Virus record (IMG/VR): IMGVR_UViG_3300046820_000975
Span: 32,001-96,000 of that record
DNA length: 64,000 nt
Direction: 5' to 3' (one strand)
From: a virus
Shown: piece after piece, positions 1 to 64,000 of the stretch
Layout of the letters: every line of letters begins with the position of its first letter
Position numbering within the stretch: position 1 is the stretch's first letter
Program-made: the position numbers and the translations under genes
The notes under the pieces: model-generated
Seen by the model: the letters and a program-made list of their open reading frames with translations, nothing else
Told to the model about the DNA's origin: nothing
The model's database searches: none

Positions 1-2
1 CT

Positions 3-437
3 TTTGTAACCACGCAACTCAAGAGAACGTATATATTCTGCTTTAGTCTGCATGGTAGCCATAGATGCATTCTGAATAGATGCACCATAAAAAGCATCAA
101 CAATACTGTTGTCTTCTACGTATACACCTTTATCATCACGCAACATGTTGATAGGTACTTGAATAACAGGAGAGTCTGTTTTATGTGAAGAACGTGTCTT
201 CTCAACAGTATCATTACCTGTAATAGTGAACTTTTTATCCTTACCTATGCCCAGTACTCTGAACATACTACCTAAGAATTTTCCTGCATCACTAACAGGA
301 TTTTTTGCCATGAAGTAAGAACTGTAATTATCCAGTCCATCATCCCAGTTAAACAAACGTTTGCTTGGATCATAGAAAGTATAATCATGTTCTGAACTTC
401 TATTAAACCAGTCAGTTTTAAAAGTCTTTCTAGACAT
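3..437 (-). CDS. Partial CDS running off the window start (MSRKTFKTDWFNRSS...); possible VWA/CobT-like partner of the MoxR ATPase
   Basis: ATG at 437 (minus strand), open to position 3. The function is inferred only from its position directly downstream of a MoxR-type ATPase; no MIDAS motif is visible in this fragment. Confidence 0.5.
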   Translation of the reverse strand, partial: MSRKTFKTDWFNRSSEHDYTFYDPSKRLFNWDDGLDNYSSYFMAKNPVSDAGKFLGSMFRVLGIGKDKKFTITGNDTVEKTRSSHKTDSPVIQVPINMLRDDKGVYVEDNSIVDAFYGASIQNASMATMQTKAEYIRSLELRGYK

Positions 438-466
438 AGTTAATGTTTTAAGAGAGTTGAAGAGTT

Positions 467-488
467 GGGGAGACTATATAATCTCCCC
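467..488 (-). terminator. Intergenic hairpin (terminator or processing stem)
   Basis: GGGGAGA-N8-TCTCCCC just downstream of the ATPase stop codon; no clear U-tract. Confidence 0.45.
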
Positions 489-514
489 TATCTTCTATGA
501 CCCTCTGTGATCAA

Positions 515-1801
515 TTAAAATGCACTAACGATACCCAACACCTTAGAGCGTTCTGATACTCCAATACCATCTTCAAACAAAGGCATGATAACTGAAAGTA
601 AAGACTTCTCAGTTTCAAAACCATCTGCAATCAGACTAGCAGCTTGTAGGGTATGACGAACAGAAATTGCGTTAGACAACTCTTGTTCTTTCGACTGCTT
701 ACGAATCTCATTAGCAACCTTTACAATTGCTTTTGCTTGCTTCTCACCAATACCTGTACGCAACATTAGCACACGAATTTCTTCAGCCTCGCGTGGATAA
801 TCCAACTCAATTGGCATGAAGCGGTCTAACAATGCACGGTCAATTGCTTGAGTACCAGAATATTCTGCACCCAAGTTTGCAGTTGCAAAGAACACAGTAT
901 CAGGGTGAATGTTAATCTTACGATCACAAGATTCACAAGCGATATCTACAGGAATGTAGCGACGCTTGTCTAATGCAGGGAATAAGATATTGTTTGCAGC
1001 AAGTGGAGAGCGATTCAGCTCATCCAATAAAACTAAACCACCAGATTGAACGTGACTGATGAATGGAGCAAACTCAAATTCTGAGTGACCTTCCTTATTC
1101 AAACGATGCACACCTAGCAATGCAGACTGAGCATCTTGAACAGTACCCATGTCTTGGATATTCAATTCTCTTGCCATAGTCTTTGCAAGTAATGCAATCA
1201 TTTCTGTTTTACCAGAACCAGTAGGACCTACCAACATAGTATTCTCACCACGTAACACGTTACGAACCATAAGATACCATTTGTCTTGGTCAACTTGGAA
1301 TCCGCAGTCTTCAACTTTAGGTGCAGGATACATAGCAGTCAAACTTCTACGGAAGTTAGCACCTGCTTCCATTTTACCTGTTGCTTCATCAATCTTTGGA
1401 GTCAACATCTTTTCAATGTCAATCTTTATTCCAAGTGCTTTCTCTGCCAACGCAGCATATTTCTTTGCGTGGTCATGACCCATCTCAGGGTTATCAATCA
1501 TGTAAGTGGTGATATAATTCCAAATCTCTTCTTTGTTCGCTTCAGTGATTGGGAATATATTATCTTCAAAATACACAGGGATTGCACTACCCTTTGGGAT
1601 AAACATTTCTACACCAGATGTCATTTCTTCTGTTGTGCAGATAAACACGCTGTTTAACGGATAACGTGCAAAGTCTGAGACAGTTGCTTTAATTTGCAAG
1701 TCTTCTAATGGACACGTTAACGTTTTGTCAAGGTTTGCTTGACCTGATAAAGGACGAATTTGATAGTTTGTACCTTCAATTCTAGTTTGTAAGAGGATCA
1801 T
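515..1801 (-). CDS. MoxR/CbbQ/NorQ-type AAA+ ATPase (AAA_5)
   Basis: Walker A GPTGSGKT, Walker B LVLLDELNR, FATAN sensor, DRALLDRF Arg-finger and ISVR sensor II. Confidence 0.9.
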   Translation of the reverse strand: MILLQTRIEGTNYQIRPLSGQANLDKTLTCPLEDLQIKATVSDFARYPLNSVFICTTEEMTSGVEMFIPKGSAIPVYFEDNIFPITEANKEEIWNYITTYMIDNPEMGHDHAKKYAALAEKALGIKIDIEKMLTPKIDEATGKMEAGANFRRSLTAMYPAPKVEDCGFQVDQDKWYLMVRNVLRGENTMLVGPTGSGKTEMIALLAKTMARELNIQDMGTVQDAQSALLGVHRLNKEGHSEFEFAPFISHVQSGGLVLLDELNRSPLAANNILFPALDKRRYIPVDIACESCDRKINIHPDTVFFATANLGAEYSGTQAIDRALLDRFMPIELDYPREAEEIRVLMLRTGIGEKQAKAIVKVANEIRKQSKEQELSNAISVRHTLQAASLIADGFETEKSLLSVIMPLFEDGIGVSERSKVLGIVSAF

Positions 1802-1849
1802 AATTGTATTGATTAATTGTTTTTTTTTTGATTCTTGATACTATAGATA

Positions 1850-1873
1850 AGGGTACTCTGTTACAAGTACCCT
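1850..1873 (-). terminator. Intergenic hairpin
   Basis: AGGGTACT-N8-AGTACCCT downstream of the 1894 stop codon. Confidence 0.4.
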
Positions 1874-1893
1874 GTCACTACAGCTTATACACA

Positions 1894-2394
1894 TCACATA
1901 AAGTCTTTTGGATTGAATGTTGAATCATCCATTGATGTTCCATTTCCAAAGCGTTTCTTAAAGAATTCACGTAACTCATCACGAACACGCTTACCTTCTT
2001 CATAATCTTCTTTGTCAGCAGCGTTTTTCATACGGTCACGCAACTTCTTTAACGTTTCAACGTCTTCATCAGTTGCTTCAAATGTATCTCCTTGACCTAA
2101 AGTTCTCATCATGTCTTTAAGACCATCAATGAAACCTTCGTCATGATTTGCATCTGAGATATCATCAATCCTTGTATGGATTTCTTTCTTTAAGTTATCA
2201 ATCTCACGTTGCATACGTTCAAGAATACCCAATGCTAAGAAAGGGTTACACTTTGACTGAATAAGGACACCTTTTGGGTTACCTGTATCACTCAATTCAA
2301 TACCAATGACAATGATATTCTCAATAGAATTCTTGTCTGCATCTAACATTTCTGTACGCAAAGATGCGCAGCGATCTAAATACTGTTTAGCCAT
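1894..2394 (-). CDS. Hypothetical protein with a C-terminal UVR (UvrB/UvrC) coiled-coil motif
   Basis: MKNAADKEDYEEGKRVRDELR resembles the UVR motif (M..A...E.yE.A...RD.i). Confidence 0.6.
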   Translation of the reverse strand: MAKQYLDRCASLRTEMLDADKNSIENIIVIGIELSDTGNPKGVLIQSKCNPFLALGILERMQREIDNLKKEIHTRIDDISDANHDEGFIDGLKDMMRTLGQGDTFEATDEDVETLKKLRDRMKNAADKEDYEEGKRVRDELREFFKKRFGNGTSMDDSTFNPKDFM

Positions 2395-2423
2395 TTTGCT
2401 AAGTTTTTGTTTAGTTAAAATAA

Positions 2424-2735
2424 TTATTTCTTAAGTCCTTCACTGAACATTTTTAGTTCAGTATCACAATCTTCAAGCAGATTCACAATAGGAGACAGAG
2501 TCTTTACCACGTTATGAATAACTTGGTAATACTCAGACTTCTTAAATGAGTCTGCTTGCGTTTGTGTTATGTCATGATAAGTGACACCATTATCGTTTGT
2601 CTTCTGGATTCTTAACTTTTTCAAGTTAGATTCCATAGTATCAACGATGTCCTTCATTTTGTGATAGGTCAAAATGATGTCTTTGTTTGATAAGCCAGCA
2701 TACTTTGGCACTGTTGTTTCAGTAATCTGTGTCAT
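2424..2735 (-). CDS. Hypothetical protein
   Basis: 103-aa ORF in a tightly packed minus-strand operon, with an ATGA overlap with the upstream gene. Confidence 0.75.
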   Translation of the reverse strand: MTQITETTVPKYAGLSNKDIILTYHKMKDIVDTMESNLKKLRIQKTNDNGVTYHDITQTQADSFKKSEYYQVIHNVVKTLSPIVNLLEDCDTELKMFSEGLKK

Positions 2736-3256
2736 AACATAGGAGTTTGTGGAGTGATAGATAAAAAATTTGCAGGTAACAACTTTCTGATTATCAATTC
2801 GTTGATAACATCAGTAGTTGTAAACTTGAGAGAGCGCAATGTCACTCCGCTAGGAAGTGGTTCCATCCAGTCACAATCCTTGTCATATCTTATGGAGTTC
2901 TCTCCAAAGATTTGATTGATTAACTTAGTTTCAGCAGCCATGTAACGCTTTGCTTTCATAATGTGAAGAAAACGTGTAGCACGCAAATGATCCTGTTCAA
3001 TTCTGTGTATTGCTTGAGGACTCATAGCACGCTTCTGTGCATCTGAGAACTCTTTCATACCGTACATTAAACGTCTGTACATAGGGCGTTGTATCAGATT
3101 AAGATGTAACCCTTCTTCAATATCAACTGCTGTAGCATTATGCGACGGTTGATTTTGATAAGTGGTTTTACCATACTGATAAAACTTCTTGTCACCCATA
3201 TCTGAGTGCAAGACATAGCAATTGGCATTGCAATTGGCAATTGTAACTTTTGTCAT
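2732..3256 (-). CDS. Hypothetical protein
   Basis: 174-aa ORF in operon context. Confidence 0.75.
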   Translation of the reverse strand: MTKVTIANCNANCYVLHSDMGDKKFYQYGKTTYQNQPSHNATAVDIEEGLHLNLIQRPMYRRLMYGMKEFSDAQKRAMSPQAIHRIEQDHLRATRFLHIMKAKRYMAAETKLINQIFGENSIRYDKDCDWMEPLPSGVTLRSLKFTTTDVINELIIRKLLPANFLSITPQTPML

Positions 3257-3269
3257 AAAGTTTAAATTT

Positions 3270-3563
3270 TTAAACGTTAAATTTCAAGAACTTATTTTTG
3301 TCCTTGTTGACGATAATATACTCGCAGTTAGTGTATTTCTTACGCGAGCGTGAGACATGATTAATAGCATCTGCTAATTCAATAAACTCACAGGTGTACA
3401 TGTTCTTTGTACTTAAATTAAGACGTATAACCAAATAATGTGGCACAACATGTGAATGCTGTACCACATACTTGATTGGCTCTCTATTTAAATTCTTTCG
3501 CAAGCACCTTAACTTTACTGACATACGTGCTATCTTCCGCATAATTCTTTGATAGATACTCAT
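3270..3563 (-). CDS. Hypothetical protein (start uncertain)
   Basis: Fills the gap in the operon; its 5' end overlaps the glucosaminidase gene by 80 nt. Confidence 0.45.
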   Translation of the reverse strand: MSIYQRIMRKIARMSVKLRCLRKNLNREPIKYVVQHSHVVPHYLVIRLNLSTKNMYTCEFIELADAINHVSRSRKKYTNCEYIIVNKDKNKFLKFNV

Positions 3564-4020
3564 AGTATTCTGCTTCTGAATGTATGTTTTTCAAATAACA
3601 GCACTGGAATAGTGCATAATCAAGAACAGATTCACGCCAGTGTTGATACACTGCGTGTCCATTCTCTGCACCTTTGTTTGTTGATACTCTACCACGAGCT
3701 TCTCTCATACCAAACAAATTGTTGTTAGATTTAAAAATCTGACTACTAAAATGTCCAGTCTCAAGACAAGCTTGTGCATATACGATGTGAGGGAATTGAA
3801 TCTGTAAGTCTTTCAAGTATGACTTAAACGCTTCAGGTGTAAAAGTGTCCGTCGTTGTGACAGACACTTTATACTCCCGCGGTGATTCAAAACCTCTTAC
3901 AAAACCATAGTGGTAACTAGTAAACCCAACTATTGATACAGTCAGTAACCAGACAATCCACCAAGGTTTGGGACGATGTTCTTTGAATTGTAAAGAATTC
4001 AAGTCAAACTTGTAGATCAT
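3484..4020 (-). CDS. GH73/FlgJ-like peptidoglycan glucosaminidase with an N-terminal TM anchor (possible endolysin)
   Basis: AQACLETG catalytic-Glu motif, NNLFGM and YAEDSTY (YATD-like) motifs; hydrophobic segment WWIVWLLTVSIVGF. Confidence 0.8.
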   Translation of the reverse strand: MIYKFDLNSLQFKEHRPKPWWIVWLLTVSIVGFTSYHYGFVRGFESPREYKVSVTTTDTFTPEAFKSYLKDLQIQFPHIVYAQACLETGHFSSQIFKSNNNLFGMREARGRVSTNKGAENGHAVYQHWRESVLDYALFQCCYLKNIHSEAEYYEYLSKNYAEDSTYVSKVKVLAKEFK

Positions 4021-4565
4021 CTAATCCAACGATTTTTCTCATAGAACATCATTTGTAGACGTTCTAAGTCTTCTGCATTACGAGCAGCAAGATAGTTAGT
4101 GTTCATGTTAATCCACTCGCATAACGCTTCATTTGACACATCATCAAATCTTTCTTCATTTGCTACGTGCCATATGTAATTGGCAAGTATCTCTTGAAGT
4201 TTATAACTTGTAGGTATGTCATGGTAGAATTCAAAGTTAACAGGTTCTGATATCTGTTCTAATTCACCATTAGTATCTCTCTTGTAAAGAGGAGTGCTTA
4301 ACGAAGCGTTCCACCTGTAGGTAGTCCTATATTCTCTGTAGAGATTAAAGACTGCTGACAATAGTTCTACCACCATATCACCAATAAGGAATACCTCAAG
4401 GGTGATATAGATAGGTAGAATACGTGGGTTATTTACAAACAACAACTTATCATAGAATGCTTCATAGAGTGTAGTACCAATTAGCAATCCTGCCAAGGTC
4501 ATACATAGAACTCTGAATATTCTGACAAGTTTCTGTTTTCTGCGGGACCTAAACTTATTTAGCAT
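4017..4565 (-). CDS. Hypothetical membrane protein (2 predicted TM helices)
   Basis: Basic N-terminus followed by two hydrophobic stretches. Confidence 0.65.
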   Translation of the reverse strand: MLNKFRSRRKQKLVRIFRVLCMTLAGLLIGTTLYEAFYDKLLFVNNPRILPIYITLEVFLIGDMVVELLSAVFNLYREYRTTYRWNASLSTPLYKRDTNGELEQISEPVNFEFYHDIPTSYKLQEILANYIWHVANEERFDDVSNEALCEWINMNTNYLAARNAEDLERLQMMFYEKNRWIR

Positions 4566-5061
4566 ACTCAGCTACGATTTTAGAAATAAACTCTTCATGA
4601 GTCATGTCTTCGTTAGCAAAGTAATCCTCTAAAGTAATCTTGTGGCTGATTTCTTCTATTGTAGGAATACCTAAACGAGAATTGTCATGTCCACGGTGTG
4701 GTTCATGTAGAACTGCCAAAGACTTTGGTTTACCATTCTCTTCGCCAACGTATGTCACACTTGAATAATAACCAGAACGATTTCTTATCAAAGAAGCATT
4801 CCAACCAAAGTGGAAGGTATCATCTGAGTACTTATCAATACAAGTGTCGCGTAAATTTTCAAACTCTTCTTCAAGGTTTTTCAAGTTATTGTATAAACTG
4901 TTTAACTCCTTCAGTTTTGATTCTGCTTGTTTGAACTCAGGAGTTTTCTTTACGTCAGCAAACTTTTTGTTGTTTTGCTGTTTACGCTTTGTAACGATTT
5001 CGTCTTGGATACGTGTAGCGAGAATCTTCACTACATTCTGGGGCATAGTTTTCTTTGCCAT
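4555..5061 (-). CDS. Hypothetical coiled-coil protein
   Basis: 168-aa ORF with a heptad-like N-terminal half. Confidence 0.7.
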   Translation of the reverse strand: MAKKTMPQNVVKILATRIQDEIVTKRKQQNNKKFADVKKTPEFKQAESKLKELNSLYNNLKNLEEEFENLRDTCIDKYSDDTFHFGWNASLIRNRSGYYSSVTYVGEENGKPKSLAVLHEPHRGHDNSRLGIPTIEEISHKITLEDYFANEDMTHEEFISKIVAEYAK

Positions 5062-5075
5062 GATTTGTTATTGGT

Positions 5076-5435
5076 TTAAATGTTATTACTTTTTGAGAAC
5101 TTTGTAACTTCTGAGAACTTACCGTTTACATAGCGGTGAAATATCAGCGTGTCACAGCGTTCATCTTCCATACAATCTTGGGTATAAGAACCCGCGTGTG
5201 TCTTAGAGCGGATAGTACCAAAGTACTTAGTACCTGTGGTAGTGATATACTCATAAGCAGCGTAGGGTCTCTTAACAGTTTCGCGGTGGATGCTACCATC
5301 CTCTTCATAGTAAAGAGCATCATAGTAACCGCATTGATCACAAAAGGTGGTCTCTCCTTCTTCTATAAGAAGATAAAGACTTGCATGATGATTGTCACAG
5401 TAAGGACAAATACATTCTTCTTGTGTAGTAGACAT
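5076..5435 (-). CDS. Hypothetical Zn-ribbon protein
   Basis: CPYC ... CDQCG motifs. Confidence 0.7.
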   Translation of the reverse strand: MSTTQEECICPYCDNHHASLYLLIEEGETTFCDQCGYYDALYYEEDGSIHRETVKRPYAAYEYITTTGTKYFGTIRSKTHAGSYTQDCMEDERCDTLIFHRYVNGKFSEVTKFSKSNNI

Positions 5436-5543
5436 AAGTTAGTTCTGATTAAAAGTTAATGATTTCTTGAGTACATTGACTAGTTGCTATCTAGTGTCGC
5501 GACTTTTGTGGCTAACTAGCACTTTAGTTAAGGGTGATAGAAG

Positions 5544-5570
5544 GTGAGAGTGGTGTTTTACCACCCTCAC
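5544..5570 (-). terminator. Post-stop hairpin
   Basis: Minus-strand GUGAGGGUGGU-AAAAC-ACCACUCUCAC, an 11-bp stem with one G-U pair. Confidence 0.5.
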
Positions 5571-5600
5571 AATCAATCACTTACGCACAAATACCACCAA

Positions 5601-6092
5601 TTAAGATGGTAAGTTAGCAGCTTTACGTGCAGCTAAGAACTCACGCACCTCAGCGGTGTTGTCATTCTGTACTTTAACGTCAGCAGTAGTACCTGTCTCA
5701 TCATAGAAAGAGTATCTGATGATACGCTCTCCACCATAAGTAAGTTCCATGCCATCATTACCTGCACGTTTTACGTACGATTTGATAGCATCTTCCCACG
5801 TCATTGCTTTGTCATTGTGGATGACATTAACAATATGGTCAGGAACTTCAGATTCTAAATACTCTTGAACGCAAATACGTCCTGGCATAGTACCATACTT
5901 GGCGTCTTTAATTAACCCTTGAAGGTCAGACACTTTACCGCGTATTAAACAACTCTTCTCCTTTACAGAGATGAAGCCATTGTTAATACTACGTACGCTT
6001 TCAGACAAGCGAATGTAACCATACTCAGGGTTACTGTCATAAGCTGTGAACATTGCACCAGCTTTGTTAGGCATAATTCTTACATTAGACAT
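5601..6092 (-). CDS. Hypothetical protein, paralog of 6383-6877
   Basis: Start reassigned to ATG 6092 (MSNVRIMP), which lies 28 nt from the CCAAACACCC motif. Shares SNPE, ESE.P, G.RI.R...YD and the C-terminal ANLPS with its neighbour. Confidence 0.8.
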   Translation of the reverse strand: MSNVRIMPNKAGAMFTAYDSNPEYGYIRLSESVRSINNGFISVKEKSCLIRGKVSDLQGLIKDAKYGTMPGRICVQEYLESEVPDHIVNVIHNDKAMTWEDAIKSYVKRAGNDGMELTYGGERIIRYSFYDETGTTADVKVQNDNTAEVREFLAARKAANLPS

Positions 6093-6347
6093 AAGGTGTA
6101 AATTTAGATTAGATTGGTTGGGTGTTTGGAATGGGGTTGTGAATGGGGGTAGTGGGTGGGATGGTAGTGGGTTTGTGTACATGGTTTTGATTTGGTCTTG
6201 ATTCCTTGCGGGGTACAGTTCTGATTATCCATGAGAGTTTGACTGGGTACACTATTGCTGTAACCCTTTCTGAGTATTTGGGGTGGTTGGAATGGGATAG
6301 TGAATTGGTGTACCCTGTTTTGTGGACAGGGTTGTGGACAAGGTGTA

Positions 6348-6371
6348 GAGCGTAGCATTTCTACTACGCTC
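6348..6371 (-). terminator. Post-stop hairpin with GAAA tetraloop
   Basis: Minus-strand GAGCGUAGUA-GAAA-UGCUACGCUC. Confidence 0.55.
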
Positions 6372-6382
6372 ACTGTCCTTGT

Positions 6383-6877
6383 TTAGGAAGGCAAGTTAGC
6401 ACCGCCTGCACGTACTGCTGTACGCCATTGGGCAATCTCTTCCTGGTTGTCGTGTTCTACACGCACGTCTTGCATAACGTTATCAGGGTCGTAATCTGTG
6501 AAACGCAAGATTCTGTCTCCTTCTTTACGCAAGTAAGGAGCATCATCTTGTGGACGTTTCAAGAATGGTTGTACTGCTACTTCATAGTCAACGTCTGAAC
6601 GTAGACGTGACTTAAAAGATTCAGGACATTCACTCTCTGTGAACTCTCTAACAACTATCTGTCCTGGTACAGGACTGTTAGCATAAGTGTTGACAAACAT
6701 TTGAAGAATGTCTTTCTTAGCACGCAAGATAGTGGTGCGTGTCTGCTTGTCAATGAACCCGCCTGCTCTGTGTACAATCTTATCAGATTGCATAACGCAG
6801 TATGCGAATTCAGGGTTAGACGCGTAGTAACGAACTTTGTTACCTGTCTTTGGGTCTGTAATGATAGTTACTGACAT
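6383..6877 (-). CDS. Hypothetical protein, paralog of 5601-6092
   Basis: 164 aa; colinear motif sharing with the adjacent gene and the same ANLPS C-terminus. Confidence 0.8.
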   Translation of the reverse strand: MSVTIITDPKTGNKVRYYASNPEFAYCVMQSDKIVHRAGGFIDKQTRTTILRAKKDILQMFVNTYANSPVPGQIVVREFTESECPESFKSRLRSDVDYEVAVQPFLKRPQDDAPYLRKEGDRILRFTDYDPDNVMQDVRVEHDNQEEIAQWRTAVRAGGANLPS

Positions 6878-6925
6878 AGTTATGGGGATTTAATTAGTGA
6901 CGTTGGGTGTTTGGGTGTAGTGGTG

Positions 6926-6955
6926 GGTAGGTAGAGTTTGTGTACCCTACCTACC
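6926..6955 (-). terminator. Post-stop hairpin
   Basis: GGTAGGTAGAGT-N6-ACCCTACCTACC, 12 bp with one G-U pair on the minus strand. Confidence 0.55.
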
Positions 6956-6963
6956 TTACTACC

Positions 6964-7377
6964 TTATAGTTTCGCAAACAAGTCTCTCATTTCTTGTGGA
7001 GTACTGTCTTTGAAGCGTCTGTTTGCTAATACAGCAAGTTTAAAAGACTGGCTTTGCAATTTGAATTTGAGACTGATAATCTCTGTTTCCAAACTTTTAA
7101 CCTTGTCTTTGTACTGTTGTTCTACAGTACCTGTGTATCTGTTAAGCATACGTTCATCAGGTGTGCTGTCAACAATACAATCGTACAAGTCTGTCACAAG
7201 TATTGTGTAGTTACTTGGTGTAAAATTGTCTACAGGGATTTGTAGATACTTGGACACAGCAATGCTTTCGTAAGAACAGAATACGCTTACTTTAACTTTG
7301 ATTCTGCGTACATAACCGTTTTCAGTTTCAAGTTGATAGTCTGAACAGGTTGCGAGGGGGATGCGTTGTTTTTGCAT
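6964..7377 (-). CDS. Hypothetical protein
   Basis: 137 aa; upstream motif at 7404. Confidence 0.75.
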   Translation of the reverse strand: MQKQRIPLATCSDYQLETENGYVRRIKVKVSVFCSYESIAVSKYLQIPVDNFTPSNYTILVTDLYDCIVDSTPDERMLNRYTGTVEQQYKDKVKSLETEIISLKFKLQSQSFKLAVLANRRFKDSTPQEMRDLFAKL

Positions 7378-7474
7378 AGGTATGAGTTTTAGTTAGATAG
7401 ATAGGGTGTTTGGAAATGAAATGAGAATGTATACAACAGCACTACCTATTAGAATAGTGCTGTATTGTACACAA

Positions 7475-7490
7475 TGTTCCACGTGGAACA
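7475..7490. promoter_or_regulatory. parS: parS-type ParB-binding palindrome
   Basis: TGTTCCACGTGGAACA, a perfect 16-bp palindrome that fits the bacterial chromosomal parS consensus; intergenic. Confidence 0.7.
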
Positions 7491-7491
7491 A

Positions 7492-8043
7492 TTAGTGGTT
7501 CTCAGGAACAGGTGGTAACTCAGATACCCAATTCAAATACTGACTGCCTTTAATCCATTCATTGTTTTCTTTTGCATTGCGTGTGTTAGACTCAATGTCT
7601 TTGAGTTTCTCACAAGTTGTAGTCATGTAAGACGGTACAAGTCTGTCTTCAAAGAAATCAGTTGGCGTTTCAGTTTCTGTTGCATAAGTATCGTCTGTGA
7701 AATACTTACGTGATGTCTTTACTGACATGTAACTGATGACAACCTTATTAGTAATAGGGTTGTAAGATTCAATGTTACCGTCAATCAAATGAGTTTCAAC
7801 GCGTTCATCTTTCTTACTACGATACATAGCAAATACAGTTTGATTGATAGGCATCTGGTTGATGCTTTCATCATTAATACAGAACAGCATATCAAGGAGC
7901 GTGTTTACTTGGTCATTGCTGAATTCTGAATTTAACGCTTCAATGATTACAGGCATGTTTCTTGCAAACAAAATTGAGTTGTTTGTAATAGCATTGTGAC
8001 CTGCCTTGATGATTAGTTCTTGTTGTTTTTTTGAGAGTTCCAT
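7492..8043 (-). CDS. Hypothetical protein
   Basis: 183 aa; upstream motif at 8080. Confidence 0.75.
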   Translation of the reverse strand: MELSKKQQELIIKAGHNAITNNSILFARNMPVIIEALNSEFSNDQVNTLLDMLFCINDESINQMPINQTVFAMYRSKKDERVETHLIDGNIESYNPITNKVVISYMSVKTSRKYFTDDTYATETETPTDFFEDRLVPSYMTTTCEKLKDIESNTRNAKENNEWIKGSQYLNWVSELPPVPENH

Positions 8044-8102
8044 GATTAGTGGGGTTTATAGTTAATAATTAGTTTAAAAGGGTGTTTGGGTTATTAAACC
8101 CC

Positions 8103-8351
8103 CTATATCATTTCTGGTATAGGGAGTTTAACAAACATTTTCTTACCTGACGCGCTTACTTTAAACTTGCGAAAGGTGTTTACAAATACGCCAGTATTGT
8201 CTATGTGCGTAAATTGTTTCATAGCACGTAGATGGTTGATGGCACCTATTCTTGTAGGGAATGTTTTGGTGCTATCAATGGAGAAACTTATTTCTCCTAA
8301 CTCATTAAAGAACTGCGTAGTGTAGTTCAGTTGGAATAAAGTCTTTTGCAT
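8103..8351 (-). CDS. Hypothetical protein
   Basis: 82 aa; upstream motif at 8375. Confidence 0.7.
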   Translation of the reverse strand: MQKTLFQLNYTTQFFNELGEISFSIDSTKTFPTRIGAINHLRAMKQFTHIDNTGVFVNTFRKFKVSASGKKMFVKLPIPEMI

Positions 8352-8394
8352 ATGGTTTATATTTAGTTATCAAAGGGTGTTTGGAAATGAATAG

Positions 8395-8870
8395 TCAATC
8401 GTTTTGATCACATGTGGCAGCAGGTGGTTTGGTACTGATGCGTGGTTTTGATATCGAGTTTTGATATCAGTGCACACGTTGAGTTAATCCATTCACTTCA
8501 CTGTTGGCTATGGTCTTACAACCAACAGTGATTTGAATTTCAAGCATTACTACAGCGCCTATCTGTAGTACAAGTTCCCAGCTGGACACTTATATCCCTT
8601 TCGGGGGACTGACCCTACACTGCTGTAAGGTGACTGTACTGTTGACTGCTCATCCTGACCAGGACTTCCTTGTAGTTTTTACATATTCACTCCCAACAGC
8701 GAGTAATATAACTCAACCTATAAAGGTTAAGAGAAGCAACAACACATCAAATGCTTATAATGTGTTATTGCTAAAAATAACTGTAACAGACACTTTCAGT
8801 CTGAAGCTCCCGCACTCTTTGTAGAGGTCTAGGGCGCATTTGCAATACCTTTACAGGATTACAGTTATGT
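8395..8870 (-). ncRNA. Candidate large structured non-coding RNA
   Basis: No minus-strand ORF of 60 aa or more behind motif copy 8881. At least 8 stems are present; the mismatches in the 14-bp (8498-8531) and 15-bp (8735-8772) stems are G-U pairs only on the minus strand. Confidence 0.55.
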
Positions 8871-8910
8871 TAGTTTATTTGGGTGTTTGGAAATGACTAG
8901 AAAAAAAGGT

Positions 8911-8936
8911 GAGCAGTTTATTCACGTGCTCAGGTG
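8911..8936 (-). ncRNA. Small H-type pseudoknot motif, copy 1
   Basis: CAC-CUGAGCA-C-GUG-AAUAAAC-UGCUC, just after the 8943 stop codon and followed by a U-tract. Confidence 0.55.
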
Positions 8937-8942
8937 TAGCAG

Positions 8943-9299
8943 TTAACATTCAGGAGATTGATTCTCCAATGCGTTGAGTTCACACTCATTTTTTAAATCT
9001 TCCATGTGACTGTACCAAGGAACATATGTTATAACATTGCGAGGAATATCAATGAATCCTGTACCTGCTACCATGTGGTGTACTCTTTGGTCATCAAGGT
9101 TAATAATGACATCTCCTACACATGTGCTTCTTTTATCAAGGAGAGCATACTCTTCTGAGAAATCATTTTGTGCTAACTTAAATGCGTCTTCCAGCGAGTT
9201 AGCTTCAAGAGAATGTATAAGGTCATACTTATATACACCGCTTTTCATCTCATGGTTTATTGCACCAGTTGATGGGTGAAAAATAAGAAATGTTTTCAT
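8943..9299 (-). CDS. Hypothetical protein with a YodL-like motif
   Basis: Start reassigned to ATG 9299 (MKTFLIFH). KRSTCVGDVI resembles the YodL RS(L/M)SVGDV motif. Confidence 0.6.
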   Translation of the reverse strand: MKTFLIFHPSTGAINHEMKSGVYKYDLIHSLEANSLEDAFKLAQNDFSEEYALLDKRSTCVGDVIINLDDQRVHHMVAGTGFIDIPRNVITYVPWYSHMEDLKNECELNALENQSPEC

Positions 9300-9338
9300 G
9301 TTACAATTGTTTTTGTTGGTTATTAAATGATTGAAAAT

Positions 9339-9365
9339 GAGCAGTTTAGTGTCATGCTCAGGACA
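9339..9365 (-). ncRNA. Small H-type pseudoknot motif, copy 2
   Basis: UGUC-CUGAGCA-U-GACA-CUAAAC-UGCUC; stem 1 covaries with copy 1. Confidence 0.55.
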
Positions 9366-9370
9366 GTTCT

Positions 9371-9493
9371 TTAGTGTATTGGACCACAAGTTTGGTGGTA
9401 TACACGCCATTGCTTACAGTTGTGCGACTCAGTAGCACAAGAAGCGAACAATACTATGCTTAAAAGCACGATGATGTAGAAAGAGAATTTCAT
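9371..9493 (-). CDS. Small lipoprotein (40 aa)
   Basis: MKFSFYIIVLLSIVLFASC signal peptide II with a lipobox; motif variant 31 nt upstream. Confidence 0.65.
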   Translation of the reverse strand: MKFSFYIIVLLSIVLFASCATESHNCKQWRVYHQTCGPIH

Positions 9494-9580
9494 GAGTGAA
9501 ATATTTATTTGGTTAGTTAATGAGGGTGTTGGGTGACCAAAGGCGTGCAATCTATACACGCCAAATGGTCAAACCAAAAA

Positions 9581-9787
9581 TTACATGTCTTGTAGTTCAT
9601 TGCCTGTTACAACAGTTAGGAACAACCACAAGAAGAAACCTATTACCCATACAGGTGCACATGTAGTGACATCCATAAAGGTAGCAGGTGTTAACACTGA
9701 AATCATTGTAGCAATTACTACAATAAAAGCGAAAGTCATAATTGCAGGTAGGAACAATCCTATTACAATCTTCATTAAGTTTTTCAT
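9581..9787 (-). CDS. Small 2-TM membrane protein
   Basis: Two hydrophobic helices; motif 28 nt upstream. Confidence 0.75.
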   Translation of the reverse strand: MKNLMKIVIGLFLPAIMTFAFIVVIATMISVLTPATFMDVTTCAPVWVIGFFLWLFLTVVTGNELQDM

Positions 9788-9828
9788 ATCGTTATTGGTT
9801 TTGTTAGTTAATGAGGGTGTTTGGTAAA

Positions 9829-9853
9829 AGAGCAGGAGTGTTAGTCCTGCTCT
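9829..9853 (-). terminator. Post-stop hairpin
   Basis: AGAGCAGGA-N7-TCCTGCTCT. Confidence 0.55.
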
Positions 9854-9859
9854 AATACA

Positions 9860-10120
9860 TTAGAACTTGTCAACAATCTTGTTAACTTTCTCTTTTCTGC
9901 TATAAAACTTGTAGTCTCTTGTAGCAATCTGTGCTACAAAGATGAACTGCACGCCAATAGTAAATGTAATCAACAACACTGCTATAACAGCAAGGCCATA
10001 CTGTGGTTCATCACCAGAGATAGCGTCAGCAAACATTTTACAAGATGGGTTCATAGTCATAAAAGCAAGAACAGCAATAGCTAGTAATCTAACTACTACA
10101 AAAAGGAAATTGTTTTTCAT
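9860..10120 (-). CDS. Small 2-TM membrane protein
   Basis: Two hydrophobic helices and a basic tail; motif 28 nt upstream. Confidence 0.75.
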   Translation of the reverse strand: MKNNFLFVVVRLLAIAVLAFMTMNPSCKMFADAISGDEPQYGLAVIAVLLITFTIGVQFIFVAQIATRDYKFYSRKEKVNKIVDKF

Positions 10121-10494
10121 AATAAAGTTGGTTTAATTAGTTAGTAAGGGTGTTTGGTACACTAATACATTGTACAAGCTCTGGCTGTGTGTAGTCTACA
10201 CATACAAGAGTGCTGTGCGGGTGGCTGCGTGCGTGGCGTGGGTGGGTGTGCTGTCCTCTGTGTGTGTTGTTGTTCTTCCTCAGAGAGATGTCAGTGTTTT
10301 ACCTAATACACAAGTGTGCTGTGGCAAAAGCATGGGGGTACCCATGGCGCTGCGTGAGGGCGGGGAGTTGTTGCATAGTAGGTACCCACACTTTCATCCT
10401 CATTGCAAATTGCACCCCTTAGTACCCATAAAAAGAAACCCCCGCACTTATTAGGTGGGGGGTCTGTCTATACTGACTAAGTATAGGGGGGATC

Positions 10495-10728
10495 TTAATT
10501 AGCGTTGGTAGCTAGGAGGATGTCTTTCTCCCTGGAGAGTTCTAGACCATAGTGGACGCTTTCGCTTGTTCCTATGGCGAGTTTATAGAGAAGGCCCCCT
10601 GCTGTTACAAGAATACCAGTAACAACAAGTATGTTTTGGTCTGGGTCTGTACGTAGGTAGACAATGTCCCCTAGTTCGTATTCGTTGTTTATGTGCATAG
10701 TGGTGAAGTTATTTGTATTCGTGTTCAA
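10495..10728 (-). CDS. Small hypothetical protein (SH3/KOW-like, YELGDIVYL)
   Basis: Downstream of phoH; the start may be the second Met. Confidence 0.6.
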   Translation of the reverse strand: MNTNTNNFTTMHINNEYELGDIVYLRTDPDQNILVVTGILVTAGGLLYKLAIGTSESVHYGLELSREKDILLATNAN

Positions 10729-11356
10729 GTATCTTACCTACCAAGTCAGAACGGTGGTTGTGTGCTAGTTTAATCCACTCAATACCATCAATCTTCTTTG
10801 ATAATTCTATAGCATAAGAGAGTCCGTTGAACTCATCTCTGATGTCTTTTTGTTCATTGTCCCCATTGATGACTATTTTACCTGTCTTACCCAATCGTGT
10901 AAGGATTGCTAGCATCTGTCCTTTTGTAAGGTTCTGTGCTTCCTCTACTATAAGGATATCTTCAATAGTCTTACCTCTGATGAACTGTACAGGTAATGCC
11001 TTTACTTTCTCAGACTTTATAATATCATCAATCTTCTCTTTTGTGTAGCATTTACCAAGGTTTTCCATGAATGCTTCTAAGTATGGATCAAACTTCTCTC
11101 CAAGACTACCTGGTAAAAACCCTAATGAGTTACCTACTTCAATGGTTGCGCGTGTTACAAACACATGGTCGCACTCCTCTTTAAATAAGAAGTCTAAAGC
11201 AGTTTGAGCTGATACAAGTGATTTTCCGCAACCAGCGCGACCAGTGATAATGACTATCTGGTTTTCCCTAATAAGTCTTTTTGCCTCCTTCTGCTCTTCA
11301 TTTAAAGTTACTTGATACTTGATTTCTTGCTTGCGGATACGTTTAGGCTCTTTCAT
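10709..11356 (-). CDS. phoH: PhoH-family ATPase
   Basis: GRAGCGKS Walker A, LGFLPG, FIRGKT, EEAQN, LTRLG, GDxxQxD and HRS motifs; start placed at MKEPKR. Confidence 0.93.
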   Translation of the reverse strand: MKEPKRIRKQEIKYQVTLNEEQKEAKRLIRENQIVIITGRAGCGKSLVSAQTALDFLFKEECDHVFVTRATIEVGNSLGFLPGSLGEKFDPYLEAFMENLGKCYTKEKIDDIIKSEKVKALPVQFIRGKTIEDILIVEEAQNLTKGQMLAILTRLGKTGKIVINGDNEQKDIRDEFNGLSYAIELSKKIDGIEWIKLAHNHRSDLVGKILEHEYK

Positions 11357-11432
11357 AATGTGGAGGTCTACACTTCTAAGATAGGGAAACATTTGAATAG
11401 TTGTATTCTTTTCAATTATTTATCTAAATAAA

Positions 11433-11464
11433 TTTGCAAAAGTTAAACTTGTGAAGTATATTTG
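11433..11464 (+). promoter_or_regulatory. Bacteroidota primary-sigma promoter (-33/-7)
   Basis: TTTG (11433) - 20 nt - TATATTTG (11457) matches TTTG-N19-21-TAnnTTTG, at the start of the plus-strand arm. Confidence 0.75.
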
Positions 11465-11503
11465 TAGTGTAACAACTTTTAAAGTTTAAAAATCAATACA
11501 ACA

Positions 11504-11767
11504 ATGTCAAACGAAAAAGACAAAAAGGAACTCCCTTCTCAAGAGCAAGTTATTTCTTGGTATAAGGAGCAAATTGAATTAGCAAAACTACGTGCTGAAT
11601 TGGCTCAGTTGCAGAAGGATGCAGCTGTTGCAGACGCTCAACGTTTACAAGCTGTGCGTGTTATTGCACAAATTCAATCAGAACAACCAGGCGCTGATGA
11701 GTCTGATGAAGATCAAGATGAAGCACCTAGTGAAGCTAAAACCGCAACCTTAACTAAAACAAAATAA
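11504..11767 (+). CDS. Hypothetical coiled-coil protein with an acidic tail
   Basis: 87 aa; first gene after the promoter. Confidence 0.75.
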   Translation: MSNEKDKKELPSQEQVISWYKEQIELAKLRAELAQLQKDAAVADAQRLQAVRVIAQIQSEQPGADESDEDQDEAPSEAKTATLTKTK

Positions 11768-11772
11768 ATCTC

Positions 11773-12063
11773 ATGAGTTTACCATTTAAAGCACTTAAAG
11801 GTCGCAGGATCCTAGTAGAAAAACCTGTACGTCCAGAATCAACGATTGAATTAACAGAAGATGTTAAACAACGTATGGAAATTGAAATGATGCGTCAATG
11901 GACAAAGCTTGAAGTTTTTGCTATTGGTGAAGACGTTGAGTCAATTGCTGTTGGAGATAAAGTATATCTTCCTTCTGGAGCTTTACAATCAGCTGAAGTA
12001 GTTGATGTTGAAGGTCAATTAAAATTGATGGTTAGCGAATTTGATGTCGCTATCATCTGGTAA
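11773..12063 (+). CDS. groES: GroES/Cpn10-like co-chaperonin
   Basis: RILVEK, VFAIGEDV..IAVGDKV and VEG.....VSEFDVAII follow the Cpn10 pattern; 96 aa. Confidence 0.75.
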   Translation: MSLPFKALKGRRILVEKPVRPESTIELTEDVKQRMEIEMMRQWTKLEVFAIGEDVESIAVGDKVYLPSGALQSAEVVDVEGQLKLMVSEFDVAIIW

Positions 12064-12069
12064 TACCAA

Positions 12070-12140
12070 AGCGGGATGGTGTAGTGGTAGCATGCAAGCC
12101 TCATAAGCTAGAGATCTAGGTTCAATTCCTAGTCCCGCAA
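12070..12140 (+). tRNA. tRNA with CAT anticodon (Met/fMet-like; Ile2 not excluded)
   Basis: Acceptor GCGGGA/TCCCGC with an A1:A72 mismatch, D-arm with TGG, anticodon loop CTCATAA, T-arm CTAGG-TTCAATT-CCTAG; no encoded CCA. Confidence 0.88.
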
Positions 12141-12214
12141 CTAAAAAACCTGCATGTTGTTTTTGGTGGAAACAACAACCAGTCTTGCGCTGGGCAGGTG
12201 AAAATAACTTAATA

Positions 12215-12622
12215 ATGAAAACCAACATGCAAGTAAATCGCATACAAAAAAAGGTAAGGTTGAACGCACATGATTTAGTTAAATACCAAATCATGACTGA
12301 AGTAGTCTTTTTTGGAAAGGAACATTTGATTCCTTCTGACATGGAGTTACTTACCTTACTTGCTTTATGGGGTCCAGTTGAACTAGTATCGTTCTGTGCA
12401 ACTGCAGCAAAGCACTTATATCCAGATATAAAACCTGAAGAGATTGCTGTACGTTCTCAGAATGTACGCAACAGAATTGTAAAGCTAGAAAAACGTGGTC
12501 TAGTAGAGAAAAGCAAGAAAGGTAAAAAGATGATTCAGCTTGCTGAAAAGATCACTCTTGCATCAAAAGGTAATGTATTGTTGGATTATAATTTCTTAGC
12601 TCTTGAAACCAGTAAAGCGTAA
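12215..12622 (+). CDS. Winged-HTH DNA-binding protein (RepL/MarR-like, in the crAss-like conserved block)
   Basis: QNVRNRIVKLEKRGLVEK wHTH signature; synteny with HU, Zn-finger and nuclease genes. Start placed at ATG 12215. Confidence 0.6.
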   Translation: MKTNMQVNRIQKKVRLNAHDLVKYQIMTEVVFFGKEHLIPSDMELLTLLALWGPVELVSFCATAAKHLYPDIKPEEIAVRSQNVRNRIVKLEKRGLVEKSKKGKKMIQLAEKITLASKGNVLLDYNFLALETSKA

Positions 12623-13001
12623 ACAGATAACTATAAAGACTGCAAATGAAATGGAACTGCCAGTAGAACTGGTGGACGATGTGGTCAAGTTCTTTTACAG
12701 TGAGTTGCATAAGTCATTGATATCCTGTGATGATATAGCAATTGAAGTACCTAAGTTGGGTACATTTGTTGTTAAGTCAAAGTCACTAGATCATTTGATA
12801 CAGCACACAGAAGCAAAGATACCTTATTTGAGAAATGTAGGAACTATGCGTGCTTATGAATCTTCATTGGAGAATGAACGTTACTTAGTTAAGTACAATG
12901 TTTTACGTGAAACATTGGATAGTGAGCGTAAACGCAAAGAAGAAATAAAACAAAAAAGGTGGAACCATGAAAATAAATCTGATACACATCTGGAAGAATA
13001 A
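12603..13001 (+). CDS. HU/IHF-like DNA-binding protein
   Basis: Helix-turn-helix N-terminus followed by IEVPKLGTFVVK; TTG start. Confidence 0.7.
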   Translation: MKPVKRKQITIKTANEMELPVELVDDVVKFFYSELHKSLISCDDIAIEVPKLGTFVVKSKSLDHLIQHTEAKIPYLRNVGTMRAYESSLENERYLVKYNVLRETLDSERKRKEEIKQKRWNHENKSDTHLEE

Positions 13002-13275
13002 AGGTAAAATTGCAGAAGGCGTTGCAAATTCTATCTTTAAAAAAGAACACATTGAAGAAATTGCAAATGAGCGATTACAAACATGCATGTCTTGTGAGCA
13101 TATAGATAAGACAGGAAGCAAGTGTGCTGTTCCTGGAACACAACCTTGTTGTGCTTTATGCGGATGTTCACTAGCTTTTAAAACACGCTCGTTATCTTCA
13201 AAGTGTGATATTGACAACTGGTCAGCAGCTGTAACTCAAGAAGAGGAAGATTTAATAAAACAAAACTTAAAATAA
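12967..13275 (+). CDS. Cys-rich Zn-finger protein
   Basis: CMSC...C......CCALCGC...C. Confidence 0.75.
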   Translation: MKINLIHIWKNKGKIAEGVANSIFKKEHIEEIANERLQTCMSCEHIDKTGSKCAVPGTQPCCALCGCSLAFKTRSLSSKCDIDNWSAAVTQEEEDLIKQNLK

Positions 13276-14120
13276 TGGCACTTGTATTTGAACCAACAAC
13301 GCACTCATATAAGTCCATTGACTCTACAGATTCAACTATTTGGACTAGCGTAACTACTTTACTTGGACATTTAAAGCAACCTTTTGACAGCAATGCTATT
13401 GCAAAAAAAAGTGCTGCAAGTAAAAAGAGTAAGTGGTATGGCATGTCACAAGAGAAAATCCAAGAAGCTTGGAAACGTGAATCTGACAGAGCATGTACGT
13501 TGGGTAACTGGTATCACGATCAACGTGAGCAGGATATTACATCTTGTGTTGTTATAAACAGACATGATGTTGAATTGCCTGTTATCAGACCAATGCATGA
13601 TGAAGCTGGTTTAAAAGTAGCGCCAAATCAAAAGTTAATAGAAGGAATCTATCCAGAACATATGGTGTACTTGCGTAGTGCAGGTATCTGTGGGCAGAGC
13701 GATCTGGTGGAAGTAGCAAATGGTTTAGTTCACATCACCGATTACAAAACCAACAAGGAGATTAAAACTGAATCATTTAAAAATTGGGAGGGTATATCAC
13801 AGAAAATGCTTCCACCAGTCTCCCACTTAGATGATTGTAACTTGAATCATTACAACTTACAATTGTCTATTTACATGTTTATGATTCTTAAACACAATCC
13901 TACTCTTAAACCTGGTGATTTAATTATTCACCATATCTTATTTGAAGAAGAAGAAGAGAAAGATGAGTTTGGGTATCCTATTAGTAAGTTAGATGAACAA
14001 GGTAGTCCAATTGTAAAAGATATTGTACAGTACAAACTACCATATCTTAAAGATGAAGTATTAAGTATACTTACTTGGTATAAAGATAACGCAGCTAAAC
14101 TGCAGAAAAAGAAAAAATAA
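13275..14120 (+). CDS. PD-(D/E)XK family nuclease
   Basis: GNWYH, ICGQSDLV, ITDYKTNK and YNLQLSIY motifs. Confidence 0.85.
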   Translation: MALVFEPTTHSYKSIDSTDSTIWTSVTTLLGHLKQPFDSNAIAKKSAASKKSKWYGMSQEKIQEAWKRESDRACTLGNWYHDQREQDITSCVVINRHDVELPVIRPMHDEAGLKVAPNQKLIEGIYPEHMVYLRSAGICGQSDLVEVANGLVHITDYKTNKEIKTESFKNWEGISQKMLPPVSHLDDCNLNHYNLQLSIYMFMILKHNPTLKPGDLIIHHILFEEEEEKDEFGYPISKLDEQGSPIVKDIVQYKLPYLKDEVLSILTWYKDNAAKLQKKKK

Positions 14121-14635
14121 TGGTTAAGCTATTTGATATACATAATGGTAAGATAGTTCCTTCAGAACATTGCTATACATTAAAAGCATTGAAAGATATC
14201 ATGGAAGTATATCCAGAAGATTACGTGAATGTGTATGCTTATTTGTTTTACATGTCCTGTCCAAATCCTGATTTAAATCCATTCTTTGATGTGCAAGAAA
14301 ATGACAAAGAAGAATTAATCCTTACACAACTTAAAGTCACATTTTCAACTGAAGATGAACATATAGTTATTGCATTAGAATTGTGCAAGAAGTTATATGA
14401 AACTCCAACATACAGAGCGTACATGGGTCTTAAGTCAATGCTTGACAGACTTGCTCGTTATATGGAAACAACACAGATTGAGCATGGACGCGATGGAAAT
14501 ATCAACTCATTAGTTAATGCAGCTGCAAAATTTGAAGCTATACGTATGAGTTTTAAAGGAGCGTACAAAGACTTGATGGAAGAACAGAAGAGTCAAGTAC
14601 GTGGAGGACAACACTTATCTTACGATCAAATGTAA
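14120..14635 (+). CDS. Conserved crAss-like hypothetical protein upstream of the terminase
   Basis: 171 aa; synteny only. Confidence 0.7.
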   Translation: MVKLFDIHNGKIVPSEHCYTLKALKDIMEVYPEDYVNVYAYLFYMSCPNPDLNPFFDVQENDKEELILTQLKVTFSTEDEHIVIALELCKKLYETPTYRAYMGLKSMLDRLARYMETTQIEHGRDGNINSLVNAAAKFEAIRMSFKGAYKDLMEEQKSQVRGGQHLSYDQM

Positions 14636-14640
14636 ATACA

Positions 14641-15012
14641 ATGAAGAAAAAAGCATTCTACGAAAAACTTGGATACATGTATGTATCAATCTCTGTTAAG
14701 TTAAACAGGTTCAATCTATTACCTAAATTAGCTGACTATCTATTAGATAGAGGCTCCTTGTATTATATACATGGTGGTAAAAAGATTATAAATGATAAAC
14801 CAGCTTTGAAAGAAGAGTGGATGTATGATTGGAGATTTCACTTCAACCCTTATACTCAAGAGTGGGTTGCTTATCATGTGGAAGATTCACGTCAATATCT
14901 TAATGGTAAAGAAACTAAGCATGTTGTTATCAGAACAAAAACGCTTGAAGCAATGCTTACAACTTTATTGATTGTTCATAACAAAGATCACAAGAACTTA
15001 TATGGTTGTTAA
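14641..15012 (+). CDS. Hypothetical protein
   Basis: 123 aa in the operon. Confidence 0.65.
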   Translation: MKKKAFYEKLGYMYVSISVKLNRFNLLPKLADYLLDRGSLYYIHGGKKIINDKPALKEEWMYDWRFHFNPYTQEWVAYHVEDSRQYLNGKETKHVVIRTKTLEAMLTTLLIVHNKDHKNLYGC

Positions 15013-15211
15013 AATTGTAAAACCAGGTGGTGAAATGTTTGATTTTGACTCCAGAAATGGAGAAATACCAAACAAGAATGAAACACTTTTATTAGATGGT
15101 GAAGTATTTGTTGTACGCAGCAGAACTTTGTTTTTAGAATCTGACCCTGTTAGCAAGAAAATAGTAACGTCTGGCGTTAGTATTTTATTAAGCTATAAAG
15201 AACTTGCATAA
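15002..15211 (+). CDS. Hypothetical protein
   Basis: ATG at 15002; its stop codon overlaps the terL start (TAATG). Confidence 0.6.
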   Translation: MVVKIVKPGGEMFDFDSRNGEIPNKNETLLLDGEVFVVRSRTLFLESDPVSKKIVTSGVSILLSYKELA

Positions 15212-17412
15212 TGTATCGTAGTATACCCACATATAATGACACAACTGGTGAGTGGTCACACACAGATTTTGGAACACGTGAAGAGTTTGTAGAATTTTTG
15301 TGGTCTATATTCAAAGAACCTGGCTTGTATAACTTTGATGAAACATCATTAAAGTTTAATGAGCAAGCACGTATCTTTAACAAGAATGGATTCTACTGTG
15401 TAGCACCAAACAGAAGTAAGGACTTTGTACAGTACTGGGATGACCAAAAAGATAAATGCAGAAATGGTGTTATTTATATTGGTAAATCTGGCACATGGTA
15501 TCTACCACGTGGATATTACATGTGGTTAAACTTCTTACCTATCTATAATAAAGAGGTAGCCAAGTTTACATTTGCTGATGTTAGAGATGCACAGTACCAT
15601 ATGGCATTGTATGAAGAGATTGCAAAACACTCTTATAAACATGTGGCAATCCTTAAGAAACGTCAGATTGCGTCTTCTTACTTCCACGCTGGTATTTTAA
15701 TTAACTCATTCTGGTTTGAAGAAGGTTCTATCAATAAGATTGCTGGTTCCTTAAAAGATTACATTAATGAGAAAGGTACATGGCGTTTTTTGGAAGAGTA
15801 CAGAAACTTCCTGAATACACATACAGGTTGGTATAGACCATGTAATCCAGATAAGGTACTTAACTGGGAACAGAAGATTGAGGTAAACCAAGGTGGCAAA
15901 AAACGTGACGTTGGTTTAAAATCAGTTGTTATTGGTACAGCGTTAGATAAAGATCCAACAAATGGTGTCGGTGGTCCTTGTTCTATCTTCTTTCATGAGG
16001 AAGCAGGTATTGCTCATCAAATGGGTACAACACTAGAGTATTTGCTACCTGCCATGAAATCTGGTATGATCTATACAGGTATGTTTATTGCAGCAGGATC
16101 TGTGGGTGATTTGGAACAATGTGAACCTTTGAAAGATCTTATACTAAATCCTGACGCAAAAGATGTACTTAAAGTAAGTACAGATCTGTTAGATGATCAG
16201 GGTCAAATAGGAGAATGTGGATTGTTTATACCTGAGCAATGGAGCATGTTACCATGTATAGACAACTTTGGTAACAGTCTTGTTGAGAAAGCAAAAGAAT
16301 TAATTCTGGCAGAACGTATTGAGTGGAAACAGAAACTAAGAGCTGATGAATATCAGTTACGTGTTTCTCAGAAACCTATGTATATCTCAGAAGCTTTCAG
16401 TTCAAGAAAAGCCAGTGTGTTTCCTATGCACTTGGTAACCAAGCAGTTACGCAGAATTGAGGACAAAGAATACTTTACAGAACATCTTGAATTATCACGC
16501 GATGACGCAGGTAAAGTAGTAGCTAAAGAATCACGTAAGCTACCTATCAGAGAGTTTCCTATATCTCCAAAGACACAAGACAAGGAGGGCGTGTTATGCG
16601 TTTACGAAAGACCTGCAAAAGATCCTGCGTTTGGAACTTATTATGCAAGTATTGACCCTGTATCTGAAGGTAAAACAACAACATCAGATTCATTGTGTTC
16701 TATATATGTTTACAAAACTAGCTTAGAAGTAACAAAGCATAAAGCTGATGGTACAATAGAACAGTCAATTGAAAGAGACAAAATTGTAGCTTCTTGGTGT
16801 GGACGTTTTGACGATCTTAATAAAACGCATGAACGTCTGGAAATGATTATTGAGTGGTATAATGCTTGGACAATTGTGGAAAATAACGTTTCTTTGTTTA
16901 TCCAGTACATGATATCACGCAGAAAACAAAAGTATTTGGTACCAAAAAGCCAGATTATGTTCCTTAAAGAACTAGGTTCTAACTCCAATGTATACCAAGA
17001 GTATGGTTGGAGAAACGTAGGTAACATCTTTAAAGGAAACTTGATATCTTATGCTGTGCAGTTTTTGGAAGAAGAGATACACCATGAAACTAAAACTGAT
17101 GGGGAGATTGTTAAAACTACCTATGGTATTGAGCGTATCCCAGATATCATGTTATTAAAAGAAATGCAAGCTTACAGAGATGGATTGAACGTGGATAGAC
17201 TAGTAAGTTTTTGCGCATTGGTGGCATTTGCAAGGGTTCAAGAGTCAAACAGAGGATATTCACGTCGTGTTGAACGAGAAGACACCAGTAATTTGGATAA
17301 CTTGTCTAAAAGAGGTATATTAAGTATGAACCCCCACCATAATAACAGAAGGGGGCAAACAACTGTTTCACCATACCACAAACCTCGCAATCCATTTAGA
17401 AACCTACGTTAG
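15211..17412 (+). CDS. terL: Terminase large subunit
   Basis: LKKRQIASSY ATPase motif, FFHEEAG Walker B and YASIDPV RuvC-like nuclease motif; directly precedes the portal gene. Confidence 0.92.
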   Translation: MYRSIPTYNDTTGEWSHTDFGTREEFVEFLWSIFKEPGLYNFDETSLKFNEQARIFNKNGFYCVAPNRSKDFVQYWDDQKDKCRNGVIYIGKSGTWYLPRGYYMWLNFLPIYNKEVAKFTFADVRDAQYHMALYEEIAKHSYKHVAILKKRQIASSYFHAGILINSFWFEEGSINKIAGSLKDYINEKGTWRFLEEYRNFLNTHTGWYRPCNPDKVLNWEQKIEVNQGGKKRDVGLKSVVIGTALDKDPTNGVGGPCSIFFHEEAGIAHQMGTTLEYLLPAMKSGMIYTGMFIAAGSVGDLEQCEPLKDLILNPDAKDVLKVSTDLLDDQGQIGECGLFIPEQWSMLPCIDNFGNSLVEKAKELILAERIEWKQKLRADEYQLRVSQKPMYISEAFSSRKASVFPMHLVTKQLRRIEDKEYFTEHLELSRDDAGKVVAKESRKLPIREFPISPKTQDKEGVLCVYERPAKDPAFGTYYASIDPVSEGKTTTSDSLCSIYVYKTSLEVTKHKADGTIEQSIERDKIVASWCGRFDDLNKTHERLEMIIEWYNAWTIVENNVSLFIQYMISRRKQKYLVPKSQIMFLKELGSNSNVYQEYGWRNVGNIFKGNLISYAVQFLEEEIHHETKTDGEIVKTTYGIERIPDIMLLKEMQAYRDGLNVDRLVSFCALVAFARVQESNRGYSRRVEREDTSNLDNLSKRGILSMNPHHNNRRGQTTVSPYHKPRNPFRNLR

Positions 17413-17437
17413 GTAAATCACACAATATTATAAGAAT

Positions 17438-20170
17438 ATGGCACTAGTATATAATGCAATGCAGTTAAAGAATGGGGCGAAAGCAGAGTACAACCGTATG
17501 GGTACTTTGACTCAACCTGTTCAATTTTTGCCACGTGATGAAAAAAGTGATTCATGGGGTGGATGGAACATGGACTGGTTAGAGATGCAAGGTCTCAAAC
17601 AGTTAAGACGTAATGCACGCAGATTGTTAAAGAACTATAAATTAGCAAATGGTGTTATTGACAGAACTGACTACATTATTGAAGAAGATAATGAAATGGC
17701 AGATCTTATTGAAACCTTGACTAAAGAAGATCAAAGTGCGTTTGAATTAAAGTTTTTCCCAATTGTACCAAACGTATTAAATGTATTAACAGGAGAATTT
17801 GCTAAACGCAATGATCGCATTATTTATCGCGCTGTTGATGAAACGAGCTTCAATGAATTGTTGGAAGCAAAACGTACTATGTTGGAAGAATCGCTTGTTG
17901 CACTTGGTGAACAAAGGATGCAAGAAAACATTCAAAAGATGGGCCTTAATCCTCAAGATCAACAACAAGCACAACAGATTCAACAAATGATGTCTCCTGA
18001 GAGCATCAAGAGTTTACCAGAAATTGAAGAGTTTTTTAAAAAGGACTATCGTTCTTTGGTAGAAGAATGGGCAACTCACCAACACAAAGTTGATGAGGAG
18101 CGCTTTTATATGAAAGAATTAGAGAATCTTGCATTCAGAGATATGCTTATTACAGATCGTGAGTTCTGGCATTTCAAGATGAATGAGGATGACTATGATA
18201 TTGAGATTTGGAATCCAGTATTAACATTCTACCACAAATCTCCTGATGCACGTTACATTTCACAATCTAACTGGGCAGGACGTATGGATCTTTTAACGTT
18301 ATCTGACGTTATTGATAAGTATGGTTGGATGATGTCTGATGATCAGTTAAAGTCTTTGGAAGCTATTTATCCTGTAAAATCTGCAGGTTATATGATTCCA
18401 GGTGTACAGAATGATGGTAGTTACTATGATCCTACACGTTCACATGAGTGGAACGTACAAGGACCATCATTAGGTATGCGTCAGTTCCTTAGCGCACGTG
18501 ATACATTTGTTAATACAGGTGATGATATTATCTTCCGCATTCTTAATGAATCAGAAGACTTGCAAGATTTAAGTAATTTGAATTTGCTACGTGTAACTAC
18601 TTGTTATTGGAAGAGCCAACGTATGGTTGGTCATCTAACTAAAGTAGATGAGGAAGGTATGTTGGAAGATATGATTGTAGATGAGAACTACAAAGTAACA
18701 GTTAAACCAATATATGACACGTCTGTGTTTAAAAAGAAATCACGTGAAACATTAGTTTCTGGTGAGCACATTGATTGGATCTGGATTAATGAAGTTTGGG
18801 GTGGTGTCAAAATTGGACCAAACAGACCAAGTTTCTATGGTAACGTTGATAACATGGGATTCTCTCCTATCTATTTAAATGTTAAACCAGTTAAGTTCCA
18901 GTTCAAAGGTGACTTTACTTTATATGGTTGTAAGCTTCCAATTGAAGGTGCTGTATTCTCTGATCGTAATACAAAGAGTACATCATTAGTAGATAAGATG
19001 AAACCTTACCAGATTGGCTATAATCTAGTTAATAACCAGATTGCTGATATCTTGGTAGATGAATTAGGTACTGTAATTGTACTTGATCAAAATGCATTAC
19101 CACGTCACTCAATGGGTGAAGACTGGGGTAAGAACAATTTCTCAAAAGCATTTGTGGCAATGAAGAATTTCCAGATGCTTCCTTTAGATACTACAATTGC
19201 TAATACTGAAAGCGCTACTAACTTCCAACATTATCAAGTGTTGAACTTAGATCAAACTAATCGTTTGATGACACGTATTCAGTTATCTAACTACTTTAAG
19301 AGTCAGTGTTTTGAAGCTATTGGTGTTAATCCTCAACGTATGGGTACACCTATTTCACAGCAAACTGCTACTGGTGTAGAACAAGCAATGAACGCTTCTT
19401 ACTCACAAACTGAGATGTACTTTGTACAACACTCAGAATACTTAATGCCACGTGTACACCAAATGCGTACAGACTTGGCACAGTACTATAACTCTAACAG
19501 ACCATCTTTACGTTTACAATACGTAACTAGCTTGGATGAAAAAGTTAATTTCCAAATCAATGGTACTGAGTTACTTGCACGTGATTTAAATGTATTTGCT
19601 ACAACACGTGTTAGTCAGCGTCAAGTTATGGAACAAATACGTCAACTTGCATTAAATAACAATACTGCAGGTGCTTCTATTTATGATTTGGGTAATATCA
19701 TCAAAGCTGATTCATTAGCTGAGATTACACATGTTATGAAGGGTATTGAAGAGAAGAATACAAATGCTAAGCAGCAAGAACAACAAGCAATGCAAGAGAC
19801 TGAGAAAATGAAGCAAGAAGCAGAAAATCAACGTCAAGAAGCAATGCTTAAATTCCAAGCTGAACAAAAAGCATTGGATCGTGCAAATGATATCCAAGTT
19901 GCTGAAGTACGTTCTGCTGGTTACACTGCTATGCAAGACATGAACAAAGACAACCAATCAGATTATATTAACACACTTGAATACTTGGATAAGAAGCGCG
20001 CACGTGAAACAGATCAAGCTTTATCACGTGACGCAGCTTTAACAAAACAAGCGTCTGAGCAACAAAAACTTGATTTGAAACGTCAAGAAATTGCATCACG
20101 CGAAAGAATTGCAGACAAGCAAGTTCAAGTTGCACGTGTGAACAAGAACAAGTACGACAAAAAAGATTAA
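17438..20170 (+). CDS. Portal protein
   Basis: 910 aa after terL, with SLVDKMKPYQIGYN and GVNPQRMG motifs and a Gln-rich coiled-coil C-terminus typical of crAss-like portals. Confidence 0.88.
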   Translation: MALVYNAMQLKNGAKAEYNRMGTLTQPVQFLPRDEKSDSWGGWNMDWLEMQGLKQLRRNARRLLKNYKLANGVIDRTDYIIEEDNEMADLIETLTKEDQSAFELKFFPIVPNVLNVLTGEFAKRNDRIIYRAVDETSFNELLEAKRTMLEESLVALGEQRMQENIQKMGLNPQDQQQAQQIQQMMSPESIKSLPEIEEFFKKDYRSLVEEWATHQHKVDEERFYMKELENLAFRDMLITDREFWHFKMNEDDYDIEIWNPVLTFYHKSPDARYISQSNWAGRMDLLTLSDVIDKYGWMMSDDQLKSLEAIYPVKSAGYMIPGVQNDGSYYDPTRSHEWNVQGPSLGMRQFLSARDTFVNTGDDIIFRILNESEDLQDLSNLNLLRVTTCYWKSQRMVGHLTKVDEEGMLEDMIVDENYKVTVKPIYDTSVFKKKSRETLVSGEHIDWIWINEVWGGVKIGPNRPSFYGNVDNMGFSPIYLNVKPVKFQFKGDFTLYGCKLPIEGAVFSDRNTKSTSLVDKMKPYQIGYNLVNNQIADILVDELGTVIVLDQNALPRHSMGEDWGKNNFSKAFVAMKNFQMLPLDTTIANTESATNFQHYQVLNLDQTNRLMTRIQLSNYFKSQCFEAIGVNPQRMGTPISQQTATGVEQAMNASYSQTEMYFVQHSEYLMPRVHQMRTDLAQYYNSNRPSLRLQYVTSLDEKVNFQINGTELLARDLNVFATTRVSQRQVMEQIRQLALNNNTAGASIYDLGNIIKADSLAEITHVMKGIEEKNTNAKQQEQQAMQETEKMKQEAENQRQEAMLKFQAEQKALDRANDIQVAEVRSAGYTAMQDMNKDNQSDYINTLEYLDKKRARETDQALSRDAALTKQASEQQKLDLKRQEIASRERIADKQVQVARVNKNKYDKKD

Positions 20171-20279
20171 CAAGATAGCGTTATAGTGCATATTTAATAC
20201 ACTTTACCTTTCTAAAATGTAAATCTTTCAAGTTTATCTTGTAGATTGTATATGAAGATAAATTTAAACCAACTATCTT

Positions 20280-21521
20280 ATGAGTATTGAAAACAAAAAC
20301 ACTACAGTTGATAGTGTTACAATTGACAGCATTGATGACTTTTTACCTATGCCAGGTGCTGAATCAATAGTAACACCAGAAGGTGGTGAAGAAGAAAAAC
20401 CAGGAATTTTTTCAGCTCCTGGAAAAACAGTTGACATGGGATTCCTTGAATCTGATAAAGATGATGAGGAAAAAGAACCAACAGCAACTGAGAAAAAAGC
20501 TGAAACAGCACAAGCATTAGCTGCTTTAGATTCAGAACTTGAAGCTGCTGCAGAAGATGAAGAAGCTGGAAAACCTGGACGTAAGCGCTTAGACAAAAGT
20601 GGTCTAGTAGATACATTCAGTAAACTCATCGAAGAAGGAATGATTGTTCCTTTTGAAGATGAAAAACCTTTGGAAGAGTATTCTATTAAAGATTGGAAAG
20701 AGTTGCTTCAAGCAAATTTTGAAGAACGCGAAAGATCAATTAGAGAACAAACTCCAAAAGAGTTCTTTGAATCTTTACCTCAAGAGTTACAGTATGCAGC
20801 TGAGTATGTTGCACGCGGTGGACAAGACATGAAAGGTCTTTTCCAAGCTTTAGCTCAAGTAGAAGAAGTACGTAACTTAGATGTCAATGAACCTGGACAT
20901 CAAGAAATCATTGTACGTCAATACTTACAAGCAACTAACTATGGTAATGGAGATGCAGATCTTATTGAAGATCAAATTACTGAGTGGATGGAAATGGGTA
21001 CACTAAGTAAAAAAGCACTTCAGTTTAAACCAAAGTTAGATCAAAAGCAAGAAGAAATTGTTCAATATAAACTTGCACAACAAGAAGCTTTCCGTCAACA
21101 ACAAGAAGAACAAAAACGTGCCTACATGGACAACATTTATCACACCTTGAAACCAGGTGATTTAAATGGTGTTAAGTTGGATGGCAAACGTCAGAAGTTC
21201 TTATGGGATGAATTAACTACTGTAAAGTATGCTTCAATGACAGGACGTCCAACTAACTTGTTGGGTAAATTGTTAGAAGAGCATCAGTTTGGTAAAACTC
21301 CTCGTTATGACTTGATTGCAGAAACACTTTGGTTATTATCTGATCCAGATGATTATAAAGAAAACATTCGCAAGCAAGTTAAATCTGAAGTTACACAGGA
21401 TACAGTACGTAAACTAAAAACTGAAGAAGCACGCAAAATTGCTAGTTCTAATAAAGACGAAGAGGATGAAAAGCCAATCTCACGTAAGATTCCACGTCCT
21501 GCAAACATTTTTAAACGTTAA
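20280..21521 (+). CDS. Acidic scaffold-like protein (between portal and MCP)
   Basis: Very acidic N-terminus, coiled coil, conserved position. Confidence 0.7.
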   Translation: MSIENKNTTVDSVTIDSIDDFLPMPGAESIVTPEGGEEEKPGIFSAPGKTVDMGFLESDKDDEEKEPTATEKKAETAQALAALDSELEAAAEDEEAGKPGRKRLDKSGLVDTFSKLIEEGMIVPFEDEKPLEEYSIKDWKELLQANFEERERSIREQTPKEFFESLPQELQYAAEYVARGGQDMKGLFQALAQVEEVRNLDVNEPGHQEIIVRQYLQATNYGNGDADLIEDQITEWMEMGTLSKKALQFKPKLDQKQEEIVQYKLAQQEAFRQQQEEQKRAYMDNIYHTLKPGDLNGVKLDGKRQKFLWDELTTVKYASMTGRPTNLLGKLLEEHQFGKTPRYDLIAETLWLLSDPDDYKENIRKQVKSEVTQDTVRKLKTEEARKIASSNKDEEDEKPISRKIPRPANIFKR

Positions 21522-21552
21522 CCTTAAACAATAAACAAAATAAACAATTACT

Positions 21553-23199
21553 ATGTCAACACCTGTTTTAAACAACGGACTGTTCCTACGCGATACTAAC
21601 TACAAGGTTAGTTCCCATGTGGACAGCTACCACTTGGTGAACATGCTAAAGAACACTGAACCTATGGATTTAGGTCCAGTTGATCTTTGGGCAATGACCC
21701 AAAAGGTAGAAATGCCTCTTTATCAGATGGCATCATTTGGTGGTAAAAACACCATTTTAGTAGACAACGCTCGTGGCGAGTACAAATGGCAAACTCCTAT
21801 CGTACAGGATTTACCTTACATCGTTGAAGACGTTGAACCTACAAACACTACACTTGGTATTGATGGTACTACCTTCAAAATCAAATTAAACAAGCGTGCT
21901 TTTGGTCACGGTGATATCATCACTTATGACAAGTACAAGGGATTGGAAATGTACATCGTTGCTGATGACATTCTTCCTGGCGCTGATGGATTTATCTACA
22001 CTGTTCAGTTGGTTAACAACAACAGTACTGCTTCTTTGGATAAGAAGTATTTGAAACCTGGTACTAAGTTCTTCCGTAAAGGTTCTGCTCGTGGTGAATA
22101 CGGTGAGCGTTTCTCTGACATTGGAGAATTGAACGCTGGTTTCCGTGAGTACTACAACTTTGTTGGTGGTGCTGAAGCTCACGTTCACTATTCAGTATCT
22201 TCTCGTGCAGAGTTGATGATGAAAGGTGGTTTGAATGCTGATGGTACAGTTCCTGTAACTGAGATCTGGCGTTCATTTGACTCAAATCTTGCTAACGATC
22301 CTTCATTGACTAACATTGATGCGATGGTTAACAAAATGGGTAAAGACTACATCAAGAAAGCTTATGACAATGGTACATTGACTCGTACGTTCTTGACAAA
22401 GATGGAAGCTGCTCACTTGAGCAAAGTTGCTAATGACATCGAAACTTACTTAATGTGGGGACAAGGTGGAAAGATTAAGCAAGATGGTCCAGATGATATC
22501 CGCTTGTCAGTGGGTCTTTGGGGTCAATTGGATAACTCTTTCAAACGTGTTTACAATAAGTCTGGTTTCAGTCTTGAGTTGTTCCGTTCTGAGATCTTCA
22601 ACTTCTACAATGGTAAGGTTGAATTAAAAGGACCAGATCCTCAACGTCAGATCATTGTACAAACTGGTATGGCTGGTATGCGTTTGATCAACGAAGCAAT
22701 CAAGAAGGAAGCTTTCACAGCTAACTTAGGTGGTGGTCTTATCGCAAACATGGATAAATCAGGTGTTGGTGCTATTTCTGGTAACAACTCTATGGATTTG
22801 AACTTTGGTTTTGCGTTCACTAGCTACACAATTCCATTCTTAGCTAACGTTAAGTTTGTATTGAACCCAGCTTTTGATAACGTTCATACCAACGATATTG
22901 AGAATCCAATCATTGATGGATATCCATTAAGCTCTTACAACTTCATCGTGTTTGATATCACTGATAACACAAATGACAACATTTACTTGTTGAAATTGAA
23001 GTGGGATAGCGAAATGAGATGGTTCTACCAAAACGGTACTATGGATTACATGGGACGTACGCAAGGTTTCGCTTCTAGTGGAAACTTCAACGGATACCGC
23101 GTATTCATGACACAAACAATGCCTTCTATCTGGGTTAAAGATCCAACGAAAGTATTGAAGATCGTTATGCGTAACCCAATCACTGGTGGTTCATTCTAA
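21553..23199 (+). CDS. Major capsid protein
   Basis: 548 aa with strongly biased codon usage (high expression); C-terminal IWVKDPTK motif; crAss-like synteny. Confidence 0.9.
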   Translation: MSTPVLNNGLFLRDTNYKVSSHVDSYHLVNMLKNTEPMDLGPVDLWAMTQKVEMPLYQMASFGGKNTILVDNARGEYKWQTPIVQDLPYIVEDVEPTNTTLGIDGTTFKIKLNKRAFGHGDIITYDKYKGLEMYIVADDILPGADGFIYTVQLVNNNSTASLDKKYLKPGTKFFRKGSARGEYGERFSDIGELNAGFREYYNFVGGAEAHVHYSVSSRAELMMKGGLNADGTVPVTEIWRSFDSNLANDPSLTNIDAMVNKMGKDYIKKAYDNGTLTRTFLTKMEAAHLSKVANDIETYLMWGQGGKIKQDGPDDIRLSVGLWGQLDNSFKRVYNKSGFSLELFRSEIFNFYNGKVELKGPDPQRQIIVQTGMAGMRLINEAIKKEAFTANLGGGLIANMDKSGVGAISGNNSMDLNFGFAFTSYTIPFLANVKFVLNPAFDNVHTNDIENPIIDGYPLSSYNFIVFDITDNTNDNIYLLKLKWDSEMRWFYQNGTMDYMGRTQGFASSGNFNGYRVFMTQTMPSIWVKDPTKVLKIVMRNPITGGSF

Positions 23200-23214
23200 C
23201 TAATTGTGTATCTT

Positions 23215-23236
23215 TGGGGAGATAATCTTCTCCCCA
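23215..23236 (+). other. Hairpin after the MCP stop codon
   Basis: TGGGGAGA-N6-TCTCCCCA; no U-tract. Confidence 0.5.
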
Positions 23237-23407
23237 TTGACTACACATAACAATACTCCACCTCCCGTCAGTACTACTGACTTTTCTTTTCTGCCTGGCG
23301 AAATCCAGGCAACTCCTGTAAGCAACACCTTGACGTGGTTCAGGAGCTTAGGCGCAAGCTGACCAACGTTGCAAAAATTTAAAAACCCACAAACCAACAA
23401 TCTCCGT

Positions 23408-24421
23408 ATGGAAGTAACAATGATTGAGAAGCACAATTCTCTAAAAAGAAATGCTAGTATTAGCATTCGCCCTTATGTAGACAATACCTATGCAAACATG
23501 GGATTGGAACGCTACAACATGACGCTCTTTGAAGGATGTTTTCACGAAGAACCACTTATGTGTCTTGAAAACAATGGTATCAGACGTTACGTTACAGGTC
23601 TTAATGAGTTCGCACCAGAACTTAAAGATTTGGATAATGATGAAAGAGAAGCTGCAATTAAGCAGATACGTATTACAGTTGCGCAATTAGAAAAAGAATT
23701 AGCGTCAAATGTGATTGATCCAAATGATAATGAGTTTTGGAATAAAGTTAAATTGCTACGTCCTGACAATGCAGAATTCTGGGAAAAGATTGTTTTGCGT
23801 TTAGGTAATGATCCTGTGTTTTTGGATCCTGCTAAAGATCCTTATGATCTTATCAAGATGAAAGCAATTGAAGCAGGTGGATTTTCTATGATTGCGAAAT
23901 CAATGGAAGAGGCACGCAGAATTACTGGTTCTAAATTCTATTTAGATAAGTTTGAAGAAACTGCTCAAATTCGTACTGAAGTTAAGAAGTTGCGTAACAA
24001 AGCTCTTGCAGAATTGCAGAAGTTGTTTGATAAAAATCAAAACAAGTTATTCTACGTTTGTAAGATTGTTGATCCAAATTCAACACAGTATCGTAAAACT
24101 ACACCATCAGATATCATGTATGATAACATGGATAAATATATCAATGGTGAAGGAGTAGATAAGGATAAAAAGAAAACAGCACAACGTTTCTTAGATGTTG
24201 CAAATCTAGACATGGAAACATTAAAGATGCGCGCAATCGTAAAAGATGCAAACTTCTACAAGTTAATTGCAACACGTGGTGATGGTTTTATTTATCACAT
24301 GAAGAGTGCTACAATGGTAGGTAAAAACCCATCAGATGTAGTAGAGTATTTGAAAAATCCACTTAATGAGGAGATCTTAATGGATCTTACAAAGAATGTG
24401 GAGAAAATGTGGAACCAATAA
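23408..24421 (+). CDS. Conserved crAss-like protein downstream of MCP
   Basis: Start placed at ATG 23408 (MEVTMIEK); synteny. Confidence 0.75.
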   Translation: MEVTMIEKHNSLKRNASISIRPYVDNTYANMGLERYNMTLFEGCFHEEPLMCLENNGIRRYVTGLNEFAPELKDLDNDEREAAIKQIRITVAQLEKELASNVIDPNDNEFWNKVKLLRPDNAEFWEKIVLRLGNDPVFLDPAKDPYDLIKMKAIEAGGFSMIAKSMEEARRITGSKFYLDKFEETAQIRTEVKKLRNKALAELQKLFDKNQNKLFYVCKIVDPNSTQYRKTTPSDIMYDNMDKYINGEGVDKDKKKTAQRFLDVANLDMETLKMRAIVKDANFYKLIATRGDGFIYHMKSATMVGKNPSDVVEYLKNPLNEEILMDLTKNVEKMWNQ

Positions 24422-24481
24422 AATTATACCTGAGCGGGTATAATTTGATTAGAAATACTTAAATTATACCCTAACGGGTAC
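24421..24481. promoter_or_regulatory. Tandem palindromic operator-like site AAATTATACC(C/T)-N4-GGGTA
   Basis: Two copies 40 nt apart (24421 and 24461); the first has 10-bp perfect arms. Confidence 0.5.
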
Positions 24482-24487
24482 ACGCAT

Positions 24488-25186
24488 ATGAACAACAACC
24501 TATTACAAATCAAGTTTAAAGAACGCTTAAACAAATTAGCGTCTTTGGATTATGACAACATTGAATGTTGGCAGATTACTGAAGCTTTCAATAAAGCTCA
24601 GCTAGAATGGGTACGTCGTCAAGTTAATGGTATTAACCAGTCAAAAGCAGGTGATGAATCAACAGACATGAAGATTGATGATTTGCAAATACTTCTGAAA
24701 TCAGATATATTGACAACTGCTAAATACCCAACTTACAATGAGACTGAGTTTTTACCAGCTGATTATTTATACTTTAAACGTATAGGTGCAGAAGCAAAAA
24801 CTGAATGTTGTCCTAATCGTGCAGTAATTGCTTATTTAGCTGCTGAAGCAGACGTAGACAATTTATTAGCTGATGTATTACGTGGTCCAAGTGCTGAATG
24901 GGGTGAAACATTTGCTACATTTATAGGCAACAGAGTACGTATTTACACAAATGGTAAGTTTGATATTGAAAATGCTAAGTTAACTTATTATCGCAAACCA
25001 CGTCCAATCAGCTTTTATGGTTGTATGGATATTGCTACAAACACATTATCAGCAAATGTTGAGTGTGAATTTAAAGATGATATAGTTGAGTTAATTATTG
25101 ATGATGCTGTAAGTATTATTGCTGGTGATATTGAAAGTTCTAACCAGTATTCACGTAACAAAACAAATTCAAATCTTAATACATAA
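24488..25186 (+). CDS. Ring/head-tail adaptor-type virion protein
   Basis: FNKAQ, LPADY, LTYYRKP and IVELIID motifs typical of adaptor/ring proteins. Confidence 0.7.
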   Translation: MNNNLLQIKFKERLNKLASLDYDNIECWQITEAFNKAQLEWVRRQVNGINQSKAGDESTDMKIDDLQILLKSDILTTAKYPTYNETEFLPADYLYFKRIGAEAKTECCPNRAVIAYLAAEADVDNLLADVLRGPSAEWGETFATFIGNRVRIYTNGKFDIENAKLTYYRKPRPISFYGCMDIATNTLSANVECEFKDDIVELIIDDAVSIIAGDIESSNQYSRNKTNSNLNT

Positions 25187-25782
25187 TGGAACAGTCAAGC
25201 AATGGCAATATGCTAAAACGTACATTAGCGACTCCTGTTAAAAGCACTGCACCAACAGTTGCTCCTGGAGTTAAAGCACCATCAATAAAAGGTAAAAACA
25301 TTTTATTATCTGATGAGTGCGTATCTTATCTTAACTATCGCATTGAACAAGAAGAGTATTCTTCAAGAATATATCTTGCAATGTCTATGTGGTTAAACAA
25401 CAATGGTTACACTAATGCTGCTGCATTGTGGAAAAAATATTCAAATGAAGAATTAGCACATGCTGATTGGGCGCGTGAATATTTGTTAGCAATGGGTGTA
25501 CAACCAATGACTCCAAGATTGGATGCTCCAATTCAAGAGTTTTCTGGTTTACCACAAATCATCCATGATTCTTACGATCATGAGATTGTTGTAACTAAAC
25601 AAGTTAAAGATCTAGCTACTGATGCTTTTAAGAAAGGTGATCACATGTTATATGAGTTAACCTTGAAATACTTGAAAGAACAAGTAGAAGAGCATGACAA
25701 AATGCAGAACTGGGTTGATCAATTAAATGCTTTTGGTACTGACAAAGTAGCATTACGTTTACTTGACAATGAAATGGGATAA
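25186..25782 (+). CDS. ftnA: Non-haem ferritin-like protein with an N-terminal extension
   Basis: Ferroxidase pattern QEEYSSRIY, NEELAHA, DHE and EQVEE; four-helix-bundle length. Confidence 0.85.
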   Translation: MEQSSNGNMLKRTLATPVKSTAPTVAPGVKAPSIKGKNILLSDECVSYLNYRIEQEEYSSRIYLAMSMWLNNNGYTNAAALWKKYSNEELAHADWAREYLLAMGVQPMTPRLDAPIQEFSGLPQIIHDSYDHEIVVTKQVKDLATDAFKKGDHMLYELTLKYLKEQVEEHDKMQNWVDQLNAFGTDKVALRLLDNEMG

Positions 25783-25885
25783 TAATTTTTAGTAAATCTT
25801 TGAAGTTTAAAAACAGAATTGTATATTATATATGAGTTCTGTTACTCACAAAATATTTTTTTATAAACCCAAAATCTAAATTAAA

Positions 25886-27601
25886 ATGGCTTATTTTCCT
25901 CACGCGTACCAGAAGATGCTGGTAACAAAAGATGGCACCGATGCTTCAGGCTTCATCGTAGGTGCAGGTACAGCTACATCTGCTTTGACTTATGGTCAGT
26001 TGGCACTTGTTAGCGCTACCACTAACACAAGCTTGGCTTTGTCTTCAGGTACTTCTTACACAGGTTCACCATTGGTGTACTTGGCACAAGGTAGCTACCA
26101 CTCAGTAGACAAAATTGGACCTTATCATGGAGGTTACAAAGAAACTGTTAAATCTAAGGGTATCAATCCTAAGTATGTTAGCGCTTTCTACGTTACACAA
26201 CCAACTAGTCCAGTGAACGAAGTAATGAACATTAGTTACACTTACTCTAGTTCATGTCCAGTTGTTTGTAACAAAACGTATCGTTTGCGTCTTGACATCA
26301 AGGGTTCTCCTGCTCTTCGTTTCTTGACACACAATGCTTACTTTACATTGGATGCTAACTCTGGTTGTTGCGATTCTTCAAACAGTGCAATTGATCCAAA
26401 TTATGTAATGTTACAATGGGCAGAACGTATTGCTACTTACAACACTTTGAAAGACTTTGTAATGCCAATCGTTTGGAGTCGTGTTAAAGTATCTGGTACA
26501 GCTGCTACTGCTTCTGCTACTGCTGCTTCTGCATTGACTATGACTCGCGATGGTATCTATGCTGGTGATAAAGTTATCTTTACTCCAACTACTGCTACTT
26601 CAGCTACAAGTTCAACAATTGCTGGTAACACTTTCACAGTTGGTACTGCTACTAACACTGTATTCTCTGTAGGTCAAACTATCACAGGTACTGGTGTTGC
26701 TGCTGGAACTGTTATTACTGCATTAGTTTCTGGTGGTGGTGGAACAGGTTCTGTATTCACAGTTAACATTGCACAGACTGTTTCTTCAACAACTATTTCT
26801 TCTACATCTCCTGTTACTGCTTTTGTAAGTTCTTCTTACACAAATACAACTGGTTCTGGTGCTGTTGCTTTAGTTGCTGCTACTAACTTGTACACTCCAA
26901 GTGCTACAACAATTAGTGCATTTACAACTACTACAATCACTCCTGCTGTTTACCACAAAGTAAACACTTCTTTGGTTAATGGTACTTATTTGTATGATGC
27001 TACTTTGAACCCTTCTGGTTACCAACCAATCACTGGTTCTGCTGTTGCAACTGCAAATCCTGAATCATTTATGGAATTAGTAACTGCTTATGTTGAAACA
27101 CAATTTGGTAATGCTTCTTTTTACCCAACTGACCACTTTGAATTACAACCTTTAGAACTTTATGCTTCTATGTTAGACAGTGAAGGTAACGTTTGTGTTA
27201 CTTCATGTTTTGTTCCTACAGAAAAACAACAAAGTTTGCAAGGTCGTGGTTTTGGTGAACCATTAGTTCGTGAATTGATTCTTGCTAAACGCTACCAACA
27301 AGAACCATTCCAATTGGATCCACGTTTACGTGAAGTATTGAACGATACTACATTGTCTTATGTTGATGCAGCTGGTAACATTGTTAACGGTGAGATTAGT
27401 CGTGCAGCTAAATACTATGTATATAACATTTTACACAGTGTTCCTCGCAAAGCTAACCCAAGTGGTACAATGGATAGTGATCAATATCTTATCAAGATTG
27501 TTACTCCTGCTCGTAACACTGCGTTTGAGCAAGGTTTCATCAAGATGTTGAATGACTTTGGTAACTACGATTGCGGTACTGCTATCACAGTAACTGTTTA
27601 A
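25886..27601 (+). CDS. Abundant virion structural protein (auxiliary capsid-like) with a Thr/Ser-rich insertion
   Basis: Own putative promoter and terminator, MCP-like codon bias, central beta-rich T/S/A/G segment. Confidence 0.65.
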   Translation: MAYFPHAYQKMLVTKDGTDASGFIVGAGTATSALTYGQLALVSATTNTSLALSSGTSYTGSPLVYLAQGSYHSVDKIGPYHGGYKETVKSKGINPKYVSAFYVTQPTSPVNEVMNISYTYSSSCPVVCNKTYRLRLDIKGSPALRFLTHNAYFTLDANSGCCDSSNSAIDPNYVMLQWAERIATYNTLKDFVMPIVWSRVKVSGTAATASATAASALTMTRDGIYAGDKVIFTPTTATSATSSTIAGNTFTVGTATNTVFSVGQTITGTGVAAGTVITALVSGGGGTGSVFTVNIAQTVSSTTISSTSPVTAFVSSSYTNTTGSGAVALVAATNLYTPSATTISAFTTTTITPAVYHKVNTSLVNGTYLYDATLNPSGYQPITGSAVATANPESFMELVTAYVETQFGNASFYPTDHFELQPLELYASMLDSEGNVCVTSCFVPTEKQQSLQGRGFGEPLVRELILAKRYQQEPFQLDPRLREVLNDTTLSYVDAAGNIVNGEISRAAKYYVYNILHSVPRKANPSGTMDSDQYLIKIVTPARNTAFEQGFIKMLNDFGNYDCGTAITVTV

Positions 27602-27620
27602 TCATAAACTTTAACAAATA

Positions 27621-27653
27621 AAAGGAGGAAGAGGAAACTCTCCTCCTTTTTTT
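27621..27653 (+). terminator. Rho-independent terminator
   Basis: AAAGGAGGA(A)GAG-GAAA-CTCTCCTCC followed by TTTTTTT. Confidence 0.8.
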
Positions 27654-27706
27654 GTTTTTGTCTGTAATTTTTTGTATTTTTTTAGTAGAGGATAATTTAC
27701 ATCAAA

Positions 27707-28264
27707 ATGGCACTTAAACATCATTTAGCATTAGACATACCAGATACAGCATGTGATAACATATTGCGTATTGTAGACGCATCTGTTTATGCTACTGGAT
27801 TAGACGTAGATTGTCCAAGATTGGATATTACGCTACCTGGATTTACCATACCAGTTTATGTTACTACATTTGTTCCAGGTGAATCTATCAATTTAAATGC
27901 AATTGATTTAGGACTTATCCCTGTAAACTCACCAGAAATTATGAGTTTACCTGATGGTTTGTATACTATCAGATATAGTGTTTCACCTAATGATAAAGTA
28001 TATGTAGAATACTATCACTTACGTGTAACAAAACTTTTGAATACATACTGGAAAGAAGTATGTAAAGTACAATTAGCTCCATGCGAACCTTCTGTTGAAC
28101 AACATGAAAAGTTACATGACTTGCGTTATATCAAAATGTACATTGATGGAGCAAAAGCAAAAACTGAATACTGTCATTCACCTAAAGATGGTGTTAACAT
28201 GTATCTTTATGCTAAAAATTTACTAAGTAAATTCCAATCAGGTTGTTGCATAACCTGTAAATAA
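27707..28264 (+). CDS. Putative virion ring/hub protein
   Basis: LPDGLYTIRYSV motif, Cys-rich C-terminus, crAss-like synteny. Confidence 0.6.
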   Translation: MALKHHLALDIPDTACDNILRIVDASVYATGLDVDCPRLDITLPGFTIPVYVTTFVPGESINLNAIDLGLIPVNSPEIMSLPDGLYTIRYSVSPNDKVYVEYYHLRVTKLLNTYWKEVCKVQLAPCEPSVEQHEKLHDLRYIKMYIDGAKAKTEYCHSPKDGVNMYLYAKNLLSKFQSGCCITCK

Positions 28265-28284
28265 TAACTCTAAAACCAACAAAT

Positions 28285-28440
28285 ATGAGTACTTGTCAAA
28301 ATTGCAATGCAGCATTAACATGCGGATGTCAAATCAGAACAGCTTCAAATGGTAAAAATGTATGTAGTTCATGCATACAATCTTACGAAGCTCAAATTGC
28401 TCAAGCTAAATTAAATCAAACAAACTTATCACAAGGATGA
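28285..28440 (+). CDS. 51-aa Cys-rich mini-protein (not in the ORF track)
   Basis: MSTCQNC.....CGC...........CSSC; A-rich leader; ATGA overlap with the next gene. Confidence 0.75.
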   Translation: MSTCQNCNAALTCGCQIRTASNGKNVCSSCIQSYEAQIAQAKLNQTNLSQG

Positions 28441-28670
28441 TGGAAACACCTATAGTTCATATTAACAGATTGTTTGCTGATACAGTTTTTCAAGAAGTGC
28501 GTAAAAAACGCTTTGGGTTAAAAATTTGTAAAGCACATGTTGATATGGATCTTGCAGATGATTTAAGAAACATTTATACAAGACAATTAGAATTAATTGA
28601 CTGTGGATGTAATCCAAATTTATCTTCTTGTGAAAGAGTAAAAGTTGAAGAACGCATTAATACATTATAA
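28437..28670 (+). CDS. Hypothetical protein
   Basis: 77 aa; overlaps both neighbours at start/stop codons. Confidence 0.7.
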   Translation: MMETPIVHINRLFADTVFQEVRKKRFGLKICKAHVDMDLADDLRNIYTRQLELIDCGCNPNLSSCERVKVEERINTL

Positions 28671-30220
28671 TGGAACCAATAAATACATCAAATAAAGATA
28701 CGCAAGCTTGTATACCAATCAGTTCTAACTGTGTGGTATGGCAAGGTCCAGATATCCCATGTATTAACTTATGTTCTGGTGATAATATAACTGAGGTTGT
28801 ATATAAACTTGCAACAAAGTTGTGTGAAATGGCTGATCAAGTACTTGATATTACTGCACTTGATTTGACATGTTTAAACCCTAGCACAGGAGTTACAAAC
28901 CAAACTCAACTTATTCAGTTATTAATTAACAAAATTTGTGAAGCATTAAATTGCTGTAACAACAGTGGTGGTATTGTGCCTGGTACTAGTTTTTATGATT
29001 TACCAGTATGTTTACAATATACTGAGAATGATCAAGTAATAACACAATTACCTTTAGACGATTACTTAACGTATTTGGCTACTAATATCTGTGATATAAT
29101 TACAGATATAAATAGTTTAACTACACGTGTTACAACATTGGAAATTGCTGTAGCTGAATTACAAGAAGCAACATATCCAACTGCAGACATATTCATTACT
29201 ACACAGTGTGCAAGTGGTGGAACACCAGGTGTTACAATGGAAATACAAACAGCGTTTGAAAATTTTGAAGAAAAATTTTGTCAATTGCTGGGTTTACTTG
29301 GTTCTACTTCTGCCATAGATACGTTTATTGATGTTGAATGTGCAGGTATTGATACTGCTCCACAGTTAGCTGATCCAGGTAGTTTAATGAATGCATTACC
29401 AGGATGGACAAGTTCTCCATCAACTGTAATGCAAAATCTAACCAACCTATGGTTAGTTGTTTGCGATATGCGAGAAAAGGTTACTACTTGTTGTACAGGA
29501 ACAATTCCTTGTTCTGCTGTACCTGTAAGTAATATTAATACAATTGTAGATGGAGTAAACAATACATTTACATGGACACCACCAGCATTAATTGTTGGCG
29601 CTCCTACACCTACATCATTATTACTTGAAATATTTAGATACACATCTGGTTCTGTTGTAACTCCTAGTGTGTATAATCAAACTTTTGCAGGAACAGCTGT
29701 TACATCAGGATCAATAAATGTAAGTGGATTTGCAGCATCTTATGATGAGTTATTTTATGTAAAAATAACAGCAATCTATTCTTGCGGTCAAGCTGAAGCA
29801 TTTAACATTTTACATTTAGTGAATCCTTCTGTTGCTCCTTGTGTTCGTGTAACTGATAATGTTGTAACATCTTCAACTTCAATTACTTGTAGCGGATCTA
29901 ACTATCCTGCAACACAACGTAACATTATAGTTGAATTGCGTGATGTAAGTAATAACTTAGTTATCAATACTTCAAGTGCTGCAACTGTACGTGTAATGTT
30001 CAGCTTAGCTTATTCTGGTGGTTCAACAACTACAGAATATGTTGATGTAGTTCTTCCAGTTGGTGTATCAAGCGTAAACTATACTTACTATAGTGCTGGT
30101 ACACAAACTCATTCAGGATCTTGTACAGCATTTACAAGAACTTATCTTGGAGTTAACTCAGCAAGTTCTTCAATTGGTTCTCGTGCATTCTGCTCAGGCA
30201 TAACTTATTATACTCCATAA
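28670..30220 (+). CDS. Cys-rich virion protein with a coiled coil and FN3/Ig-like C-terminal domains (fibre-like)
   Basis: SSNCVVWQGPDIPC motif, heptad segment, and FTWTPP...YVKITA FN3-like pattern. Confidence 0.6.
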   Translation: MEPINTSNKDTQACIPISSNCVVWQGPDIPCINLCSGDNITEVVYKLATKLCEMADQVLDITALDLTCLNPSTGVTNQTQLIQLLINKICEALNCCNNSGGIVPGTSFYDLPVCLQYTENDQVITQLPLDDYLTYLATNICDIITDINSLTTRVTTLEIAVAELQEATYPTADIFITTQCASGGTPGVTMEIQTAFENFEEKFCQLLGLLGSTSAIDTFIDVECAGIDTAPQLADPGSLMNALPGWTSSPSTVMQNLTNLWLVVCDMREKVTTCCTGTIPCSAVPVSNINTIVDGVNNTFTWTPPALIVGAPTPTSLLLEIFRYTSGSVVTPSVYNQTFAGTAVTSGSINVSGFAASYDELFYVKITAIYSCGQAEAFNILHLVNPSVAPCVRVTDNVVTSSTSITCSGSNYPATQRNIIVELRDVSNNLVINTSSAATVRVMFSLAYSGGSTTTEYVDVVLPVGVSSVNYTYYSAGTQTHSGSCTAFTRTYLGVNSASSSIGSRAFCSGITYYTP

Positions 30221-30240
30221 ACTGATAAATATTTTTTGAG

Positions 30241-31152
30241 ATGTATCCAGAATTAAATAATAACTGCGGATGTCCAGATCCTACAGTACCAGCAGTAGAA
30301 ATACCAGCACCTCCTGTATGTGAAGGTGAACCGTGTCCAGAAGTCATAAACACCACATGTGTTAGATATGATGGTCCTGCTATTGAATGTATTACTACTA
30401 CAGTAAACATGACATTAAATGCTTTGATAATTGCAATTACAGATAAACTGTGTGCATTAGAAGCAGGTGGTAGTACAGGTGAAGGAGCTGTTACAGGCAT
30501 TACATGGGGATGTGTTGTTGAACCAGAAACTACTTCAGTTTCTGATGCAGTACAAATGTTGGTTAATGCAATTAACAATACAATTATCAGATACAATGTA
30601 AATGATTTCACTGTAGTTGATGATGATGATTGTTCTGCGCGCACATTAACAATTAAAAAAGGCGTTTGGACACAAATTGCAAACAATGATATCCTTTGGT
30701 ATAATGGATTTAGTGCAGCTACTCCAATTTATTATTTGTTAGATGCAGATGGAGTGATCCATTTAAAAGGTACATTGAGCAAATCAACTGTAATGGTTAT
30801 GTCTTCAGCTACTTATTCAAGTGGTGTAGGTATTAAAATTGCTGAATTACCAGGGTATTTATTACCAGTTGCTGAAAGAAATACTAATACTCCATCAGCA
30901 ATAAATGATTTTCCAATTTTAACTGTACCTGGATTTAACAATACATGTATTTATTCTACAGCTGGTCCTGTTAATCCTAACTATGCTTTACAATGGACTT
31001 TATCATGCAGTAAAACTGTTAGTGGAAGTAACTACTATTTTGCTATTAACGCATATGTTCCTTATGGTGCAACTGTAAATGGTGGAGGTAATGTAAATGG
31101 TGCAACAAATGTTAGCATGTACTTACATCCTGTAAAATACACAAGTTTATAA
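30241..31152 (+). CDS. Cys-rich tail-fibre/receptor-binding-like protein
   Basis: CVRYDGPAIEC N-terminal motif paralogous to the upstream gene; GVIHLKG...IAELP...P fibre-tip-like motif. Confidence 0.6.
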   Translation: MYPELNNNCGCPDPTVPAVEIPAPPVCEGEPCPEVINTTCVRYDGPAIECITTTVNMTLNALIIAITDKLCALEAGGSTGEGAVTGITWGCVVEPETTSVSDAVQMLVNAINNTIIRYNVNDFTVVDDDDCSARTLTIKKGVWTQIANNDILWYNGFSAATPIYYLLDADGVIHLKGTLSKSTVMVMSSATYSSGVGIKIAELPGYLLPVAERNTNTPSAINDFPILTVPGFNNTCIYSTAGPVNPNYALQWTLSCSKTVSGSNYYFAINAYVPYGATVNGGGNVNGATNVSMYLHPVKYTSL

Positions 31153-31196
31153 AAGTAATCATTCGTCAGGTTTGTTGGTTTTTTCCTGAAAGATGA

Positions 31197-31229
31197 TGCC
31201 CCTAGGTAAAACTGGGGGCAACTTTTTTT
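31197..31229 (+). terminator. Rho-independent terminator
   Basis: TGCCCCTAG-N6-CTGGGGGCA followed by ACTTTTTTT. Confidence 0.75.
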
Positions 31230-31235
31230 GCAGAA

Positions 31236-31267
31236 TTTGCTATTTGTATATAAAACCATTATATTTG
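31236..31267 (+). promoter_or_regulatory. Bacteroidota primary-sigma promoter (-33/-7)
   Basis: TTTG (31236) - 20 nt - TATATTTG (31260). Confidence 0.7.
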
Positions 31268-31296
31268 TTAGACTCATGTCTTAGAAAACCATTCTT

Positions 31297-32610
31297 ATGA
31301 CCATTATATCAGCTGTTTACAACAGTCTTAAACGCAAAAAATCTGCAGAATCTGAAGCTAGCAGATTAGGAATCTCCCTCCCTCAGTACCTTAAAGTTAA
31401 AGATGCATTGTTAAAAGTTATCCACAAGGTGGGTTCTAAAGTAGACAATGTTATAATTACTTTGGCTGAGCAAGAACTTAGCAAATCTTATTCTGTAAAA
31501 ACAGAAAAAGAATTATTAAAAGCTCTCACAGAGAAATTACCTGAAACTGAATCTGCAAAGTACTTTGAAGTACATGAAGATCTTGAATCTGGTACAAGTA
31601 AAATTTCAGCAATTTCTTCTACTGAACCTAAAAGTGCAGAAGAGATTATTAAACTTCTTAAGATTGATACTTCTAAATGGAAGTTAAGTCAATACTGGAA
31701 TAAAGAGAAATCTGATAAGTGGTTGGTATCTGCATTGGTAACTAAACGTCCAGAAGCAGAACAGATCCAAAGTACATTTTTGGATTTATTACAAAATTAT
31801 GAATTAGCACAACCTGCTGCACCAGAATTTTACTATTTAAACTCAGGGGTATCAGAAGAAGTTTGTGCAGTAATCTCATTGCAAGATCTTCACTTTGGTA
31901 AAACTGGTAATGAAGATTTAGAAATCCACGTAGAAAACGCTATAAAGTACCTTATTGGTAAAGCACATGTTAATTATACACTACAAAAAGTAGTTTTAGT
32001 TATTGGTGCTGACACCTTAAACATGGATACTTTTAACGGTACAACTACAAAAGGAACTCCAGTTGAGAATTCAAGTACAGCTACTAATGCTTATTTACAA
32101 GCGTTTGATTCAATATCAAATGCTTTGTCTCACATATATAACTATACAGAAGAACTTGAAGTTGTATTTGTACCAGGTAACCATGATCGTTTGAGTTCTT
32201 TCCATTTACTTCACGCTTTAAAACAAATGTTCCAAAATTGGGAACGTATGAAGTTTAGCATAGATTACGCTGAGCGTAAAGTACTTATGTATGGTAAAAA
32301 TATGATTTGCTTTGAACATGGTGATGTTTCTGCAAAGAACAACCCTTTAGTATTTGCAGTAGAATTCCCACAAGAATGGGGATCTTCTGTACACAGGATG
32401 CTTTATACTGGCCATTACCATGGACGCAAAACAAAAGAGTATATTACTGAAAATGAGGAGAATGGATTTGTAAGTAGGATTATCCCTGCATTAACTAGCT
32501 CTGACTATTACCATTATCACAACAAATGGGTGGGTAATAAACGTGCAGCAATTTTGCACATTCATGACGCTAATAATGGATTGATAGGAGAATTTACTTA
32601 TAGCGTGTAA
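31297..32610 (+). CDS. Calcineurin-like metallophosphoesterase
   Basis: DLHFG, GAD, PGNHD, HGD and TGHYH motifs. Confidence 0.88.
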   Translation: MTIISAVYNSLKRKKSAESEASRLGISLPQYLKVKDALLKVIHKVGSKVDNVIITLAEQELSKSYSVKTEKELLKALTEKLPETESAKYFEVHEDLESGTSKISAISSTEPKSAEEIIKLLKIDTSKWKLSQYWNKEKSDKWLVSALVTKRPEAEQIQSTFLDLLQNYELAQPAAPEFYYLNSGVSEEVCAVISLQDLHFGKTGNEDLEIHVENAIKYLIGKAHVNYTLQKVVLVIGADTLNMDTFNGTTTKGTPVENSSTATNAYLQAFDSISNALSHIYNYTEELEVVFVPGNHDRLSSFHLLHALKQMFQNWERMKFSIDYAERKVLMYGKNMICFEHGDVSAKNNPLVFAVEFPQEWGSSVHRMLYTGHYHGRKTKEYITENEENGFVSRIIPALTSSDYYHYHNKWVGNKRAAILHIHDANNGLIGEFTYSV

Positions 32611-32661
32611 GTTGTTTCATAATGTCCTCCTTTTTTTGTAATTTTTATATGTAGTGGTATA

Positions 32662-33243
32662 ATGAGAGAAGCTAGAAAACCAAACTTAAATGGTCCCAGA
32701 TACAGAAAGCCAAGCAAGAATCTTTTAACAAAAGAATTCATTAAAAAGTTAAGAGAGAATGTTCCTGGTTGTAATGTGTTATCTGATGATCAAATTAAGG
32801 AAGTGATTTACAAGTTTAACACAAATGTCTGGAAAACAGTCATTGAAGTTAGAGATGGTGTAGAATTACCAAACTTGTTAGGTCATGTGTTTATTGGAAC
32901 TTGCCAACCAAAGAAATCTAAAAATGTAGATTTCAAAGCAAGTGCAGATTATTTAAAAGTAATTCAGCACAGAAATTGGGAAAGTGACAATTATCTAGCA
33001 AAGATCTTTTATACTACTTATGGAACTAGATATCGTTTTAAAAACAATGAGATCTGGGCATTTAATCCAGCACGTGCGTTTACAAGGATGGTAGGTAAAA
33101 CTTACCCTCAGCTTTGGAAACAATATGTTGTGGTTGATCCAACAAGAAAAATTAGTAAGTTGTTTAAAAGCTATGATTATCAAATACAGCGAGTAGAACA
33201 AACTAAAGATACAATAGAAAATTACAACGAATTTGACTTATGA
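32662..33243 (+). CDS. IHF-like protein at the start of the crAss-like tail module
   Basis: GVELPNLLGHVFI HU/IHF-like strand; synteny. Confidence 0.55.
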   Translation: MREARKPNLNGPRYRKPSKNLLTKEFIKKLRENVPGCNVLSDDQIKEVIYKFNTNVWKTVIEVRDGVELPNLLGHVFIGTCQPKKSKNVDFKASADYLKVIQHRNWESDNYLAKIFYTTYGTRYRFKNNEIWAFNPARAFTRMVGKTYPQLWKQYVVVDPTRKISKLFKSYDYQIQRVEQTKDTIENYNEFDL

Positions 33244-33911
33244 TAACAATAGGTGAAGTTACTTCAAGATTACGTAATCAGTTTAAATCATCAAAATATG
33301 ATGCATTTATGACTGATCGCTTTATCTATTCTATGGTCATGAAGCATGCAAGAATGCTTATGCGTAGACAAGATAGTTTAAATAAGTTGATGAAGTTCAA
33401 TTCAATATTCCAGTCACTTGACTTTATGGAATTAATTGATGTTGATAGAGCACAAGCTGGTTGTAGAGGTATTGTTACTGGTTGTTATTTTAAGCGTACA
33501 AAAACAAAACTTCCAGCATTAATGGAAGGTTATTGGGGACCATTATTACGTTCAGTTACATCAATAGATTTATCACAAGATGTGACTCCTACATATCCAA
33601 ACAGCTTTGAACAAATGTCAAAGCAAAAAACATTCAAATACAATACAAGAAAGTATTATTGGTATCTTGATGGATACTTGTATTTTCCTAATTTAGATTG
33701 GGATGCTATTCGTATTGAAGGTGTGTTTGAAGGAGATGTAAGTAAATATAACTGTGACCCATCAGATCTATGTAAATTTGTACAAGATGAGGAAATCAGA
33801 GTTCCTGAGTTTCTTTTAGCTGAAGTTGAACAATTGGTTTCTAAAGATTTAAGTTTGTTGTTACAAATACCACAAGATACTGACTCTGATAACCGTCATA
33901 TAAATCGCTAA
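33240..33911 (+). CDS. Tail ring/tubular protein
   Basis: YYWYLDGYLY and IRIEGVFE motifs; position upstream of the muzzle gene. Confidence 0.65.
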   Translation: MITIGEVTSRLRNQFKSSKYDAFMTDRFIYSMVMKHARMLMRRQDSLNKLMKFNSIFQSLDFMELIDVDRAQAGCRGIVTGCYFKRTKTKLPALMEGYWGPLLRSVTSIDLSQDVTPTYPNSFEQMSKQKTFKYNTRKYYWYLDGYLYFPNLDWDAIRIEGVFEGDVSKYNCDPSDLCKFVQDEEIRVPEFLLAEVEQLVSKDLSLLLQIPQDTDSDNRHINR

Positions 33912-33916
33912 TTCTC

Positions 33917-35044
33917 ATGTTAACAGAACCTCAATACAGAACCTTTGATGAATTACTTGACAGTGTAAAGCTTGATTTAAAAAGCTTTGACTTAGAAGGT
34001 ATGATTGATGCTCAGCAATTGATTAAAGTTGCTATGCGTGTCAATTATGAATTGGGATTGAGAATTAATCAGTCACGTGCTAAAGCTATTACTGTGTATA
34101 AAGGTAAAGCTAAGTTACCAGTTGATTTTTATGTTTTAAACTTTGCTCTAATTTGTGAAGATACTACTTCATATAAAAGTGAAACTGAAGATAAAACATA
34201 TACTGAAGGTATAACAGATGGTGTCTTGCAAGGTATTTATTTAGCACAACAATATTATTTGAATCATTCTGTTGGATCATATACTACTACATTAAATATT
34301 CCAAATGGTGTAACTACTATTACACACAATCTTAATACTCATAATGTTATTGTTGAGGCATTTGCTCCTGATGGAACAATGCTTAGTTTTGAAGTACAAA
34401 CCCCAACTGAAGATACAATTACAATTACATCAACTGCTCCAACAACTCAGCTTGATATTAAAGTAGTTATTATTGGTGCACCTGAAACTCCTGCTACTAC
34501 TGTTACTCAATTACAAGAAGCTGCGTGTCCTGCTGAATTAATTAATGATCCATTTATGCATATTCCAAAAGTGATTTATGTAACAAATGGTAAATTAATG
34601 CAAGCAAAACGTTTGGCTGCTATGCGTATTGAAAAGAGTAAAGATGTAAGCGCTGACTGTGTAAATTTACAAAGTACAGACTACAGAACTGCACACATTA
34701 AAAATGGTTTTTTAGTAACTAACTTTGACGAAGGTACAGTATATATTAACTACCAAAGTTTGATGGAAGATGACAATGGTAACTTAATGGTATTAGATCA
34801 TCCTTTATGTAATGAGTTTTATGAATATGCTATTAAACAACGCATATTTGAAAACTTGATGTTTGCTGGTGAAAATGTAGCAAACCATATACAGTTTGTT
34901 GAGCAAAGATTGAGAGCTGCTAGAAATAACGCATATTCATTTGTTAATACTCCTGACTTTAATGAGTTGAAGAAGAACTGGGAAATGAATCGTAAAGCTA
35001 TGTACCATAGATACTACAACATGTTTAAAAGCAGCATTGTATGA
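33917..35044 (+). CDS. Tail ring/tubular protein with an inserted beta domain
   Basis: GKAKLP.DF and TNFDEGTVYINY motifs; ITHNLNT insertion. Confidence 0.65.
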   Translation: MLTEPQYRTFDELLDSVKLDLKSFDLEGMIDAQQLIKVAMRVNYELGLRINQSRAKAITVYKGKAKLPVDFYVLNFALICEDTTSYKSETEDKTYTEGITDGVLQGIYLAQQYYLNHSVGSYTTTLNIPNGVTTITHNLNTHNVIVEAFAPDGTMLSFEVQTPTEDTITITSTAPTTQLDIKVVIIGAPETPATTVTQLQEAACPAELINDPFMHIPKVIYVTNGKLMQAKRLAAMRIEKSKDVSADCVNLQSTDYRTAHIKNGFLVTNFDEGTVYINYQSLMEDDNGNLMVLDHPLCNEFYEYAIKQRIFENLMFAGENVANHIQFVEQRLRAARNNAYSFVNTPDFNELKKNWEMNRKAMYHRYYNMFKSSIV

Positions 35045-35391
35045 TAACCAAAGGAAAAATCAAAATTTCAGTTTATGAAACTGAAGTGCAACTCATGGTT
35101 GTAGATTCAATGAGTGAATTGCAAGATTTGCTTATGAAAAAAGGTATTATGGTTCATGATGTAACTAATTGTGAAGGAATTACTTTAGGGTATAACAAAA
35201 CGTATTTAGTTGTATTGGTTAAAGAACTTATTAGCCATAATCTAATTGCTCATGAATTGTTTCATTTAGCAACTATGGTTACAAAAGATATTGATATTGA
35301 GGATGAAGAATCTCAAGCGTGGTTGAATGGATACATAACAGAGCATGTGTACAAAATTTTGAACAAGAAAAATATAACAATCAAGTTATAA
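35041..35391 (+). CDS. Small zincin-like (HExxH) protein
   Basis: IAHELFH followed by DEESQAW. Confidence 0.6.
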   Translation: MITKGKIKISVYETEVQLMVVDSMSELQDLLMKKGIMVHDVTNCEGITLGYNKTYLVVLVKELISHNLIAHELFHLATMVTKDIDIEDEESQAWLNGYITEHVYKILNKKNITIKL

Positions 35392-38300
35392 TGAGTGACG
35401 AATTACAAAACGCTGGCACCAATAAGACCAATACCTTTACAGAAGGTATGGTCAAAGATACTGCTGATATTTATTTATCAGACAAAGTATGGACACATGC
35501 TGTCAATGCTATCAACAATACGCATGTTGGTGAGACAGGTACATTAAGTAATGAATCAGCTAACTTTAAAACTGAAGAAGCTCCTTATACAATTATTGGT
35601 GCTGTTCATAAAACAGATACAGAATGGATATTGTTTTCAACAAATGATATGGATTCTGAGATTGGTATTTATGATGAGCGTACAAGCACTTATACTCAAG
35701 TTGTAAATGATAGGTGTTTGGGATTCAAACGTTCAAATATTATTACTGGTGTTTGTAAAGAAAACTACGATTGTACACGTTCTGTATATTGGCAAGATGG
35801 ATTAAATCCTGATAGAGTTTTAAATTTAAGTAGAGTACCTTATAAAATAATTGGAGATAGTGATCCATCTGAATGTGTGACTCCTATTTATTCTGATGAA
35901 CTTGATTGTGATGCTTTACGTTTACATCCATTAGTTGATCAACCATGTGTTACTATAAGAAAAGGAACTGGTGCTGGACAATTAAATAATGGTAGTTATA
36001 TAGCTGTTGTTGCATATTCTGAGAATGGTGTAAGATTAACAGATTATTCTGCACCAAGTCAACCACAAGCTTTGTGGGAACATGTTGGTATTGGAGGATC
36101 TTTGGATGTTAAAATAACAAACTTAGATACAAATTTTCATGAATTTGAATTAGTAATTGTTGCTGTAATTAATCAACAAACAATTGCTAAACGTATTGGT
36201 TATTACAGTATTGACCAATCAGAAATACATTTAGATATTTTTGGTCAAGACTTACCAACTGTTGATTTAGCTCAAATTCCACTTAAGCATATTGTATATG
36301 AAAAGAGTGATAAGATATTTGAGTTAGGTGGGTACATGATTCGTACAGGTGTAACAACACAACCACAATTCAATTATCAACCTTTAGCAAATAATATACG
36401 CGTTAATTGGCATAGTGTAGAATATCCAAAAGATTACTACTGGCATGGTGGAAATATCACTGGTTACATGCGTGATGAAGTTTATTCATTCTTTATACGC
36501 TGGGTGTATAATACTGGTGCAAGAAGTGCATCATACCATATTCCTGGAAGACCTAAAAACGCAAATGATTCTATTGCAGTAGGATCAACACCAGATAAAA
36601 TTTCAGCAAATGAAACAGAACGTTGGCAAGTATACGATACCTCAACAGCTGGACTGGCTACAAATACCATTACCAAAGATGGTGGTCTTATTGTAGATGG
36701 AGGTCAAATGGGGTATTGGGAGAGTACAGAAAGATATCCAAATGATAAACCAGAAATCTGGGGTTCATTGTGTGGAGAACCAATACGTCATCACAAAATG
36801 CCATCAAATGAAACAACTCACATTCATAAAGGTAATAACATTTATATCCTTGGTGTTGAGTTTGTTAACATACAGCATCCATTAGATGAGAATGCAAATC
36901 CAATAAAAGATATTGTTGGGTATGAAATTTTGCGTGGTTCACGTGAAGGAAATAGAACTATTGTAGCCAAAGGTGTTTTCAATAACATTGTTCAGTATGA
37001 CATGAATGGTAATCCACCAGCTGGTATGAAAGGATGTCATCAAAACTATCCATACAATGATTTGAGACCAGATAAATTCTTGACTCAAAACTATGCTTCT
37101 TTAGATGAAGGTACATCTGACTATGGTAGAATTAATGGAGAATCTGATATTGATATATTTAAAGATTATCTTTTTAGTTTTCATTCTCCTGAAACAAACT
37201 TTGTACGTCCATACTTAGGTGGTAATCATGTTAAAATTTATAGAGAAGAACGTGGTTATTCAGTTGGTGCATTTGAAGTACCATACAAACATCCAAAGAA
37301 CAAGTTTATAACTAACGCTGTATTTGGTATGTCTGCATTAGTGTCTGTAGGTATTGCAGCATTAAATGCGGTTGGTAGTTCTACTACATCTGGTGGCCAA
37401 TATATAGCTGCAGCACCTTATGGAGCTGGTACTGTACTTACTTCAGAAGGTTCTCGTCAGTCTGGTATTGCATCTTCTATTCCTGATTTAGTAAACGCCA
37501 GTTTTTTACAATCGCTAGGTATTTCATCTGCGGGTGGTACATTTGCTACAGCTGCTGCAGTAGCTACTGTTGTATTATCTTCTACCTATTATTTAGGTCA
37601 AGCAATGGATCTTGTATTAGATATCTTTTACAAGATGATTCCACATCGTGATTATATGTTACAGTATAATTCACACGCACATTACGATTCATCTGCAGCA
37701 CTTTCAAATTCTGCAGTTCCAAGCGGTATTAAACCTATGTATCGTAGAAACATACCATCTGGTTTAGCTAAGTATATTGGTTCTGGTGTTCAAGATTTTA
37801 GTCCAACTTACAGAGTTAACAATGTTAATCGTAACAAATTTGTTATGGTTCAAACTGCAAGCTCAATTCCAACACCAGCATTTTCAGATACCACAAGACA
37901 ACGTCTAAGTGATGTTAGAGCAACTAACAAACCATTTGAAAATTTTAGTCAACCTACATCTACTTATTATGGTGCAATAAAAGTTGATTTTCAAAATCAA
38001 TATGGTCAGTTAACAAGCATTGTACAATTACCAACTGACAGTTGTGTATTGGCTACTACACCAAATGGATTAATGCGTTTTAGATCAGGTGTTATATTTG
38101 GTGGAGATGTATACATAAATCGCTATACAGAAAAGAATCCTTATTACTTCTTCAATAGTTGGTTGCAAGGTGAACCAAATGGTACAGAGTTTAATTATCG
38201 TAACTATGTTAATGGTCCAGCACCAAGATACTGGATAGATACTAATAAGTATGATATTACTGACTTAAACATAACATTACAGAACTGGCATTTAAACTTT

Positions 38301-40043
38301 GTCACTCCTTCTGACTTCCATAGATTAGATAACAAAGATGCATTTAGAGGTGTATTTAGTGTGCGTAACTCTTATGCTTATTTGTTTTATAATGGTGTAC
38401 GTGACTTCTATACAGAAAGTGAATTAAACTTAGCGTATAGAGATTATGGTGAACCTGATACAGAAAAGTTTTATGATGTTTATGGAGGATCATTTGCTGA
38501 TCTTTCTACAATGTTTAGATCTGACAAAATTACATCTGCAATACAATATAAATATGATTTATCACTTTCATCCAGCAAGTTATTCTCTAACTTTGCATCT
38601 TGGGGATCAATCTTACCACGTGACTACGACCCTGAAATCTACAGCACATGTTTTGAGTATTACCCTAAACGAGCAATCTACTCTTTACAACATCAGTCAG
38701 GGTTAAAGCGTGATAACTGGAGAAACTATTTACCACTCAACTACAAAGATTTCAGTGGTAAAATTTCCACAATCAAAGCCTTAAATGCTCAAGGTGCTAT
38801 TATATTATTTGAAGATGCAGAACCAGTACAATTTGCTGGTGTTGACCAACTTCAAACTAAATCTGGTACTAAGTTTACAATTGGTGATGGTGGATTGTTC
38901 CAGCAAAATATGCAAAGTATTGTAAATGCTGATGATTCGTTAGAGTATGGCTCATGTACCTCATCAAGATCTGCAGTAAATACACCATTTGGTTTATTCT
39001 ACATATCTCAAAAACTAGGTAAGATCATGCACTACACTGGTGGTGGATTGGATGAAATTTCACGTAATGGTCTTAAGTACTGGTTTACAAACCACTTACC
39101 AAGTAAGTTGTTACAAGCTGCAGGTGATTATAAATTGTATGACAATCCAGTATTTGGTATTGGTTGTCAAGCAATGTATGACCAACAATTTGAATTAGTA
39201 TACTTTACTAAGAAGGATTACATACCATTACGCGATGATTTGTATTACAACGATCCTACAGGTATTCCTTATTACATGGTGGAAGGAATTAAAAACTATG
39301 TTCAATTCTCTAATAAAGAATTCTTTAAACCTTGTAGTTGGACAGTAAGTTATGATCCAAAATCTAAAGCTTGGGTTAGTTTTCACTCATGGGTTCCTGA
39401 TTTATTTATACCAGCGTATAGTCATTTCTTTACAACAAAAGACAATGGTATTTGGAAACACAATAGTATGTGGAACAAATACTGTGAATATTATGGTGTA
39501 CAGTATCCTTGGGAAGTTGAATTACCAGTAATAACACCTGGTGCAATAACAACTCTCAGAAGTGTAGAATATTGGATGGATGCATATAAATACACAAATG
39601 CTGGCCAAGATTATAAACATATTTTAGATTATAATTTTGACACTGCAATTATTCATAATTCTGAGCAAATATCTGGAATTTTAAAGTTAAATTTGAAATC
39701 TAAAAATAACCCAGGTCAACAGATACAATATCCATTGGTAGGGTTATATGGGACTGATATCTTAGTAAGTAAAGAAGAGAATAAATATCGCTTCAATACA
39801 TTCTGGGATGTTACAAATAATAGAGGAGAGTTTAACTATAATGAGACACCAATGTGGATTACTAGCTGCAATGGTTACCAACGTACGATAAATCCTTCGT
39901 ATATTAATTATAACAAGTCACCTTTTGAACGTAAAAAGTTTAGACATTATGGTAATAGAATTGTATTACGCAAAAATGGTGTGATGGATGTTAAAATGAT
40001 ACTTAAATTACATACAACTAAACTTCTTCAAAGTCCACGATAA
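35391..40043 (+). CDS. Tail muzzle/stabilization protein
   Basis: ~1550 aa, beta-rich; YMRDEVYSF, PIRHHKMP, GYEILRG, FGGDVYINRY and WVSFHSW motifs; start at MSDELQ. Confidence 0.8.
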   Translation: MSDELQNAGTNKTNTFTEGMVKDTADIYLSDKVWTHAVNAINNTHVGETGTLSNESANFKTEEAPYTIIGAVHKTDTEWILFSTNDMDSEIGIYDERTSTYTQVVNDRCLGFKRSNIITGVCKENYDCTRSVYWQDGLNPDRVLNLSRVPYKIIGDSDPSECVTPIYSDELDCDALRLHPLVDQPCVTIRKGTGAGQLNNGSYIAVVAYSENGVRLTDYSAPSQPQALWEHVGIGGSLDVKITNLDTNFHEFELVIVAVINQQTIAKRIGYYSIDQSEIHLDIFGQDLPTVDLAQIPLKHIVYEKSDKIFELGGYMIRTGVTTQPQFNYQPLANNIRVNWHSVEYPKDYYWHGGNITGYMRDEVYSFFIRWVYNTGARSASYHIPGRPKNANDSIAVGSTPDKISANETERWQVYDTSTAGLATNTITKDGGLIVDGGQMGYWESTERYPNDKPEIWGSLCGEPIRHHKMPSNETTHIHKGNNIYILGVEFVNIQHPLDENANPIKDIVGYEILRGSREGNRTIVAKGVFNNIVQYDMNGNPPAGMKGCHQNYPYNDLRPDKFLTQNYASLDEGTSDYGRINGESDIDIFKDYLFSFHSPETNFVRPYLGGNHVKIYREERGYSVGAFEVPYKHPKNKFITNAVFGMSALVSVGIAALNAVGSSTTSGGQYIAAAPYGAGTVLTSEGSRQSGIASSIPDLVNASFLQSLGISSAGGTFATAAAVATVVLSSTYYLGQAMDLVLDIFYKMIPHRDYMLQYNSHAHYDSSAALSNSAVPSGIKPMYRRNIPSGLAKYIGSGVQDFSPTYRVNNVNRNKFVMVQTASSIPTPAFSDTTRQRLSDVRATNKPFENFSQPTSTYYGAIKVDFQNQYGQLTSIVQLPTDSCVLATTPNGLMRFRSGVIFGGDVYINRYTEKNPYYFFNSWLQGEPNGTEFNYRNYVNGPAPRYWIDTNKYDITDLNITLQNWHLNFVTPSDFHRLDNKDAFRGVFSVRNSYAYLFYNGVRDFYTESELNLAYRDYGEPDTEKFYDVYGGSFADLSTMFRSDKITSAIQYKYDLSLSSSKLFSNFASWGSILPRDYDPEIYSTCFEYYPKRAIYSLQHQSGLKRDNWRNYLPLNYKDFSGKISTIKALNAQGAIILFEDAEPVQFAGVDQLQTKSGTKFTIGDGGLFQQNMQSIVNADDSLEYGSCTSSRSAVNTPFGLFYISQKLGKIMHYTGGGLDEISRNGLKYWFTNHLPSKLLQAAGDYKLYDNPVFGIGCQAMYDQQFELVYFTKKDYIPLRDDLYYNDPTGIPYYMVEGIKNYVQFSNKEFFKPCSWTVSYDPKSKAWVSFHSWVPDLFIPAYSHFFTTKDNGIWKHNSMWNKYCEYYGVQYPWEVELPVITPGAITTLRSVEYWMDAYKYTNAGQDYKHILDYNFDTAIIHNSEQISGILKLNLKSKNNPGQQIQYPLVGLYGTDILVSKEENKYRFNTFWDVTNNRGEFNYNETPMWITSCNGYQRTINPSYINYNKSPFERKKFRHYGNRIVLRKNGVMDVKMILKLHTTKLLQSPR

Positions 40044-42349
40044 TGGCACAAAATAGAGATATACTACTGAATTTTATCTTGTCTCAACGTCAGAGAATTG
40101 AGCCAGATCCTGCAAGACAAATGTTCCAGGTGGCTGGTACATCTGTGCGTCCAACAACAGCTAACAACATGATGCAGAGTGCTGTTGCAAACGTAGCTAA
40201 ACAAAAACAAGCTCAAGCTCAAGCACAAGCTCAGGCTGCAGCTGCGCAAGCAGCACATGAAGCTGAATTGGAAAGATTGCGTACTCAGTATGGTCAACAA
40301 GCAGCATCACGTATGACATCTGCTCAAGTAGCTCAAGCTAACAGAATGAGTCAACAAGCTGCTGCTGCACCACAAGCAACTGTAGCGCAAACTCAAACTC
40401 CTACAACAGTACAACAAATTCAAAATTTTGCTACTCACCCATTGCAATCAATGACAGGTCGTGAGAATAATTTTGATATGTTGGCAGGTATTCCAGGTTA
40501 TATAGCAACGGTAGCAGCTCCAAATACTGCATACAATTTAACAGTTGGATTGCCTGATACTGCAGCAGATATTGCCAATGCAACAATTGGTGCTTCAGGA
40601 GAACTTTTAACTGGGCAACCTATTTCGCCAGAAACAAAACTTGCTGCATATAATACAGCTAATCGTTTATTAGATGCATCAGCAGTTTTACCTGTTGGTA
40701 AAGCTATTCAACCTGTAATGAAAGTATTTGGTCCTACAATGGAAGAAGTTGCAATGGCAGGAAAACATATATTACATTCAGGTGTAGGTCAAGTTGCAGA
40801 ACAAGCTGCACACAAAGCTGCACATAAGGCTGTTCACCATCAAGTTGAACATTTGGCTGACCATGGCGCAGATCAAAATGCCAATCAAACTCATCAATAT
40901 ACACAAAATATGAATAACTCATATGAAAATCCATCACATGCTTATGGTGGTTTAATGAAATTTTTAGTAGGTGGAAGTAAAATTCATATTGATCCATCAA
41001 AGAAGGGAACGTTTACTGCTCAAGCTACTCGTATGAATATGGGTATCCAAGAAGCTGCTAGACATATTATGGCTAACAAAGAAGATTATTCACCTGAAAT
41101 GGTTAAGAAAGCTGTGTTTGCACATAACTTTGCAAAACAAATGGGTGGGTCATTAGAACAATATGGTTATGCAGGTGAAGTTTCTCCTAATGCACCTATT
41201 GATTTTAGTAACTATGTACCAGCTGCAAATAATACATATATAGATAGAAGTGGTGCAGGTCAACCTATGCAGATTGTTAATGGTGCACTTCAATATGTTC
41301 CACAACCACAAATCAAACCTGCTGCTACTCCTACAGTTAATGGTAGACAAATTACAGGATATACATATGATGGTACACCATTGTATAAACATGACATGGG
41401 TGGATTAGCTAAGTTTATAGCAATGTATCCATTGCAAAAATTTGATATTGGTGGATATACTCCTGATGAACCAGGATTTGCTCCAAACATGTTTCCTGCA
41501 AGAACAACAAGATCAGTACATACAGATCCTGAAGTAGCTGCTCAAGCAGCTCGTCAACGTGTACAACAAACTACAGTACATGAACCAGCTAATGTTAATT
41601 GGTATGTTCCACAAGAAGGACAATATCCTCAAGCACAAATAAGTCAAGCTGGTTATCCTCAAGCTGTATATGCTCCTACTCAAAGATTTGCTCCTATAGG
41701 TAACATGCCTGCAGAAGCAATGTCTGATCAAGCTCAAATGATGAAATGGCTTGCTGCAAATCCAGGAGTATCTGGATTTACTGCTGCTTATCCTAATGGA
41801 GCACCTGCTCCAACACCTGGTAGTGTTACATATCCTATTACTGGAGGTGAAGATAAAGTAACGCCTTATAATGGAGGTGATTTACCTACAGTTGTTAAAT
41901 CTGCGGTGCGTCCTTCAAAAGCTGATCCATTTGGTAATGGTTTAACAAAAGATGATGTTAAGAAAGTTCAACGTGAACTTATTGCTTCTGGTATTTTGGA
42001 ACCATCGGGTAAGAAATTTGCTAATGGAGAAGATCGCGAAGTTGACGGCATGTGGGGTCCTAAAACTCAAGCAGCGTATGAAAAGTATATTGCTAAAAAG
42101 AATTTAGAAAGTATGGAACTTATGCCTGAAAGATGGAATACTCCTTCCATGGAACAATATGTACCAGGGCAAATTCCAACACAAGCTCCAGCTGAACCAT
42201 CACCAATGCCTCAACGTTATGCAGGTATGGATATTCAACCACGTCGTACTGGTAGTGCTTTAAAAACTGAAAAGCGTGGCAAAGATGAAAAAGCTTATGG
42301 TGGATACAGTGGATATGGATTTGCTAAATGGTTAGATCAATTTAAATAA
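40043..42349 (+). CDS. Putative virion cargo protein with GG-delimited modules and a peptidoglycan-binding (PG_binding_1-like) domain
   Basis: DVKKVQREL...VDGMWGPKTQAA; repeated YGG/MGG motifs; Q/A/P-rich linkers. Confidence 0.6.
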   Translation: MAQNRDILLNFILSQRQRIEPDPARQMFQVAGTSVRPTTANNMMQSAVANVAKQKQAQAQAQAQAAAAQAAHEAELERLRTQYGQQAASRMTSAQVAQANRMSQQAAAAPQATVAQTQTPTTVQQIQNFATHPLQSMTGRENNFDMLAGIPGYIATVAAPNTAYNLTVGLPDTAADIANATIGASGELLTGQPISPETKLAAYNTANRLLDASAVLPVGKAIQPVMKVFGPTMEEVAMAGKHILHSGVGQVAEQAAHKAAHKAVHHQVEHLADHGADQNANQTHQYTQNMNNSYENPSHAYGGLMKFLVGGSKIHIDPSKKGTFTAQATRMNMGIQEAARHIMANKEDYSPEMVKKAVFAHNFAKQMGGSLEQYGYAGEVSPNAPIDFSNYVPAANNTYIDRSGAGQPMQIVNGALQYVPQPQIKPAATPTVNGRQITGYTYDGTPLYKHDMGGLAKFIAMYPLQKFDIGGYTPDEPGFAPNMFPARTTRSVHTDPEVAAQAARQRVQQTTVHEPANVNWYVPQEGQYPQAQISQAGYPQAVYAPTQRFAPIGNMPAEAMSDQAQMMKWLAANPGVSGFTAAYPNGAPAPTPGSVTYPITGGEDKVTPYNGGDLPTVVKSAVRPSKADPFGNGLTKDDVKKVQRELIASGILEPSGKKFANGEDREVDGMWGPKTQAAYEKYIAKKNLESMELMPERWNTPSMEQYVPGQIPTQAPAEPSPMPQRYAGMDIQPRRTGSALKTEKRGKDEKAYGGYSGYGFAKWLDQFK

Positions 42350-42355
42350 ACCAAT

Positions 42356-45214
42356 ATGATAGACAGTTTTTTAAGAATTGCGGGTGTAAAAAGTGAAGCT
42401 GAATTTTACAAAAAATACCCAACACAGGAATCTTTTTTTGAAGATCATCCTGAAGCTATTGAATTGTCTAAACATGAAATAGGAGGACAGTTTAGAATTA
42501 GAGATACTGAAACAAACCCTATGATGTTAAAGGCTGCTGAAGGATTTCAAATGCCTGGTTATACACCACAAGAAGGTGATAACATTTATACACAAACATC
42601 ACAACATACTCTTGCTGATTTAAAAAACAGTGATTGGAACAAAGGTCTTGCTACTATTAACAGCTTGGGTAACTATAACAATATGTTAGGTCAGTTACCT
42701 GACAAAGGTTTATTTGGTAAAATTAAAGCTGGCGCTGGTATTGCTGCTGGTGCTTCAGGTGCCATATTAGGATATGAAAAAATGTTCAATCCTAATAAAA
42801 CAACTACAAACACTTTAGTTAATACAAATACTGGTGAATTTGGTTCAGCTGAAGATGTTATTAAACAACGTGCTAAAACTGCTAAAGAAAAAGAAGTTAG
42901 TACTGCGTTAGGTGTACACCCTCCAATGGTTGCACAGAATAATGAATTTTCATTTCCTAATTTTGCACCTGGTACTCCTGAGTTTAATAACTTTGCAACA
43001 AATGGTTTTCAAGGTTTAGGAGCAAAAACATCTCCTACTAAACCTACAGTTGCTAGTGGTCCAACTAATACTGCTCCTGTTCAACCAACAACATCTACTG
43101 CACCAGGTTCAACCATGAAAGCTACTGGTTCTGGTATGCAATCAATGTATAATCAAAATGAAATTGATCAACAGTTAGGTTTAACAACTAATCAGTATGG
43201 TGGATTAACCAAGTTTTTACCTGATGAAGCATACACAGATGAATACCCAATGATGGCAAAAGGTGGGTATACTGTAACAAGAAGTCATGATCGTAAAGGT
43301 AAAACTCACAAAGTAACAGGACCTGATGGAACTGTTAAGTACTTTGGTGATTCTAAGTTAGGACAACATCCTAATGATCCTGCAAGAAAGAAAGCTTTTT
43401 ATGCTAGACATAAACATAACTTAGAAAAAAATCCTTATTTCAGAGCATTTGCTAGAGCTACTTGGGAAGAAGGTGGTGAAGTTAATGAAATGAAACATGG
43501 TGGTGAAATGATACGTAGAGCAGATGGTAGTTATTCACAAAGAGGATTATGGGATAATATTAGAGCCAATGCAGGTTCTGGTAAAAAGCCTAGCAAAGAG
43601 ATGTTAGAACAAGAAGCAAAGATAAAAGCTGCTTATGGTGGATTAATGAGATTTGAAGAAGGAGGCGCAGGTAATACAAATCAACCTGTTACACAAACAA
43701 AACAAATATCAGGAACTACACAGGCTATACCTGGTCAACAAGCATCTTATAATGCAACTATTACTCCAGGTAATCAAAATACAGGAAATACTGTAAATGC
43801 TTTAAATACTTCTGCTACTGTTGGTAATAATAATTATTCAGTAACAGGTAATGCTAATGTTGCAAATGATAGATTAGCAGATTATGGTGTAAATGCAAAT
43901 GTAAACAAAGGTAATTTTAGTGGAGGTGCTAGTTATAACACTACAACTCAACCAGGAAGTCCAGATAAATATACTGCAAATGCTGCTTATAATTCTCCAT
44001 CAGGTTTAAACATAAATGGTTCTCTCAATGGAACAACTGCTACTGGTGTCAATGATGTAAATCTTGGAGCTTCTTACAATAAAAATAATGTACAAGCACA
44101 AGCACAATATACTAGAAATTTAAATACACCTGGTGCTTATAATTATACAGGTTCTGTTGGATATGGTACACCTAAGATGAATATAACTGGTAATGTTAGT
44201 GGTAATAATAATGCACCAGTAAGTTCATATGGTGTAACAGCTGGATATTCACCAGCTCCTGGTGTAACAGCTACTGCAAATTATACACATAATGTAGGAT
44301 CAAGTCCAGAACAACCAGCTAACTCTGCCAATGTTGGAATGCGTTATAATGTTCCAAGTTCTACACCAAGACAACAACCAAAAACATTTACAAATGCTGT
44401 ACCTGCTCCTGATCCATTTTTGTCTTCAACACAACAACAAAAATTTGGAGGATTGATGAAATTTGTAAATGGTGGTGAACCTACGTTTAAACAATGGTTT
44501 GCAGAAAATGCAGGCAGACCTGATGTAATGAGTAATGTTGGTAATTACCAAGCATTGCAACGTATGTTTTTAGATGAGAACCCTATGGCTCAAACAGCTC
44601 AGGGTGCATATGGTCCAACAAACAATGGGATGTTCAGTAATGAACCTGCGCAATCAGCATTATCTGCACCAATGCAATCACAATATACTGGTAGAAATGC
44701 AGGTACACGTTCTGGTATGGCGTCTGTATATAATACTAATCAACAAACAGATTGGACAGATCCTGCAATAGCTGGTGCTAATACAGCAAATGTAGCACCA
44801 ACAGCTAACCAATTAAAATTCCAACAGTTTGCAAACAAGTCTATCAAACGTGGAGATGATTCAGGAACAATTGCTGCTAATAATGCATTGCAAGGTTTAG
44901 GTATGGCTAGCTCAGCTTTAGGTACCATGGATAAAGAAGCAGAGTACAATAAAAGATTGCGTGAAATTGGTAATACAAATTTCTCTACACAACCTTCAAA
45001 TCCAACAAATCCATTTGGTAATTATACACTAAATGCTGGTCCTGCATCTAACTTTGGTTTAGTAGCAAACACTCCAATACAAGATATTGGTACTAGTGGA
45101 ATTGCTGCAAAATATGGTGGATCTAAAATGTATAGAGAAGGTGGTACATATTTATTGTCACCTGAAGAAGTTCGTAACATTTTAGCTAATGGTGGTGAAG
45201 TAGAGTTCATATAA
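42356..45214 (+). CDS. Putative virion cargo protein, multi-modular, including a beta-barrel-like segment
   Basis: About ten xxGG motifs separate small basic modules and an N/G/Y-rich amphipathic beta-strand region. Confidence 0.6.
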   Translation: MIDSFLRIAGVKSEAEFYKKYPTQESFFEDHPEAIELSKHEIGGQFRIRDTETNPMMLKAAEGFQMPGYTPQEGDNIYTQTSQHTLADLKNSDWNKGLATINSLGNYNNMLGQLPDKGLFGKIKAGAGIAAGASGAILGYEKMFNPNKTTTNTLVNTNTGEFGSAEDVIKQRAKTAKEKEVSTALGVHPPMVAQNNEFSFPNFAPGTPEFNNFATNGFQGLGAKTSPTKPTVASGPTNTAPVQPTTSTAPGSTMKATGSGMQSMYNQNEIDQQLGLTTNQYGGLTKFLPDEAYTDEYPMMAKGGYTVTRSHDRKGKTHKVTGPDGTVKYFGDSKLGQHPNDPARKKAFYARHKHNLEKNPYFRAFARATWEEGGEVNEMKHGGEMIRRADGSYSQRGLWDNIRANAGSGKKPSKEMLEQEAKIKAAYGGLMRFEEGGAGNTNQPVTQTKQISGTTQAIPGQQASYNATITPGNQNTGNTVNALNTSATVGNNNYSVTGNANVANDRLADYGVNANVNKGNFSGGASYNTTTQPGSPDKYTANAAYNSPSGLNINGSLNGTTATGVNDVNLGASYNKNNVQAQAQYTRNLNTPGAYNYTGSVGYGTPKMNITGNVSGNNNAPVSSYGVTAGYSPAPGVTATANYTHNVGSSPEQPANSANVGMRYNVPSSTPRQQPKTFTNAVPAPDPFLSSTQQQKFGGLMKFVNGGEPTFKQWFAENAGRPDVMSNVGNYQALQRMFLDENPMAQTAQGAYGPTNNGMFSNEPAQSALSAPMQSQYTGRNAGTRSGMASVYNTNQQTDWTDPAIAGANTANVAPTANQLKFQQFANKSIKRGDDSGTIAANNALQGLGMASSALGTMDKEAEYNKRLREIGNTNFSTQPSNPTNPFGNYTLNAGPASNFGLVANTPIQDIGTSGIAAKYGGSKMYREGGTYLLSPEEVRNILANGGEVEFI

Positions 45215-45306
45215 GAAACTGCACTTAATTTAGGAAAAGTCTAACTAATTTTGTACTTTTAAATGTAAGAGGTTTAGTGTGAGTTTCCTTTAAACTTCAA
45301 AAGTTT

Positions 45307-48300
45307 ATGCAAAGAATACGTATTAAAAAAGCTCCAAATAAAGGAGACCAACGCGACTACAGTCTTTATGACAGAACTAGTTTAAATCCAGGTGCACCAG
45401 ATAATACTGAGCACATAGGAACTACTATGGGTCCAGTAGATCGCGAAGATGCCAATGTAGAAGTTGAAAGAGGTGAAGTTGTTATTGGTGATACAAACCA
45501 AGATGGTTTTTTAGAACTATTTACGTTCACTGGTAAACCTCACAGTAAAGGAGGTACTCCAGTTAATATACCACCAGGTTCATTTATTTATTCTAATACA
45601 CGTAAACTGCGTATTAAAGATGCAGAATTATTGAAAAGTCAGTTTGGACTTTCAATGAAGAAAGGTGGATGGACTCCTGCTGAAATTGCAAATAAATTTC
45701 AAATTAATGAGTATGTATCTGATTTAAAAAATCCAGATACAGATAACCTTACAAAGCGTTCTTCAGACAGAATGCTTAAAAACAATTTGCAGAAGTTAGG
45801 TATTCTTGCGTTGATTCAAGAATCAATGAAAGGATTCCCTGATGGTATTCCTGCAATTGCTGAACCTGTTATGCAAGAGATGGGCGTAGATCCATCTATT
45901 ATTACTGGACAACAACCACAAGAACAAGCTCCGCAATTACAAGAAGCTCCTGAACAAGAAGTACAAGAGCAACCACAAGAAGCACCAGCTGAAGAATCTG
46001 GAGAAGGCATGCCATCTTTAGAAGAGTTTCAAGCTATGCAAGAACAAGGTATGCAAAAGTATGGTGGATTAACACAATATGCTGGTGGTGGGATGACAGT
46101 TCAGCAAGCGCAAGCTTTAAGTAAGAATTTGATTGCTAAATATCAAGATGCTTATAAAAGAAAAGATTATGCTGCATTAGCAACATTAGCACCACAGTTA
46201 AGACAAGCATCAAATCAGATTAATCAATTTAATGATGCTGGTTGGTATTCATTAGGTATGATACCTGGAACAGATCAATCAGCATTTAATAGTTATACAA
46301 GTCAGTTAAGTCAAGCAGCAAATGATATTGAAAGAAATATTATACCACAAAGTAATTTTGTTAGTACTATTGGTAATCAGCTTAAAACATTAACTGATCA
46401 ATATCAAGCTGATTATAATAAGTTGAATTCAGGACAATTGACAAATTTGTCAACTGAAGATATGCAAAAGATAAAACAAATCTATGAGTTAAATAATAGA
46501 TTTGCAGCTCATGCAGCTAATATTAAAGCTGGTGGTGCTGGTATGCCTGTATCTGAATTAGCTAGATTACAAAATCAGTTAGCAAAATATTCAGCTCCAT
46601 CATCTACTGGTGATAATGGAATGTCTAGTACATTAGATAGCGCTGAAGTATTAAATGCAGAATCATCTGCACCAGCTTCTACAAATACATATACATCATC
46701 TCCATTTAAAAAAGGTGATGTTTATAAATCTAAATGGGGTAGTTATGAGATTGTAAATCCAGCAGCTGATGCTGATGGAATGATTCAGCTTGTTAACAAA
46801 CAAAATAATGCAAAGACTAAAGTTAAGTTAAGTACAATGCAACAAGCAATTGGTACTGGTTTAACTAAAGGTGGAGCTGATCTTATTAGTACTGCTCCTG
46901 CTGAAACTCCTGCACAACCACCAGCACAACCAAGAGTTGGTTCTACAACTACTCCAAGTCAAGGAACACAAACAACACCAGCAGCTTCATCTGGAAGATC
47001 ATCACAAGGTCCTTCAAGTGCTACTACTGGACCAATGTTCTCAGATGATATTTACAAGATGCGTTATGGTGGATATTTAAAACGATTTGATGGAGCTGGT
47101 ACAAACAATGTTCCATTAAACACTAATGCTACTACACCTGCAACTGATGAAGAAAAGTTTGTTAGTGATGTTTCAGTTAATGGTCAAACGTATAAGAAAT
47201 ATAGCAAAGGTGATTTAGTAATTATTAAAGATGCTAATGGTAGAACATTATCATCTAAGAATATTAAAACTGGTGAAAAGACAGACTACAGACCAGATGC
47301 AACAATTACATATAATGCTAAGAATGAGCGTATTAACATTGATGCACCAGATCCATCTGTAGATTATAAAGCTAAAGATTGGAAAGGTAAATATTCAGCA
47401 AGCGCAGATGAGTTTGAAAAACTTATAAATGATCCAGGAAATGAAGATTTGCGTAACTCTATTTATGAAGAGTTTAAAAAAATTGCACAAGATCATGCTG
47501 CAAGAACAGGAGATAAAAGCTTATTAAACATTGATAAAGCTAATGCTATTCAAATGCTTATTAAAGGTAACAGAGATAATGCTACCATTAATAGTGTTTA
47601 TGAAAAAAATCCTGAGTTATTAAAAAGTGGAGATTGGGATAAAACTCAACCTAATGATTACGTAGATGCAGCAGGTAATAAAGTAAGTGGTAAAAACCTT
47701 ATTTATAATAGAGTTGCTAGCAAACTTGGTATTACACCAATGGATGCTCTTGGAACTAAAGTTTTCCAAGGAATTTATCAAGCTTCTCAGAATGTTGCAC
47801 GTCAACCACAATACGTTGAGAAATTTACTAAAAGTGGATTTGACATTACACCAATTGGTCTTAGTGATCAAACACGTTTAAATCAACCAATTTCTCCTGT
47901 AGATGAAATCTATGGTAACACTACTGTAGGTCAAATGTACAAGTTAAAACAAGATCCAGAAATACCAATTACTGTTCCTCCAGGAAAGAAAGTAAAATAC
48001 TATTGCGTTAAACAAGCAAATGGTATGGGTAATGTGGTATCTGTCACTTATAATGAAGGTGAACAACCTATTGCACCTGCAGGCGCAGGAGCAGGATTTG
48101 ATGACAGATCTACTGCTGCTATGAATTGTTCACAAGAACAACCTGGATTAGAGCAAGCACCAGTTAAATCTGGCCCATGGTGGTTACCTGATATTGTTAA
48201 CTATACTGGTACATTAACAGATAAGATTAACAGATACGAACCTACGTTAGAGCAATTAAGCTCACGTACTCCAGGATATGTTTTATTAGATCCAACACGT

Positions 48301-49011
48301 CAATTGGCTGCTAACCAAAGTCAAATGCAACAATACAACGACATGCTTTCAAATACGATGGCAGGTAATGTTGCAGCAGCTACTGCGTTAGGTGCTTCTG
48401 GTGAAGGATTTAATAATGCTGCTAATGTATTAGCATCTGTTGAGGGACAAAACGTTGGTATTGTTAATAATGTTGCGGCAAGTAATGCGCAGATTCAAAA
48501 TCAACAAGATATGTTGAATGCGCAAGCACGTCAGAATTATGTTGGTCAAATGGCAACATTAAATCAAAATCTTGACAATGCTGAGCAACAACGTAAGTGG
48601 AGACAAATAGCTGCATTTAACAATGGTACTAATAACTGGTATCGTAAAAAACAAATGGAGCAAGTATTATTCCCTCAAGTATTTATCAATCCAATCTCTG
48701 GTGATGCAGAATTTTCTGGCAAAGGTAGAGATTATGCAGGATATGATGTATATTCGCCCGCGTATGCATCTAACACAAAAGCTAATACTTTTGATGTTCA
48801 AGGTACATATAACAAATATATCAAGGCTGGTAATACAGATGCACAAGCTAAATGGTTAACAGAAAAAGAACTTGAGTTAAATAAAACTTCAAGTTCTGGT
48901 TCAGATGCTAGTTCAAGACAAGCATATATGAATGCTATTATGAACCAATCAGCTGGTCAAGCAATTGAGCGTTGGGGCGGTGCAATTACACCTTGGGATT
49001 TTGACGTTTAA
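45307..49011 (+). CDS. Putative virion cargo/ejection protein
   Basis: N-terminal NVEVERGE...HSKGG..V motif seen in crAss-like cargo proteins; Q/N-rich helical C-terminus. Confidence 0.6.
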   Translation: MQRIRIKKAPNKGDQRDYSLYDRTSLNPGAPDNTEHIGTTMGPVDREDANVEVERGEVVIGDTNQDGFLELFTFTGKPHSKGGTPVNIPPGSFIYSNTRKLRIKDAELLKSQFGLSMKKGGWTPAEIANKFQINEYVSDLKNPDTDNLTKRSSDRMLKNNLQKLGILALIQESMKGFPDGIPAIAEPVMQEMGVDPSIITGQQPQEQAPQLQEAPEQEVQEQPQEAPAEESGEGMPSLEEFQAMQEQGMQKYGGLTQYAGGGMTVQQAQALSKNLIAKYQDAYKRKDYAALATLAPQLRQASNQINQFNDAGWYSLGMIPGTDQSAFNSYTSQLSQAANDIERNIIPQSNFVSTIGNQLKTLTDQYQADYNKLNSGQLTNLSTEDMQKIKQIYELNNRFAAHAANIKAGGAGMPVSELARLQNQLAKYSAPSSTGDNGMSSTLDSAEVLNAESSAPASTNTYTSSPFKKGDVYKSKWGSYEIVNPAADADGMIQLVNKQNNAKTKVKLSTMQQAIGTGLTKGGADLISTAPAETPAQPPAQPRVGSTTTPSQGTQTTPAASSGRSSQGPSSATTGPMFSDDIYKMRYGGYLKRFDGAGTNNVPLNTNATTPATDEEKFVSDVSVNGQTYKKYSKGDLVIIKDANGRTLSSKNIKTGEKTDYRPDATITYNAKNERINIDAPDPSVDYKAKDWKGKYSASADEFEKLINDPGNEDLRNSIYEEFKKIAQDHAARTGDKSLLNIDKANAIQMLIKGNRDNATINSVYEKNPELLKSGDWDKTQPNDYVDAAGNKVSGKNLIYNRVASKLGITPMDALGTKVFQGIYQASQNVARQPQYVEKFTKSGFDITPIGLSDQTRLNQPISPVDEIYGNTTVGQMYKLKQDPEIPITVPPGKKVKYYCVKQANGMGNVVSVTYNEGEQPIAPAGAGAGFDDRSTAAMNCSQEQPGLEQAPVKSGPWWLPDIVNYTGTLTDKINRYEPTLEQLSSRTPGYVLLDPTRQLAANQSQMQQYNDMLSNTMAGNVAAATALGASGEGFNNAANVLASVEGQNVGIVNNVAASNAQIQNQQDMLNAQARQNYVGQMATLNQNLDNAEQQRKWRQIAAFNNGTNNWYRKKQMEQVLFPQVFINPISGDAEFSGKGRDYAGYDVYSPAYASNTKANTFDVQGTYNKYIKAGNTDAQAKWLTEKELELNKTSSSGSDASSRQAYMNAIMNQSAGQAIERWGGAITPWDFDV

Positions 49012-49026
49012 AAAACATATTATAGA

Positions 49027-51711
49027 ATGGCTACGTTTACTAATCAAACAGACCAGTTTGGTCCATTGCAACTTTATAAACCTGATTACAGTTTTCTGAC
49101 TCAGGTTTATGGAACACGTCAGGCTGAATATGATCGTGGTTTTAACACAGTTAAAAGTTTATATAATTCAGCACTTAACAGTCCTGTCACTAGTGAAGCT
49201 AATGAAGCTTTTCGTCAAGAAGCTTTTAAGAAAATTCAAAACTCACTTAAATCAGTTAGTGGAGTTGACTTATCAAATCCAACTAACATAACACGCGCAC
49301 AAAACTTACTAAATCCGATTACAGATGATGAAGAGTTAATGCGTGATATGTCAGTTACACGTTATAACGCAGATCAAGAACAACGCTTAAATGCTGTTAA
49401 AAATAGTTCAGATCCTGAAATACGTAAACAATACAATGAGTATAGCGCAAAAGCTATTCAATTATCTAAAGAAGATTTACGTACAGCAAAACGTGGTACT
49501 GGTGAAGTATCTAAAGTTAGACCAGGTGAGTTTATTCCACAAGAAGATATTGCTGAATACTTAAACAAAGCAGCAAAGGAACAAGGTATTAAAATTGCTT
49601 TTTCTGAAGCTGATGGTAAAGGTTACATTATCAATACAGAAAATGGTACACGTGCTTACGGTGCGTTTACCAACTGGGCAAAAACTATGATGGGTAATCG
49701 CTTTGACCGTCAATTACAACAAAGAGGTTATGTAGAAAGTGAGAATATTATACGTAACACAATGGCAGAAAACAAAGTAGGACGTGATGTAGCTACACAA
49801 ATGGTTTCTGACAAGTTATCAAAAGAACTTACTACACAATCTGCTACTGATGGAGTTGAAGCTGACAAGCAACTTAAAGAGTTGAATGACAACATCAATC
49901 TTTATAAAAAAGAATACCCTAATGGTGTACCTGAAACTAAACTAGCAGATTTTAAAAAGCTGGTTACACAACGTGATGAATACAAAAAACAATTAGAAGA
50001 AGCACGTACAGTAAACTACAATGTACAAAATGATGGGGCAGCTTACGTTGCTGCAAACATTGCAGGTATTTTTACTAAAGAAGCTAAGAACTCAATTGCA
50101 CATAACTGGGCAAAGACAAGAGCTGATGCAACTGCAAAGACTGAATTGAAAGATGATCAGGTTGTTTTAACTAAATGGAAAATAGCGTCTGATGAGCGTC
50201 AAACCTCTATGCGTATTGCATCTTCTGAGAAAATTGCACAAATGCATGAAGCTGGTACGCAAGCACGTTGGGAAAAAGATCATGAACTTAAAGTTGCTAA
50301 ACTTAAAGCAGAAAACAAATTACCTAACGAAGATCGTATTGGTACATTTGCTACTACATCAGATACAAAAGGTGTTGACATATTAGGTCAAGCTAATAAA
50401 GAAACACAAGAAAGAATGTTTAATACAGTATTTTCAGCTGGTGATGGTATTGTAAACCAAGTACTTGATACTAAATATCAAGGTCAGCTTTACTCTGTTA
50501 TGGCAAAAGTTAAGCAGATTGAATCTGGCAATGATGTTAAATTAACAGCAGAAGAAAAGAATCTGATTGCTCAAGTTGGTAAGCAACTTAATGTTACTGT
50601 ATATAACCCAACTAACTCAGCTACAGCTCGTGCAGTAATTGATAACATTACTACTGGTATGGTTACTAAAGCACAAGGACGTATTAAGCAATACGCTAGT
50701 ATGGGTAAAAGTAGCAAAGCTGGTCAATTAGCTACTGCTCTTAATGGTGTAATATCTGATATGCATACGTTAAATGAACAATATGATAATCAGAAAAGCA
50801 ACTACAAAAAAGTAGCAGCTATTGTTACAGATGGTTCAGGTCATATTAAATCTGGATTTGAAGGAGCTAAGATAACTGGATACTTTAAAGATGGTACACC
50901 TATCATTGATGTAACTGGCATGTCTGTTGAAAAACGTGACTTTGTTAGTAAACAAGTTGATGATCAATACAATACACGTGCTGGTCAAGCAGGAGCAATT
51001 TATCAATTTAATGCACTTGATGCAAAAGATGTATTTGCTATTACTAACAGTAATGGTATGGTATCTGCTAAAGATCAAAATGGTAATGATGTGGATATGA
51101 GTACTTTACGTTCATTACCTGCAGATCAATTAAAAGAAATGCTAGGTAAAACTGCACAGGTAGCTTATGATCCAGGTAACAAGAATGTAGTAGTAAAACT
51201 TAAGGTTGATCCTTCATCAGGTATTGCTAAAACATTAAAACTTGATCGTACATCTGTTATTGATGTAACAATTCCTTATAAAGCTATTCAAGCTAATCCA
51301 GATGACTATGGACGTTTAGGTATGTACATAAACAAAAACACAGCTAATGTTACTTCATATAATAACAATTTTGCTAAATTTGTAAGTGAACCTACTGCTA
51401 CAATTACTGCGCCATCTACGTATACAAATGCGGGATTTGACTATTCTATATCTGGAACAAGAAACAGTAATGGTCAGTATGGTTTAAATATTAACTACGA
51501 ATATACAAACCCTTCAACAGGTAAAACTGAAAGACACCATTCATTTAAGCCAATCAACAATCCTGGAGATCCTGCAGAATTTCTTGCTGCTCAAAGTATG
51601 ATTACCAGTGTATTTGATTCTTATACATTGAATAGACAACAGTATGAAGATCAAGTAAATGGTAACGTAAGTACTTATGAATATTCAGATGATGATTTTG
51701 ACTTAGATTAA
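49027..51711 (+). CDS. Putative virion cargo/ejection protein
   Basis: 894 aa, largely helical; synteny. Confidence 0.6.
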   Translation: MATFTNQTDQFGPLQLYKPDYSFLTQVYGTRQAEYDRGFNTVKSLYNSALNSPVTSEANEAFRQEAFKKIQNSLKSVSGVDLSNPTNITRAQNLLNPITDDEELMRDMSVTRYNADQEQRLNAVKNSSDPEIRKQYNEYSAKAIQLSKEDLRTAKRGTGEVSKVRPGEFIPQEDIAEYLNKAAKEQGIKIAFSEADGKGYIINTENGTRAYGAFTNWAKTMMGNRFDRQLQQRGYVESENIIRNTMAENKVGRDVATQMVSDKLSKELTTQSATDGVEADKQLKELNDNINLYKKEYPNGVPETKLADFKKLVTQRDEYKKQLEEARTVNYNVQNDGAAYVAANIAGIFTKEAKNSIAHNWAKTRADATAKTELKDDQVVLTKWKIASDERQTSMRIASSEKIAQMHEAGTQARWEKDHELKVAKLKAENKLPNEDRIGTFATTSDTKGVDILGQANKETQERMFNTVFSAGDGIVNQVLDTKYQGQLYSVMAKVKQIESGNDVKLTAEEKNLIAQVGKQLNVTVYNPTNSATARAVIDNITTGMVTKAQGRIKQYASMGKSSKAGQLATALNGVISDMHTLNEQYDNQKSNYKKVAAIVTDGSGHIKSGFEGAKITGYFKDGTPIIDVTGMSVEKRDFVSKQVDDQYNTRAGQAGAIYQFNALDAKDVFAITNSNGMVSAKDQNGNDVDMSTLRSLPADQLKEMLGKTAQVAYDPGNKNVVVKLKVDPSSGIAKTLKLDRTSVIDVTIPYKAIQANPDDYGRLGMYINKNTANVTSYNNNFAKFVSEPTATITAPSTYTNAGFDYSISGTRNSNGQYGLNINYEYTNPSTGKTERHHSFKPINNPGDPAEFLAAQSMITSVFDSYTLNRQQYEDQVNGNVSTYEYSDDDFDLD

Positions 51712-51724
51712 ACTTAACAAAACA

Positions 51725-54700
51725 ATGGCTGATCAACTAGAACCATTAAGCATACAAGATGCAATAAAACAGGCTACAGCTCCAGCAGGTGCTCAACCTA
51801 AAACTAATGATTTTGCATCTTCAATGAATGATGTATTCAATGATGCTAATGCAAAATTTACTGTACCAGAAGATGTACCTACTTCACCATTGCGTGCGGG
51901 TGGTCCTGGTGTACAATTTTATAATGCAGATGATGCAGCCAAATATCAACTTCAATCAGATTTTGATGCGTGGGGTTTTAATCCAAACAATCCAGCAAAC
52001 TATGATCGCATGGTTGCAAAAGAGGATTGGGGTTCAGCTATTAGTAAAGGTTGGGATGGTTTAAAAACAAACTTTGGAAATACATACGTTGGTAACTTTA
52101 CTGGTTATGGACGTATGGTTGATGCTATTGCTCATCTAGATATGTCTAGACTTATGGATGATGAAAGCACCATGATTGATCAGGCATATGCACAAAAACA
52201 AATGGGTAACAAAAATTTTGTTTTTGTTAAACCAGAAGAAGAAGATGACATCTTTGGAAAAAAGTTTGTTGCTGAAAGTATGCAAAGTGCTGGATTTAGC
52301 CTCGGTACTGTTGCTGCATTTGGAACTGAATTATTAGCAGATGCGTTAATTACAGCTGCAACTGCAGGTGGAGGTATTGAAACATTTGGCGCATCTATAG
52401 CTAAATTTGGTGCTAGACTTGGAATGGAGACAGCTGGTAAAGCTATCGGTAAAGGTGTTAGTGCTGTTGGTAAAGTAGCTAAAGGATTTACAGAAGTTGA
52501 AAGTTTAGGCAAAGGTGCATTAAATGCTGCAGATAAAGGACTTGATGTTGCAGGTAAATTAAAAGGTGCATTGACTAGTCCTACAATTAGAAAGGAAGTA
52601 ATTAATGATACATTTGAAGCCATGACTAAAACAATGGCACAACTTTCTAATCCTAGCAAAATTGGAGAATGGAGTATGAAAGCTCTTGAAAAAACTCCAT
52701 TATTAGGTACTGGTGTAAAGTTTGGTAAAACCATTCGTGCTGCTGCAAAAGGAGGAGCAGGCGCTTCTGAATTAATTGGTATGGGTCTTGGTGCTACAAG
52801 ACGCGTAATGCAAGAATATAACATGGCTTCTACTGAAGCTAACATGGAAGCTGTATCATCTTATTCAGATACTCTGGATGATATGGTAAGACAATATAAA
52901 GCATCTAATGGTGGTGACACACCTTCAGAACTTGAATTTGCATCTATGAGAAATGATGCAATGAAATCTGCTGGTGCTAACTATAAGACAAACATGTCTG
53001 TTTTATTAGCAATGAACTCACTTCAATTTGGTAACGTGTTGAATAAGTATGGTTCTGCCAATAAGTTTATACGTGACTTTATGATGGAAGGTGCAGAAGA
53101 TGTACTTGCTGTTGAAGGTAAACGTATATTAAAACAAGGTGCAAAAGAAGTAGTTAAAGAAGGAGTTGAACAAGCTGGTAAACAAGCAGCAAAAGAAGGT
53201 GTTAAAGAAGCTGTTGAGCAAGGTGTAAAACAATCATTTACAAAGTTATATGAAAAAGGTGCTTTAGGTACATTAGGTCTTGTGGGACAAATCTCAAGAG
53301 ACTTTGGTAAGAAGGAAGCAGCATATCAATTAGGTAGATCTTTTGTAAGAAACTTTGCAAAGTTTGAAGCATTAGAAGGTTTGCAAGAAAATATACAAGA
53401 AGCTTCAGGTAAAGCATGGCGCGATTATTATGCAGCAAAACATGACACAGCTGTTAAAACTATTTATGATACATTCTCTGATGCTATAGGTGATCAAATG
53501 AGCAAGCAAGGTTTTAGAACTTTCTTGTCAGGTGCACTTGGTGGTGTGTTGTCACATGGTCCATCAATGATAATAAACAAAACAATTGCTAAAGCTGCTG
53601 AAGGTGCTAATTCATTAAATTACAGAAATGATCCTTCTCAGAATCCAGCAACACAAGCTCAAAAAGCATTGAAAGAAAACATTGCAAATCTTAATGCAAT
53701 GTTTGAACAAACTTCAAGTAGTACTATTGATAAGTCATTATTTAACTTTGCCAACCAGATTCATGCTGGTAAAGAAATGACACAGGCTGCTGCTAAAAAT
53801 CAGCAGTATGAGTTTACCAATGGTAGAGATAATGCTTTATTGTCTGCTGTAATTTCAGCTAAACAAACTGGTACAGTTGATGTTCTTGCACGTTCATTCC
53901 GTGAGATGGGTAATAATATGACTGCTGAACAATTTGAAAACAACTTTGGTATAAGCCTTAGTGATACAAAATATAATTCAGTTGAAGATTTTACTAATTC
54001 AATAGGAGATGATATTGAAAAATATTCAGAATCAATTGATGATGTTAAACGTAATGTAGGTGATTTAGCTAATCCTAATCTATATAAAGTAGGTAGCAAA
54101 GAATATTATCTTGCAATACATAAACGTAGAACGCAAGAAGAAGCTGTTAATATTATCTCTTACAATATGTTACGTGGAGAAATGACAGCTGAACGTGTTC
54201 AACAATTAGCACAAGAAGTAAGAGCTAATCCTGTATTGGCCCATTCTGCTGATTATGTAATGCGTGTATTACACAATGGTGAGAATTTAGATGCTGAAAT
54301 TGGCAATGTTCAAAGTGAAGTTACAATACTTAATGAACAACTTAAAGGTGAAGGATTAGATCCAAAACTTAAAGCTGATTTAGAAAAACAATTAGAACTC
54401 AAAAAAGAACATCTAGTTGATTTAAAAATATGGCAGAGTTACTTTGACAAATCAGCACGTAAAAGAACAGCTGGTAAAGAAAGCGCTGTTGAGTATACTA
54501 GTGGTAAATTTGTAGGTAAAGGTAAAAAGTCAACATTTGATGATCAGGGTAAACTTGTTCAAGAATTTGAACCTACATCAGAAGAACTAAATGATCCTGA
54601 AGTACTTGCAAGATTTAAAAAGCTATTGGTTAATTTAAATAACCAAGCTGGTATTTCTGTACAAATGACTGATGCTCAAGCGCGTGAAGCATTATCAAAA

Positions 54701-57700
54701 GTTACTGATATTAGTCGCCTTAACAATGATGCAAAAGAATACATGCAAAGCGTGGATGTGTTATACAATCCAGAAGCTTTTGAGTATGCTACATCAAGAA
54801 TGTTAGATGGTGAAATCAAATTCAAAATTAATGCTACTTTAAAACAGTTGTCAGAAAGTACAGATAATTCAATTGCTATGATCATTCTTGGGTATCAGAT
54901 AACTGATCCAAATGAACAAAGAGCAATTGCACAAGAAGTATTTGATGCTGTACAAAAGTCTAATGAGTATACTAAACTAATAGCACTTATAGTTGACCCT
55001 AATTTAGGGTATCAATCTGGTACTTACGCAAATGAATTATTTCAATCTTTATTCAAAAAGCTTACAGATAAAGTAAGAGAGATTTCAAATCGCTATGATA
55101 AGTCTGGCGCAACTGATATCTCAGATACTGATTATGAAGCGTTTAAGAAAGATGGTACAGTACCTGAAGATGTAAAGCAGCGTATAGCTCAAATGCTTTA
55201 TGATCGTAATCCTCTTACAGATAAGATGAAAGAGGTTTATGATAAACATAAAGAAGACATTGACAAAATGGTTGATGCTTTAGAAGAAGAGTTTAAGAGA
55301 AAGCGTGATGCAGCTCGTGGTCAAAAGATCTATGATAATTCTGCTAACTCGTATGAAGGTCAAGCATCAAAGCGATTATACGTCATGGAGAATGATCGTA
55401 GATTTGCAGAAGACATTGAGAAATATTATGAAACACGCGATGGTCAAGTAGGTAGCCTTAAAGAGATGGTTCAAAAGGCAATTGAAAATCCTTTAACACA
55501 TCCTTATATTAAAGAAGGATTAAAGAAATTAGTTGATAAGATAGGTGATGATGCGCTAGTTAAATTTGATTCAAAACAAACTATTGCTCCAGGATACTAT
55601 GATCCTAAAGAGCATCTTGTTGTATTAGATCCAGAATTAGTAAACTCTGGTAATGTAAGTTTTGAAGCTGTTATGTTCCATGAATTAATACATTACTTTA
55701 CTTCAAGAGAACTTAATAAAGATACTGAGTTTACTCAGAAAATTGAGAAAATGTATGCTAATGCCAAAGTGTTTATGATGGCAAACAACATTAGTACCAA
55801 TTACTATGGCATGTCTAACTTGGATGAATTCCTTGCTGAAGCATTTACAAATCCAGAATTCCAAAGTCAGTTAAATAAAATTCCAGGTGATCAAGGTAAA
55901 ACCATGTGGCAATCATTCTTGGATGCATTAACTAAGTTTTTAAAAGAAGCTTTGAATGTTAATGTTACTCCATCAATGCTTACAGATGTAATGAAAGCTG
56001 TACAGGAGTTTATTGATGATCCAACTTACAATGGTGCAGTAGAGTTCTTAAAAAACAAAGGACTAACTGATGCTGAGATACAAGAATTTTCACGTGCTGA
56101 AGTATTGTCTATTGCTGAACAAGAAGGATATAATAAAGATCAGAATCCTCCAGCTTCAGAAGATTCATTAAATAAACCTGAAGAAATTATTCCTGAATTA
56201 CAACAAGCTGCAGAAGGTCTTACAGGACAAGAAACTGGTGCTGTTGCAGAAATAATCCCTCCTACAGATTCTGAAAACATGACTGCTGAAGAAATTGAAA
56301 GACAAGCAACTTCTTTAGCTGAAAATGATGTAAAGGAAAATACAGAAGCTTTAGAAAGATTAACTGGTAAAGGTCAAGTTGGTAGTACTGTTACAGATGT
56401 AGCTTCAAATGAAATGTCTGGTGCTCCTGACATGAGTCAATTATTAGCTGGTAAATTAGGTGCAGGCGCAACTGTTAATGTACCTATCAAAAATGGTTTA
56501 GTACAAATTACTATTAATGATAACAATGTATATAAGGAAGCTTATGTATTCAATGTTAAAGACGGTGTAATTGTTAAAGCTACACATGTCACTAGATTTA
56601 AAAACTCTACAGAACCTACAGCAGATAAAAAGACACAGGTTGCTAATCCTATTGAAACTTATAATAATCTTGCGTCTAATCCAGCTTACAAAGTTGATGT
56701 GCGTGATGATGATAAAGTCAAAGAAACACCTGCACAACAAACAACTACTCCAGATATTCAAGCTAAAAAAGCTGAGATTGAAAAAAGAAGAGAACAAGAA
56801 ATCAAAGAGAACGTTCAATTACTTGATGTAAATGATGTAAGAAGACCTAATGGTGCAATTGGTACACAAGGGTTTGATCCATCAACAATGAAAGATTTAG
56901 TAAAATTTATATCAGGTAAGATGGGATTTGCAATACCATCTGAATTACTTGATAAAAAGACTGATAAATTAAAACCTCTAATTGATTATATAATTGAAAA
57001 TCAAGACATTAAAGCTAAAATACTTGATTATATTACAAGCAATCCATCAGAAATATCTGTCATGCCTGATGATTCTATTCAATTTTTGGATGGTAACCAT
57101 AGAGCAAATTTATTAAACATCATTGGTTCTGCAGTTATTCCTGTTATAAATCAGACTTCAAAAAAACAAATTGATTCTAAATATGATGCAGAACTAGCTG
57201 CTTTAAATACTGAAAGTACTGGTGAAGCTGCTATAGCTTTAGATGAGAAAGTAAGTACAGCTCCTGTTGTAACTGGTAACATTGAAGTTAAAGGTACAGA
57301 AGAAACTGGGTTACAAGTAGTTGATACTCAAACAAATACAACAGTTGCAAAAGATATTGAAAATTTAGATGAAGCTAACAAAATAGCACAATCATTTAAC
57401 AACAGTGTATCTGATGTAGAAGTAGCAAAACAAATTCTAGATAAGTTGATGAATGGCAGTGCAACTCCTGAAGCTATTGTAGCATTCTGTGAATCAGCTA
57501 AAAACAGTTTGCGTTCATATAATAATATGAATAAGACAGATCTTAAAACTTTAAGTGAGTATGCTAATACTCCTAAAGGTATGGAGTTGTTGACCAATCT
57601 AGCTAAAAAGAAATTGGGAATACAAGAAACAAAGAAGAAAACTGCAAAGGTTGAAAAGAAAGAAACTGCTGCACAACCTGATTTGTTTAACACTACTAAC

Positions 57701-57868
57701 GAAACAACTAACAAAGATTTAACTTCTGAAAGTTTAAATACGCTTGCAAAATTAGTTATGGAAAAAGCTACAGAATTGCAACAAGATACCACAAAAAGTA
57801 GTAACTTAGTAGTGGATACTTCCTCTATTTTAGATATGATAAAGGACGTACATTCTTGTAACCAATAA
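51725..57868 (+). CDS. Giant polyvalent ejection protein: G/A-rich membrane-like helices, zincin metallopeptidase, ParB-like motif
   Basis: FHELIH plus NLDEFLAEAFTNPEFQ (zincin); FLDGNHRA (ParB/Srx-like). Confidence 0.7.
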   Translation: MADQLEPLSIQDAIKQATAPAGAQPKTNDFASSMNDVFNDANAKFTVPEDVPTSPLRAGGPGVQFYNADDAAKYQLQSDFDAWGFNPNNPANYDRMVAKEDWGSAISKGWDGLKTNFGNTYVGNFTGYGRMVDAIAHLDMSRLMDDESTMIDQAYAQKQMGNKNFVFVKPEEEDDIFGKKFVAESMQSAGFSLGTVAAFGTELLADALITAATAGGGIETFGASIAKFGARLGMETAGKAIGKGVSAVGKVAKGFTEVESLGKGALNAADKGLDVAGKLKGALTSPTIRKEVINDTFEAMTKTMAQLSNPSKIGEWSMKALEKTPLLGTGVKFGKTIRAAAKGGAGASELIGMGLGATRRVMQEYNMASTEANMEAVSSYSDTLDDMVRQYKASNGGDTPSELEFASMRNDAMKSAGANYKTNMSVLLAMNSLQFGNVLNKYGSANKFIRDFMMEGAEDVLAVEGKRILKQGAKEVVKEGVEQAGKQAAKEGVKEAVEQGVKQSFTKLYEKGALGTLGLVGQISRDFGKKEAAYQLGRSFVRNFAKFEALEGLQENIQEASGKAWRDYYAAKHDTAVKTIYDTFSDAIGDQMSKQGFRTFLSGALGGVLSHGPSMIINKTIAKAAEGANSLNYRNDPSQNPATQAQKALKENIANLNAMFEQTSSSTIDKSLFNFANQIHAGKEMTQAAAKNQQYEFTNGRDNALLSAVISAKQTGTVDVLARSFREMGNNMTAEQFENNFGISLSDTKYNSVEDFTNSIGDDIEKYSESIDDVKRNVGDLANPNLYKVGSKEYYLAIHKRRTQEEAVNIISYNMLRGEMTAERVQQLAQEVRANPVLAHSADYVMRVLHNGENLDAEIGNVQSEVTILNEQLKGEGLDPKLKADLEKQLELKKEHLVDLKIWQSYFDKSARKRTAGKESAVEYTSGKFVGKGKKSTFDDQGKLVQEFEPTSEELNDPEVLARFKKLLVNLNNQAGISVQMTDAQAREALSKVTDISRLNNDAKEYMQSVDVLYNPEAFEYATSRMLDGEIKFKINATLKQLSESTDNSIAMIILGYQITDPNEQRAIAQEVFDAVQKSNEYTKLIALIVDPNLGYQSGTYANELFQSLFKKLTDKVREISNRYDKSGATDISDTDYEAFKKDGTVPEDVKQRIAQMLYDRNPLTDKMKEVYDKHKEDIDKMVDALEEEFKRKRDAARGQKIYDNSANSYEGQASKRLYVMENDRRFAEDIEKYYETRDGQVGSLKEMVQKAIENPLTHPYIKEGLKKLVDKIGDDALVKFDSKQTIAPGYYDPKEHLVVLDPELVNSGNVSFEAVMFHELIHYFTSRELNKDTEFTQKIEKMYANAKVFMMANNISTNYYGMSNLDEFLAEAFTNPEFQSQLNKIPGDQGKTMWQSFLDALTKFLKEALNVNVTPSMLTDVMKAVQEFIDDPTYNGAVEFLKNKGLTDAEIQEFSRAEVLSIAEQEGYNKDQNPPASEDSLNKPEEIIPELQQAAEGLTGQETGAVAEIIPPTDSENMTAEEIERQATSLAENDVKENTEALERLTGKGQVGSTVTDVASNEMSGAPDMSQLLAGKLGAGATVNVPIKNGLVQITINDNNVYKEAYVFNVKDGVIVKATHVTRFKNSTEPTADKKTQVANPIETYNNLASNPAYKVDVRDDDKVKETPAQQTTTPDIQAKKAEIEKRREQEIKENVQLLDVNDVRRPNGAIGTQGFDPSTMKDLVKFISGKMGFAIPSELLDKKTDKLKPLIDYIIENQDIKAKILDYITSNPSEISVMPDDSIQFLDGNHRANLLNIIGSAVIPVINQTSKKQIDSKYDAELAALNTESTGEAAIALDEKVSTAPVVTGNIEVKGTEETGLQVVDTQTNTTVAKDIENLDEANKIAQSFNNSVSDVEVAKQILDKLMNGSATPEAIVAFCESAKNSLRSYNNMNKTDLKTLSEYANTPKGMELLTNLAKKKLGIQETKKKTAKVEKKETAAQPDLFNTTNETTNKDLTSESLNTLAKLVMEKATELQQDTTKSSNLVVDTSSILDMIKDVHSCNQ

Positions 57869-57892
57869 TTGCAAATCTGAAAGCATTTTTCT

Positions 57893-60800
57893 ATGTCTTG
57901 TGAAACGCAGATAAGTAAGTACACTCACATTGTACAAGCCTTATTAACTCAGAACTTTAATGTATATAAGAGTTTTGACAACGCTGTTAAGTTTATTCTT
58001 TCTTCAGACTTAACACCTGAAGTAAAGAAATTAACTATTCATAACTTTGCTTACATATATGAGCAGTTAGATAACATAGTAAAAGCAAGTCCAGAAGTTA
58101 AAACATCTTATCTTGATATTGAAAATACAGATAAGGTAAAAGAAGCTGTGCATCTTTTAAATGATACTGACCTTTACATTAAAGCAATGGAAGGTATCTT
58201 TAAAATTAAAGCTACTTCTCCAGTAACAGTTGAAGATATTCAAAAAGGGATTGATGATTTAACAACCCTTAAATCAATCAATCGTGCTACTGATCTTGCT
58301 GGTCCAGAAGGCATCTTGGCAAAGATTAAATCTTATGTTGAGAATACTGCATTTGAAGATTTGGGAATGCGTAATAGCTTTGTACAAAGTTCAATTGATG
58401 CTCTTATTTCTGCAATTAATTATTTTACAGAAAGTCCTGTATATAACAATGGTTTAATTACTTATGTAAGATCAGAATTAAGCAAGCTTTCTAAGACAAG
58501 TGAGTATGTTCCTATTTCAGCTATTAAAGATCTTGCTGAGGTTAGTTTAAACAATATGATTGTAACACTTACTAACAAAGAAATGTTAGAAGGTTACCAG
58601 CAAGATGATAAAGTATTTGTGTTTCTTCCAGATGGTACTGTTGAAGAAATGGACAAACGTTATATTAAAAGTATCAAACCAGCTTTACCTACATACTCAA
58701 ATGATATTGGTAATGGCTTGTCATATTTTACTAATGAGCAATTAGATTCTTCTTTAGAAATGCGTCCTTCTGCTAATGGATATGCAGAAAGAAATGCATT
58801 TAAAAGTCGTTTAGAATCAATGGCTAATCCACAAGGTCAAGTTTCTATTCATGCTGTTAGATTAGGTGCTGCTGATAGACGTGTTGAACGTATGCAACAG
58901 TTATCTAAATCTGATCCTAACTATGTTCAGTTAGCAAATCGTACACATGAAACTTATGAAACTGAAAGTCAGATTAGTAAACTTAAATCTGGACCAAATG
59001 AAGTAATCTTATCTGTTGCACGTCCTACGTCAGAAGATCAAGATATTGCAATCACTGGTGTTCTTTCAGAAACAGGAGATATCTTTAACATTTATTCAAC
59101 TGACAACTATACATTTGTGTATAGTAATAACAAGACTGTTAAGGTAGATTTTACCAATCCTGATCACAGAGCATTGGTTAAACAATTAGCTGTAAGATTA
59201 GTAGATAATAAAAAGATTGAATTGACAGATGCAGACTTAGCTAAGTTGGCAGATGCTCAAAGTAAGTATAATGCTTTTAAGAAGGATGTAATTGAAACAC
59301 ATGGTGAAACTTTAAAATTAAATCCATCTGTTGATATCAGTGATATCTTTTACAAACACTATTCAATTTTACCTTCATCTAGAACAACCAAAAAGCAACC
59401 TACATTAGCTGAACAAATGGAAGCTGATGATCGTTACTCACGCTCATTAGAAATCTTTAAGCGTAATGCAGATGGAACTTATACTCCAACAGGTTCTAAA
59501 AAAATTCCTTTTGTATATACCAAATGGAACAATAATAGTGCATCGCCATTTATGCTTAACAGCATGTTGGCATCTGATGAAGTAATTTTTTATGCTGGTT
59601 CTTATTATTCACATGATGAATATGCGCGTGATGTTTTAAAATTAAACGCACGTGAATTAGATAAATTAGCTCAAGCAACAAAAGGTACAGAAAACAGTAC
59701 TGCACTTGTAATTAAATTTGATGCTAAAGGTAAAATGACAGTTGATAATCTGATGAGGATTAAGCCAATGGCTGAAGCTGAACATTTTGCTTTGTTCATG
59801 ATTAACTTTGGCGAGGCTGTAACAAAATCAAATCCTAAAGAACGTGCTGAAGCTGTTAAAGATTTAAACTTTAACAAGTATACATTCAAATCACGTAGTT
59901 TAAGTACAGTACTTGGTGGTGGTACTTTATATTTTAATATCACAACTGAAGGTTCTGGGTTTACTCCAAGCATATCATTAAAGTATACAGGTTCAAATCC
60001 TGATATGCTAAATATAAATGATAGCAGAAACAGTTTTTCTGTTCCTTTACCTTTAGGGTTGATATCTAAAATGCATGATACTTTCATGGGTAAAAATTCT
60101 GACTTATTAAAACAAGTTCAGAATGAAAATGAAACATTAAAAGTATATGATTTAAGTACAAAAGAAGGACTTGAGTCTTTCTATATGGCATTACCAGTTC
60201 TTGCTTCAAACAATACATTAGGTGCAAAAGGACGTAGCTTAATGACAAAGATTGCTGAAGCTAATACTGTCTTTGCTAAAGGAGTTGCAACTAATTATTT
60301 TAATGAATTAAGAAAACGTGCTGAAGCTGAAAAAGCAGCAAGCACAGAAGAAGATACCTCTGGTGAGAAAATTGTAGGCAACGTTTTAGCAGTAATGCAA
60401 AAAATGATGAGTGGTCTACAAGTAGAAGCAATGCTTGCAGAAAGTGATGGTAATGGTAATTTCCATCCACAAGTTGAATTTACAAATGCTAATAGTAGTT
60501 CTTACAAATCAGCATTTATGACTGGTGGTAATAACTTTAGATTAGTTAGTGCGCCAACTGTAACTCAACCTGTTATTGTATCTAAAGGATCTGTATTACC
60601 ATATTCTGGTAAACCAGTTGTTGAACCTGCACCTGTTAATGTAACACGTTCAGAAAAACCTACAGCTACTCAAGAAGTACCTACAACTCAAATTAAAACT
60701 GAGGAAGCTAAGACAGAACCTAAAGCTCCAGTTAAAGTTGGTAATAAAACTTTTACAAACAAGAACAATCCTTTCTCTTTAGCTAGTACTAAAGAAGGTG

Positions 60801-63800
60801 TGAGTGCTTCTAGTGAAGCAGAAATACAAAGTGCTGTGTCATTGATTAAATCAATCTTGCCACAGTTTGATATTAACCTAGAAGATATGTCAGATGTAGT
60901 TGATTTAACTGCAATTGATGGTAATGTCTTAGGTATGTATAAAGACAAAGTTCTTTATTTAAATGAGAAATTGAAAGTTGCTGGTGTACTTTACCACGAA
61001 GCTTTCCATGGTGTATTTAGACATTTAATGAAGTATGAAAACCGTCGCGCTTTATTAGATGCTGTTATTGGTAATGCACGTAACAAGAGTAAGTTTACAG
61101 AAAAAGCGTTACTTGAATTTGGACGCAAACGTAACTTACAATTAAGTTTAAGTGAGTTAAGAGATTTAGCTGCAGAAGAAATCTTAGCTGATGGGTTCAA
61201 AGAATATTTAACTAAGAAAACATCTACAACAAAAAAGAGTTTATTGACTAAGTTCTTTGAACTTCTTAAGAAGGTTTTAAATATGTTTAGTTCATCTAGA
61301 AAATTGATTGAACAAACATACGAAGATATTGCTACTGGTCATTACAAGCATGTTGCTATTCAATCAGGTATGTATGATGGAAAAGCTGCTTATGAATTAG
61401 TAGAAGGTATAAATGAGTTATCATTAGATAACCCTGCTAATCCTGAAGATGTTTCTTACAAATCTAAAAGTTTAACTGTTGACCAACAAAATCAAATGAT
61501 TTATATGGTCACAAGACATATACTTAATGACAGTCGTTCTGTATCATTTGATGAAAAGTTTGATGCAGCAACTAAGTATATACGTGAAGAAGTTTACAAT
61601 GTTGATGCTATTGCTAGTAAATGGCCAGGGATGGATGTTACTGCATTTAAAGCTAAATATGGTAACTTATATTCTCAATACCAGTTCATGTTAGGTGGAC
61701 GTATGTTTGGTATGAATATCAATGATATTAACTCAACAGGTCTAGAAGAGAATAACAATATCGTTTTAGAAAACACAATTACAAATAGTGAAGGTGAGTC
61801 CATTGATAACACAATGGGTCAGTTCTCTTACAATCAAGTTAAACAGATGGTAAGTGAACATATGAAGAACCTTAACAATGATGTTCTAGAAGATGAAAGT
61901 GCCAGTGTGTCAACTGTGATGGGTGAAATGAATGGTGACAATTCAGAATTAACTGGTGATGAAAATGCATCAGATACAAATGACGAAGTTTCATCTGATC
62001 AATATGATAAGAATTTCTATGAGATAAACATCTTAGATTCTGCACCTACACAATTCCGCAAGTTTTTGTCAATGATTCAACGTGATGTATTTGATCCTGA
62101 GTTAGGATGTACAGTACCTCACATGATTGATGCAAACTACATGATGCCTATGTTGCTTACGTTGTCTTCTGACAATGTTCCAGCAGACATCGTAGACAAC
62201 TTATACGTGCGTGCAGAACAAATGCGCGACAATGGATACATTACTCATGCTGATGATGTCACTGCTGTTTATAATGCAATTAAAGAATTGCCACAGGGAT
62301 CACACATGCGTAACATGATTATTGATACTCTACATGCTACTCAGATCGGGTATTTGATGTTCAATGTAACATCACCTACTGTATATAAGACAACAGCTGA
62401 GGAAGAGTCAAACATGTTAAAAGACAATAAACTTAAGGTTACTTTACAAGATCGTATGACTGCTAACACAGCGCGTGAGTATAAGAATGGCCTTGTGTCT
62501 TCTATGATTCTTGAGTACAAGAAAAATAACAATCCTAAAAATCGTGCTGCATATGATGAGAAGATGAAGGATTTAAGATACTTGTTAAGTGATATAACTA
62601 ATACAAAAAACATTCTTGGTGAAAGTAATCCATCTGCACGTCTAGATGAGTTTACTAACGAGTTGCATAAAGGTTTAGTTAGCATTGGGTTAAGTATTCC
62701 AAAATCAATGTTGAAACTATCAATCATTGGTATTGAAATGCAAAACAATAATCGCAAGGATATACTAAGCAGATTAAGTGAAAAGCAATTAACTGAATAT
62801 AATCTTGATAGTAATTACATTCAAGAAAACTTACACTTGGAAAAATCATTCTTTGTAAGTCTTTCCTCTATTATTCAAGGTGTACTTGATACGCATGAGT
62901 CATTAGAAAAGTTATTGGATGACAAGTCATCAGCTCAATACATAATCACTTTTAATAACATTTTAAGACGTAGTTCTACTTACATGTCTAAGTATGATCC
63001 AACTGCGCCAAATACAATCATCAAAAACGCAAGTGGTAAAAACATCTATTCTTTTGTAAAGTATACTCCATTAATGACTATTGCACAAAGTGTACGTCGC
63101 AATGGTTTAAAAGCTACTTTGGAAAACGATCCATACTTTAAACGTTTCTTGAAAGACTTCATTGGAAACAATCCTATGTTGGGTGGAGTTATGACTGGAG
63201 CTACTGATGAGCAAACTAAAAAAGTAGAATTGTTTTTAAAGAACATGCAAACAGTATTGTTTGGTGGTGTTCAACAAGGCAATAATAAAATTGTAAAAGA
63301 AGGTCAAACATTTAAAGACATTGAAACTGGTTCATTAGCAATCTTGAACATTATGAGTTTCATGGATCGTCAGCGTGAATTTTCTACTGATATATCAGGA
63401 GGTACTACAGAGATTCAAACGTTCATGCGTAGCTATGGTCAGTTAGAAGCTTCACAAACAAACTTTATGGTTACTGGTTTATATGATCAGTATGTAAACG
63501 ATAAAGGTGTAGTTGATAAATCTAAAATTAGTAACGCTTTACTTGGAGTTATTAAACAAGAGTATGAGCGTATTAGAAAAGAGTATGCTAACCGTGAAGA
63601 AAACAAAAGAACTCATGGTACAACTGATCTTGCAACTGGTGAAGTAGTAAACAATGTTATTAATAACTACAATGGTAAATTAGGTGAAGATCGCGTATCA
63701 ATTGATACTGATTCTAATAGTTTACGCGCATACACTTTTGGTAAGTTAGCTGATTTCTTTAATGATAAAGATGACGTAAAACAATCATTGATTCAAAGTG

Positions 63801-64000
63801 CAAAAGAAAACAAAGAGTTTTCTGAGAATGATTTAAAATCAATTCAAGAAGCACTTGGAACATATGCTGAAAACATGTTTAAAAAGCATGTTGACAATTT
63901 AGTACGCAAAGGTGTAGTTAAAGTTAATACCTACAGACAAGCAAAAACATTTGGTGTATCTGGTAAAGCTGAAACATTTTTTACTCAAGGTGCTGGTGGT
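57893..64000 (+). CDS. Giant protein (>2030 aa, truncated at the window end) with a zincin domain; probable virion RNA polymerase polyprotein
   Basis: ATG at 57893 (MSCETQ). The same frame is in register at YHEAFHGVF (~60992), EEILAD and the window end. It is absent from the ORF track, consistent with having no stop codon. The RNAP call rests on synteny; no DxDxD motif is seen in the window. Confidence 0.65.
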   Translation, partial: MSCETQISKYTHIVQALLTQNFNVYKSFDNAVKFILSSDLTPEVKKLTIHNFAYIYEQLDNIVKASPEVKTSYLDIENTDKVKEAVHLLNDTDLYIKAMEGIFKIKATSPVTVEDIQKGIDDLTTLKSINRATDLAGPEGILAKIKSYVENTAFEDLGMRNSFVQSSIDALISAINYFTESPVYNNGLITYVRSELSKLSKTSEYVPISAIKDLAEVSLNNMIVTLTNKEMLEGYQQDDKVFVFLPDGTVEEMDKRYIKSIKPALPTYSNDIGNGLSYFTNEQLDSSLEMRPSANGYAERNAFKSRLESMANPQGQVSIHAVRLGAADRRVERMQQLSKSDPNYVQLANRTHETYETESQISKLKSGPNEVILSVARPTSEDQDIAITGVLSETGDIFNIYSTDNYTFVYSNNKTVKVDFTNPDHRALVKQLAVRLVDNKKIELTDADLAKLADAQSKYNAFKKDVIETHGETLKLNPSVDISDIFYKHYSILPSSRTTKKQPTLAEQMEADDRYSRSLEIFKRNADGTYTPTGSKKIPFVYTKWNNNSASPFMLNSMLASDEVIFYAGSYYSHDEYARDVLKLNARELDKLAQATKGTENSTALVIKFDAKGKMTVDNLMRIKPMAEAEHFALFMINFGEAVTKSNPKERAEAVKDLNFNKYTFKSRSLSTVLGGGTLYFNITTEGSGFTPSISLKYTGSNPDMLNINDSRNSFSVPLPLGLISKMHDTFMGKNSDLLKQVQNENETLKVYDLSTKEGLESFYMALPVLASNNTLGAKGRSLMTKIAEANTVFAKGVATNYFNELRKRAEAEKAASTEEDTSGEKIVGNVLAVMQKMMSGLQVEAMLAESDGNGNFHPQVEFTNANSSSYKSAFMTGGNNFRLVSAPTVTQPVIVSKGSVLPYSGKPVVEPAPVNVTRSEKPTATQEVPTTQIKTEEAKTEPKAPVKVGNKTFTNKNNPFSLASTKEGVSASSEAEIQSAVSLIKSILPQFDINLEDMSDVVDLTAIDGNVLGMYKDKVLYLNEKLKVAGVLYHEAFHGVFRHLMKYENRRALLDAVIGNARNKSKFTEKALLEFGRKRNLQLSLSELRDLAAEEILADGFKEYLTKKTSTTKKSLLTKFFELLKKVLNMFSSSRKLIEQTYEDIATGHYKHVAIQSGMYDGKAAYELVEGINELSLDNPANPEDVSYKSKSLTVDQQNQMIYMVTRHILNDSRSVSFDEKFDAATKYIREEVYNVDAIASKWPGMDVTAFKAKYGNLYSQYQFMLGGRMFGMNINDINSTGLEENNNIVLENTITNSEGESIDNTMGQFSYNQVKQMVSEHMKNLNNDVLEDESASVSTVMGEMNGDNSELTGDENASDTNDEVSSDQYDKNFYEINILDSAPTQFRKFLSMIQRDVFDPELGCTVPHMIDANYMMPMLLTLSSDNVPADIVDNLYVRAEQMRDNGYITHADDVTAVYNAIKELPQGSHMRNMIIDTLHATQIGYLMFNVTSPTVYKTTAEEESNMLKDNKLKVTLQDRMTANTAREYKNGLVSSMILEYKKNNNPKNRAAYDEKMKDLRYLLSDITNTKNILGESNPSARLDEFTNELHKGLVSIGLSIPKSMLKLSIIGIEMQNNNRKDILSRLSEKQLTEYNLDSNYIQENLHLEKSFFVSLSSIIQGVLDTHESLEKLLDDKSSAQYIITFNNILRRSSTYMSKYDPTAPNTIIKNASGKNIYSFVKYTPLMTIAQSVRRNGLKATLENDPYFKRFLKDFIGNNPMLGGVMTGATDEQTKKVELFLKNMQTVLFGGVQQGNNKIVKEGQTFKDIETGSLAILNIMSFMDRQREFSTDISGGTTEIQTFMRSYGQLEASQTNFMVTGLYDQYVNDKGVVDKSKISNALLGVIKQEYERIRKEYANREENKRTHGTTDLATGEVVNNVINNYNGKLGEDRVSIDTDSNSLRAYTFGKLADFFNDKDDVKQSLIQSAKENKEFSENDLKSIQEALGTYAENMFKKHVDNLVRKGVVKVNTYRQAKTFGVSGKAETFFTQGAGG

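Follow-up and report, generated by a model that had tools for sequence, protein, structure and literature searches.

What does a phage keep in the longest gene-free stretch of an otherwise tightly packed genome, when that stretch stands behind what looks like a start signal for an early gene? We addressed this question for positions 8395–8870 of a 64,000-nt window, by which we mean the whole stretch of DNA analysed here, corresponding to bases 32001–96000 of a 112-kb IMG/VR virus record (all positions are those of the window unless stated otherwise). The phage is a freshwater crAss-like phage. Its portal and terminase proteins are 23–31% identical to those of crAss-like and other Bacteroidota phages, its genome encodes two proteins of more than 2000 residues, and parts of the window occur in 24 runs, 22 of which are labelled freshwater or aquatic metagenome or 'synthetic metagenome'. 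Genes to the left of ~11400 are carried on the minus strand.

A bipartite motif, CCAAACACCC-N7-CTAA, is present in 10 copies (including two one-mismatch variants), all on the minus strand and all between positions 6129 and 10157; no further copy was found outside this interval in the 112-kb genome. In eight of the 10 cases an ATG follows 24–37 nt past the motif, behind an open A-rich leader, and most of the cassettes defined in this way are closed by a hairpin of 11–17 bp just ahead of the next motif. From its position we infer that the motif is an early promoter. No Pfam or PHROG family was found among the proteins encoded in the array and next to it. Relatives identified through the adjacent PhoH gene (74–87% identity in that protein) have the same flanking genes but lack both the motif and everything that separates the 68-aa membrane gene from the paralogue pair in the window, indicating that the array is lineage-specific and hypervariable.

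The array also contains a small lipoprotein-like early gene (9371–9493, minus strand) with a counterpart in the closest relative (L002:12153–12269); the lipobox reads LFASC in the window and ITSC in the relative, and the C-terminal half, CKQ(W/Y)R(V/I)YHQTCGPIH, is conserved between the two. A second ORF-poor stretch lies between two paralogous genes (6130–6382, minus strand), where two hairpins after the stop are followed by a degenerate motif copy, CCAACCACCC (6281–6290), and then by ~150 nt of C/A-rich sequence with no convincing gene. This region folds with a z-score of −4.4, to which the hairpins contribute most, and it looks like a decayed cassette head.

The stretch at 8395–8870 is placed as the other cassettes of the array are, behind a full motif copy that is itself preceded by a terminator-like hairpin. 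The features of the locus, together with the hairpins that close other cassettes, are as follows.

8901–8932, minus strand: terminator-like end of the upstream 118-aa gene, consisting of a 6-bp hairpin (TGAGCA/TGCTCA, 8910–8932), CC and T7 (8901–8907)
8881–8900, minus strand: left 20-nt direct repeat, which contains the motif; the two repeats are spaced 506 nt apart
8870–8900, minus strand: promoter-like motif of the cassette, with CCAAACACCC at 8881–8890, N7, and CTAA at 8870–8873
8375–8880, minus strand: accessory unit of 506 nt, from direct repeat to direct repeat
8773–8869, minus strand: module A, a four-way junction with three hairpins (one with a GUAA loop), followed by U5
8859–8868 with 8777–8786, minus strand: 10-bp closing helix of module A, AUAACUGUAA/UUACAGUUAU, starting 1 nt past CTAA
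8542–8772, minus strand: module B, 231 nt, the unit common to other natural contexts; fold z-score −3.3
8735–8772, minus strand: 15-bp hairpin of module B, with 2 G.U pairs
8712–8731, minus strand: 8-bp hairpin of module B
Within 8542–8772, minus strand: 3' multibranch domain of module B, including CCC-GAAA-GGG, plus smaller hairpins
Near 8548–8570, minus strand: 7-bp hairpin
8395–8541, minus strand: module C, fold z-score −4.9, with a tail that has no clear terminator
8498–8531, minus strand: 14-bp hairpin of module C, with 2 G.U pairs
Within 8395–8541, minus strand: hairpin of module C built on GATATC, and two copies of GATATCAAAAC
8375–8394, minus strand: right 20-nt direct repeat, 95% identical to 8881–8900 and serving as the motif copy of the next cassette
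8103–8351, minus strand: next cassette, an 82-aa gene headed by the motif within 8375–8394
8091–8134, 7436–7463, 6926–6955 and 5544–5570: cassette-boundary hairpins of 11–17 bp, from a hairpin scan

An earlier note on this DNA had reported that no substantial ORF follows the motif copy at 8881, and this held under four genetic codes: no gene was found in 8395–8870 with table 11 or when TAG was read as Q, TGA as W or TAA as Q. The genome carries a single tRNA, tRNA-Met, and thus no suppressor tRNA. On the minus strand no ORF exceeds 40 aa, the next longest has 35 aa, and both of these start with GTG. Past the motif copy at 8870–8890, the first ATG to appear opens a frame of only 3 codons, and the three frames contain 16, 15 and 8 stops per 197 codons. 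Since stops are dense in all six frames, a recent pseudogene is ruled out. Apart from one spurious 64-aa frame on the plus strand, no longer gene-free stretch exists in the genome. Its G+C content is 41%, compared with 35% for the genome. The stretch is present as a single copy, which rules out a diversity-generating retroelement (DGR) or other internal repeat, and its longest exact complementary match elsewhere in the genome is 14 nt, which is no more than chance would give (~0.2–0.4 such matches expected), so that we claim no antisense target. We conclude that the 506-nt unit is non-coding.

In place of the open A-rich leader and the ATG 24–37 nt after the motif, a helix begins here 1 nt past CTAA. 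The leader is the least accessible among all ten cassettes, with a probability of being unpaired of 0.44 as compared with 0.60–0.92 in the eight clear coding cassettes. The stems listed in the earlier note were all recovered by minimum free energy folding, a repeat scan and a hairpin scan. Module A folds at −26.3 kcal/mol (z-score −2.6), and its inverted repeat was found, and the limits of module B coincide with helix ends: it opens exactly where the 15-bp hairpin starts and runs to the final base of the helix enclosing the 3' multibranch domain.

As RNA of the minus strand, 8395–8870 folds at −153.4 kcal/mol (z-score −5.26 to −5.6), and none of 100 shuffled sequences folded as well; the z-score of the plus strand is −3.90. 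The 15-bp and 14-bp hairpins together contain four non-Watson-Crick pairs, each of which is G.U on the minus strand, and no mismatch; these two long hairpins thus pair perfectly as RNA of that strand and in no other form. Likewise, the GAAA and GUAA tetraloops are of the GNRA type on the minus strand only. These G.U pairs, the GNRA loops and the lower z-score bear out the proposal that the minus strand is the meaningful one. The use of folding as an argument for a dedicated RNA fared less evenly. Structure beyond that of shuffled sequence was confirmed, but its specificity was not, since adjacent coding genes fold equally well: 476-nt windows on the minus strand of neighbouring genes gave z-scores of −4.9 (5601–6076), −5.0 (6390–6865) and −4.05 (3484–3959). 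The first two of these windows lie inside two paralogous genes, and PhoH and three other windows gave z-scores of about −1. The strong folding of the stretch is therefore real and not peculiar to it, and structure is a general trait of the early transcripts of this phage.

The stretch matched no known RNA family. None of the 4227 models of Rfam 15, which include introns, ribozymes, RNase P, SRP, 6S and riboswitches, hit it, the sole gathering-level match in the window being tRNA-Met at 12070. With E-values of up to 10 over 8000–9300 and 8500–8800, only miRNA, snoRNA and lncRNA noise of 14–22 bits was obtained, and the group I and group II intron models gave no score on the region. ARAGORN found no tmRNA in the window or in the 112-kb genome and no tRNA in the region; by ARAGORN and Rfam together, the hallmarks of tmRNA (tRNA-like domain, T-loop, tag frame) were absent from the window and the whole genome. 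The failure of the first inspection to match tmRNA, RNase P, SRP or introns was thus reproduced, and nothing points to the ribozyme, decoy or antitoxin mimic that it had offered as candidates.

Searches for homologues of the sequence itself were also negative. Neither sensitive blastn nor a megablast of 8 kb detected a homologue in GenBank phages, and the 80 IMG/VR relatives found via PhoH contained no motif and no match to the RNA stretch. Scans of IMG/VR returned only 12 single chance matches with the bipartite motif, none with a junction sequence from run X3 (described below), and 9 chance matches and none with two 17-mers of module B; searches there with the flanking proteins were empty or gave chance matches. 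A blastn and nhmmer comparison with 226 loci revealed no homologue of the stretch, and neither the 40-aa nor the 64-aa frame has one among 5.8 billion proteins. The 118-aa neighbour has one relative in JGI metagenomes (L094, 58% identity), and the ORF-less stretch of that contig is unrelated. There (L094:503–1443) a repeated 21-mer, AGTTTTAGGTGTAAAACACAA, occurs at 90, which is 45 nt ahead of a gene, and again at 865, where 560 ORF-less nt come after it (fold z-score −3.7), a parallel arrangement of a signal followed by a non-coding stretch, in unrelated sequence.

A separate hairpin motif, R1, was observed in related freshwater phages. It consists of UCCCAAGGGUGAGC-AGUUGUAAU, a variable insert of 20–280 nt and AUUACAACU-GAGUGCAGAGGGA. 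Its exact 17-mer occurs in at least 120 IMG/VR stretches, as against ~12 expected by chance from a similar 17-base scan, and among the matches listed there are 83 distinct instances with both halves, 82 of them intergenic. Positions in the distal helix show compensatory changes, and the 3' end usually lies 30–100 nt before unrelated small ORFs. R1 has no match in Rfam, and in 185,579 prokaryote genomes it was found on 2 short MAG contigs only. R1 may represent a novel RNA motif, or it may mark the start of cassettes in that lineage. Instances are located as follows.

L004:12816–12907, L015:15798–15933, L060:13203–13393 and L060:15584–15662: R1
L021:7000–7128, L021:8143–8273 and L071:4744–4809, minus strand: R1
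L094:574–695: R1
Among L105–L224: ~75 more instances of R1

Module A resembles R1, which occupies ORF-less early gaps upstream of diverse small genes, in its outline of UGUAAU/UUACA around variable hairpins, but the conserved internal-loop sequences of R1 are missing from it. A covariance model built from 24 instances and run over the whole window with filters off gave a best E-value of 1.5 and no match within 8395–8870.

Natural variants define the limits of the unit. In run X5, from another study, a 3.9-kb contig with ~95% identity to the window joins 8374 directly to 8881, skipping 506 nt, and the 12 letters shared at the joint are the motif inside the 20-nt direct repeat. Since the joint falls within the direct repeats, this contig represents a wild strain that lacks exactly this cassette, from one motif copy to the next. 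Another contig of X5 departs from the window below 8905 and thus reveals a third arrangement at the junction. At least three natural arrangements therefore exist downstream of the 118-aa gene (the cassette, none, or a different sequence), which marks the promoter-like repeats as a recombination hot spot. We conclude that the 506-nt unit is subject to an exact presence/absence polymorphism.

Part of the unit also occurs elsewhere. In run X3, a strain resembling the window (depth 14) is interrupted at 8578 and at 8776, and other contigs (depth ~18–22) match 8542–8761/8772 only and are unlike the window beyond these points; depth over module B is 24 versus 14 elsewhere. The contigs of the second kind are ~93% identical to module B and place it, in freshwater metagenomes, in at least two other contexts with unrelated flanks. 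One of their loose ends, read on the minus strand, carries TTCCAAAAACCC-N7-CTAA flush against 8772, the base at which the 15-bp hairpin starts. A further loose end has a diverged hairpin arm behind CTGAATGCAGAGTGG, which fits the 3' half of the R1 motif of related phages at 12 of 15 positions. In the B variants 1 nt is inserted behind 8655, which speaks against a protein being encoded on one strand or the other. Two of the X3 variants (8721 T>A and the T inserted behind 8655) recur in a 151-nt contig over 8608–8757 from metatranscriptome X24; this contig is of read length and strandless, its library may include some DNA, and we take it as a weak hint of expression. Metatranscriptome run X23 yielded no contig on the region. 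We conclude that module B is reused in other natural contexts. The stretch had been described as a single RNA of ~480 nt or, alternatively, as several adjacent small RNAs. The alternative fits better, since the central 231 nt travel alone and, in one contig, stand immediately behind a motif copy of their own.

Taken together, the unit is an accessory cassette that is real and well delimited, encodes no protein and has strong structure. The reading that we prefer, tentatively and at somewhat less than an even chance, is that it is an accessory early cassette whose payload comprises two or three RNA modules and which has its analogue in the early long non-coding RNAs of the crAss-like phage phi14:2. 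Several observations weigh against this reading: adjacent coding genes reach equal folding z-scores, the two long hairpins resemble those that close cassettes, a natural strain does without the unit, no clear terminator precedes the next motif copy, and the promoter role of the motif is putative, no common motif having been found upstream of the early transcripts of phi14:2.

The stretch might instead be inert filler, the wreck of one or more former cassettes made up of leftover closing hairpins and decayed sequence, which may be read through or carried as a passenger with no function of its own. Hairpins of 11–17 bp are found at cassette boundaries generally, a second ORF-poor stretch (6130–6290) follows a degenerate copy of the motif, a wild strain lacks the unit, its folding is no stronger than that of nearby genes, and it has no homologues in IMG/VR or in GenBank phages. 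However, the preservation of module B at ~93% in at least two contexts with unrelated flanks is hard to explain for junk. Stops dense in all frames do not suit a recent pseudogene, and the G.U strand bias, the GNRA loops and the coincidence of module boundaries with helix ends are further points against filler, which we regard as unlikely while giving it appreciable weight.

A bolder form of the RNA reading is that module B is a horizontally exchanged 'RNA gene cassette', an early counter-defence or host-takeover RNA that different phage lineages place behind unrelated start signals. These signals would be CCAAACACCC-N7-CTAA in the window and likewise in one of the X3 contigs, while a second such contig has an R1-like element. 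We consider this rather improbable; if true, non-coding RNAs would rank with protein anti-defence genes among the accessory equipment that environmental crAss-like phages shuffle.

The reuse of module B raises a different possibility, that it is part of a selfish mobile RNA element (an ORF-less intron or a sequence derived from one) that would invade genes as well as intergenic sites of phages, and of which the window would contain a free-standing or decayed copy. Besides the occurrence of B in several different contexts, the observation that speaks for this is a third loose end in X3. Below 8542, ~8–14 nt are followed by 16 letters that are identical to TerL codons ~200–205 of L027 and L028, in the same sense as B and with an in-frame stop five codons upstream. 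The corresponding sites are:

15826–15839 of the window: TerL junction site
L027:14483: TerL junction site

This junction, seen in one short contig, could be an intron-like insertion of B in the TerL gene of another phage or could result from a chimeric contig. At the codon ~200 site, TerL is uninterrupted in all of the 60+ relatives compared, in which the sole insertion is an intein at residue 257. Moreover, the group I and II models do not score even at E-values of up to 10, and in the window the unit is intergenic and bounded by promoter-like repeats rather than exons. A mobile element is therefore improbable in our view. The intein itself (L129:7036–8084, minus strand) starts with Cys, ends with His-Asn followed by Cys, and has a homing-endonuclease-like middle.

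Alternatively, the stretch might act in cis, as a structured leader or as a processing or stability platform for the 82-aa gene or for a polycistronic early transcript. No terminator was found from 8395 to the next motif copy, and the whole early transcript is unusually structured, as such a role would have it. Yet a separate motif copy heads the 82-aa gene, whose leader is open as is normal in the array, the gene is retained in the strain without the unit, and module B is found apart from it, which leaves a cis-acting RNA with a small share of our confidence, roughly on the level of an outside chance.

A role at the DNA level, as a replication origin or as a packaging or recombination site using DNA hairpins or repeats, is very unlikely. 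The region does contain many inverted repeats and the two copies of GATATCAAAAC, and the GC-skew minimum is ~3 kb away, at 5000–6000. However, the minimum is not at the region, a G+C content of 41% in a genome of 35% provides no AT-rich unwinding region, the stems require G.U pairs and are hence imperfect as DNA, and the unit is dispensable in a wild strain. A replication origin in particular was rejected, since neither composition nor the skew minimum fits. The cumulative skew minimum of the genome (genome positions 37–38 kb) falls at the distal end of the early array, and the skew of the array is opposite to that of the remaining minus-strand genes.

Finally, encoded micropeptides are scarcely credible: a 26-aa ATG frame (40 aa from GTG) at 8467–8589 and a 12-aa frame near 8650 can be read, but there is no ATG at the usual cassette position, the first one there opening just 3 codons, the frames are buried in long helices, the 40-aa and 64-aa frames lack homologues among 5.8 billion proteins, and the variants tolerate a 1-nt indel.

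Returning to an accessory early cassette of RNA modules, we infer that its RNA is made, is stable and has some function. Transcription of the minus strand would start from, or run through, the CCAAACACCC-N7-CTAA signal, and the transcript would fold into two or three independent modules, A (~95 nt), B (231 nt) and C (~145 nt). If the motif is a promoter, the long helix that lies 0–1 nt past CTAA (in module A here, in module B in the X3 contig) would give a 5'-protected, stable RNA. The likeliest role would be that of a trans-acting structured RNA at the start of infection, which may bind or titrate a host or phage factor. Recombination between copies of the signal would add the cassette or remove it, and module B would pass as one piece from phage genome to phage genome.

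Annotation is almost wholly lacking for the early regions of crAss-like phages, and the one available transcriptome, that of phi14:2, contains abundant unexplained early non-coding RNAs. The unit described here constitutes a clean natural experiment, with a sharp start signal, strains that differ by exactly the unit and a core module that is reused. If the RNA is functional, a comparison of strains with and without it could reveal the role of such RNAs, and phages would be seen to trade RNA modules as they do small anti-host genes. If it is junk or the relic of an intron, it shows how cassette arrays decay and recombine at promoter repeats.

How does the unit compare with known systems? It is unrelated to any described RNA family, but the phenomenon has already been seen in one crAss-like phage. 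In the Cellulophaga phage phi14:2, long non-coding early RNAs arise from the g004–g005 and g005–g006 intergenic regions (Drobysheva et al., bioRxiv 10.1101/2020.03.07.982082). They are present from the earliest time point on at a level above that of most genes, their function was left open, and no common motif was found upstream of the early transcripts (bioRxiv 10.1101/2020.03.07.982082). In both phages, a stretch of several hundred nt without an ORF lies on the early strand within the early-gene cluster. The differences are several: the phi14:2 regions have no blastn match to 8395–8870 and fold no better than shuffled sequences (z-scores −0.3 and −1.2), and a sharp motif precedes the unit here whereas the early transcripts of phi14:2 share none. 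Furthermore, the phi14:2 RNAs are known as transcripts, whereas the present unit is known from its sequence and one RNA-library contig. One of the phi14:2 regions contains a tmRNA, which the window phage lacks.

This tmRNA of phi14:2 (NC_021806; L095:4031–4500) is unannotated in the record; ARAGORN predicts the tag peptide GSSVQKLAMVA, and the Rfam model scores 46 bits against a gathering threshold of 47 (E-value 1.4e-16). Like phage-encoded tmRNA, a structured non-coding RNA of 350–470 nt that in phi14:2 lies in the early region, the unit would be a structured non-coding RNA among early genes.

Phages also use RNA as anti-defence elements, among them RNA anti-CRISPRs made of solitary repeat units and ToxI-like antitoxin mimics. 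Like these small promoter-driven RNAs, which are carried among early or anti-host genes, the unit is strain-variable accessory cargo, and in its case the RNA is predicted. Such elements resemble a repeat or antitoxin of the host, whereas the stretch contains no array-like repeat. In the early region of T7, RNase III processing hairpins between genes punctuate and stabilise the early RNAs, and the 11–17-bp boundary hairpins of the window are similar to them. The T7 elements are single hairpins of ~50 nt between genes, whereas here a multi-domain stretch of 480 nt stands behind a start signal of its own.

Follow-up and report, generated by a model that had tools for sequence, protein, structure and literature searches.

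The window that we analyzed is a 64,000-nucleotide stretch (IMGVR_UViG_3300046820_000975, positions 32001 to 96000) of a freshwater crAss-like phage, whose 111,924-bp genome is 89% complete and holds 106 ORFs (35,947 aa). The cargo gene block begins with ORF A, a virion structural protein by PHROG with tblastn matches to the "Muzzle protein" of csAssE-Sib and to structural proteins of Cellulophaga phi17:2. Next come ORFs B to E and then two giant ORFs, F and G (Table 1), an order that we also saw in 80 related loci. The muzzle protein, used as the first query for related loci, found none. Like the C1 gene, ORFs B, C, and D sit between the muzzle gene, which they directly follow, and the virion RNA polymerase genes. 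They are predicted C1-type cargo (ejection) proteins, and their products are most likely inside the phage particle and injected. ORFs B and C share a frame, and we considered a readthrough fusion, but the TAA stop of ORF B is followed by ACC AAT ATG, an ordinary gene border.

Nothing rose above threshold when B, C, D, and nine sub-segments were scanned against Pfam, PHROGs, and NCBIfam, and no MPTase or recognized effector enzyme was found in B, C, or D by Pfam. For the "PG-binding domain" of the initial annotation, Pfam gave only sub-threshold matches (E 0.05). Near and protein BLAST searches with the region and its K/R core found no match among 50,697 GenBank phages; thus, no cultured close relative with these modules, and no proteome, was available. 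The homologues carry YkuD, LysM, DUF3597, DUF5754, and CARG1, and as in polyvalent proteins, many unrelated domains occur in one polypeptide.

Table 1. Features of the cargo gene block and of the candidate protease site (window coordinates)
Feature	Position	Strand	Basis or remark
ORF A, muzzle-protein homologue, start of cargo gene block	35319..40043	+	tblastn, PHROG
ORF B, 768 aa, seam-punctuated cargo protein	40043..42349	+	
Paired seam YGGLMKFLVGG (B301-311)	40943..40975	+	67 HSP starts; coverage from 4 to 85
Mini-module SKIHIDPSKKGTF...NFAKQMGG (B312-369), seam at end	40976..41149	+	recurs in other contexts
Candidate variant seam MGGLAKFIAMYPLQKFDIGG (B452-471)	41396..41455	+	covered by no homologue
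C-terminal seam-type tail YGGYSGYGFAKWLDQFK of ORF B	42296..42346	+	
ORF C, 952 aa, seam-punctuated cargo protein	42356..45214	+	907 homologues, mosaic coverage
N-terminal module MIDSFLRIAGVKSEAEFYKKYP...HEIGG (C1-44)	42356..42487	+	starts ORFs in L007, L008, L053, L049, L062
Extended seam YGGLTKFLPDEAYTDEYPMMAKGG (C281-304)	43196..43267	+	54 HSP starts; pLDDT < 50
K domain GGYTVTRSHDRKGKTH...ATWEEGG (C303-374), small basic DUF5754-like fold	43262..43477	+	alignment A1, AF2
Paired seam GGEVNEMKHGG (C373-383), K/R joint	43472..43504	+	113 HSP starts, 72 ends; pLDDT < 50
R domain EMIRRADGSYSQRGLWDNIRANAGSGKKPSKEMLEQEAKIKAA (C384-426)	43505..43633	+	alignment A1; two helices in AF2
Paired seam YGGLMRFEEGG (C427-437)	43634..43666	+	135 HSP ends; coverage from 170 to 15; pLDDT ~50
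T/N/G-rich beta-rich stretch (C438-696), one paired seam on either side	43667..44443	+	no family match
Paired seam FGGLMKFVNGG (C697-707)	44444..44476	+	
Paired seam YGGSKMYREGG (C920-930)	45113..45145	+	KYGGTAQYAEGG in P0004-P0007
Strictly C-terminal module TYLLSPEEVRNILANGGEVEFI	45146..45211	+	related-ORF copies
ORF D, 1234 aa, C1 (gp45)-type cargo protein	45307..49011	+	
CARG1-like (portal-binding) domain, D32-175	45400..45831	+	hhalign A3 vs A2
Paired seam YGGLTQYAGGG (D252-262)	46060..46092	+	three orthologues
Variant seam YGGYLKRFDGAG (D587-598)	47065..47100	+	orthologues: GG...KYKYDA
C-terminal seam-type tail WGGAITPWDFDV of ORF D	48973..49008	+	orthologues end in GGYTPYE, GGNPFGK, FGGVVYFPWSDIE
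HELIH of ORF F (aa 1319), candidate protease	55679..55693	+	sub-threshold Pfam

Each of the putative cargo proteins B, C, and D is a chain of mini-modules that can be swapped, with a short conserved peptide, Tyr-Gly-Gly-x-x-x-Phe/Tyr-x-x-Gly-Gly, at the joints and ends; we call this peptide a seam. The initial annotation had reported a repeated GG motif in these three ORFs, and all the copies that it listed are in place (AYGGLMKFLVGG at 40940, AYGGLMRFEEGG at 43631, KFGGLMKFVNGG at 44441, KYGGLTQYAGGG at 46057, and RYGGYLKRFDG at 47062). The motif also proved to be nonrandom and confined to the three cargo ORFs. The narrow form, [YFMW]GG.{2,3}[KRQ][FYW], gave 8 matches in B, C, and D together, while 5000 residue shuffles averaged 0.064 and never exceeded 2; the paired form, GG-x3-4-[YFWM]-x2-3-[GA]G, also gave 8 matches, versus 0.19 expected. 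When six-frame ORFs of the window were scanned, the narrow form was restricted to B, C, and D, and the rest of the 112-kb genome (103 ORFs) gave a single match. The genome's remaining GG-rich ORFs encode acidic or beta-rich, fibre-like proteins in which the GGs lack a seam context.

The general seam code is that a module ends in aromatic/Met-x-x-Gly-Gly, often doubled as Y-GG-x3-[Y/M/F]-x2-GG. We saw this code in at least 907 homologues of ORF C and in the 80 related viral loci. The spacing between GG pairs peaks at 6 to 9 residues (138 to 158 observed versus about 20 expected), and an aromatic residue or Met stands 3 residues ahead of the second GG of a seam pair. A C-terminal Phi-GG-x3-12-Phi ends 53 of 638 related ORFs, and in fused genes the motif flanks former start codons. 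The motifs mark module boundaries, as originally described; the GGs at D82 and D120 (inside a conserved domain) and at C523 (inside the beta-rich stretch) are not seams. We dismissed a likeness to enkephalin (YGGF) and to the LIR motif (Y-x-x-L) as coincidence. The pattern is real, and we found no description of it in the literature.

The modules recur in other settings. The B312-369 module was matched by phmmer in P0119 (aa 1193-1276, which is 164-247 of the 1030-1280 piece; E 1.9e-20), it also follows GG in L017-L020, L043, and L056, and 30 HSPs end at its GG368. The K domain of ORF C is predicted by AF2 to have three strands and three helices (pLDDT 76-94) and retains 87-89% amino acid identity in distant loci. 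Its weak structural matches in BFVD are stand-alone viral proteins of small size, and a Foldseek search of the PDB with the K/R model yielded no hit below E 0.9. Upstream of it, the C281-304 seam varies in relatives as PGGEYDF..VDEYPMMKGG, and at the C373-383 position relatives have insertions or different modules. The R domain also begins ORFs, as MSKKDLIKRADGSY..., and the C697-707 seam has as counterparts YGGLMKFVGGG (P0002) and, elsewhere, YGGAMKRYxxGGE ahead of the same ...TF/YxEW module. The C-terminal module TYLLSPEEVRNILANGGEVEFI was at the extreme C terminus in 88 of 88 copies in related ORFs and internal in none, and it is also found in Leptolyngbya phage Lbo-JY46. We also noted that C121-140 (GKIKAGAGIAAGASGAILGY) looks hydrophobic and Gly/Ala-rich and resembles gp45 137-160, which makes it a candidate for the N-terminal membrane-spanning helix of C1-type proteins.

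In ORF D, residues 32 to 175 aligned with CARG1 (hhalign of A3 against A2; probability, 96.8%; E 2.4e-10), and the model of the CARG1 alignment (A2) matches crAss001 C1 chain 7qog_M with a Z of 9.5. CARG1 (PF25725) was not detected in B, C, or D by Pfam hmmscan, and B and C are without CARG1. In D the CARG1-like domain is N-terminal and the preceding seam is lost. The D252-262 seam is a conserved island (AYGGMTKMQTGG, KFGGLMKAQAGG) between flanks that cannot be aligned among the three orthologues.

Aligning the homologues, as proposed with the initial annotation, showed that modules are gained, lost, and swapped at the GG motifs. BLAST homology breakpoints were enriched within 4 residues of a GG (70% in C and 55% in B, versus 10-11% of all residues). 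In all-against-all comparisons, 56% of the starts and 51% of the ends of homology blocks were within 3 residues of a GG, compared with 11% of random positions. The K and R domains were found separately, in either order, and at any position, cut at GG every time. Judged by these alignments, the seams are points of module exchange, insertion, deletion, and gene split or fusion. The seam residues were invariant where the flanks had diverged past alignment, both in environmental C1 homologues and in the D orthologues. Synonymous sites of the K domain were near saturated in several loci, and thus the sharing is old and selection acts on the protein. We considered a DNA-level recombination signal, since TAT GGT GGA TTA recurs, but these are merely the preferred codons.

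crAss001 gp45 (C1; Bayfield et al. 2023 [PMC10172136]; Pfam PF25725 crAss_CARG1; PDB 7QOG chain M) provides a structural reference. Its residues 425-552 are reported to form one compact domain that interdigitates with the portal wing loops, the other segment resolved in the virion is 214-245, and C1 is presumed to be ejected before the rest and to contribute to spanning the cell envelope (PMC10172136). The protein is like ORF D in that its gene directly follows the muzzle gene and its portal-binding domain is homologous to D32-175. By sequence, gp45 425-552 opens with AFGGWLNTQGG...INEGG and spans three GG seams that are homologues of the seam in the environmental proteins. Aromatic-GG seams at 209, 263, 332, 427, 434, 447, and 562 bracket both resolved segments: SAYGG (209-210) is just before 214-245, and FAYGG (562-563) is past the domain end. 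The crAss001 C1 paper (PMC10172136) does not mention the seam code. Unlike crAss001, our window encodes three proteins of this type, and their modules (K, R, IHIDPSK, and EFI-tail) differ from those of gp45, being smaller and far more numerous; none of them has a relative in the 50,697 GenBank phages.

AF2 predicted confident mini-domains whose helices stop 1 to 2 residues ahead of the GG, and all seams had a pLDDT below or near 50. In environmental C1 homologues of 29-52% identity, both Gly pairs of the seam that precedes CARG1 are invariant, and this seam is unstructured in the monomer model. We propose, at about an even chance of being right, that the seams are uncut flexible joints, docking peptides, and module-exchange points of a beads-on-a-string cargo. 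According to this model, mini-modules of 6 to about 250 residues would each end in an aromatic/Met-x-x-Gly-Gly seam, doubled at many joints. The Gly pair would stop the last helix of the module and make a flexible hinge, which may allow the chain to be packed and to be threaded module by module through the portal and tail. The aromatic/basic stretch between or after the Gly pairs would fold on binding and dock on the inner virion or on neighboring cargo; we infer this step from crAss001 C1, where a single homologous seam is ordered within the domain bound to the portal. Being structurally neutral and shared, the seams would hence be used as exchange, insertion, deletion, and split/fusion points. 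A plain hinge leaves both the fixed spacing and the conservation of the aromatic residue unaccounted for. The twelve portal sites could not accommodate all of the approximately ten seams per protein set, and other docking partners are therefore assumed.

The initial annotation offered two readings of the motif, a protease site and a capsid-packaging tag. If the cargo were processed as a polyprotein, cleavage behind Gly-Gly, either inside the capsid or once injected, would be the work of a phage protease (for example, the zincin-like domain of ORF F) or of a host enzyme and would free many small basic domains and enzymes. GG-X sites are established maturation cleavage sites in adenovirus and African swine fever virus (ASFV). 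As in substrates of the adenovirus protease and ASFV pS273R (clan CE) and in C39 double-glycine leaders, Gly-Gly is directly ahead of the next functional unit: each module ends in GG, and the next begins directly after it. The seams are predicted by AF2 to be exposed and disordered, which would be equally compatible with a cleavage site, and the K domain resembles small stand-alone viral proteins. A cut of gp45 between 245 and 425 could explain a tail part and a capsid part. However, we found no match in the genome (89% complete) to clan-CE proteases at E <= 1 (C5 and C48; PF00770 and PF02902), to C39 peptidase (PF03412), or to prohead proteases S77 and S78 (PF03420 and PF04586). The three HExxH proteins of the window that had been named as candidates turned out to be four ORFs; two match no family, and only the HELIH of ORF F has a zincin-like signal, with both matches sub-threshold (Peptidase_M76, E 0.0015; MPTase-PolyVal, E 0.028). 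The hydrophobic enrichment at -1 and -3 from the first Gly corresponds to P3 and P5, whereas the adenain-type consensus Phi-x-G-G-x, cut after the second Gly, has it at P4. The natural C termini of the family never end in GG, and the module that needs a free C terminus is terminal in 88 of 88 copies, so free ends are seemingly made by translation stops alone. Furthermore, the three-seam stretch gp45 425-552 is described as a single domain in the mature virion of crAss001, and seams are absent from F and G, the largest proteins. We therefore consider processing rather improbable. Cutting after injection, a stage that the crAss001 virion structure does not cover, at Phi-x-x-GG by a host protease or by ORF F through its zincin-like domain, appears distinctly improbable. 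If such cutting were true, dozens of modules, among them small basic DUF5754-like ones, would be set free from few genes; a DNA phage would thus use a polyprotein strategy, and phages would trade the modules as cassettes. Zincin cleavage of injected polyvalent proteins has been proposed (Iyer 2017, PMC5512222); the N4 vRNAP has an MPTase and is yet packaged unprocessed. Gel bands in Shkoporov 2018, examined for an assignment of gp45, range from 15 to >300 kDa.

A packaging or docking tag appears to be a better fit than a protease site. In its pure form, the portal, scaffold, or capsid would recognize the motif at procapsid assembly, the copies would give avidity, and hinging and exchange would be by-products. 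One homologous seam region is at the edge of the crAss001 portal-bound domain, the motif also serves as a C-terminal tail, and T4 internal proteins use a short capsid-targeting sequence. The giant putative packaged proteins F and G also need packaging but lack the motif, and thus it is not a universal packaging tag. The copies also far outnumber the portal sites, and the seams follow module borders too regularly for a freely placeable tag, which makes the pure form unlikely. We regard as highly improbable that the seams are only evolutionary scars, conserved linker remnants of past recombination with no virion function. Modules are shuffled exactly at seams, and the copies share TAT GGT GGA TTA, but that identity is the outcome of preferred codons in an AT-rich genome, the seam residues are invariant amid unalignable flanks, and the neighboring K domain is near saturation at its synonymous sites in several loci.

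Short conserved peptides mark exchange points of variable modules in other proteins. Glycine-rich motifs delimit swappable segments in T-even gp38 adhesins, and VENN and PxxxxDPxGL are demarcation motifs in polymorphic toxins; these are other motifs in other proteins and places, surface adhesins and secreted toxins. In the literature that we searched, podovirus ejection proteins are not known to have a seam peptide or a grammar of bead-like mini-modules. Like the cargo proteins, podovirus ejection proteins (T7 gp14-16, P22 gp7/16/20, and N4 gp51/52) are stored in the virion, pass the tail partly unfolded, and are conserved in a mosaic manner (PMC8954989, PMC13434306), and the N4 paper suggests an analogy of N4 gp51 and gp52 with the crass cargo proteins (PMC13434306). 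Polyvalent proteins of phages and conjugative elements are likewise multidomain, packaged and injected with the DNA, and extremely mosaic, with processing by a zincin-like MPTase proposed (Iyer 2017, PMC5512222). However, they are defined by effector domains rather than by a junction peptide, no MPTase or recognized effector enzyme was found in B, C, or D, and that paper describes no seam motif.

Of all parts of crAss-like virions, the cargo (ejection) proteins are understood least with regard to how they are loaded, kept inside capsid and tail, and threaded out. Seam-like Phi-GG sites are also found in gp45 of the gut phage crAss001 and in cultured Cellulophaga, Flavobacterium, and Leptolyngbya phages. 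The seam peptide is a concrete handle on these proteins, as it can be mutated, searched for in existing virion mass spectra, and examined in the deposited 7QOG map. For annotators, the seam code is a rule for splitting otherwise unannotatable mosaic proteins into modules, and the seams show where these phages exchange payload modules.

The window covers bases 32001 to 96000 of a 111,924-bp IMG/VR virus record, and genes for the terminase, the portal (17438-20170), the major capsid protein (21553-23199), and ring proteins lie upstream. The putative cargo ORFs B, C, and D are followed by ORF E and then by the giant ORFs F and G. The order from A to G matches that of crAss001, in which the muzzle protein gp44 is followed by the cargo proteins gp45 and gp46 and then by the virion RNA polymerase proteins gp47 to gp50 (Bayfield 2023, PMC10172136). 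We found the same order in 80 related viral loci, where between two and four ORFs rich in Gly-Gly, 373 to 2162 aa long, occupy the cargo slot. B and C share a reading frame and are separated by TAA ACC AAT alone, after which comes the ATG of C; their counterparts in related loci are fused or split differently. A ferritin-like protein is encoded within the tail/ring block, adjoining a ring protein 3/4 homologue, and a DNA-repair exonuclease homologue lies in the middle of the virion gene block.

Features of the window (window coordinates)
Feature	Position	Length	Description
Ferritin-like domain protein	25186-25782		PF00210, E 2.8e-22
DNA-repair exonuclease homologue	31297-32610		phrog_704, E 1e-53
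ORF A	35319-40043		homologue of crAss muzzle protein
ORF B	40043-42349	768 aa	putative cargo, after ORF A
B/C junction	42347-42358		shared reading frame
ORF C	42356-45214	952 aa	putative cargo
K domain	43262-43477	70 aa	basic module of ORF C
Thr/Asn/Gly-rich stretch	43667-44443	about 260 aa	beta-prone
C-terminal module	45146-45211		end of ORF C
ORF D	45307-49011	1234 aa	putative cargo
CARG1-like domain	45400-45831		N-terminal in ORF D

All the copies of a Gly-Gly motif that the initial annotation listed in B, C, and D were found in place. These short peptides, which end or join modules and which we call seams, are not random: the pattern [YFMW]GG.{2,3}[KRQ][FYW] matched the three ORFs 8 times, versus a shuffle mean of 0.064 and a maximum of 2 in 5000, and the paired form GG-x3-4-[YFWM]-x2-3-[GA]G was observed 8 times versus 0.19 expected. 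The narrow motif was absent from the six-frame ORFs of the window outside B, C, and D, and the whole genome yielded one extra match in 33,000 residues.

We counted at least 907 homologues of ORF C, which have in common only pieces of C, mainly residues 300-430. Among the best 120, 81 carry a total of 123 paired seams, and directly behind each of these stands a recognisable module start, for example GGEMIRRADGSY, GGYTVKRS, GGYVGMDGKFHM, GGYYDCP, or GGEYYVSDEEV. Over 1438 distinct GG sites in 121 cargo ORFs, we found enrichment at position -3 (Met, 18%; Tyr, 18%; Phe, 8%) and position -1 (Tyr, 13%). Consecutive GG pairs spaced 6-9 residues apart occurred at seven times expectation, and the consensus at spacing 8 is Y-GG-x-x-x-[Y 38%/M 34%/F 8%]-x-x-GG. 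From the enriched positions and the spacing, we concluded that the unit is a module end, Phi-x-x-G-G (Phi, aromatic or hydrophobic, including Met), often doubled. YGGLMKFVNGG of the window is a canonical doubled seam. A cysteine form, GG-x-P-C-Y-E-C-GG followed by YYDCP, is found in homologues P0036-P0117 (e.g., YGGQPCYECGGMYAEGGYYDCP) and at 10001-10405 of locus L036; it retains the spacing and the central Tyr and may be a zinc knuckle.

The seams were also said to fall at module boundaries. Comparison of the homologues bears this out: homology blocks start and end on GG, and modules are swapped there. In an all-against-all BLAST of the 120 homologues, 19% of HSPs started exactly on GG and 56% within 3 residues of it; of HSP ends, 19% coincided with the second Gly and 51% came within 3 residues, compared with 11% for random positions. 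Breakpoints lay within 4 residues of GG in 70% (C) and 55% (B) of cases, versus 10-11% of residues. In an alignment of homologues, the K domain (C303-374) and the R domain (C384-426), two small modules of ORF C, each have GG at both borders. They occur together, alone, and in either order, at protein positions 53 to 995, and past the bordering GG the loci share no related sequence. The seam at D252-262 stays conserved in three orthologues of D, although the sequence on either side of it cannot be aligned. Not every GG pair is a seam: those at D82, D120, and C523 lie inside domains. The Thr/Asn/Gly-rich stretch of C, flanked by two canonical seams, matches no family and is covered by few homologues.

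Seams and modules recur at gene ends. A seam-type tail (Phi-GG-x3-12-Phi) ends 53 of 638 distinct related ORFs, and B and D end likewise. The module that closes ORF C, L[ST]xxE[IL]...G[GY]x[VF]E[FI][ILM], has 88 copies in related ORFs, 88 terminal versus 0 internal; it was noted in the window, at these 88 ORF ends, and at L004 21047-23071. It is kept in a Leptolyngbya cyanophage (DLSPEEVAKLIELGYDFEVV, ending at the stop). The ORF after it often begins MK[IV]RI[TK]K, and head-to-tail strand pairing of consecutive cargo proteins is conceivable. The R domain also stands at an ORF start, as MSKKDLIKRADGSY. The N-terminal module MKIRITK is found 32 times at an ORF start and 7 times within fused genes, in which a seam stands ahead of the former start codon.

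AlphaFold2 models built with the same alignment predicted the K domain as three strands and three helices (pLDDT 76-94) and the R domain as two helices. The seams at C270-299, C373-387, and C428-450 are predicted to be disordered (pLDDT below or about 50), and module helices end one or two residues ahead of the Gly pair. The K domain weakly resembles small stand-alone DUF5754-type viral proteins. Its amino acid identity stays at 87-89% in several loci with synonymous sites near saturation (third-codon-position identity at conserved residues, 0.44-0.75), which amounts to very strong purifying selection.

Homologue P0119 combines K/R-type modules with Pfam crAss_CARG1 (PF25725), the portal-binding domain of gp45, and matches crAss001 gp45. 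In all environmental CARG1 copies, a canonical seam, Y-A-x-GG-x-L-x-x-F-N-E-GG-THEQN, precedes the domain, and neither Gly pair varies at 29-52% identity, gut-type sequences with an insertion between the pairs included. This seam is unstructured in the AlphaFold2 monomer (residues 1-35, pLDDT < 50), and the rest of the model matches gp45 in 7QOG chain M (Z 9.5, with an rmsd of 3.3 over 101 residues; next match, 5.6). D32-175 is homologous to CARG1 (hhalign probability 96.8%, E 2.4e-10), which makes D the counterpart of gp45 (cargo protein C1). In D, however, the domain is N-terminal, whereas in crAss001 and environmental gp45-type proteins it is internal and preceded by a seam; it also has a 28-aa insertion (GDTNQDGFLELFTFTGKPHSKGGTPVNIPP), and DN-TEH replaces the GG-THE seam. 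Aromatic-GG seams lie at 209, 263, 332, 427, 434, 447, and 562 of gp45. In the crAss001 structure, gp45 is reported as resolved at residues 214-245, which lie on the tail barrel, and at residues 425-552, which form one compact domain that interdigitates with the portal wing loops (Bayfield 2023, PMC10172136). Set against the gp45 sequence, the resolved pieces begin at or just after seams, and 425-552 covers three GG pairs.

Protease sites were one of two readings of the seams in the initial annotation. We found no data in support of this one, and the results on proteases, site position, and C termini speak against it. The genome (89% complete) contains no match to Peptidase_C5, C48, C39, S78, or S77. 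Three HExxH proteins had been named as candidate proteases; the motif is in fact carried by four ORFs (a 185-aa ORF, a 116-aa ORF, F, and G), and F alone has zincin similarity, below threshold. GG-specific cysteine proteases have a hydrophobic residue at P4, whereas that of the seams is at P3/P5. No natural C terminus among related cargo ORFs ends in GG, none of the 88 copies of the obligately C-terminal module lies upstream of an internal seam, and the homologous seam region in gp45 sits in a stretch reported as one domain. Seams might still be cut after injection, though we consider this unlikely. Injected polyvalent proteins have been proposed to undergo zincin processing, but the same paper describes N4 vRNAP as packaged unprocessed (Iyer 2017, PMC5512222).

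Cultured relatives likewise carry seam-like Phi-x-x-GG sites in the proteins of the cargo slot. These relatives are Cellulophaga phi17:2 (an 895-aa protein with 14 GG, of which 9 have Phi), Flavobacterium FPSV-S29, csAssE-Sib, and Leptolyngbya Lbo-JY46, whose protein ends in the same C-terminal module as ORF C. A literature search found no description of the motif, nor did a term search within the polyvalent-protein paper (Iyer 2017, PMC5512222). The likeliest mechanism, to which we give an even chance, is that seams are uncut joints that serve as hinge, docking peptide, and module-exchange point. The Gly pair would stop the last helix of a module and provide a hinge, so that packing and threading could proceed one small module at a time. 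The aromatic/basic peptide would fold when it binds, as it probably does at the crAss001 portal. The comparisons and models show that seams are non-random, mark the boundaries at which modules are shuffled, and are predicted to be disordered; for the seams of the window itself, we infer the hinge, threading, and docking roles. In the third role, seams are the neutral points at which cargo proteins exchange modules.
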